29,360 bases of DNA from Candidatus Micrarchaeaceae archaeon (GTDB lineage: Archaea; Micrarchaeota; Micrarchaeia; Micrarchaeales; Micrarchaeaceae): contig JBEKES010000007.1 of NCBI GenBank assembly GCA_050013715.1, positions 1-29,360 of the forward strand, written 5' to 3'. Below the pieces are notes generated by a model. The model did not search any database. It had not been told where the DNA came from and saw only the letters and a list, made by a program, of their open reading frames with translations. Within the stretch, counting starts at the first letter, position 1. Each line of letters begins with the position of its first letter. Both the position numbers and the translations under genes were made by a program. Positions 1-29,360 of the stretch are shown here, one piece after another.

Positions 1-2
1 TA

Positions 3-83
3 ACGGAATTGATTTCGCTAGGAAAGGAAGCATATGGTGTGTACAGCAATATTGATGTTGGTTCTATGCTAAAAAGATTCTAA
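3..83 (+). CDS. 3' end of a CDS running in from the left edge (…TELISLGKEAYGVYSNIDVGSMLKRF*), product unknown
   Basis: Open frame from the window edge to TAA at 81-83, converging on the next gene; too short to identify. Confidence 0.35.
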   Translation, partial: TELISLGKEAYGVYSNIDVGSMLKRF

Positions 84-102
84 TCAAAAGTCGCTTGATT
101 AA

Positions 103-438
103 TTACCAATTCATTATTCCAATTATGCAGCCCAGTATTATCAATACACCCGGAAGGAAGCTAGCCAATTCTATTCTGGATGTTCCTAAAAACGGCACAA
201 GGAATATCAATAATATGCACGTCAGAATCAAATCTATCCCAAGCCATATTTTGGGCCTTTTTGTTTTATCCATCATTAGTATTGCAATTAATATCGACAA
301 TACAGCAGATGGCAATAGCATCATCCAGGCGCTTATTGAATAAAACGTAAGGAGAATATTTCCTATGCTGCCACCTATCAATAACCAGAAGAAGGCAAAA
401 TTCTTGTTCTTCACTCTTCCCACAAGGCTTTTCGGCAT
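103..438 (-). CDS. Small hypothetical membrane protein (about 4 TM helices)
   Basis: 111-aa ORF, strongly hydrophobic, ATG 6 bp after the stop of the upstream gene on the same strand. Confidence 0.55.
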   Translation of the reverse strand: MPKSLVGRVKNKNFAFFWLLIGGSIGNILLTFYSISAWMMLLPSAVLSILIAILMMDKTKRPKIWLGIDLILTCILLIFLVPFLGTSRIELASFLPGVLIILGCIIGIMNW

Positions 439-444
439 GTTTGA

Positions 445-1071
445 TCACGTTGAATTGGATTTGCTATAGGATGAAGATAATAGTTTCTCCTTCAATTTAA
501 GCTGCTGCTTGAAAAGGGATTCTTCACTGAGCTCTTTTGCAGAAGGCTTAATCTTGTATTTTTCGCGTGCAGCTGAAAGCTCTTCAAGTACCTTTAGTGC
601 ATTTCCGCAGTCTATAGAAGCCATTACAATATGCGAAGCCTTTACGCTTTTATGGGCGTATAATGCATCATACACCTTTTTCGCTTTAAGTTCATATATC
701 TCTGCAAGACGTAACCTTGCAATTAGCTCTGGATTATGGTTTCCCAAGCGTTCATAGATCTCAATGCTTAGCTTTATTGCATCAATTGCAAAGTCGAATT
801 TTCCATCATGATTAAATGCACCCATCGCACTATTAAATCCAATAAATAAAAAGTTGCTTGCACATTCATTAGCTTTCTTTTTACTCAGTGTAACAAATAT
901 CTCAAGTGCCTCTTTACGGCCTTCTTCTCCACCCCTTTTAAGGCATTCCCACGCTGCACGGACCTTCAAATTATCAGAAAATCTTTCCAATCCTATATTT
1001 TGCAGGTATTTCGCTGCTCTCAGCTTTCCCGCATGGCCTTTAGGCATTTCCTGTTTTTTCCCAATTTCCAT
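445..1071 (-). CDS. Hypothetical alpha-helical (TPR-like) protein
   Basis: 208-aa ORF; helical repeat-like pattern (GKFDFAIDAIKLSIEIYERLG..ARLRLAEIYE); TATA-like TTTATATATAAA upstream. Confidence 0.6.
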   Translation of the reverse strand: MEIGKKQEMPKGHAGKLRAAKYLQNIGLERFSDNLKVRAAWECLKRGGEEGRKEALEIFVTLSKKKANECASNFLFIGFNSAMGAFNHDGKFDFAIDAIKLSIEIYERLGNHNPELIARLRLAEIYELKAKKVYDALYAHKSVKASHIVMASIDCGNALKVLEELSAAREKYKIKPSAKELSEESLFKQQLKLKEKLLSSSYSKSNST

Positions 1072-1154
1072 GCTATCAAATAAGCTTACTGATTTTATAT
1101 ATAAAAGACTTGCTTTGCAAGTTTTGAACCTTAAAATGCAATAGTAAATATCTT

Positions 1155-1250
1155 CGCCAGGGTAGGGATTTGAACCCTAAAGCCCGTGAGGGCACGCGCT
1201 TGCAGGTATAATTTCCAGGCGCGCGCGTTACCGGATTCCGCCACCCTGGC
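1155..1250 (-). tRNA. tRNA-Ser(GGA) with 12-nt intron at canonical position 37/38 (intron 1201-1212)
   Basis: Minus strand: acceptor GCCAGGG/CCCTGGC, discriminator G, anticodon stem CGCGC/GCGCG, loop CT-GGA-A[ATTATACCTGCA]A, long variable arm GCCC-TCAC-GGGC, T-loop GTTCAAATC; no encoded CCA. Confidence 0.92.
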
Positions 1251-1304
1251 ATAATTAGGATTTATTGTTGCGATATTTAGATTTAAGCTTTTAGAACGCA
1301 AAGA

Positions 1305-1544
1305 TTAATGGCTCCAAGCATATATGTCATGATGTAGTCCCAATCTCAAAAGATGTTCGAGTCTTTCAATATGTTCTTCTCGTTCTTCTCTGGATAACTT
1401 TCTAGTGGCTTTTATAACTGCACCAGTAAGTTCCTCTTTGCTGTCTACTCTACGTATTAATATACTGGTCCTTGAAATTTCTGCTAAATTACTTATCAAT
1501 TCTGGTACTGTTTGTATTAGGTGTACCTGTTTTTGAGCGATCAT
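1305..1544 (-). CDS. Small hypothetical protein (79 aa) between tRNA-Lys and tRNA-Ser
   Basis: The track ORF 1305..1622 overlaps tRNA-Lys; the first ATG outside the tRNA is at 1544 (MIAQKQVHL...). Confidence 0.45.
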   Translation of the reverse strand: MIAQKQVHLIQTVPELISNLAEISRTSILIRRVDSKEELTGAVIKATRKLSREEREEHIERLEHLLRLGLHHDIYAWSH

Positions 1545-1597
1545 TATACCATCATAATATACAATTTGCAAAATATTTATGCTTTTGCAAGCAAGAG

Positions 1598-1672
1598 CGG
1601 GCCCGGTGGGATTTGAACCCACGACTTAAAGGTTAAAAGCCTTCCACTCTGGCCAAGCTGAGTTACGGGCCC
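1598..1672 (-). tRNA. tRNA-Lys(TTT)
   Basis: Minus strand GGGCCCG...CGGGCCC-G acceptor, anticodon arm GAAGG-CT-TTT-AA-CCTTT, T-arm GTGGG-TTCAAAT-CCCAC. Confidence 0.96.
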
Positions 1673-1695
1673 ACGGTTATAGAAATGAAGTCTTA

Positions 1696-1703
1696 TTTAT
1701 AAA
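1696..1703 (-). promoter_or_regulatory. TATA box of tRNA-Lys
   Basis: TTTATAAA 24-31 nt upstream of the mature tRNA 5' end. Confidence 0.5.
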
Positions 1704-1747
1704 AAGATGACGTTTTGCATCTCTTTATCCTAGTGCATTAGAACCTA

Positions 1748-1762
1748 GAAAAGGTTATATAT
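1748..1762 (+). promoter_or_regulatory. BRE/TATA promoter of the peroxiredoxin gene
   Basis: Purine-rich GAAAAGG followed by TTATATAT about 45 nt before ATG 1804. Confidence 0.45.
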
Positions 1763-1803
1763 CTAAATTACATAATACTATTGTAACTTGAGCGGTGGTT
1801 GAA

Positions 1804-2367
1804 ATGATGAAAATTGGACAACGAATTAATGACTTTAAAGTGGATGCCTTAATAGGGGACAAAATAGAAAAAATAAGCTTTTCAGATTATGATGGAAAAT
1901 GGATGGTATTGATATTCTATCCTGCTGATTTCTCATTTGTGTGCCCTACTGAGCTTGAAGAGGCAGCAAAATACCACGAGGAATTCAAGAAGCTCGGCGC
2001 AGAAATACTGAGCATAAGCACCGATACTGCATATGCGCACAAGGCATGGCATGACACTTCACCGGCAATATCAAAGATAAACTATCCTATGGTTGCAGAC
2101 CCTACAGGAAAACTATGCAGGGAATTCGGCACCTATCTTGATGAGGAAGGACTTTCACTAAGGGGAACTTTCATAATAGATCCCGACGGTGTGCTTCAGG
2201 CAATAGAGATCAATGACAATAAACTAGGAAGAAACATATCTGAGACATTAAGAAAATTAAAGGCGGCAATACACGTAAGGGAATTTCCAGGGGAAGTATG
2301 TCCTGTAAATTGGTCGCCAGGAAAAGCAACGATAACCAAAAGCGACGAACTCGTGGGAAAGATTTGA
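1804..2367 (+). CDS. ahpC: Typical 2-Cys peroxiredoxin (AhpC/Prx1 family)
   Basis: FYPADFSFVCPTE peroxidatic motif, LRGTFIIDPDG, C-terminal GEVCPVNW resolving motif; GGTGG upstream of ATG 1804. Confidence 0.93.
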   Translation: MMKIGQRINDFKVDALIGDKIEKISFSDYDGKWMVLIFYPADFSFVCPTELEEAAKYHEEFKKLGAEILSISTDTAYAHKAWHDTSPAISKINYPMVADPTGKLCREFGTYLDEEGLSLRGTFIIDPDGVLQAIEINDNKLGRNISETLRKLKAAIHVREFPGEVCPVNWSPGKATITKSDELVGKI

Positions 2368-2482
2368 TAGAAGAATAACCGTAACTTTCCACAAGGTATA
2401 TATATTAAAACGTCCATAATAGATATAACGACGACAGAAGGTTGGGCCTAAGTTTTACATAAAATAACATTTAGGAGGTATA

Positions 2483-3220
2483 ATGCCTTCTGTCTTAGGG
2501 TTAGAGAAAATTACAGGTGATAAATTGCAAGCACAGAGACAAATCAATGATAATGAAATCAGAGCTAATGCAAAACGTTGGAAAAAATTCAGAAGAGAAG
2601 GTACAAATAGAATAACAGGTACTGTAGCCACATCTCTTCTAATGACCTCTTTAATTTGTGAGGCAGTAATTCCAGTTGCAATTAGTCTAGAACAAATAAA
2701 AAATCATCATAGGGCACCAAAGAATACAATTGTAGAAAACGTAGAATTTGATCAAAGCTATACAAATTATATGAGACCAACAATCCAATACAATTACTCA
2801 AAAGTTTTTAAATACAAGGGTTTAATTCAAGAAATGGCAGAAGAATATGATTTGAATCCTGTAATTGTTGCTTCAATAGTTAAAATAGAATCAAATGGAA
2901 ATCCTTACGGTGTAAGTTCAAAAGGTGCAGTTGGATTGATGGGAATAAAACCTTCAACTGCAGGGCTTAGTGAAGAGGATTTAATGGATCCTAGAAAAAA
3001 CATGAAAGCCGGAACAAAATACTTTAAACAATTATTGGAAAAATATAATTATATGGATCCGGATGATGCTATGAGATATGCATTAGCAAGCTATGCTGCT
3101 GGTCCAAACGCTATAGATACTAAAGAGGGATTGGTGATACCAAAACCTGTACAAGAAAAATATTTGGATCTTTTAGCAGTTTTTTCAAGTGAGATTGCAG
3201 AAATATGGAATACTAATTAA
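2483..3220 (+). CDS. Lytic transglycosylase (SLT/GH23 domain) with N-terminal hydrophobic anchor
   Basis: IVKIESNGNP (catalytic Glu motif), SSKGAVGLMG, NMKAGTKYFKQLLEKY and ALASYAAGP; AGGAGGT Shine-Dalgarno before the ATG. Confidence 0.88.
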   Translation: MPSVLGLEKITGDKLQAQRQINDNEIRANAKRWKKFRREGTNRITGTVATSLLMTSLICEAVIPVAISLEQIKNHHRAPKNTIVENVEFDQSYTNYMRPTIQYNYSKVFKYKGLIQEMAEEYDLNPVIVASIVKIESNGNPYGVSSKGAVGLMGIKPSTAGLSEEDLMDPRKNMKAGTKYFKQLLEKYNYMDPDDAMRYALASYAAGPNAIDTKEGLVIPKPVQEKYLDLLAVFSSEIAEIWNTN

Positions 3221-3309
3221 GGCGCTGAAAGTTGGTGTTTGGGTAAGCTCCCGGAGCAGGTAAATTGCCAATAAGAAATCTTTAAATATTATCTCTTTCT
3301 AGACCTATA

Positions 3310-3924
3310 ATGGTATTCATAGACAATCTTGCCTATTCGCTTTTTGCGATAAGCTTTGCTGGGTTTCTGATCCTTTACACAATAATCTCAATCTATCTTG
3401 CATATAGAAAGAAGCAGAAGGATTTCTCCTCATACTTGAAAAGCGCAATAGTGCCGCTTGCATTTATAGGAATTTACATGCTTTTGATGGGTCTATGGGG
3501 CCAGTTCACATGGCCGCTTCCTGGAAGCTACAATACGCTGTTCTATGATCCGTTGATATCATTTGGAATATTGCTTCTCACTTTTTCAATTTCTATAAAA
3601 TATAACGTAAAGCTCCAATATGTGGGGTTTCTCGGCCTCATGGTTGGAATCATGGTGATAGGCTACGGAATAACCGGCTATCAGATAGGATTGACTGCTG
3701 CTCCTGTTGCATTGTTGCTTATGTACTTATTTTACGGATTTGCGGGCATATTCTCATATCCAACTGCACTTATAGCTGACAGATTACCCGGATTCAAGAA
3801 AAACTTCTGGAAGGGCTGGCACCTGATGCTCATACTGTTCCTTGCTTTTATACTGTTGGCAAGCTGCATCTCAGCATTTGTAGGAGCAGCAGCGCTAACG
3901 CAGCATCTCATTACGGCACCATAG
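3310..3924 (+). CDS. DUF981-family integral membrane protein
   Basis: N-terminal FIDNL, WPLPGSYNxLFYDP motif, about 6 TM helices. Confidence 0.8.
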   Translation: MVFIDNLAYSLFAISFAGFLILYTIISIYLAYRKKQKDFSSYLKSAIVPLAFIGIYMLLMGLWGQFTWPLPGSYNTLFYDPLISFGILLLTFSISIKYNVKLQYVGFLGLMVGIMVIGYGITGYQIGLTAAPVALLLMYLFYGFAGIFSYPTALIADRLPGFKKNFWKGWHLMLILFLAFILLASCISAFVGAAALTQHLITAP

Positions 3925-3974
3925 CAAATAACCTAATTTAATAATATTAAGTGCCTAATCTATTAGTGATACCA

Positions 3975-5207
3975 ATGATATTCGGCAAGCCGTCAAAGCC
4001 AGAAGAAATCCAATATTCAGAAATGGAAAAATTCCTCGATTCCTCATTCGATAAGAAAATTAGCAATCTTGACTCAAGAGGATTAGTTATAACAAAGGAT
4101 CTTATTCGTGCAAAAGCAGGCTTCGAAGATGCATGTAAAACATTTGAGAAATTGAATGCAGAACCGGAAAAGGAGAATTTCTACATAGACAACACAAGCT
4201 CGATAAAAAGCCAGAAGGGCTTCTATTCCAATGCGGTAAGTCACGCAGTAGAGAACTGGGACCTTTCAATTAATGATTCACTAAACTTCTACAACCGATA
4301 CAATGCAGTATTGTCAGAGACTGAAAAATTCATAGCAGAATTGTCCAAGATAAATTCAAGCTTCAAGAAGGTTCTGTTTTCCTATTCAAGCCATCTTGAA
4401 TTGTTTAAAAAATCATTCTCGCTTATAGAAAGGCACAGGGACTCTCTAAGAAACGAATTGAATAGAAGAGCATCAGAATACTCGGAATACAAAATACTAA
4501 AGGACAAGATAACCGAATTAGATTCAGTAAACGAAAGATTAGCAAGTCTAAACCAGAAAATAAACGATTTAGGCAAGAATATTGGATCAAAAAACGACCA
4601 ATCAACAAAAGAGGAAGAAAACGAGATCAATGGGAAAATATCTGCAAAAAAAATCGAACTAAACGGCATCGAAAGCCAAATCAGAAACCTGCAGGGCAAA
4701 ATAAGCCCACTAACTCTTCCATTGGAGAGAGCTGCAAGAAAGTTCGATCATATCTCATCAAAGAAAATACAGTTGCACGTATTTACGGAGAATCCAATAG
4801 AAAACATAAAAACAGAACATGAATATGTTCAATTTAAGTCGCTTCTGGAGGAACTGGGCAAAAAAATAGAGGCAAACGAAATAGATGAAAAGAACAACAA
4901 GAATATACTGGAAAACATAACTAAAATACTCGATATGGATATGTATTCAATGATAAAGGAACTCAAGCAGTTCAGGGACAAGAAGTCAGAAATGGAACAC
5001 AATATAAAATTGCTTGAAGCAAACATTACTCGCATTGAAAATAAAAAAAATGATTCAAAGGAGGAACTGGAAAAATTCGAATACATCAAAAAAAGCGCAG
5101 GCACCACCGAAACTCAACTAAGGCAAATGAAAAGTGCTGTGGAAGGCCTCTTTTCAAAATACTATAACAGGAAAATATCAATATCTGGATTGATTATTTC
5201 CATTTAA
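3975..5207 (+). CDS. Long coiled-coil hypothetical protein
   Basis: About 410 aa, K/E/N-rich heptad pattern; no Walker motifs seen; ATG 3975 preferred to GTG 3951. Confidence 0.7.
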   Translation: MIFGKPSKPEEIQYSEMEKFLDSSFDKKISNLDSRGLVITKDLIRAKAGFEDACKTFEKLNAEPEKENFYIDNTSSIKSQKGFYSNAVSHAVENWDLSINDSLNFYNRYNAVLSETEKFIAELSKINSSFKKVLFSYSSHLELFKKSFSLIERHRDSLRNELNRRASEYSEYKILKDKITELDSVNERLASLNQKINDLGKNIGSKNDQSTKEEENEINGKISAKKIELNGIESQIRNLQGKISPLTLPLERAARKFDHISSKKIQLHVFTENPIENIKTEHEYVQFKSLLEELGKKIEANEIDEKNNKNILENITKILDMDMYSMIKELKQFRDKKSEMEHNIKLLEANITRIENKKNDSKEELEKFEYIKKSAGTTETQLRQMKSAVEGLFSKYYNRKISISGLIISI

Positions 5208-5664
5208 TCCTGTAAATTACTTTGATCAAATCTCCTATATTTGTGTCAGGTTTTATTCTATATTCATAAGGTATTCCATTATTTTCTATCAAAAATTCAG
5301 GATTATAAACAATAATGCCTGCAGTTTTATGATCCTGTGCATATCTGATTATATTACCGCTTTCTTCACCAAACAACTCATCATAAGTTGAGCAAAAAAC
5401 TATGTCCCTTTTTGATTTCGAATAGCTACCTGTATCTAAAAGCCTGCCCAGGTCTCTCAAACTAAAAGATGAATAGACAAATTCTCTTGGATTTAATCCC
5501 CTCTTTTTTACGTCATCAATCAATATCTCTAACATACTTGTACTGTCCCAGGCTCCAGACAAATCCAATATATCTAATATGGATTTTTGATTAGGCTGCG
5601 AGCTCAAATATTCTGTGAGTCTACTAGTTACTGCTTTTTTGCCGGCCTTTTTGCTCGCTTCCAT
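5194..5664 (-). CDS. Hypothetical protein (most tRNA-distal unit of the putative cassette array)
   Basis: 156-aa AT-rich ORF; its 3' end overlaps the convergent coiled-coil gene by 14 bp. Confidence 0.6.
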   Translation of the reverse strand: MEASKKAGKKAVTSRLTEYLSSQPNQKSILDILDLSGAWDSTSMLEILIDDVKKRGLNPREFVYSSFSLRDLGRLLDTGSYSKSKRDIVFCSTYDELFGEESGNIIRYAQDHKTAGIIVYNPEFLIENNGIPYEYRIKPDTNIGDLIKVIYRIKWK

Positions 5665-5746
5665 ATTATAAATTTGTAAGCAGAAATATAAATACCATTA
5701 TGTTTAAACTTTAAAAAACAGTTAGGGCACCATACATGTTATATGG

Positions 5747-5826
5747 ACGCCTTTGCAGGGCACTAGAACCAAGCAATCAGTTTCGATGACAAGTTAAGTA
5801 AAATAAGTCATTTTTCGCCCGAAGCA
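5747..5826 (+). repeat. Junction repeat copy A: about 69-bp conserved flank plus tRNA-Asn 3'-end core CGCCCGAAGCA (5816-5826)
   Basis: Hand alignment to 9046-9124 gives 59/80 identities with one gap. Confidence 0.9.
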
Positions 5827-5889
5827 AAGGTCATCAGAATACGCGACCCCCTTAACATAGTATTTTAATATCAATTTATTATGTATATT

Positions 5890-6537
5890 ATGAAAATACT
5901 AATAACTTCTACTGGGATTACAAATAAATCAATCTCGAATGCACTCAAAGAATTAGTCGGAAAAAATGTAAAGATAAAAATAGCTTTTATTCCAACAGCA
6001 GCTAATGAGAGTGACGGGGAAAAAGATTGGCTAATTAAAAATTATAACGAATGTGAAAAAGTAGGTACTGTTGATATTGTAGATATTTCTGCCCTTAAAA
6101 AGAAATCATGGTTTCCAAGGCTTAAAGAGGCAAACGTAATTGTAGTTGGTGGAGGATGGACTGCTTACCTTATGGAATGGTTTATTAAATCTGGATTAAA
6201 GAACGAACTTCCAAAATTATTAAAGACTCGTGTTTATGTTGGTATAAGTGCTGGAGGTATAATCCTAGCAAAAACAATACAAGCAAGGTCAGAATTCTTG
6301 TATGGCGATGAAGTTAATAAAGCTCCTGCAGGTTTAAGTTATATAAATTTTAATTTTAGACCACATTTAAATTCACCCTATTTTCCTAAAGTACGTGATA
6401 AATATCTTAAAACAGTTGCAGAAAGATTAACTGGTGATTTATATGCACTGGATGACAATTCTGCTATAATATATATCAATGGAAAGATAAAAGTAGTTTC
6501 TGAAGGTAAATGGAAAAAATACAGCAAAAGTAAATAA
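5890..6537 (+). CDS. Peptidase E-like protein (family S51, class I glutamine amidotransferase-like fold)
   Basis: IAFIPTAAN, VVGGGWT, YVGISAGG (nucleophile Ser), RPHLNS (His). Confidence 0.88.
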   Translation: MKILITSTGITNKSISNALKELVGKNVKIKIAFIPTAANESDGEKDWLIKNYNECEKVGTVDIVDISALKKKSWFPRLKEANVIVVGGGWTAYLMEWFIKSGLKNELPKLLKTRVYVGISAGGIILAKTIQARSEFLYGDEVNKAPAGLSYINFNFRPHLNSPYFPKVRDKYLKTVAERLTGDLYALDDNSAIIYINGKIKVVSEGKWKKYSKSK

Positions 6538-6576
6538 ATATCTTTTTAGCAATTGAGGGGTCGGAATAATCAATAG

Positions 6577-6590
6577 CGCCAGAAGCAGGG
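6577..6590 (+). repeat. tRNA-Asn 3'-end core copy (CGCCAGAAGCAGGG)
   Basis: 13/14 match to 9852-9865, intergenic, same orientation. Confidence 0.8.
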
Positions 6591-6730
6591 GATATCTTTT
6601 TGTGTCGATGCCTGAAAGTACATACTTTTACATACAAATATACGTAGAAGGAAAACTCGAACCGGGCTTGGCTAAGTGGCTAAAAGATAGTAATAAATAT
6701 TTCCATAAACAGAGTATTTTGAGTGATACA

Positions 6731-7303
6731 ATGGTAACAAAAACAGTTACAGATCTCTCTAGAGTTAAACATGAGAGTGAATCGTTTAATAGTAAGCTTC
6801 AAGGTACTGGATTCAGATTTTTAGAACAGATGGAATCTGTTGCAAATGATGCTAGAAAAGAGGGAAAAAGATTACTTTATGCTACTGCATGCCATATTGC
6901 AACTATATTTCCTGATTCAGCAAAACCAGAGATAGTTATATTAAGCCTAATAAAAAGAAAGGGATCTTTTGTTGAACAAAATAAGGAACCACGTTTCAAT
7001 GATAATTCACAAAGGATTATGCTTTATAATTTTCTTTTCGGAGAAAATCTGGAAAGAATAAGTATAAGAGAAGAAAATTTAGAAAAAACATTGCCAAAAA
7101 ACCTCAAAGATGTAGATATTGAGCCATTCTTGGAAAACCTTAAGGGGGCAGGACTTATACTTAGATATACTATTTGGTCTGCAGAAATACCCGTTGTTGA
7201 ATTAACTATATTAGGGCATGCTGTCGCCGAAAAAATAGAAGAAGCTAAGAGATGGAAAAGTAAAAAAGTAGAACCAAAAAAACTATTAAGACAACCTACT
7301 TAA
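6731..7303 (+). CDS. Hypothetical protein with possible C-terminal winged-helix (HxlR/MarR-like) motif
   Basis: ATG 6731 has GAGTGA upstream and a TATA-like TAAATAT near 6694; C-terminal LENLKGAGLI..VELTILG pattern resembles a wHTH wing. Confidence 0.6.
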   Translation: MVTKTVTDLSRVKHESESFNSKLQGTGFRFLEQMESVANDARKEGKRLLYATACHIATIFPDSAKPEIVILSLIKRKGSFVEQNKEPRFNDNSQRIMLYNFLFGENLERISIREENLEKTLPKNLKDVDIEPFLENLKGAGLILRYTIWSAEIPVVELTILGHAVAEKIEEAKRWKSKKVEPKKLLRQPT

Positions 7304-7358
7304 ATTTCTTGGGGTTCTAAAAAGTTGTATGCAACTGCAGCTCTTAGCTATTAAATTT

Positions 7359-7372
7359 CAGGGATTGAACCT
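7359..7372 (+). repeat. tRNA-Asn T-arm fragment (CAGGGATTGAACCT)
   Basis: 13/14 match to 9861-9874 (CAGGGATCGAACCT). Confidence 0.65.
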
Positions 7373-7426
7373 CCGACTATAAGATGCATTCTTTATTTTG
7401 ATTGCTAGATGACAAAGTTACATGAC

Positions 7427-7440
7427 CGCCCGAAGCAGGC
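7427..7440 (+). repeat. tRNA-Asn 3'-end core copy (CGCCCGAAGCAGG-C)
   Basis: 13/13 match to 9852-9864; 14/14 match to 9114-9127. Confidence 0.92.
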
Positions 7441-7446
7441 AACAGG

Positions 7447-7493
7447 ATGAGAAGTCCTATGCCCTTTATTTATCTCGGGCATAGTTTTTCACT
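7447..7493 (+). repeat. Hairpin-forming direct repeat, left of the vapBC module
   Basis: ATGAGAAGTCCTATGCCC-N12-GGGCATAGTTTTTCACT; CTATGCCC/GGGCATAG is a perfect stem; homologous to 8082-8124. Confidence 0.88.
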
Positions 7494-7498
7494 TATTT

Positions 7499-7846
7499 TT
7501 ATTCTATTTTCATATCTACTATATTACTCAATACTTCAAAACCATGATCTTTTGTAAGTAACTTTTCGTTTTTCGAATGGGCAGTAGAAATTATCATCAA
7601 ATCTGCATCAGCAACAATTTTTCTCATCTGCTTTAATGCACCATATAATCTCGAATACACAAGTACAACATTATCATCTATATCATAAACTTGAAACATC
7701 TGCTTTAATAGAACTAAAACTTCTGCCATTCTAGTGTCTGGAGTTCCTCTTATCACTTCCAAAAGAGTTATGGTAGAAATAGAACCGTACTGGTAGTCCT
7801 TCTTCTTACGCAACATATCTATTACAATAGAAGTATCAAATAACAT
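7499..7846 (-). CDS. vapC: VapC-family PIN-domain toxin
   Basis: LFDTSIVID, STITLLEV, ADADLMI, LLTKDHGF: the four conserved acidic PIN positions. Confidence 0.92.
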   Translation of the reverse strand: MLFDTSIVIDMLRKKKDYQYGSISTITLLEVIRGTPDTRMAEVLVLLKQMFQVYDIDDNVVLVYSRLYGALKQMRKIVADADLMIISTAHSKNEKLLTKDHGFEVLSNIVDMKIE

Positions 7847-7850
7847 TTAT

Positions 7851-8018
7851 TCAGCCAAGTTTGAATTTTGCCCTGAATAATTTATAACTTTTTTCAATGT
7901 TTTCAATATCTTTTTTTGTTAAAAGCATCTCTAATTTTTTAAAGGCACTCAAGCCTGCAGCTTCCTTTGCCTTTAGTAAGCGTATATCCTTAACTTCTAC
8001 TTTTATCTTTCCAGCCAT
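7851..8018 (-). CDS. Putative VapB antitoxin (55 aa; not in ORF track)
   Basis: MAGKIKVEVKDIRLLKAKEAAGLSAFKKLEMLLTKKDIENIEKSYKLFRAKFKLG*; ends 4 bp before the vapC ATG; GTGA upstream and TTTATAAA at 8048-8055. Confidence 0.75.
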   Translation of the reverse strand: MAGKIKVEVKDIRLLKAKEAAGLSAFKKLEMLLTKKDIENIEKSYKLFRAKFKLG

Positions 8019-8081
8019 AATCTCACTTGATATAATTAGGAAGTCTATTTATAAAAATGTTAGCAATTAGTAAGCATTACT

Positions 8082-8124
8082 ATGAGAAGTCCTACGCCTT
8101 TTTGTGTTGGGCATGGATTTCACT
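8082..8124 (+). repeat. Hairpin-forming direct repeat, right of the vapBC module
   Basis: ATGAGAAGTCCTACGCCT-N9-GGGCATGGATTTCACT; first 13 nt identical to 7447-7459. Confidence 0.88.
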
Positions 8125-8175
8125 AGTTTATTATTGTATTTAAAATTTATAAGACTTTGCAGTCCTAATTAATAT

Positions 8176-9012
8176 ATGCGTGAATTAGATGAGCCATTGC
8201 CTTCTTTAGAAGAAGCTAGACGTGAAACTGAAAAACGACTAGAAATAGTTAAAAACCTAAAACCAAAAATCGAAACTTTTGCTGATGCAGCAATTCTTGC
8301 TGGATCAGTTGCTATGGGAAAGAATTTTTCCGTAAGGAAGAAATCCGATATAGATCTAATAATTTTAATCAAAAGAGAAAATATAGATTATCTGTTTGAA
8401 TCAAACATATTTCCAATGACTGAACAGAGAGCAGAAGCAAAGGATTTATTTAAAAGTGGAGAAATTGATCACTTTACTATCATTGAAATCATAAATGAGG
8501 TTGAAGTACAATTTCATATATGGGATAAGGAATCCCACTTTAGATCAGAATTACTAGAGTTACCAAATCCAAAGGTATACAATATATGGAAAAATAGAAA
8601 ATCTCATTTGTCAGGCTATGATTTTGCAGGTAAAGAAAGAACTTCTAAAATAAAAAATTTAGTAGAATACCAATATGGTGATGTTTACGATTATCCACCT
8701 TACTTTATCAGTGAAGGTAATTTTGTAACACGGCAGCCCATAAATAACGTAATTATGGATCCTACTTTACTTTTCACAAAAGATTCCAAATTATTAGCTA
8801 ACATAGATGAACTTTGGACTAAATTAGCTAAACGTTTATTAGAAGAATCCAATGGTAAAATAGATTTAAGCAAAAAAAGTCTTTTCTTGGCAATACCTGG
8901 TCGGTGGAATTTTTCAAAGGAATCAAAAATTAAATTTGAAAACAGACAAAGAGAAGAGCTAGTTAAACTTGGTATTCCAGAAAGTCAATTAAACATTATT
9001 CCTCAACTTTAA
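8176..9012 (+). CDS. Pol-beta superfamily nucleotidyltransferase-domain protein
   Basis: AILAGSVAMG...SDIDLIIL (hGS-x-DxD signature), third acidic position near EVQFHIW. Confidence 0.8.
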   Translation: MRELDEPLPSLEEARRETEKRLEIVKNLKPKIETFADAAILAGSVAMGKNFSVRKKSDIDLIILIKRENIDYLFESNIFPMTEQRAEAKDLFKSGEIDHFTIIEIINEVEVQFHIWDKESHFRSELLELPNPKVYNIWKNRKSHLSGYDFAGKERTSKIKNLVEYQYGDVYDYPPYFISEGNFVTRQPINNVIMDPTLLFTKDSKLLANIDELWTKLAKRLLEESNGKIDLSKKSLFLAIPGRWNFSKESKIKFENRQREELVKLGIPESQLNIIPQL

Positions 9013-9045
9013 TTTATGCTATTAGGGGTCGGACCTGCCGTATAT

Positions 9046-9127
9046 ACGCCGCCTCAGGGCGTACAAACTAAGCATTATCTTTCGACGTCAAACTAAGCAA
9101 AATAAGCCATTTTCGCCCGAAGCAGGC
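9046..9127 (+). repeat. Junction repeat copy B: conserved flank plus tRNA-Asn 3'-end core (9114-9126)
   Basis: Homologous to 5747-5826; core 13/13 identical to 9852-9864. Confidence 0.92.
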
Positions 9128-9191
9128 CGTATAATTTAATTATGAGGCCTTTTCGATATTGTTTAATATTGAATGATGTTGAATAATATTG

Positions 9192-9773
9192 ATGAAAAAT
9201 TCAAAGTTAATAAATGTTATTGTGATTCATGGCTGTCCTTCGGATGAAGAGAAGGCAGCTAATCCGAAAACGAGAACATACGATAAGCACTGGATACCTT
9301 GGATAAAGAAAGAGCTACAATCCAGAGGCATAAAAGTAGACACTCCGCTTATGCCAAAACCTTGGTATCCAGATTATAATAAATTCAAAAGTAAATTTGA
9401 GAAATACAAAGTTACAGAAAATACAATACTAATAGGACATAGTTGTGGCTGTGCATTTTTAGTTCGTTGGCTTGGAGATACAAAACAAAAAGTTGATAAG
9501 CTTATACTTGTAGCACCTTGGAAGATACCCGATAAGGATGATAAATACAGGAAGGCATTTTATACATATAATATTGACAAAGCAATAAAATCAAGAGTAA
9601 AAGAAATTATAATGTTCACAGCTGATAACGAAGAAGACGATGGTAAGAAAAGTTTAGGAATCTTCCATAAAGCTTTAGGTGGAAAGGTTATAGAAATTAA
9701 AGGAAGAGGACATTATACATTTGGAGACATGGGAACAGAAGAATTCCCAGAACTATTGAAAGCTATAGAATAA
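9192..9773 (+). CDS. RBBP9/YdeN-family alpha/beta hydrolase
   Basis: VIHG, HWIPWIK, LIGHSCG nucleophile elbow, LILVAP, GRGHY. Confidence 0.88.
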   Translation: MKNSKLINVIVIHGCPSDEEKAANPKTRTYDKHWIPWIKKELQSRGIKVDTPLMPKPWYPDYNKFKSKFEKYKVTENTILIGHSCGCAFLVRWLGDTKQKVDKLILVAPWKIPDKDDKYRKAFYTYNIDKAIKSRVKEIIMFTADNEEDDGKKSLGIFHKALGGKVIEIKGRGHYTFGDMGTEEFPELLKAIE

Positions 9774-9851
9774 GTAGACCTTGGAACTAACCCGAACTTC
9801 AGACGACAAAATAAGGATTAGTGTATGCTCTTCGACGACAAGTTTTATTTA

Positions 9852-9923
9852 CGCCCGAAGCAGGGATCGAACCTGCAACCTATTGGTTAACAGCCAATCG
9901 CTCTACCATTGAGCTATTCGGGC
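9852..9923 (-). tRNA. tRNA-Asn(GTT)
   Basis: Minus strand GCCCGAA/TTCGGGC-G acceptor, anticodon arm ATTGG-CT-GTT-AA-CCAAT, T-arm GCAGG-TTCGATC-CCTGC. Confidence 0.97.
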
Positions 9924-9986
9924 ATGTAGTTGTTTTGATAAGTATTATCTAATAAGTTTTGTTTTTGATTGAACTTTTCCAAAAGT

Positions 9987-10667
9987 TTAGAAGAATGGGA
10001 ATGGTTTTGAAAGATTTATTACTCGTACGTAAACCGCTGACTTGTTGAATGAATCTGAAGGCTCCACTGTGTCATTCATGTAATTGTAGCTTAATGATCC
10101 AAACACAGTTCTAATATCTGTTTTTGCATATGTAAATATCTTTGCTCCACTTTCATGGAATAATTCGAATGTTCCTAGTATATGAAAATTGCCGCTGAAG
10201 AATGCATACAACTTTGGAGGTGATTCATCCTCATGGAAATTGAGCATCGACCTTATCAATGTGCCTGAATCCTTTATCTCGATGCATTTGACCTTGTCAA
10301 CTTTCTTGAGTTCCTTTGCCTCCTTGTATGGATTGGTCATCAGCTCCATTATCGGAGCTCTCAATGACTTGAAGTTTCCCTGTTCTGTAATTATCTGATC
10401 CTTCATTTCATAATTACCCAACGATTCCGTCGGGTTGTACACAAAGAATTTTCCTATCTTGTCAACTGTCACATAATAAATAAGTCGAATGTCCCCTATT
10501 TTTTCCCCTGCTGACATAAGTTTGTATTTGCTTCCCTCTTTCACTGCTTTTATGTGACCTCCGGGATAATCGAAATTCTGTCCAGCGAAGTCGGACATTC
10601 CATTCAATTCTATGTAATAGGCAGTTAGCGCATTTTCTACTTTTGACTTTGACTTCGCTTTTCTCAT
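9987..10667 (-). CDS. Hypothetical protein
   Basis: 226-aa ORF, last gene of a closely spaced minus-strand run; AGTGA upstream. Confidence 0.7.
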   Translation of the reverse strand: MRKAKSKSKVENALTAYYIELNGMSDFAGQNFDYPGGHIKAVKEGSKYKLMSAGEKIGDIRLIYYVTVDKIGKFFVYNPTESLGNYEMKDQIITEQGNFKSLRAPIMELMTNPYKEAKELKKVDKVKCIEIKDSGTLIRSMLNFHEDESPPKLYAFFSGNFHILGTFELFHESGAKIFTYAKTDIRTVFGSLSYNYMNDTVEPSDSFNKSAVYVRVINLSKPFPFF

Positions 10668-10685
10668 TCATTATCACTTATATTA

Positions 10686-11555
10686 TTATACGTATTTTGC
10701 CAGCTCGCTTATTAGGTACATGACTGCATAGGCTGGTGCATATACTATAGGAAAAGTGAGAGCACCCTGGCCCAATGCCGCATAGTCGCTGGCTATTGTT
10801 GCCCTTGTGGTAAGCGTTATGTTGCTCTGCTTGTAGATCAATGGGCTTGCTATTGAACTTACGTAAACATTCAAATGGTAAACTCCTGGCTCGTTGTCAT
10901 ATATCTGATAGGGGAAGCTGCCCTGCGTATGGTGCAGTGCGATTACTGTTGTGCTGTAATTCCATGCTGGGAGTCCGTGCACTGTTATGTTGAATGGGGA
11001 ATCTGAAACTCCCGTATTGTTTATTGTTACATATACTGTTGCAGGCTGTCCCGGCCCTGCGCTTATGCTTGTTGGATTAACGTCAAGTTTGAAGACATCT
11101 GGAGTTACATTGACATAGGCAGTGAATTTTACTGATCCAAGCTTCGAATAATTGCCTATGTTCGTTGCCGTAAGGTTGAATCTATAGGTGCCGTTCTGCG
11201 CATTGGGCGCAACGGTTATTTTTATTGACGGATTAGTATTGTACAATGCGGAATTCTGCGTTATCCAATTGTTTGGCAAACTCGATGCTATGAGCTCGTC
11301 CCATCCTATACTGAAGAATGTTCCAGAGCTGTTCTGGGTTGCAGAGGAAATTGTCACATAGAATGTTTGTCCAGGTCCTACCTTTCCCAGATATACTGTT
11401 CCGTTGGATTGAATGTAAGATGCATTATAGGGTTCTGTTATATTGACGTAGGGCCTTGGTATTATTGCTGGCGCACCGATGGTGCTGCCTGCCATTGCTA
11501 TGCCCATTACTGCAAACGCAAGAACCATTATTATTAAAATGTGCTTTGATGACAT
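10686..11555 (-). CDS. Secreted/membrane-anchored protein with two Ig-like beta-sandwich segments
   Basis: N-terminal signal peptide, ITVAPNAQNGTY and VTINNTG patterns, many N-x-S/T sequons, hydrophobic C-terminus. Confidence 0.75.
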   Translation of the reverse strand: MSSKHILIIMVLAFAVMGIAMAGSTIGAPAIIPRPYVNITEPYNASYIQSNGTVYLGKVGPGQTFYVTISSATQNSSGTFFSIGWDELIASSLPNNWITQNSALYNTNPSIKITVAPNAQNGTYRFNLTATNIGNYSKLGSVKFTAYVNVTPDVFKLDVNPTSISAGPGQPATVYVTINNTGVSDSPFNITVHGLPAWNYSTTVIALHHTQGSFPYQIYDNEPGVYHLNVYVSSIASPLIYKQSNITLTTRATIASDYAALGQGALTFPIVYAPAYAVMYLISELAKYV

Positions 11556-11602
11556 GCTCTCAACTAATACTTTTAGCTAAACGAATATAAATCCTTTTGT
11601 TT

Positions 11603-12157
11603 TCATGAATATTTCGCTGTGAAGCTTATTACCTGCTGTACGCTGCTGTAGCTGCTGGGCAAATTGCTTATGGTGTAATTTATCCACACAAGTCCCGTAT
11701 AGGTATTGCCCAGATGCCCTGTAGCTATGCCGCTTGCGGTATAGCAGTTTATGCTGAATCTGGTAAGATTGCTCGGATATACGGTCAATGGGGTTTCAAG
11801 GTTCGAATTTGATGGGGGATAATACTGCGGAGTGCGAGAATATGGCAGCACCTGCACATTGCCGTATTCGGGTCCCTCAGAAATTGTGTTGGGCTCCGTT
11901 GAGCAGGAAGCTCCGTTTATCCTCATTGTGCCTCCGCTCGACTGTGCAAACACTATTGTTGCTATTCCGTTGGAATTTATCGTGTATTCCGAGCATAGGA
12001 ATGAGGTTATAGCGCTGCAGGAAATTGGCGCAAGCCTTGCATTGAATATTCCGAGCTGCAATACAACATACATTGCAATTGATATTATGAGTATTGCAAT
12101 TCCATAGGATATCAGCAAATCAATAGAAGCTTGAGCTTTCTTGATATTTAATCGCAT
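11603..12157 (-). CDS. Class III signal peptide (type IV pilin-like) protein
   Basis: KKA|QASIDLLISYGIAILII prepilin-type N-terminus; paired Cys in the globular domain. Confidence 0.82.
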   Translation of the reverse strand: MRLNIKKAQASIDLLISYGIAILIISIAMYVVLQLGIFNARLAPISCSAITSFLCSEYTINSNGIATIVFAQSSGGTMRINGASCSTEPNTISEGPEYGNVQVLPYSRTPQYYPPSNSNLETPLTVYPSNLTRFSINCYTASGIATGHLGNTYTGLVWINYTISNLPSSYSSVQQVISFTAKYS

Positions 12158-12167
12158 ATTAATTCAA

Positions 12168-13376
12168 CTATTTCTTCTCATCATCCTTTTCCTTGCTTAC
12201 CTGCAACTTAACATCGCTGCCGTTTCTTGTGATCCTTATGTCAAGGCTCTCGTTGCCTATCATTTTCCTTATCTCATCGTAGGTATAGGCTCCTATGTCG
12301 TTCTTAGAGGCGCCCTTGCTCTGCAGGATTTTGCTTCTCTGCTCCTTTATGCGCTCTTTCTTGATTTGCTCGTAAACAAGCGAAAGCCTTGGCACCTCTT
12401 TTGTCTCGAAGAGATGGTCTATGTCAAGAGCAATTGTCTTGTATCCGTTGTCCTGCAGTATGAATGGAATAACCGCATTGAATTCATTTTTCAAATGTTC
12501 CACTTCCATTCCTATGTCTTTCTTGGGACCTGCAATAAGAAACACTTCACTCTCAAGAAATCCGACAAATATGTTCTGCTCGCTGTTTTTTGTTACGTCT
12601 TGCAGCAATTGCGATATAAGCCTCAATATTACAAGCGCGGAATCTGCGCCGAACCTGTTGGCGTATTCGCCAAGGTTCCCCACTTTTATTGTTCCTATGG
12701 TGTATTCTTCGTTTTCTTTTATCGAATGCTCTATTTCCTTTGATAGTCCTTCCTCATCGGGAAGATCTATGAGTGGATCGAACCTCTTGCCCTTCTTTTT
12801 AAGGAATATGGTGACAAGGCTTCGCAGCTCGACAGGATCAAATGGTTTTTTGATATAATAATCGGCACCATACTTAATGCCCTTGAACCTGTTGCTTGTG
12901 GGGTCCATGGCGCTTATTAGTATTACAATTGTGCTGCTTATGCTCGGATCGCTCTTTATGGTTTGGCAGATGTCAAGTCCGTCCTTGTGCGGAAGCATTA
13001 GATCCAGTATCACAAGGTCAGGCTTGTTCTTTCTCACAAAGGAAATGGCCTCCCCTCCATCATATATTTGGTTTATCTCAAAGCCCCTTCCTATGGAAAG
13101 CGCCATAAGCTTGTTGATGTTCTTGTCATCTTCTACTACCAGCACTTTTCTCACTGAACCCTGCTCCTGAAGCGGATAGTAGGTAAGCACTCCCCCTCTG
13201 CTTCTCGAGGCAATTACCTTCATTTTTTCTAATTCGGAAAGCGCTTTCTTGAGCCTGTCCTTTTCTATGCCTCTGCTGAATGCCATGTCGCTGAGCTCGT
13301 TGAACGAGATCTGCTGGCGCTCGTTTATTACATCGAAAATATCGCTGATGCTTCCAGCATTAGTGTTCTCTCCCAT
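12168..13376 (-). CDS. Response regulator: N-terminal wHTH, receiver domain, C-terminal degenerate GGDEF-like domain
   Basis: REC motifs VLVVEDD, DLVILDLMLPHKDG, ISA, KKPF; downstream DPLIDLP...NRFG...FVGFLESEVFLI follows GGDEF-domain spacing; GGTGA upstream of ATG 13376. Confidence 0.88.
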   Translation of the reverse strand: MGENTNAGSISDIFDVINERQQISFNELSDMAFSRGIEKDRLKKALSELEKMKVIASRSRGGVLTYYPLQEQGSVRKVLVVEDDKNINKLMALSIGRGFEINQIYDGGEAISFVRKNKPDLVILDLMLPHKDGLDICQTIKSDPSISSTIVILISAMDPTSNRFKGIKYGADYYIKKPFDPVELRSLVTIFLKKKGKRFDPLIDLPDEEGLSKEIEHSIKENEEYTIGTIKVGNLGEYANRFGADSALVILRLISQLLQDVTKNSEQNIFVGFLESEVFLIAGPKKDIGMEVEHLKNEFNAVIPFILQDNGYKTIALDIDHLFETKEVPRLSLVYEQIKKERIKEQRSKILQSKGASKNDIGAYTYDEIRKMIGNESLDIRITRNGSDVKLQVSKEKDDEKK

Positions 13377-13516
13377 ATTGGTCACCTAATATATCATAAC
13401 AACAATAACAAATATTAGGCTTTTGATGCTTTGATGCTATTGCCGTTCGGAATTTTAGCATACATAACTGCATAGTGTATATATTAAAAAGCTTTATGTC
13501 TAATAATAATGATTGG

Positions 13517-14587
13517 ATGGCACTATTCAGCAACAAAAAGAAAAGCAAGCCGCATAAGCAGCATGCACAGGCAAGTGAAGAGAATCCTCAATATCAGGTA
13601 AAGAAGAAGCCAAACAACAAGCCCATCATTATAGGAATAATCATAGTTATAATAGCGCTCATAGCGGTTTATTTCCTGTTCGTAGTCAATGTCAACGAAT
13701 CTGTAATAAATTCCGCAACTACTGTTAATGTAACCCAATCAGGGAATCTATACAGCATAAACTCAAACCAGTATTATATTTCACTGTCGTCAATTTCGCT
13801 CACATCCGGGAAGGCATACATACATGTGAGCAAGTTCCCGATATTTGTGAATCCAATACTTAACGTGTCTTTGACGCTCAACAACATAACAAAAATCAAC
13901 GACGGCACAAATTATGCAAACATTGCCTTCCAATTGCAATCCCTAAGCCCCAGCAGCATATCAGTGAAAATAACACCAACTCCCACAAGCCTTCAGATAG
14001 CGCCTGACACGCAGGACATAAGGACCCTTAACGGCAATCTTTATTCTGGCAATCAGAATTCTTATACAACTACAATCCCATCAACCACTACAATACAGGG
14101 CAAATCAACCACAAGCACAGTTGGTTCATCCACAACTACCATAGCACAAAACACAACGCTTGCAAACATAACTGCAGCACTTAAAATAGACAGTTACTAT
14201 CCAATTATGCTGAATTTCAGCAAATTGTATGCAAATACAACGCAGTGCACTCCGGTAATGTACAACACATCCTATATCAAGTCCTTCGGACACGCACCAC
14301 ATGGCCAGGATACCTACTACAATGTGACTCCCTATGTGCCATATAAAATATACAACAATACAACAAGCCTAGGAAACGGCAAATATGAAGTGCTGTTCAA
14401 GGTTGAAACCACAGATCCTGGATTCAACAACACTGTTGCGCTTACAATAGCGATTAGCTCTTCAAACAGGAATATCATAAATGACACTCTTAGCGGAATC
14501 TTCGAGGACTTGACCCTCAGCGAATGGAAAAGCAGCTATCAAGGTGCATTGTCTGTAGGAAACGCCTGCGGAGTAGTAGTGCCTTAA
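13517..14587 (+). CDS. Membrane-anchored extracellular protein with Thr/Ser-rich linker
   Basis: Basic N-terminus, one TM helix (IIIGIIIVIIALIAVYFLF), TTTIPSTTTI...STTTI linker, many sequons; start 13517 preferred. Confidence 0.75.
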   Translation: MALFSNKKKSKPHKQHAQASEENPQYQVKKKPNNKPIIIGIIIVIIALIAVYFLFVVNVNESVINSATTVNVTQSGNLYSINSNQYYISLSSISLTSGKAYIHVSKFPIFVNPILNVSLTLNNITKINDGTNYANIAFQLQSLSPSSISVKITPTPTSLQIAPDTQDIRTLNGNLYSGNQNSYTTTIPSTTTIQGKSTTSTVGSSTTTIAQNTTLANITAALKIDSYYPIMLNFSKLYANTTQCTPVMYNTSYIKSFGHAPHGQDTYYNVTPYVPYKIYNNTTSLGNGKYEVLFKVETTDPGFNNTVALTIAISSSNRNIINDTLSGIFEDLTLSEWKSSYQGALSVGNACGVVVP

Positions 14588-16827
14588 TCTTTTTTCTTCG
14601 GGTTCGGTTTTATCTTAAGTGTAAAGCTGAACTTGCTTCCCTTGTTCAATTCTGATTCGCAGAATATGTTGCCTCCGTGAAGTTTTATTATTTCCTTTGT
14701 TATGGTGAGGCCAAGTCCTGTGCCGGCACCTTCCTGCTTTACCAGGCCCTTTTTCGGTGCTTCATAGAATTTCTTGAATAGCTTGTGAACATCTTCCTCG
14801 CTTATGCCTATTCCCGTATCGATCACATCGCACTGTATTTCTGTCTTGCCCTTTTTGGATATTTTTATTTTTATTTCCCCCTTGTCGGTGAACTTTATTG
14901 CATTGCCTATCAAATTTACAAATACCTGCACTAGCTTGTTCTGATCCGCGTTTATTTTGGGAACATCATAATCCACATTCCAGGAGAACCTGAGCCCTTC
15001 CTTGGTCGCAGCTTCCCTGAGGGACTGTATTGTTGAATTGTTGTATAGTTCCTTCATGTCCACTTCCCTCAATTCAAGAACCATTTTCTCGGATTCTAGC
15101 TTTGCTGCATCTAGCACCTGCTGTATTATGAACATGAACCTGTTTGCCTCTTCTATTATTGTGCCTATGTAATTCAATTGGTCCTGATTCAACGGTCCGA
15201 ATTCTCCACTATAAAGGAGCTTCGAGAACCCTATTATGTTAGTAAGCGGAGTTTTCAGCTCGTGGGAAATATTGTATATGAATTGCGATTTCAATTTTCC
15301 TGTGGAATTGAGCTTTGACACCCTGCCCTTTTCCTTGTCAAGATTCAATTTCAAATCGTTGATCAAATGCTTTGTCTCCAGTTCCTTTATCACTATTATG
15401 TAATCTGCAGATTCCGAATCTGTGAATAATCTTATGGAATGCGTCGCATCGATCCTCTGCCCCGACCTTGCAGCCAATGCAACATAGGAATTATCAATCT
15501 TGCCTCCATTTCTTACATAGGTTATGTCCCTGTCAAGAACTGCTTGGTCCTGCGTTAAATAAAGATCCTTGAGTTCTTTCCCAACAAGCTCGCTCCTTGA
15601 ATAGCCAAGCACGTTCTCCACTGGCATGTTGCATGCTTTTATGTAGCCGAGCGTGTCCATCGTTATTACAATATCTGAAGTGTTGTTTATAAAATCGTTG
15701 AATGCATTTCTTACGCTTTGCAGATAGCCTTCGGCTTCAGCTTTTGTGAACAGCATTGCATAGTTATTACCCAATTTCAAAAGAGTGAAGTTAAGCCTTG
15801 CTGGCAATCCGCTCTCGCTTGCGAAGTCTATGGATCCTTTTACCTTGTCCTTGCTCTGCAGCGAATCAAGCAGCTCCTTCAGTTCGCCCCGCTGTCTCTC
15901 AACTGCAAGCTCTATGAGTGTTTTTCCCAGTATCAAATTCTCGTTAAAGCCTATTGCGGATTTTATGCTTTTTGTTGCCTTAGTTACTATAAAATCATTG
16001 TCAAAATAGATCACTCCCGCGTTGGACGATTCATCCATTGATTCGATGACCTTGGACAATTGGTATAGTTCGGTTACATCTTGTAGGGAAACGCTCATCA
16101 ATCTGTCATTTATCTTAGTTGCATTTATTTTGAATAATCTGTTCTTCCTGTCCTTTTCTATTACAACTGTTGAGCCTGCATTGCTTTTTGATAAGTTATC
16201 GATTTTCGCAAAGTCAAGGCCTATCAATTCCGATATGGTGCTGTTGCTGTTGTTTATCGTGAATATTTCCTTCTTTGCCTTTTCGTTTACCTTTATTATC
16301 TTGCCATCGTGTGAGACTAGGATTTGTGCTATGTCGATGTTGAACGCTCCGTTGAAGTAGCTTGCAAGCTTCAGGTTCCTTTCATTCTCGTACTTGTAAA
16401 GAAGTGCAAGAGAAGTGAAGTACGCACCCAAAGATGCGCTGTTGATTAGCTCGTCGCTGAACTTGTTGTCGTTAGTGGAAAGCAGCTCGACTATCGATAC
16501 CACTTTGCCGCTCACTATTATGGGAACGATCGCACAGCTTCGGAACCCTCTGTTCTTGTAGCCTATGAGCTCAGGAAAAGAGGAGTATTCGCTCAACTGA
16601 TTGTCAACATATACCTTTTTCGTGTTTATTATGTATCCGTAAAGTTCATTGGGTTTTGAATCTTCGGAATAGGCGCTGTTTATTACTACCTTTTCAAGCC
16701 CGAATAAATTTCCTATCGTATTTGAAAATTGCCTCTCTATGTCGGAATCCACAAGGGTGTTGCTTGTTGCGGATACAAGGTCCCTGAGAAGCTTGCCTAT
16801 AATTAGGTCGTCCTGCATGTGAATCAT
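14584..16827 (-). CDS. Cytoplasmic sensor histidine kinase (GAF + PAS domains + HisKA + HATPase)
   Basis: H-box ISHELKTPL, N-box VNLIGNAIKFT, G1 DTGIGI, G2 GTGLGL; PAS motif LGYSRSELVGK; GAF-like RSCAIVPI; no TM segment. Confidence 0.95.
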   Translation of the reverse strand: MIHMQDDLIIGKLLRDLVSATSNTLVDSDIERQFSNTIGNLFGLEKVVINSAYSEDSKPNELYGYIINTKKVYVDNQLSEYSSFPELIGYKNRGFRSCAIVPIIVSGKVVSIVELLSTNDNKFSDELINSASLGAYFTSLALLYKYENERNLKLASYFNGAFNIDIAQILVSHDGKIIKVNEKAKKEIFTINNSNSTISELIGLDFAKIDNLSKSNAGSTVVIEKDRKNRLFKINATKINDRLMSVSLQDVTELYQLSKVIESMDESSNAGVIYFDNDFIVTKATKSIKSAIGFNENLILGKTLIELAVERQRGELKELLDSLQSKDKVKGSIDFASESGLPARLNFTLLKLGNNYAMLFTKAEAEGYLQSVRNAFNDFINNTSDIVITMDTLGYIKACNMPVENVLGYSRSELVGKELKDLYLTQDQAVLDRDITYVRNGGKIDNSYVALAARSGQRIDATHSIRLFTDSESADYIIVIKELETKHLINDLKLNLDKEKGRVSKLNSTGKLKSQFIYNISHELKTPLTNIIGFSKLLYSGEFGPLNQDQLNYIGTIIEEANRFMFIIQQVLDAAKLESEKMVLELREVDMKELYNNSTIQSLREAATKEGLRFSWNVDYDVPKINADQNKLVQVFVNLIGNAIKFTDKGEIKIKISKKGKTEIQCDVIDTGIGISEEDVHKLFKKFYEAPKKGLVKQEGAGTGLGLTITKEIIKLHGGNIFCESELNKGSKFSFTLKIKPNPKKKD

Positions 16828-16933
16828 CGAATCGACATCAGATTTGTCATGAAGTAAATCTATGTTGATTCAGTTATACATATAAACAAGGAAAATATTT
16901 AAAGCTAGGGCTAGAAGTTATACTGGGTTGGAT

Positions 16934-17329
16934 ATGGGCAGAGTAAGAGAACTAATAGCTAAAGCGACAAAGGACCTAGAGCTAGCTAAAAGGCACAAAA
17001 GACAGAAGGAATACGTAACCGCAACTACACTATACAACAGTGCAGTGGAAAAAGTTCTCATGGCTCTCTTCATAAGCAAAAAAAGACACGAACCACCTGC
17101 AAACGCAACAACAGAATATCTTGCAAGGCAAACGGGAGTACCGGAAGAGATATCCATATACATAAATTCGGTGCAGGAAAATCTGGACGAGCAGGGTTCA
17201 AACGAGTACATAGAACTAGAGCCATATGAAACAAGCAACCTTGAAAGAAGCTCAGAGAGGCAGGCCTTCTATTTGGATGGACTTGCGCAGAGGCTTCTTG
17301 ATTACGTAAGCATATATGCCAAAATATAA
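16934..17329 (+). CDS. Stand-alone HEPN-domain protein
   Basis: KATKDLELAK...Y.TA......AVEKVLMALF matches the HEPN N-terminal helices; no clear Rx4-6H motif. Confidence 0.7.
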   Translation: MGRVRELIAKATKDLELAKRHKRQKEYVTATTLYNSAVEKVLMALFISKKRHEPPANATTEYLARQTGVPEEISIYINSVQENLDEQGSNEYIELEPYETSNLERSSERQAFYLDGLAQRLLDYVSIYAKI

Positions 17330-17462
17330 CAAGTAAAAAGCAGAAGCAAGCTCGCAGCTCTAGATTCTATGCTATAAAATGGTTTCATACAAAACACCGG
17401 TTTAGTACACTTCAACCGATGTTGATTTAGGATTAATCAAAAATAGATGTTTTAAGAAAGTT

Positions 17463-18062
17463 TTACTTTATTTTCCTATTTATCTTTTTATTACCGTAAA
17501 TCATCTTTTGTATTTTATTTAAAATGTAAAGAAGATCTGGATCAGAAACCTTCATTTTTGCAGTTAAAAAGAATGTCTCAAATTTCTTTTTATCGTTTTC
17601 TTTAGAGTATAAGTAAAGTTGTATTATGTAATCAAGTGCATCTATTTGTTTAACAAGTCTGGCTTCTTTGGAGCTTTGATCATTAAGTTCTTTCCAAAGT
17701 TTAGTAAATTCTCCTCTATCTTTCTTTCCTAGATATGAAAGCATTCTTAGATGGTTCTTGTGTTCTATTTCGTGCTTTTTCTTATTACTTACTACTTGTA
17801 AACTTTCTTTGTATCTTGTTGCTATATCTCCAGTTATTACTTCATTTATATCATGTGATAAAGCCATTAGCATTGCTTTTGGTGCATTTAGTTTAAGATC
17901 TTTTGCAATTATGTAAGTGAAAAGTGCCGTACTGAAAGAATGATCAGCAACACTTTCAGGATCTTTAACTCCTGTACGTACCCAACCAGTTCTTTTGACT
18001 CTTTTTAATTTGTCTACTTCTATCATGAAATTAAGAATTTTATCTAGTTGTTCTCTTTTCAT
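17463..18062 (-). CDS. HD-domain phosphohydrolase (HDDC2/YfbR-like 5'-deoxynucleotidase)
   Basis: LKRVKRTGW, ESVADHSF, MALSHDINEVITGDI, EARLVKQIDALD. Confidence 0.92.
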   Translation of the reverse strand: MKREQLDKILNFMIEVDKLKRVKRTGWVRTGVKDPESVADHSFSTALFTYIIAKDLKLNAPKAMLMALSHDINEVITGDIATRYKESLQVVSNKKKHEIEHKNHLRMLSYLGKKDRGEFTKLWKELNDQSSKEARLVKQIDALDYIIQLYLYSKENDKKKFETFFLTAKMKVSDPDLLYILNKIQKMIYGNKKINRKIK

Positions 18063-18066
18063 ATAA

Positions 18067-18474
18067 TCAACTTTTTAGATGCTTATCTAATAGTTCCCAA
18101 TTTTCTCCTATGACTATTGGTTTAAGTGCAATCAATTCTTCCCGATAACTTATTTGTCTTGGAATATCTTTCATTAAGAATATTGGTATTTCTTTATCAA
18201 ATGCTTTTCCCATTTCCAATAATGCACCGCCACCTATATATCCTTCTATTCCATTTTTGTCATAATTAGCAACATAGATTGCATTTGACTTATCAATTTT
18301 TCTAAAGTGGTCTCTAATTAAATCGTATTGAATCTTAGCAAGAGCAGTTTCTTCCAGATGATGAAAATCTTGCATACTTGGTAAAAATACCTCATATCCT
18401 CTTTTTTCAAGTTCTTCCTTAATCTTATATAACTTATCAAAGAATTTTGCACTAGAACATAATGTTATTTTCAT
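18067..18474 (-). CDS. Nucleoside 2-deoxyribosyltransferase-like (flavodoxin-like fold) small protein
   Basis: KITLCSS..F, LEKRGYEVFLP, HFRKIDKSNAIYV, G...LEMGKAF..EIPIF resemble NDT/DNPH1-type proteins. Confidence 0.65.
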   Translation of the reverse strand: MKITLCSSAKFFDKLYKIKEELEKRGYEVFLPSMQDFHHLEETALAKIQYDLIRDHFRKIDKSNAIYVANYDKNGIEGYIGGGALLEMGKAFDKEIPIFLMKDIPRQISYREELIALKPIVIGENWELLDKHLKS

Positions 18475-19130
18475 AAAATCCCTTCAAACACCATATCATA
18501 ACTCTTTTTTACAGGACATTCTGCATATTTAGCTACTAGTTTCATTAAGCCTTGAATTCCTAATTTGTTAACAATTCTTTTTGTAGCAAGATAACTGCTT
18601 TTATAGAATTCCAGTGCATCATTATTACTTTTTGACTGAATTTTCCATCTTTCCTTTAAAGAAAATGCTAGATATTTTATTTTGGATTTACCTTTCCAAC
18701 CAAAATTCTTTCCTGTTCCATCAACTAACATTCCTAATCCTTCCAGAAGCCATTGTGGTGTAGGTGCACCAACGAAGTTCTCGTAAAATATATGGTTCAT
18801 TTCATGTGTAAGTGTTTGATGAAATAGGTGGTTATTATCAGTTAATCTATTCCAAACAGAAGGTGCGAAGATAAATATCCTTCTTTTATCTGAGACTGCA
18901 GCTTCCCATTTTCCTGTCTTCCATCCTAATTCTTTGTCGAACTCTTTCCTTGAATAACAAAGAACTATTCTGAAATTTGGAGTTATACCAGAAAACATAT
19001 TTTGATTTAATTTATATGCTCTGGTAAAATATTTTTTTGTTATGGCGATATCTCTTTTAAAGATCTCCTCTTTTGGAATGCTAGTCGCTTTTATTGAAAT
19101 ATTATTTATTAGAAGTCTTTTTTTGGACAT
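18471..19130 (-). CDS. Peptidase MA-like HExxH metalloprotein
   Basis: LTHEMNH followed by PQWLLEG (gluzincin third ligand) and FY.SSY; stop overlaps the next ATG (ATGA). Confidence 0.78.
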   Translation of the reverse strand: MSKKRLLINNISIKATSIPKEEIFKRDIAITKKYFTRAYKLNQNMFSGITPNFRIVLCYSRKEFDKELGWKTGKWEAAVSDKRRIFIFAPSVWNRLTDNNHLFHQTLTHEMNHIFYENFVGAPTPQWLLEGLGMLVDGTGKNFGWKGKSKIKYLAFSLKERWKIQSKSNNDALEFYKSSYLATKRIVNKLGIQGLMKLVAKYAECPVKKSYDMVFEGIL

Positions 19131-19195
19131 ATCAATCTATACAATTTGTACGGTGTTATTTAAAGAATTAGTACCTAAATAATCTTGGTGTTTAA

Positions 19196-19939
19196 ATGAC
19201 ATTACCTCATGATTATAGCAAATTAGTAGAATATTACGAAGTTTTGGAAGAAGGAGGAGCTGATAGAAATTCATTCTTGGAAAAGATCCTCAAAAATTAT
19301 AAAGCAAATAAAGTTCTAGATTTCACTTGCGGAACTGGTGTACAGACATTGTGGTTAACGAAGAAAGGTTACAATGTAATTGGTTCAGATATTAGCTCTG
19401 CAATGTTAAAAATTGCAAAACAAAAGGCAAAAGACGCCAAACTAAATGTGAAATTTTACAAAGGAGACATGAGAAGTTCAAAATTTGGAACTTTCGATGC
19501 AGTTATAACAATATTCAACGCAATAGGTCATCTTAGTAAACCAGATTTTGAAAAAACAATTAGAAATATAGGTAACAATTTGAAAAAAGATGGACTGTAT
19601 ATATTTGATATATTTGATCTAGAATATATGAAGAAGAATTTTATAACATATAAATTTTTTGATGTTGCTAAAGAGATAAAAGATACAAAATTGGTAAGGA
19701 CAAACAACAATAGATTGGATAAAGAGAATGGATTAATGTTAATTAATCAGGAAACTTTCATTCAGGAAGGATTAAGCAAGCCAAAAGTATTCAAAGAACG
19801 CTGGACAATGCAAATTTATAGTAAAGCCCAACTAAGAGATATGCTTAAAAAAAATGGATTTGAAGTAATTGGTCAATATGGTATTGATGGGTCTAAAATA
19901 AAAGGTATGTATATACTAACTGTTGCTAGGAAAAGGTAA
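19196..19939 (+). CDS. Class I SAM-dependent methyltransferase
   Basis: VLDFTCGTG motif I, GSDISSAML, GDMR, FDAV, LKKDGLYIFD. Confidence 0.93.
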   Translation: MTLPHDYSKLVEYYEVLEEGGADRNSFLEKILKNYKANKVLDFTCGTGVQTLWLTKKGYNVIGSDISSAMLKIAKQKAKDAKLNVKFYKGDMRSSKFGTFDAVITIFNAIGHLSKPDFEKTIRNIGNNLKKDGLYIFDIFDLEYMKKNFITYKFFDVAKEIKDTKLVRTNNNRLDKENGLMLINQETFIQEGLSKPKVFKERWTMQIYSKAQLRDMLKKNGFEVIGQYGIDGSKIKGMYILTVARKR

Positions 19940-19950
19940 CTCTCTATTTC

Positions 19951-20179
19951 AGTCCAGTTCTACTCGAGTAATAAAGTACACCTCAACTCAAAAAGGTCAA
20001 GGAAGTCCAGTTTTTCCCTGCAGGGCAAAAGGTCATCAAAATGGCCTTTAAGGAGTCTAGTTTTTTAACATTAGCCTATAGATATGTAAAAAAACTTTTA
20101 AATGAAGTCTAGTTTTTTGGAGTTAGCTATATCCCCCGCTTCTGTAAAGGGACTTAGCCAAAAAGCTAGACTTTTCCTT
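19951..20179. repeat. Array of AAGGAAGTCYAGTTTTT-type repeats at about 51-bp period, each opening a hairpin, plus one inverted copy
   Basis: Copies at 19999-20016, 20050-20066 and 20101-20118, partial AGTCCAGTT at 19951, inverted copy at 20160-20179. Confidence 0.8.
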
Positions 20180-20266
20180 AGAAACGAATATAAAAATGGA
20201 AAAGGCTTCTGGCATTATTTCTCTAGTTTTTGTGTTTGGTTTTCAAATTATATTCCTGCTCCTTCT

Positions 20267-20542
20267 TCAACCTTGAGAAGCATAGCCGACTTGGCAAATC
20301 GCTTCGATAACAAGAAGGATACCAACAAGGATAGCTGGAGCTTTCCAATGCCCAAGATAGACAGCCCAAACCATAGACCCAACGACGATGATGAATAATG
20401 CCCATAGTCCAACACGAACTAAACCAGAGAAAAAGACATTATTCATTAAGTTATCCACTTCAGTGGATATTCCACTATAGATTCCAGAAAAGAAATCATA
20501 TACGAAACTCGGCATTCTCTTACCGATATTATATATGCTCAT
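20267..20542 (-). CDS. Small hypothetical membrane protein
   Basis: 91 aa with two hydrophobic helices. Confidence 0.5.
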   Translation of the reverse strand: MSIYNIGKRMPSFVYDFFSGIYSGISTEVDNLMNNVFFSGLVRVGLWALFIIVVGSMVWAVYLGHWKAPAILVGILLVIEAICQVGYASQG

Positions 20543-20561
20543 TTAACTATAAAAAGCCAGT

Positions 20562-20654
20562 TTATCGTATAACTGTTTTAGATTTATCACCCACAGCCAC
20601 GCTATCAATCGCATTGTAGAGCTCGCCTTTATCTCCTACCATTTGTGTATTCAT
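20562..20654 (-). pseudogene. Possible 30-codon gene fragment resembling the C-terminal part of a PDZ domain
   Basis: MNTQMVGDKGELYNAIDSVAVGDKSKTVIR*; the ELxNAI...VGDK...VxR pattern recalls HtrA-type PDZ ends. Confidence 0.25.
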
Positions 20655-20747
20655 ATTAATAATTAGTAATCGGTATTTTAAATAGATCCTAAATTCCTAA
20701 TAATAAAATATAAATACTTAAACTGTAACAATATTGTAAGTGATTTA

Positions 20748-21008
20748 ATGAGTAACCCGTTACAAGAAATAGGAAATGAAATTTGGGGCGCTATTGTATT
20801 AGCAATAACAGCAGGATTGTTCATACTTATTTTGAGTACATTAGGTAGTGCTGTTACTAGTGTATCGCCACAGGCAGCGGGTGTAACTAATTATGGTATA
20901 ATTGCCATAGTGATAATTGCAGGAGGAGCTGGAATTGCTGGCTTCATTAAACTTATACAGATAATATCCGAATCCGCAGGTGAAAGTCTTAATGGTAGAG
21001 GATTATAA
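20748..21008 (+). CDS. Small two-TM-helix protein
   Basis: 86 aa, two Gly/Ala/Ile-rich hydrophobic helices; AGTGA upstream of ATG. Confidence 0.65.
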   Translation: MSNPLQEIGNEIWGAIVLAITAGLFILILSTLGSAVTSVSPQAAGVTNYGIIAIVIIAGGAGIAGFIKLIQIISESAGESLNGRGL

Positions 21009-21036
21009 GTAAATTAAAGGAAAAAAGTGTAATTAT

Positions 21037-21255
21037 ATGGGAATTATGGATTATATTAAGAAAGTAAGGAAGAAAATAAAAGAACAGGATTTGGAAGAAT
21101 CAGCTAAAAAGAGAGCCTGGCAAGAAAGACAACGGGATCTAAAGCATATGGAACAGGATGAATACCACAAAGAAAAGGGTCGCCAGGAAGCTCAATATGA
21201 TTTTAAGCAAAAAAGGAAAAATTGGAAAAAGGAACTTAAAGACAGTTTTAACTAG
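21037..21255 (+). CDS. Small highly charged helical protein
   Basis: 72 aa, K/E/R/Q-rich, follows the 86-aa gene after 28 bp. Confidence 0.55.
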   Translation: MGIMDYIKKVRKKIKEQDLEESAKKRAWQERQRDLKHMEQDEYHKEKGRQEAQYDFKQKRKNWKKELKDSFN

Positions 21256-21352
21256 TGTTTTGTTAGTATGGACATATTCTTTTAATTACAGGACCTAAAT
21301 ACCCTCCAGCTTCATCTTCAGCGAAGCAACATCATCTATATATTTGTATAAA

Positions 21353-21835
21353 TCAGCTTGCCCTGATATTTATCGTAGCAATCTCAGCATATTGAAAAGT
21401 AGAGTTATTAGATGTTGTATATTGAGCCCATATAGTGTTATTTACATTCCCGTTAGAAATAAATGAAACTGGTACTGTTTGCGCTGATAGTAATCCACTT
21501 GTTGAATACAATGTATTTATTGGATAAGATGAAAAAGAAGACGTAACAGAGGTTAAATTATTTGGTGTAAAAGCAAAATTTGCACTTGTCCAAGTAGTTC
21601 CACTATTTTGGCCTAATCTAACTGTAACAATATTTGTGGTAGAATTCAAAGAAGCATCCTGACAGGAAAATGGTATATAAATTTTTGTACATTGGTAAAA
21701 GTAGCTTGTATTATATCTTATGGGTTTATTTGAAAAATGGATTAAAAGTGATATTATCGCTATTATTATTAAAATACTCACAACAAGTATTAAAATTTTT
21801 TTATTTGAATTTTTTGATTTAGGCATATAAGACAT
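21353..21835 (-). CDS. Membrane-anchored protein with pilin-like globular domain
   Basis: One N-terminal TM; C-x7/8-C, Q-x-SG-x-T and W-x-x-YT pattern shared with 11603..12157. Confidence 0.65.
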   Translation of the reverse strand: MSYMPKSKNSNKKILILVVSILIIIAIISLLIHFSNKPIRYNTSYFYQCTKIYIPFSCQDASLNSTTNIVTVRLGQNSGTTWTSANFAFTPNNLTSVTSSFSSYPINTLYSTSGLLSAQTVPVSFISNGNVNNTIWAQYTTSNNSTFQYAEIATINIRAS

Positions 21836-21880
21836 TATAAATAAACTTTTATATACCTTATTATTAATTAATATATCAGG

Positions 21881-24800
21881 GTGCTATTCATTAAGAACTT
21901 AAGAGTACTTATCATAGTTATATTCTTCTTAATTTTAGCAAATTTACATACTTACTCTCAAAGTGTAAATGTTACCGATACGGCTAGGATTAACTTGTTA
22001 TCAAATACTTCATTTTGGGAAAGTCAAGGATTTATTGTATATAATATTTCAAACATTTATAATACAAATTCTACAGCTACATTTAAATCCACACCAATAT
22101 TTGAAACAACAAAGATTTTTTCATTTAATCCTATAAACGCTAATGATATTTTTGGAGGTACAGTAGGAACTTATTATTCTAGTGGTTGGAGTGGATATGT
22201 AATTCCAACAAATAGACTTGTTGGTGATGTTTTTGGTTCATGGAAGGTTCAAAATGTTTCAATTTTCGTTACTGGTTCTTCTTCCCAATGGATAGGTGTT
22301 GGAGGTATAAGTTCTCTTGGTGATAATACTTTAATACAAGTAGGAACTGAATCTGATGCTCCTAATGATAATACTAATTATTATGCATGGATAGAACTTG
22401 TACCGCATAGTGAACAAGAGTTGCCTAATTCGATCGCTCCAGGAGACATTATAAATGCTGTAGTAATGTTTGATGGAAATTATGTAAACGGTACACAAAA
22501 ATGGTTTGTTTTCATTAATGATACATCTAAAAGATGGACAGATTTTGGTTATTTCCCGTATAATTCTCTTCAGATTAGTGCTGACTTCATAACTGAAGAT
22601 CCTTGTAGTAGTGCTTATTGTACTCCTGCAAACGAATTACCTTATGCAAAATTTGGATATTCTGATTTTGGTAATGATTTTGCACAATCTAGTGCTAAAC
22701 TTAATGGAACTATTTTTAGTGCATCAAGTGCTACTATAAATGGGATAAATAAAAATCTAGGTTCTTTTAATAATGATATGATGTGTGTATCACCATCTGG
22801 AAATAGCTGTAATTATACTGTAAATAGAATAACACCAGATAATACTAGTTTTAGCGTTACTGATAGCAATGTGCTTGTAACTCTTAATTTTACCTCGAAG
22901 ACAATAAATAAAAATGCTAAAGTTTCAATGGTTTCAAATGTATTCCGTATAAGTCCTTCTAATGCAATTTATCAATGGTTCACAGCTAATAGTGTTTTTG
23001 GACTTAATGCAATTAAAATAGGTGGAAGTGGAGTATTTGGGCACAATGTAACTACATCAAACTTTCTTACTACTGTAAATTCACCTACAATATTCGTAGT
23101 TTTTGCAACAGATAGTGGAATTAGTCCAAACCCTCCTATTGCTTATAATTACACCATAATCAAAATAATACCAAATCTAACAATTGTAAATAGCCTTACT
23201 TTAGGCCAATCTAATACAATAATTGCAACTTGTGGTAATGGAGACACATGTGAAATTTTGATAAATAATGCTATACAAACTACACAGATAACAACAGCTA
23301 ATTTTCTATGGACACCTTCCACAACTGGTAATTATCTTGTAAGTGCATTTGACGCAACTGAAGGGCTATATACAAACCAAACTGTAGATGTAACAAATAG
23401 TATAAGTAATTCACCCATACTATCAGTAGCTAATACATTATATCTTGGTCAATCAAATACAATTCAAGCAACTTGCTCTATGGGAGATACTTGTGAAATT
23501 TTGATAAATAATGCTATACAAACTACACATACAACTACAGCTAATTATGTTTGGAAACCTGCTGCACCTGGCAATTATTTGATAGGTGCATTTGATTCAA
23601 ATTCTATTTTATACACAAATCAAACAGTAAATGTAATTGCTCCTAAAGTACCTCAAAATGTTACTTCTTATGTACCAATAACATTCTACAATAATCAAAG
23701 TATAGGAACTGGATCAAACTTCCAGCAAATATTTTACCTAAATCCTAGCATATATTCTAACTATCTCGATCCTAATCTTAATAATGTGGTTTTCTTTTAT
23801 GGAAATGGCTCTATTGTAAATTCCTGGCTTGAAGGGGGAAGTTGGCTAAATGGTCAAGTTAATAAGACATCTAGAGAAGCAGATTACTGGTTAAAAATAA
23901 ATCCTGGAATTCCTTCAAATTCAAACTATACTATTTATATGGGTTTTGCGCCCTTTTCAACAAGTGAATTCAATACCACTACAACAGGAGAAGCACCACA
24001 AATAGGGTGTCCCAATGGGAATACTATAAACTGCACTTATGCTAGATATGATGATGGTGCAAATGTATTTAGCTTCTATGAGGACTTTAATGGGAATGTA
24101 CTAGATAGCAAATGGTCCGGTACTAATTATATAATTGACAACGGAATTACGTCAAATGGGTATGTTGGTTATTTGCATAGCTATTTACAATCCACTTCAA
24201 GCTATTCTACATTGAATGTTGCTACTGACTTTTATTTTGGAGGGGGCCTTGGAATCTTCGGAGTATTTGGAAATGGGGTTGGTCAATTAAATAGAAATAA
24301 CGAATATGATAGTTACGGAACTACTTCAATATATTTCAATTCATCAAACTCTTTAGGAACAACTGATGTTTCTATGAGCATTGGTCCCACAGTTTTTAGT
24401 GTTACGGCTAATTCAACATCTGATCACACCTTTGACTATGTAAATGGCTTATACTCACTTACCTCTGGTAGAGATTTGTCAACAATACATACCTTCCTAT
24501 TCAATTCAACTGGAAATATAGGATTTGTAAATATCAATTCCCCATTATATGTAATTAGACAGAGGGTAAATCCTCCCTATGGGAATATGCCAGGTGAATC
24601 AATTGGCAACATGGTAAATGTACCTTACACTAACAATCTAATATCAACATCATATTCACCTAAAACACTATTAAATCCTTACAATGCACCAACCCCAAGA
24701 AACTACCAATATGTTATAACAATAAATGGATTAAGTTATGGCAGTTCACCATCTCCATCTTTTGATAATGCATGGTTCACTTACACGAATGGTACTATAA

Positions 24801-26698
24801 TACCTTCATGGTTTGAAGGAAATACCATCAATCCGGGAAATCCATATTATCTGAATGCTTCTGCAAACCTTACTTTTGTGCTTAAATTATCTAATTCAAT
24901 AGCTGCAAAAGGCAACGTTATAGTTGACCTGAATTTTGGTGCAAAAAACACGATAGCTTTCAACAATAATACTATTGGAGAATCGCCACTTTTGACAGGG
25001 ACATACGGTTGGTTTGATAATGGAAGAAACATATTCAATTATTACAATAACTTTGCAAACTATAATGGCTTAGAATTTCAAAATGAATCAAATTCATGGA
25101 ATTCACGTTATGGTTTTTACTATACATTAACCAAGTTTGGTAGAGGGTTAGGACTGGATGCGTCTCATGGTGCAGTAGATTGGCTTGTAATAAATTCAAT
25201 TTTCAACCAATCCCAAGCAATTGATGAATATATAAATTCGACCTCGACTTCTGCATCTGCCGCAGTGGACATATCTAGCTTTGCCATGAGCAATTCAAGC
25301 CAAATGATAAACATAGTGGGTCTTGGTATTGGTTATTATAATGGGATCCAAGAACAATCAAATTTATCGACATTTGGTAATATAATCTACTCCAATTTAT
25401 CTGCTCCTACTTATTATCCAATAAATTCAATGTTTGTTTATGCTACTACAAATTCACCTCCTAAAAATAGTTATGTAATAACCTACTACCAGCAAAATGT
25501 CTATTCGGATTATACAGGAAATATACTTTCAAATTCAAAGAATTACATACCATTTATAAATGGATATCCTGCAATCGTTGTGGCTGACGAGTATAATGGA
25601 CCTCTAAATAGCCCGGCAGAGGGCATGCAGTATTTCGTAAATTGGATTGATACCAGAGATACACCACCAATTTCAAATACACAGATAAACTCAATTACAT
25701 TGACAATATCAAATCCTAGCGGAACGGCTTCGCCAACGAATTCACTCCAGCAAATTGTGATAAATAGCTCAAGATATAAAAATTCAGAGGCATCAAACCT
25801 TCAAAATATCCAATTTGCTTATTCGAATGGGACCATAATACCTTCCTGGTTGGAATCTGGACCTAGCTTTAATGACATAAGCACTTATTGGTTAAAAATA
25901 GGAAAATCCATACCAGCTTCTCCACCAACAAATACGCTTCTAATAAAAATGAACTTTTATAATTACTCATTGGTAAAATTCAATGGAAACAATACTGGAC
26001 TTGCTCCTCAACTAATAAAAACAGATACAAGGTCATGGGCACAACAATACTATGGCCAATACGACGATGGGAATAATATATTTCCTAAATACTACGATTT
26101 CCTGACACTTAATAATTGGTACAACAATAATGGACAATGTGGATATGGTTCTGGCTGTACTGAAACAGGTTCTGTGTATACAACCCAATCTGGAGTTGAA
26201 TTTTGGGGGCAGGATGCAATTGGTGCTTATGCGGATTCATACCTAATTACTAATATAATATACCAACCTTCTAACATATTTGAGATATTCGTTAATCAAA
26301 CAAACATTGGCTATAATCAGTCTACCTATCAAAACCTAATAGAGGCAAACAACACCCCAAGCACTAAATCTATTGCAGGAAATGCGTTTGGATTATATGA
26401 ACCAACAACAAATGTTTTATTAAATTTCCCGGTGTATTCTGTTATATTCAACAGTGTTGAGAACCCCATTAATTATACTAAACCAAACATAACTGCACCT
26501 ATGGTTATTTCATTGCAAAGTAATTCAATATATAAAAATTACACGAAACTTACTGCCAATTCATTGTATTTGTCAACAACTAACATAACTTTTGAAGATG
26601 GGGTTGCTCCTACAAATTCAAGGGCACTGGTGTCGACAGTAGTAAGCTGGATAAGAGTCAGGAAACTGTCTCCATATCCTGTTATAAAAGTTACATAA
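21881..26698 (+). CDS. Large secreted protein: G1 glutamic peptidase domain, two 81-aa repeats, three DUF2341-like domains
   Basis: Signal peptide; SGWSGYV, WIGVGG, LIQVGT (catalytic Gln), YYAWIE, SADFITEDP (catalytic Glu); three repeats of FxYxNG(S/T)I(V/I)xSW(L/F)E...GExP..YxxxDxGxN(V/I)F; GTG start uncertain. Confidence 0.85.
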   Translation: MLFIKNLRVLIIVIFFLILANLHTYSQSVNVTDTARINLLSNTSFWESQGFIVYNISNIYNTNSTATFKSTPIFETTKIFSFNPINANDIFGGTVGTYYSSGWSGYVIPTNRLVGDVFGSWKVQNVSIFVTGSSSQWIGVGGISSLGDNTLIQVGTESDAPNDNTNYYAWIELVPHSEQELPNSIAPGDIINAVVMFDGNYVNGTQKWFVFINDTSKRWTDFGYFPYNSLQISADFITEDPCSSAYCTPANELPYAKFGYSDFGNDFAQSSAKLNGTIFSASSATINGINKNLGSFNNDMMCVSPSGNSCNYTVNRITPDNTSFSVTDSNVLVTLNFTSKTINKNAKVSMVSNVFRISPSNAIYQWFTANSVFGLNAIKIGGSGVFGHNVTTSNFLTTVNSPTIFVVFATDSGISPNPPIAYNYTIIKIIPNLTIVNSLTLGQSNTIIATCGNGDTCEILINNAIQTTQITTANFLWTPSTTGNYLVSAFDATEGLYTNQTVDVTNSISNSPILSVANTLYLGQSNTIQATCSMGDTCEILINNAIQTTHTTTANYVWKPAAPGNYLIGAFDSNSILYTNQTVNVIAPKVPQNVTSYVPITFYNNQSIGTGSNFQQIFYLNPSIYSNYLDPNLNNVVFFYGNGSIVNSWLEGGSWLNGQVNKTSREADYWLKINPGIPSNSNYTIYMGFAPFSTSEFNTTTTGEAPQIGCPNGNTINCTYARYDDGANVFSFYEDFNGNVLDSKWSGTNYIIDNGITSNGYVGYLHSYLQSTSSYSTLNVATDFYFGGGLGIFGVFGNGVGQLNRNNEYDSYGTTSIYFNSSNSLGTTDVSMSIGPTVFSVTANSTSDHTFDYVNGLYSLTSGRDLSTIHTFLFNSTGNIGFVNINSPLYVIRQRVNPPYGNMPGESIGNMVNVPYTNNLISTSYSPKTLLNPYNAPTPRNYQYVITINGLSYGSSPSPSFDNAWFTYTNGTIIPSWFEGNTINPGNPYYLNASANLTFVLKLSNSIAAKGNVIVDLNFGAKNTIAFNNNTIGESPLLTGTYGWFDNGRNIFNYYNNFANYNGLEFQNESNSWNSRYGFYYTLTKFGRGLGLDASHGAVDWLVINSIFNQSQAIDEYINSTSTSASAAVDISSFAMSNSSQMINIVGLGIGYYNGIQEQSNLSTFGNIIYSNLSAPTYYPINSMFVYATTNSPPKNSYVITYYQQNVYSDYTGNILSNSKNYIPFINGYPAIVVADEYNGPLNSPAEGMQYFVNWIDTRDTPPISNTQINSITLTISNPSGTASPTNSLQQIVINSSRYKNSEASNLQNIQFAYSNGTIIPSWLESGPSFNDISTYWLKIGKSIPASPPTNTLLIKMNFYNYSLVKFNGNNTGLAPQLIKTDTRSWAQQYYGQYDDGNNIFPKYYDFLTLNNWYNNNGQCGYGSGCTETGSVYTTQSGVEFWGQDAIGAYADSYLITNIIYQPSNIFEIFVNQTNIGYNQSTYQNLIEANNTPSTKSIAGNAFGLYEPTTNVLLNFPVYSVIFNSVENPINYTKPNITAPMVISLQSNSIYKNYTKLTANSLYLSTTNITFEDGVAPTNSRALVSTVVSWIRVRKLSPYPVIKVT
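23171..23635 (+). repeat. Intragenic tandem duplication, 243-bp unit
   Basis: 38-nt identical block at 23249-23286 and 23492-23529; peptide repeat LGQSNTIxATCxxGDTCEILINNAIQTT. Confidence 0.9.
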
Positions 26699-26717
26699 AT
26701 TTTAAATAAATGATTGA

Positions 26718-27722
26718 ATGCCACTAAAGAAAAACGAGAAAAGTAAAAGCAAAAAAGGAATGAATACTCTTCCTTTCTACATAGTGATTGCAGTTGTATT
26801 TGTGCTTTTTATATATTTCCAGAGCAGCAGGTACATTTCATCCATATTGGGAATAGCCCTTTTCATGATAATAATTGTAGTCATAATAATCGAGCTTTTG
26901 AATGGTGTTAAGGAGGAGGGCGTCACAAAAAACATAATAGAAATAATTATTGCTGTTTTTGTTGTATTGGCCCTGTGGTTCGGGCTCAGGTTCTTTTTGC
27001 ATACGAACAATCCTATAGACATAGTGCCCAGCTGCAGCATGCTCCCTAATCTGAAGAGAGGTGACCTGATAGTGCTGCATGGCGTTACAAACATAAGCGA
27101 GGTAAAAGCTCCAATCATAAACATAAGCAAAGCGGATTACAATACGATGCAAAAAAACATAAAAAGCGAGTTCCTCTCGTGCGTTGCCTACAACAGAACA
27201 GGCAATGAGATACAAGTGTCCCAATTGATAAAGCCAGGATATTCTGTCGGTCTTTTAAGCCTGAGCAGCACCGGTGGCCAGATAGTCAATCAGCAAAATC
27301 AGCAGAATAATCTGATAAAATACGCATGCGGCGCGCAGCAGATTCAATACTCAAACGGAACAACGGCAAGCGAAGCCTATACTACAAGTGTTACAATAAA
27401 CGGAACGACATTGAATGGCGATCGCAACAACACGATTGTTGTGTATCAGACAATACCACAAGACTATTTCTACCAATTGGGAGATAGCTACATAGTGCAC
27501 AGGGTCTATGCTGTGCTTAACGTGAGCGGAGTTTACTACATACTTACAAAAGGGGACAACAATCCAGGGCTTGACATGCAGTATGGCAATTATCCGGTAA
27601 ATCTTACATACATACAGGGCAAAGAGCTGCTCTCTATTCCCTATCTTGGATACATAAAACTAGTTCTTAGCAACAGCTTCAGCGAGCCATCTGGATGCAA
27701 TTCTACTGTACTGGATAATTAA
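26718..27722 (+). CDS. Archaeal signal peptidase I (S26B, Sec11-like) with large insertion
   Basis: SCSMLPNLKRGDLI (Ser), IVHRV (His), TKGDNN; three N-terminal TM helices. Confidence 0.9.
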   Translation: MPLKKNEKSKSKKGMNTLPFYIVIAVVFVLFIYFQSSRYISSILGIALFMIIIVVIIIELLNGVKEEGVTKNIIEIIIAVFVVLALWFGLRFFLHTNNPIDIVPSCSMLPNLKRGDLIVLHGVTNISEVKAPIINISKADYNTMQKNIKSEFLSCVAYNRTGNEIQVSQLIKPGYSVGLLSLSSTGGQIVNQQNQQNNLIKYACGAQQIQYSNGTTASEAYTTSVTINGTTLNGDRNNTIVVYQTIPQDYFYQLGDSYIVHRVYAVLNVSGVYYILTKGDNNPGLDMQYGNYPVNLTYIQGKELLSIPYLGYIKLVLSNSFSEPSGCNSTVLDN

Positions 27723-28576
27723 GGTATCGAATAGCCGCTCGTCCATGCGCTTTCGAAATATACTCCAATCGAATTGCCGTTGTTTCCGTTGCCGCTGTAA
27801 TCTTTCGTATCTCCATTCAATGGCCACCAGCCAACCAGGTTCTGCAATTGCGTTGGAGGTCCGCCGATTCCCTCTACATAAAGCGCCTTAACGTCGTTGC
27901 CCGAAAGTGATGTGTTGTATAATTGTATATTGGAAAGCAAACCGTTCAGCGCGTAGCCGCTTCCTCCTAAGTAACTCCCTATTACTATGTTGGATGTGCT
28001 GGGGATCAGCCCTGAAGAGGACGTTGCAACTTGAACTCCGTTTAGATAACTGGTAGTTATTCCTGTTGAAGGATTGAATGTAGATACAAGATTATACCAT
28101 GTGCCTGTTTGCAGCGCATTGGTGTTGAATAATGTGTTATAGCAGCCTGAAATTCCACAATCTGTGAATTCAGGATCACTTGGGCTTCCCCACATATAAA
28201 AGCTTCCTGACGTAAAAGTCAATCCTCTGTCGAATATCATGTACTGCGTGCTTGTTGTAATCTTTACCCAGGCAGAAACTGTTATTGCATTGGCTTGCAA
28301 AAGCGATTGGCTCGGCACCGTTATCTGGCCAGCGCCGTTGAATACCGCAACTTCTTTGGGCTCTATGCTGCTGCATACACCCTGCAAATTCACAAGCTGT
28401 ATTGTTCCAGGACCATAGGGCCTGTACACCTGGCAGCTTCCTGTGGCTGCCTTTCCTGCATAGGTATCAGAGTTGAATACCCCAAGAGCATAGAGTGCGG
28501 AAAGCGCGACTATTATTATGAGAATTGCCCATCCGTAGGTGATTAAATACTCCATAGCGCTTTGTGCCTTAAACAT
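27719..28576 (-). CDS. Class III signal peptide protein with LamG-like (concanavalin A-like) domain
   Basis: KA|QSAMEYLITYGWAILII; ITVSAWVK, WYNLVSTF, YLNG, NIQLYNTSLS, LVGWWPLNG. Confidence 0.9.
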   Translation of the reverse strand: MFKAQSAMEYLITYGWAILIIIVALSALYALGVFNSDTYAGKAATGSCQVYRPYGPGTIQLVNLQGVCSSIEPKEVAVFNGAGQITVPSQSLLQANAITVSAWVKITTSTQYMIFDRGLTFTSGSFYMWGSPSDPEFTDCGISGCYNTLFNTNALQTGTWYNLVSTFNPSTGITTSYLNGVQVATSSSGLIPSTSNIVIGSYLGGSGYALNGLLSNIQLYNTSLSGNDVKALYVEGIGGPPTQLQNLVGWWPLNGDTKDYSGNGNNGNSIGVYFESAWTSGYSIP

Positions 28577-28700
28577 AAATTCACCTCCAGGACGAATAGT
28601 CTGGTATTAAGATTAAAGTGAATAATTATATACCTTTCTGGTATAATAATTGTAGTCTATTTTATTAGATTCAGTTCTTGCATTTGATTAGTGAATCTTT

Positions 28701-28997
28701 ATGGCTGATTTAGCAAATAATATACGATTAGCAGTTGACAGCGGCACGGCAGCCCTAGGCGTAAACAAAGCATCACAGTCCATACTCTCAAGCAAGGCAA
28801 AGCTCGTAATTGTTGCGTCGAAGAACAAGGGAGATAGACTGAGCGACATACTGCACCTTGCAAAGCTTTCGAACATAAGAGTTGAAATATTTGAAGGAAC
28901 TCCCATAGATTTGGGGGTAGTTTGCGGAAAGCCCTATTCTGTTTCTGTATTATCGATAATAGATCCAGGAAACTCAAAAATACTGAACGAAAATTAA
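28701..28997 (+). CDS. rpl30e: 50S ribosomal protein L30e
   Basis: IRLAVDSG..ALG, KAKLVIVAS, DLGVVCGKPYSVSVLSIIDPGNSKIL. Confidence 0.96.
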   Translation: MADLANNIRLAVDSGTAALGVNKASQSILSSKAKLVIVASKNKGDRLSDILHLAKLSNIRVEIFEGTPIDLGVVCGKPYSVSVLSIIDPGNSKILNEN

Positions 28998-29007
28998 GTG
29001 ATAATAA

Positions 29008-29253
29008 ATGACAATCCTAGTAAAATCAGAACAAGAAATTAGAGCAAAACCTGATGAACGCATTGCCCGAATATTATTAAGGCAAAGTGATACTCAAGCA
29101 AGAGATGTTTTCCTTCTTGACAGATCATCAATGCTATTAAATACAACGCCCTCACTATTGGAAAAAAGAATATTTTTAATAGATGAAGCGTCGTTGCCTA
29201 AGCTAAGATCATATTTAGATGATAACAGAGTAGGTTATGAAGTAATAAATTAG
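29008..29253 (+). CDS. Hypothetical 81-aa protein at the usual nusA position
   Basis: Tightly packed between rpl30e and rps12 (10 and 11 bp gaps) with GTGA upstream; no KH GxxG motif. Confidence 0.6.
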   Translation: MTILVKSEQEIRAKPDERIARILLRQSDTQARDVFLLDRSSMLLNTTPSLLEKRIFLIDEASLPKLRSYLDDNRVGYEVIN

Positions 29254-29264
29254 AGTGAATACAA

Positions 29265-29360
29265 ATGCCAAATGGAGAATTCGCAGCAAGGAAATTAGTA
29301 CGTCAAAGAAAGCATCAGCGCTTACTTAAGAAATGGCTAAAAAGAAAACTTTTGAAATTA
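29265..29360 (+). CDS. rps12: 30S ribosomal protein S12 (uS12), 5' part, runs off the window
   Basis: MPNGEFAARKLVRQRKHQR matches the archaeal uS12 N-terminus (GxxAARKL); synteny with rpl30e. Confidence 0.85.
   Translation, partial: MPNGEFAARKLVRQRKHQRLLKKWLKRKLLKL

What the first reader, a model, noticed from the sequence alone, without database searches (positions are those of the whole stretch)
5194..9923. tRNA-Asn-anchored array of integrase-less mini gene cassettes (integron-like accretion at a tRNA 3' end)
Seen: the last 11-14 nt of tRNA-Asn (plus strand CGCCCGAAGCAGGG, 9852-9865) recur four times, always intergenic and co-oriented: 5816 (11/11), 6577 (13/14), 7427 (13/13) and 9114 (13/13). 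Core-to-core distances are only 761, 850, 1687 and 738 bp. Each interval holds unrelated AT-rich cargo: an S51 peptidase; a wHTH-like protein; vapBC plus a nucleotidyltransferase; an RBBP9/YdeN hydrolase. A further orphan gene lies left of the first core. The 7427 and 9114 copies both continue with C where the tRNA has G, as expected if incoming units share one attP-like site with crossover inside the 13-bp core. Established: tyrosine integrases insert at tRNA 3' ends and duplicate them, and tandem islands exist, but such elements are normally many kb long and carry an integrase or its remnant. Inference: sub-kilobase, single-gene circles are captured one after another at the tRNA by a recombinase encoded in trans, with the newest unit next to the tRNA. 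This would be functionally like an integron but use a tRNA as the attI equivalent. I do not know of this architecture having been described in DPANN archaea.
Basis: partly seen in the sequence, partly recalled or inferred. Interest (0 to 1): 0.9.

Follow-up and report, generated by a model that had tools for sequence, protein, structure and literature searches.

The report
Mini gene cassettes stacked at tRNA-Asn
Behind the tRNA-Asn gene of a tiny peat archaeon lies a row of one-gene DNA units, each ending in a copy of the tRNA's last 11-13 bases, and related genomes carry different or reshuffled units at the same spot, so these look like small mobile cassettes that supply accessory genes.

Summary
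The last 11-13 nt of tRNA-Asn recur four times, co-oriented and intergenic, at the stated coordinates. The 13-mer occurs nowhere else in the 977-kb genome. A fifth junction that has lost its core (about 8062-8128) splits vapBC from the nucleotidyltransferase.

Relatives (Micrarchaeota, by the titles of two related records) have the same conserved genes on the tRNA-body side, but other cassettes behind tRNA-Asn. Cassettes are shared between genomes at 77-92% nucleotide identity. That homology ends at the cores, while flanking core genes are 64-72% identical or unalignable.

No integrase is detectable in this genome. In three relatives, however, larger elements (3.9-10.2 kb) bounded by the same core carry a tyrosine integrase directly next to tRNA-Asn. 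Their integrase-side arm shares a motif with the mini-cassettes.

The same stacking occurs in this genome at tRNA-Arg (11 extra core copies), Phe, Leu, Glu and Ala.

Best reading: these are non-autonomous derivatives of tRNA-targeting integrative elements, accreted in tandem and moved in trans. They work like integron cassettes but are not an integron: no IntI, no attC, and at least one cassette here has its own promoter-like leader. Activity in this strain is not shown. I rate it a new variant of a known kind, interest about 0.7.

The parts
9851..9924 (-). tRNA-Asn(GTT), intact. Its 3' end (9852-9864 on the + strand) is the anchor core, equivalent to attB/attL.
   Evidence: ARAGORN; Rfam RF00005 77.2 bits
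9114..9126 (+). Core copy, 13/13, followed by C where the tRNA has G.
   Evidence: context
7427..7439 (+). Core copy, 13/13, followed by C. It begins module B.
6577..6589 (+). Core copy, 12/13 (C to A at position 5).
5816..5826 (+). Core copy, 11/11, then diverges. It is the most distal recognisable core.
9022..9113 (+). Arm module A (about 95 nt, on the side towards the tRNA's 3' flank). It includes the near-palindromic motif TTCGACGTCAAA at 9081-9092. It is 77-86% identical to copies in six relatives (G001, G005, G006, G007, G009, G012).
   Evidence: nhmmer E 7e-28
5722..5815 (+). Second copy of arm module A. It marks the 156-aa gene to its left as a further cassette whose distal end is gone.
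   Evidence: nhmmer E 1.2e-23
7427..7499 (+). Arm module B: core, then GGCAACAGGATGAGAAGTCC, then a hairpin CTATGCCC..GGGCATAG and a T run.
   Evidence: nhmmer E 4.7e-19; DNA fold z -2.4 / -2.2
8079..8128 (+). Partial module B (model positions 18-67) without a core. This decayed junction separates the vapBC unit from the nucleotidyltransferase unit.
   Evidence: nhmmer E 9.5e-10; repeat D4
5194..5664 (-). 156-aa ORF with no family match; cargo of the most distal unit.
5881..6537 (+). Peptidase S51 (PepE-like) cassette gene.
   Evidence: Pfam PF03575 E 6.6e-24; 73% nt homologue in the G007 array
6680..7303 (+). Promoter-like leader block (about 6680-6725), then a 190-aa ORF from ATG 6731 with no family match.
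   Evidence: The block recurs 12 times in the genome, 6 of them in tRNA arrays
7499..8018 (-). vapC (PIN, 7499-7846) and a 55-aa upstream partner (7851-8018), a putative antitoxin.
   Evidence: Pfam PF01850 E 5.9e-9; NCBIfam VapC E 4e-8, below cut-off; the partner has no family match
8176..9012 (+). 278-aa protein with a weak Pol-beta-type nucleotidyltransferase match.
   Evidence: Pfam PF18765 E 8e-4, below cut-off
9189..9773 (+). Serine hydrolase (YdeN/RBBP9-type alpha/beta hydrolase); the unit nearest the tRNA.
   Evidence: Pfam PF06821 E 1e-12
9830..9842 (+). Motif CTTCGACGACAAG, 9 nt from the tRNA core. The same motif follows cores at other tRNAs and in integrase-bearing elements.
3951..5207 (+). 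Left chromosomal anchor gene (418 aa, family F7). It is conserved near tRNA-Asn in G008 and G009.
   Evidence: synteny clustering
9987..11555 (-). Right chromosomal anchor genes (226 aa and 289 aa, families F2 and F1), syntenic with tRNA-Asn in the relatives compared.

Best explanation
Window 5208-9864 is a tandem stack of at least six small, integrase-less integrative units of 0.6-1.1 kb, each with one gene or one toxin-antitoxin pair. They were inserted by site-specific recombination into the 3' end of tRNA-Asn. Each insertion crosses over inside the 10-13-bp core GCCCGAAGCA(GG). It regenerates the tRNA and leaves a core copy between units. Reading the + strand, a unit is core - (arm B) - cargo - (arm A) - core, so its circular form would carry an attP-like A-core-B site. 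The units are non-autonomous relatives of larger Micrarchaeota integrative elements that carry a tyrosine integrase directly behind the tRNA and share the arm motif. In the mini-units a cargo gene occupies that place, in some with its own promoter-like leader. They are therefore most likely excised and inserted in trans by such integrases, and they form a cassette pool exchanged between genomes and families. Shown: the repeat anatomy, its uniqueness, variation between relatives exactly at the cores, cassette sharing at higher identity than the core genome, integrases next to the same core in relatives, and the same architecture at other tRNAs of this genome. Inferred: the crossover position, mobilisation in trans, circular intermediates, and any present-day activity in this strain.
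For: Anatomy and significance are.

Relatives. The tRNA-body-side genes (F2, F1, F3, F4) are conserved, but the contents behind tRNA-Asn differ. G007 has 4 extra cores, G005 has 6 (plus two further clusters of 4 and 2 cores away from tRNA-Asn), G009 and G012 have 1 each, and G008 has none. In the order-wide scan 148 of 248 genomes hold the 11-mer. The reversed-pattern control gave 0-2 per genome. At least 23 genomes show co-oriented same-contig clusters among the places listed; 98 further places were not listed.

Cassettes as units of transfer.
- G012 4447-5024 matches G180 12999-13574 at 80% identity, core to core in both. It is unit 1 in G012 and unit 6 in G180. Flanks are 64% identical.
- G087 4656-5343 matches G088 4045-3360 at 90%, core to core in both. 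Flanks are 72% identical, and the units next to the tRNA differ.
- G180 9498-10053 matches G119 9346-8805 at 91%. The unit is next to the tRNA in G119 and third in G180. Flanks are unalignable.
- G119 matches G101 at 92% over 1369 bp.
- G005 matches G101 at 88% over 1712 bp, with flanks unalignable.

Interval sizes. The 50 core-to-core intervals have a median of 1084 bp: 23 are at most 1 kb, 18 are 1-2 kb and 9 are over 2 kb.

Integrases beside the same core. PF00589 proteins start 70-130 nt from tRNA-Asn in three relatives: G186 (257 aa, 8.9-kb element), G187 (433 aa, 10.2-kb element) and G044 (227 aa, catalytic domain cut short, 3.9-kb element whose far end is core plus module B2).

Shared arms. 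The motif TT(T/C)NNACG(A/T/G)CAA follows the core in integrase-bearing elements at tRNA-Asn (G186), tRNA-Arg(tct) (G007) and tRNA-Lys (G012). The G007 and G012 integrases are 63% and 65% identical to the G186 one. The motif also follows cores at tRNA-Arg, Phe, Leu, Glu and Asn in this genome.

Generality in this genome. The tRNA-Arg(gcg) core has 11 extra co-oriented copies (C29 and C6). tRNA-Phe has 2 close by, and tRNA-Leu(gag), Glu and Ala have 1 each.

Cargo is typical accessory or addiction content: VapC, Fic/Doc, ParE, MazF, AbiE, GNAT, glyoxalase, DinB, SRPBCC, PadR plus a P-type ATPase.
Against: No recombinase was found in this genome. PF00589 gave 0 hits at E<=0.1 and PF00239 gave 0. 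tblastn with 11 relatives' integrases found nothing significant. Three integrase HMMs against 4,726 ORFs gave two hits, at E 0.0015 and 0.0035; from their position I take them to be zinc-ribbon similarity. The trans-acting enzyme for this strain is therefore hypothetical. The genome is 93% complete in 72 contigs, so absence is not proven.

No excision, empty site or circle of this strain was seen. Contigs from four other peat runs reproduce the same order, and only contigs, not reads, were available.

The arms are heterogeneous. Modules A, B, B2 and others occur, and some units lack a recognisable arm, so not every unit need still be mobilisable. Signs of decay exist: the lost core at about 8062-8078, the mismatch at 6577, the broken S51 gene in G007 and the truncated integrase in G044.

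Four of the window's units (the 156-aa, 190-aa, NTase and hydrolase units) have no DNA homologue in the 248 genomes searched. S51 matches in five genomes and vapC in one. For this window the mobility argument therefore rests mostly on analogy with relatives' cassettes.

The A-plus-core regions have no conserved secondary structure, and no inverted core-type sites could be identified, so the exact recombination chemistry is not established.
Confidence: 0.68

Rival explanations
1. The units are dead remnants. Full-size integrase-bearing elements (4-10 kb) integrated one after another at tRNA-Asn and were then whittled down by deletion. The small units are leftovers that were never mobile as such.
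For: Larger elements with integrases bounded by the same core exist. A truncated integrase (G044), a broken S51 gene (G007), lost cores (window 8079-8128; partial B2 hits without cores in G119, G012 and G088) and intervals of 2.5-4.8 kb without an integrase show that erosion happens. No activity was seen in this strain.
Against: Erosion does not explain why the same sub-kilobase unit recurs core to core in different genera and families, at 77-92% identity when flanks are 64-72% identical or unalignable, and at different positions in the array. It also does not explain why arm modules A and B are kept at 77-86% across species whose coding DNA is 65-73% identical, why the ORFs are mostly intact, or why no integrase fragment lies in any window unit.
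Confidence: 0.2
2. The cassettes are moved by a recombinase that is not a classical tRNA-type tyrosine integrase. This could be an unrecognised host enzyme or a structure-guided, single-strand mechanism as in integrons or IS200/IS605. It would use the tRNA 3' end plus the arm hairpins at several different tRNAs.
For: This genome has stacks at six different tRNAs with different cores but a common arm motif, and no detectable integrase. Modules B and B2 carry hairpins next to the core. The arms are too varied for one classical attP.
Against: Tyrosine integrases sit exactly where expected in relatives' elements with the same core and arm motif. The A-plus-core regions fold no better than shuffles, and there are no attC boxes. 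Only PF00589 and PF00239 were searched as families; HUH and IS110 families were not. The one DDE transposase seen on C6 looks like an IS inserted in a unit. Incompleteness of the MAG explains the missing integrase more simply.
Confidence: 0.07
3. The repeats are not recombination scars but a conserved regulatory or processing motif, or the result of local duplication.
For: Short GC-rich words between AT-rich genes could be terminators or promoters. Module B ends in a hairpin followed by a T run.
Against: The word is identical to the tRNA's own 3' end and unique to this locus in the genome. It is strictly co-oriented with the tRNA. It delimits segments that are swapped between genomes. Analogous stacks use each tRNA's own 3' end.
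Confidence: 0.02

Closest known systems
Tandem genomic islands at tRNA genes made by tyrosine integrases (Islander-type islands)
   Same: Insertion is at the tRNA 3' end, the tRNA is regenerated, a displaced 3' fragment marks each boundary, and tandem arrays occur. Abstract and passages read: PMC4383910.
   Different: Islander requires an integrase in every member, and it reports arrays of 3 or more in only 4 cases among 3,919 islands. Here there are 5-6 units of 0.6-1.1 kb, none with an integrase.
Tycheposon islands of Prochlorococcus (bioRxiv 10.1101/2020.12.28.424599; passages read)
   Same: Successive integrations at one tRNA push older elements inward. Partial tRNAs and degenerate remnants are scattered through the island, cargo-carrying elements supply accessory genes to a streamlined genome, and tyrosine recombinases do the work.
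   Different: Tycheposons, as described in the passages read, are integrase-carrying elements. Here the units have one gene, lack an integrase, keep conserved arms, and occur in archaea. Cassette sharing core to core across families is shown here.
Integrons, including archaeal integrons (PMC9668308; passages read)
   Same: Arrays of mostly single-gene cassettes at a fixed site. Cargo is similar (toxin-antitoxin pairs, GNAT, glyoxalase, DinB). Arrays lacking a nearby integrase (CALINs) are common, and trans action is proposed.
   Different: There is no IntI, no attI next to an intI gene, and no attC hairpin or R'/R'' boxes. The anchor is a tRNA gene; the word tRNA occurs 0 times in that paper. 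Cassettes have arms on both sides, lie in both orientations, and some have their own promoter-like leader.
Non-autonomous site-specific elements mobilised in trans: CIMEs formed by accretion in streptococci, pdif modules on Acinetobacter plasmids, IMEX elements using Xer
   Same: Short cargo modules are bounded by recombination sites and depend on a recombinase encoded elsewhere. Accretion is by site-specific recombination.
   Different: Different recombinases and sites, bacterial hosts, and not anchored at a tRNA as a multi-unit stack of one-gene cassettes.
Archaeal integrated elements at tRNA genes: 'gene capture' after SSV-type integrase partition in Sulfolobus, and pNOB8-type integrases (recalled; not read here)
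   Same: Archaeal tyrosine integrases target tRNA genes and leave trapped elements behind.
   Different: No split integrase halves flank the units. The units are far smaller and recur as exchangeable cassettes.

Membership tests
Integron | An IntI-type tyrosine recombinase gene next to the insertion site (attI) | tested here: not met
   PF00589 gave 0 matches in the whole assembly at E<=0.1. The genes beside the tRNA (226 aa and 289 aa) have no integrase domain.
Integron | Each cassette ends in an attC site: an imperfect inverted repeat with R'' (RYYYAAC) and R' (GTTRRRY) boxes that folds as a single-strand hairpin | tested here: not met
   GTTRRRY lies within 25 nt of 1 of 5 cores and RYYYAAC near 0 of 5. 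A-plus-core regions fold no better than shuffles (z 0.21, -0.36, -1.06, -1.37, 0.30, -0.12). RNAalifold on 13 A copies finds only two tiny stems of 2-3 bp, -2.95 kcal/mol.
Integron | Cassettes mostly promoterless and co-oriented, expressed from Pc | tested here: not met
   Genes lie on both strands. A conserved promoter-like leader precedes the 190-aa gene and 11 other genes in the genome, 6 of the 12 in tRNA arrays.
tRNA-targeting tyrosine-integrase integrative element (genomic island) | Direct repeat of the tRNA 3' end at the distal boundary and an intact regenerated tRNA | tested here: met
tRNA-targeting tyrosine-integrase integrative element (genomic island) | An integrase gene inside the element next to an att site | tested here: not met
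   None in the window's units or in the assembly. It is met in larger elements with the same core in G186, G187 and G044.
Non-autonomous (trans-mobilised) derivative of an integrative element | Both att-proximal ends related to those of an autonomous element, with the recombinase gene missing | tested here: met
   Met for motifs and modules, not for whole arms. The arm motif next to the core is shared with integrase-bearing elements at tRNA-Asn, tRNA-Arg(tct) and tRNA-Lys. Module B2 forms the far end of the G044 integrase element and of many mini-units. Arms are heterogeneous, and some units lack one.
Non-autonomous (trans-mobilised) derivative of an integrative element | Demonstrated excision or integration that depends on a recombinase supplied in trans | not testable with these tools
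   Only assembled contigs of public runs could be laid, and no circle or empty site of this strain was seen.
IS200/IS605-type or other transposon-derived MITE | A cognate transposase family in the genome and element ends with subterminal hairpins and no target duplication | not tested
   Family searches for Y1/HUH or IS110 transposases were not run. Hairpins exist only in B and B2. The boundary repeat equals the tRNA end, which fits site-specific recombination better.

The most novel reading that the evidence does not exclude
Micrarchaeota (DPANN) possess a tRNA-anchored gene-cassette system that does for them what integrons do for bacteria. A shared pool of one-gene units, some with their own promoter-like leader, is bounded by the 3'-end core of a tRNA plus conserved arms. 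These units are exchanged between genera and families and stacked behind several different tRNA genes of one genome (Asn, Arg, Phe, Leu, Glu, Ala). They are moved in trans by a family of tRNA-retargetable tyrosine integrases that keep the same arm recognition while switching core specificity. This would be a main route of accessory-gene flux in these 1-Mb genomes.
Probability: 0.5. Interest if true: 0.85.

Novelty: new variant of a known kind. Interest (0 to 1): 0.7.

Why it matters
DPANN archaea have tiny genomes, and how they acquire accessory genes is poorly understood.

This locus and its relatives point to a simple modular route. Single genes are packaged between a tRNA-derived core and short arms. 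They accumulate behind tRNA genes and are shared across families at much higher identity than the core genome.

Tools that find islands by requiring an integrase per element (Islander-type logic), or integrons by attC and IntI, would miss these arrays. Their extent is therefore probably underestimated.

The integrase family found next to the same arm motif at four different tRNAs (Asn, Arg, Lys and Ala; the G007 and G012 members are 63% and 65% identical to the G186 enzyme) would be a natural example of retargeting core specificity while keeping the arms. That bears on integrase engineering.

If the trans-mobilisation is confirmed, this is a second, independent invention of a cassette-capture platform, and it sits in archaea.

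Tried and rejected
- Classical integron: rejected, see the membership test.
- Known RNA families: only tRNA matched in 60 kb of arrays. I considered that module A might be a pseudo-tRNA or a permuted tRNA, because it has an anticodon-arm-like hairpin and a T-loop-like box. By eye no acceptor or D-arm pairing works, and ARAGORN and Rfam find nothing, so I dropped the idea.
- Serine recombinase: PF00239 gave 0 of 5 genomes.
- Free virus or plasmid carrying the attP: the B and B2 patterns gave 0 hits in viral contigs.
- Metagenome contigs: 4 loci. One is the same array on a 38-kb contig. None has terminal repeats that would indicate a circle.
- Read-level evidence: only Logan contigs were available. 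They break at every core and show other organisms' junctions as loose ends. One 123-nt contig in run X5 joins 9114-9177 directly to 7427-7457 (31-nt side, depth 3.9), and I could not interpret it. No conclusion about excision is drawn from this.
- The 226-aa gene beside the tRNA as a hidden recombinase: no family match and it is conserved next to empty sites too (G008), so I did not pursue it.
- Earlier notes of this scan: nothing to show.
- The Atlas search for the 190-aa protein gave only hypothetical clusters, best 0.90.
- Literature: searches of the held library found no description of such arrays in Micrarchaeota or DPANN. Terms used: integrons/archaea/attC/gene cassettes; DPANN/integrase/tRNA/integrated/mobile genetic elements; tandem/integrative elements/partial tRNA/archaea/integrase; Micrarchaeota/integrase/tRNA/cassettes; integrase-less/tRNA/direct repeats/mobilized in trans/genomic islets. 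Subscription journals are not covered.

Full report
**The observation**

tRNA-Asn(GTT) lies at 9851-9924 on the minus strand (Rfam tRNA 77.2 bits). Its last 13 nt before the discriminator read CGCCCGAAGCAGG on the + strand. This word recurs at 9114 and 7427 (13/13), at 6577 (12/13) and at 5816 (first 11 nt). With up to 3 mismatches the 14-mer has 6 matches in the window against 0.59 expected, and 0 of 100 shuffles reached 6. One of the six, at 3248 with 3 mismatches, is unrelated.

All copies are co-oriented and intergenic, and the spacings are as stated. In the whole 976,605-bp assembly (72 contigs, GC 0.383) the 13-mer occurs only here: 3 exact copies and 4 with at most 1 mismatch.

The array is AT-rich (GC 0.30-0.34), while the genes on the other side of the tRNA are at 0.40-0.45.

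**Finer anatomy**

The repeats are longer than the core.
- A module of about 95 nt (A) precedes the cores at 5816 and 9114.
- A module of about 60 nt (B) follows the core at 7427. It consists of GGCAACAGGATGAGAAGTCC, a hairpin and a T run.
- A core-less partial B at 8079-8128 shows that the 1687-bp interval is really two units: vapBC, and a weak nucleotidyltransferase match.
- The A module left of 5816 marks the 156-aa gene as one more unit whose far end is gone.

The stack therefore has at least six units between the conserved gene at 3951-5207 and the tRNA.

Cargo:
- S51 peptidase, PIN/VapC with a 55-aa partner, and a YdeN-type serine hydrolase are supported.
- The nucleotidyltransferase match is below the Pfam cut-off.
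- The 'wHTH-like' protein has no family match. Its real start is probably ATG 6731 (190 aa), behind a leader block discussed below.

**Relatives**

The group is Micrarchaeota, judging from the titles of two related MAG records. I did not place the window's own genome independently.

In same-genus genomes the genes on the tRNA-body side (families F2, F1, F3, F4) are syntenic, but the segment behind the tRNA differs.
- G007 has 4 extra cores and G005 has 6.
- G009 and G012 have 1 each.
- G008 has none.

G005 has two further clusters of the same core away from tRNA-Asn.

The junctions fall into four types: A|core|tRNA, A|core|B, x|core|B and A|core|x. There is also a second right-hand module, B2. 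This is what tandem insertion of circles carrying an A-core-B site into flank-core-tRNA would produce.

Across the order, 148 of 248 genomes contain the 11-mer. That count includes the unpublished genome G003, on which no specific claim here rests. Among the listed places, at least 23 genomes show co-oriented clusters on one contig, in both families of the order; 98 further places were not listed. The reversed-pattern control gave 0-2 hits per genome.

Fifty core-to-core intervals in the arrays I fetched have a median of 1084 bp. Of these, 23 are at most 1 kb, 18 are 1-2 kb and 9 are larger.

**Are the units themselves mobile?**

This was the key test. Homologous units occur in different genomes with the homology stopping at the cores, and at higher identity than the flanking chromosome.

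| Pair | Cassette identity | Boundaries and position | Flank identity |
|---|---|---|---|
| G012 4447-5024 / G180 12999-13574 | 80% | core to core in both; unit 1 in G012, unit 6 in G180 | 64% |
| G087 / G088 | 90% over 688 bp | core to core in both; second unit in both, tRNA-proximal units differ | 72% |
| G180 / G119 (different families) | 91% | next to the tRNA in G119, third in G180 | unalignable |
| G119 / G101 | 92% over 1369 bp | starts at a core in both | not compared |
| G005 / G101 | 88% over 1712 bp | one end at a core in G005 | unalignable |

A Fic/Doc unit recurs in G007, G009 and a non-tRNA cluster of G005, starting exactly at the core.

It is hard to reconcile with passive decay alone.

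For the window's own units the direct evidence is thinner. S51 has DNA homologues in five genomes (G007 array 73%, with the match ending 36-38 nt inside the window's cores; also G187, G171, G016 and G127). vapC has one homologue, in G185. The other four units have none in the 248 genomes searched.

**The recombinase**

This assembly (93% complete) has no detectable tyrosine or serine recombinase.
- PF00589 gave 0 hits at E<=0.1.
- PF00239 gave 0 hits.
- tblastn with 11 integrases from relatives found nothing significant, and nothing inside the units.
- Three integrase HMMs against 4,726 ORFs gave two hits, at E 0.0015 and 0.0035. From their position I take these to be zinc-ribbon similarity.

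So the second refutation condition, integrase fragments inside the units, is also not met.

In relatives, however, larger intervals bounded by the same core carry PF00589 integrases that begin 70-130 nt from tRNA-Asn.
- G186: 257 aa, in an 8.9-kb element with a methylase/ThaI pair.
- G187: 433 aa with a zinc ribbon, in a 10.2-kb element with a UvrD-type helicase.
- G044: 227 aa with the catalytic domain cut short, in a 3.9-kb element whose far end is core plus B2.

These belong to two families.
- The 433-aa type is related (26-37% identity) to integrases next to tRNA-Glu in G007 and G008, and distantly to archaeal XerA (4a8e, E 1.7e-5).
- The 257-aa type is 63% and 65% identical to integrases next to tRNA-Arg(tct) in G007 and tRNA-Lys in G012. 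Another integrase of similar length (about 325 aa, not compared by sequence) lies beside tRNA-Ala in G007.

**A link between mini-units and integrase elements**

Read in the tRNA's sense, the sequence just after the core carries a near-palindromic motif:
- TTTTACGACGACAA in G186;
- TTTCAGACGGCAA in G007 at tRNA-Arg(tct);
- TTTACTACGACAA in G012 at tRNA-Lys;
- CTTCGACGTCAA or TTTCGACGACAA in this genome.

It is usually followed by a T-loop-like box and then a promoter-like stretch. In this genome the motif pattern has 12 matches, and 6 of them lie next to tRNA 3'-end cores.

In the integrase elements the integrase gene follows this arm. In the mini-units a cargo gene follows it. The cargo gene often sits behind a conserved leader (..ATATAAATATCTAATAAAACAGAGTATTTTGAGTG, then 5-9 nt, then ATG). 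That leader occurs 12 times in the genome, 6 of them inside tRNA arrays, including window 6707.

This pattern fits mini-units that are non-autonomous derivatives in which cargo has taken the place of the integrase.

**The phenomenon is not confined to tRNA-Asn**

Taking each tRNA's own 3' end (19 tRNAs found), this genome shows further stacks.
- tRNA-Arg(gcg): 11 extra co-oriented copies, one on C29 and ten on C6, at spacings of 0.44-2.2 kb.
- tRNA-Phe: 2 nearby copies.
- tRNA-Leu(gag), tRNA-Glu and tRNA-Ala: 1 nearby copy each.

The C6 array carries a DDE transposase, a methylase fragment, PIN, a ParE-like toxin, an ankyrin protein and many unknowns, but no integrase.

**Comparison with integrons**

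As a mechanism, this is not an integron.
- There is no IntI.
- There are no R'/R'' boxes at the cores: GTTRRRY lies near 1 of 5 and RYYYAAC near 0 of 5.
- The A-plus-core regions fold no better than shuffles (z 0.21 to -1.37). Only B has a hairpin, z about -2.3.
- There is no conserved structure in 13 A copies.
- Genes lie in both orientations.

The archaeal integron paper describes canonical IntI/attC systems and never mentions tRNA.

The nearest known concepts are two. One is tandem tRNA islands; Islander lists arrays of 3 or more in only 4 cases among 3,919 islands and demands an integrase per member. The other is the tycheposon islands of Prochlorococcus, where successive integrations and degenerate remnants with partial tRNAs build islands. 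What differs here is the combination of the following:
- unit size (one gene);
- the absence of integrases;
- conserved arms;
- a leader in some units;
- core-to-core exchange across families;
- the archaeal host.

**What remains open**

No circle, empty site or polymorphism of this strain was seen. Contigs from four further peat runs reproduce the same order and break at each core. Their loose ends at the cores come from other organisms' arrays, and one short contig joining 9177 to 7427 is uninterpretable. Viral and metagenome contig scans gave no free element with the attP. The crossover position and the identity of the enzyme acting in this genome are inferences.

**Verdict**

It is better framed as non-autonomous derivatives of tRNA-targeting integrative elements than as an integron. 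I rate it a new variant of a known kind, with interest about 0.7.

Noticed in passing
own genome C29:10318-10393 and C6:66-11714 (loci L063, L062): tRNA-Arg(gcg) has the largest stack: its 3'-end 11-mer recurs once on C29 and ten times, co-oriented, on C6, at spacings of 0.44-2.2 kb. C6 starts 65 nt before a core, which suggests the assembly broke in the array. Cargo includes a DDE transposase, a methylase fragment, PIN, a ParE-like toxin and an ankyrin protein.
   Followed up: partly
own genome C3:21034-22660, C47:4294-5103, C33:8757-9661, C9:690-5714: There are smaller stacks of 3'-end copies behind tRNA-Phe (2 extra), tRNA-Leu(gag) (1), tRNA-Glu(ttc) (1) and tRNA-Ala(cgc) (1, 5 kb away). 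C5:3203 has the arm motif next to a repeated tRNA-like end (GAACACCCAACC) that ARAGORN did not call.
   Followed up: partly
window 6680-6733 and 11 other places in the genome: A conserved block of about 40 nt (..TATAAATAT.. then AAACAGAGTATTTTGAGTG, then 5-9 nt, then ATG) precedes 12 unrelated ORFs, half of them in tRNA arrays. It looks like a shared promoter plus leader carried by cassettes. It moves the start of the window ORF at 6602-7303 to ATG 6731.
   Followed up: partly
window 9114-9177 joined to 7427-7457 (run X5): One 123-nt contig (depth 3.9) has a core, 51 nt of the hydrolase unit's left end, then a core plus module B. It could be a tiny remnant unit in another strain or an assembly artefact.
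   Followed up: no
L034 (G005:C23:62425-62616): G005 has a second tRNA-Asn(gtt) next to tRNA-Asp and an integrase, with a different acceptor sequence (no core match). It may belong to an integrated element.
   Followed up: no
window 17400-24000: There is a second long AT-rich stretch (GC 0.25-0.33) containing a 1605-aa ORF (21881-26698). I did not examine it.
   Followed up: no
whole assembly and G008, G009: This lineage seems to lack a stand-alone Xer-type recombinase. G008 and G009 each show a single PF00589 gene; in G008 it lies beside tRNA-Glu, while no tRNA was found in the 3.5-kb locus around the G009 gene. This assembly shows none.
   Followed up: partly
L032 (G005:C34:105734-112338): An array of four Asn-type cores has no tRNA. 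Its terminal core lies 9 nt after the stop of a 282-aa gene, and several of its cassettes duplicate those of the tRNA-Asn array of the same genome at 76-89% identity. So secondary sites are used.
   Followed up: partly
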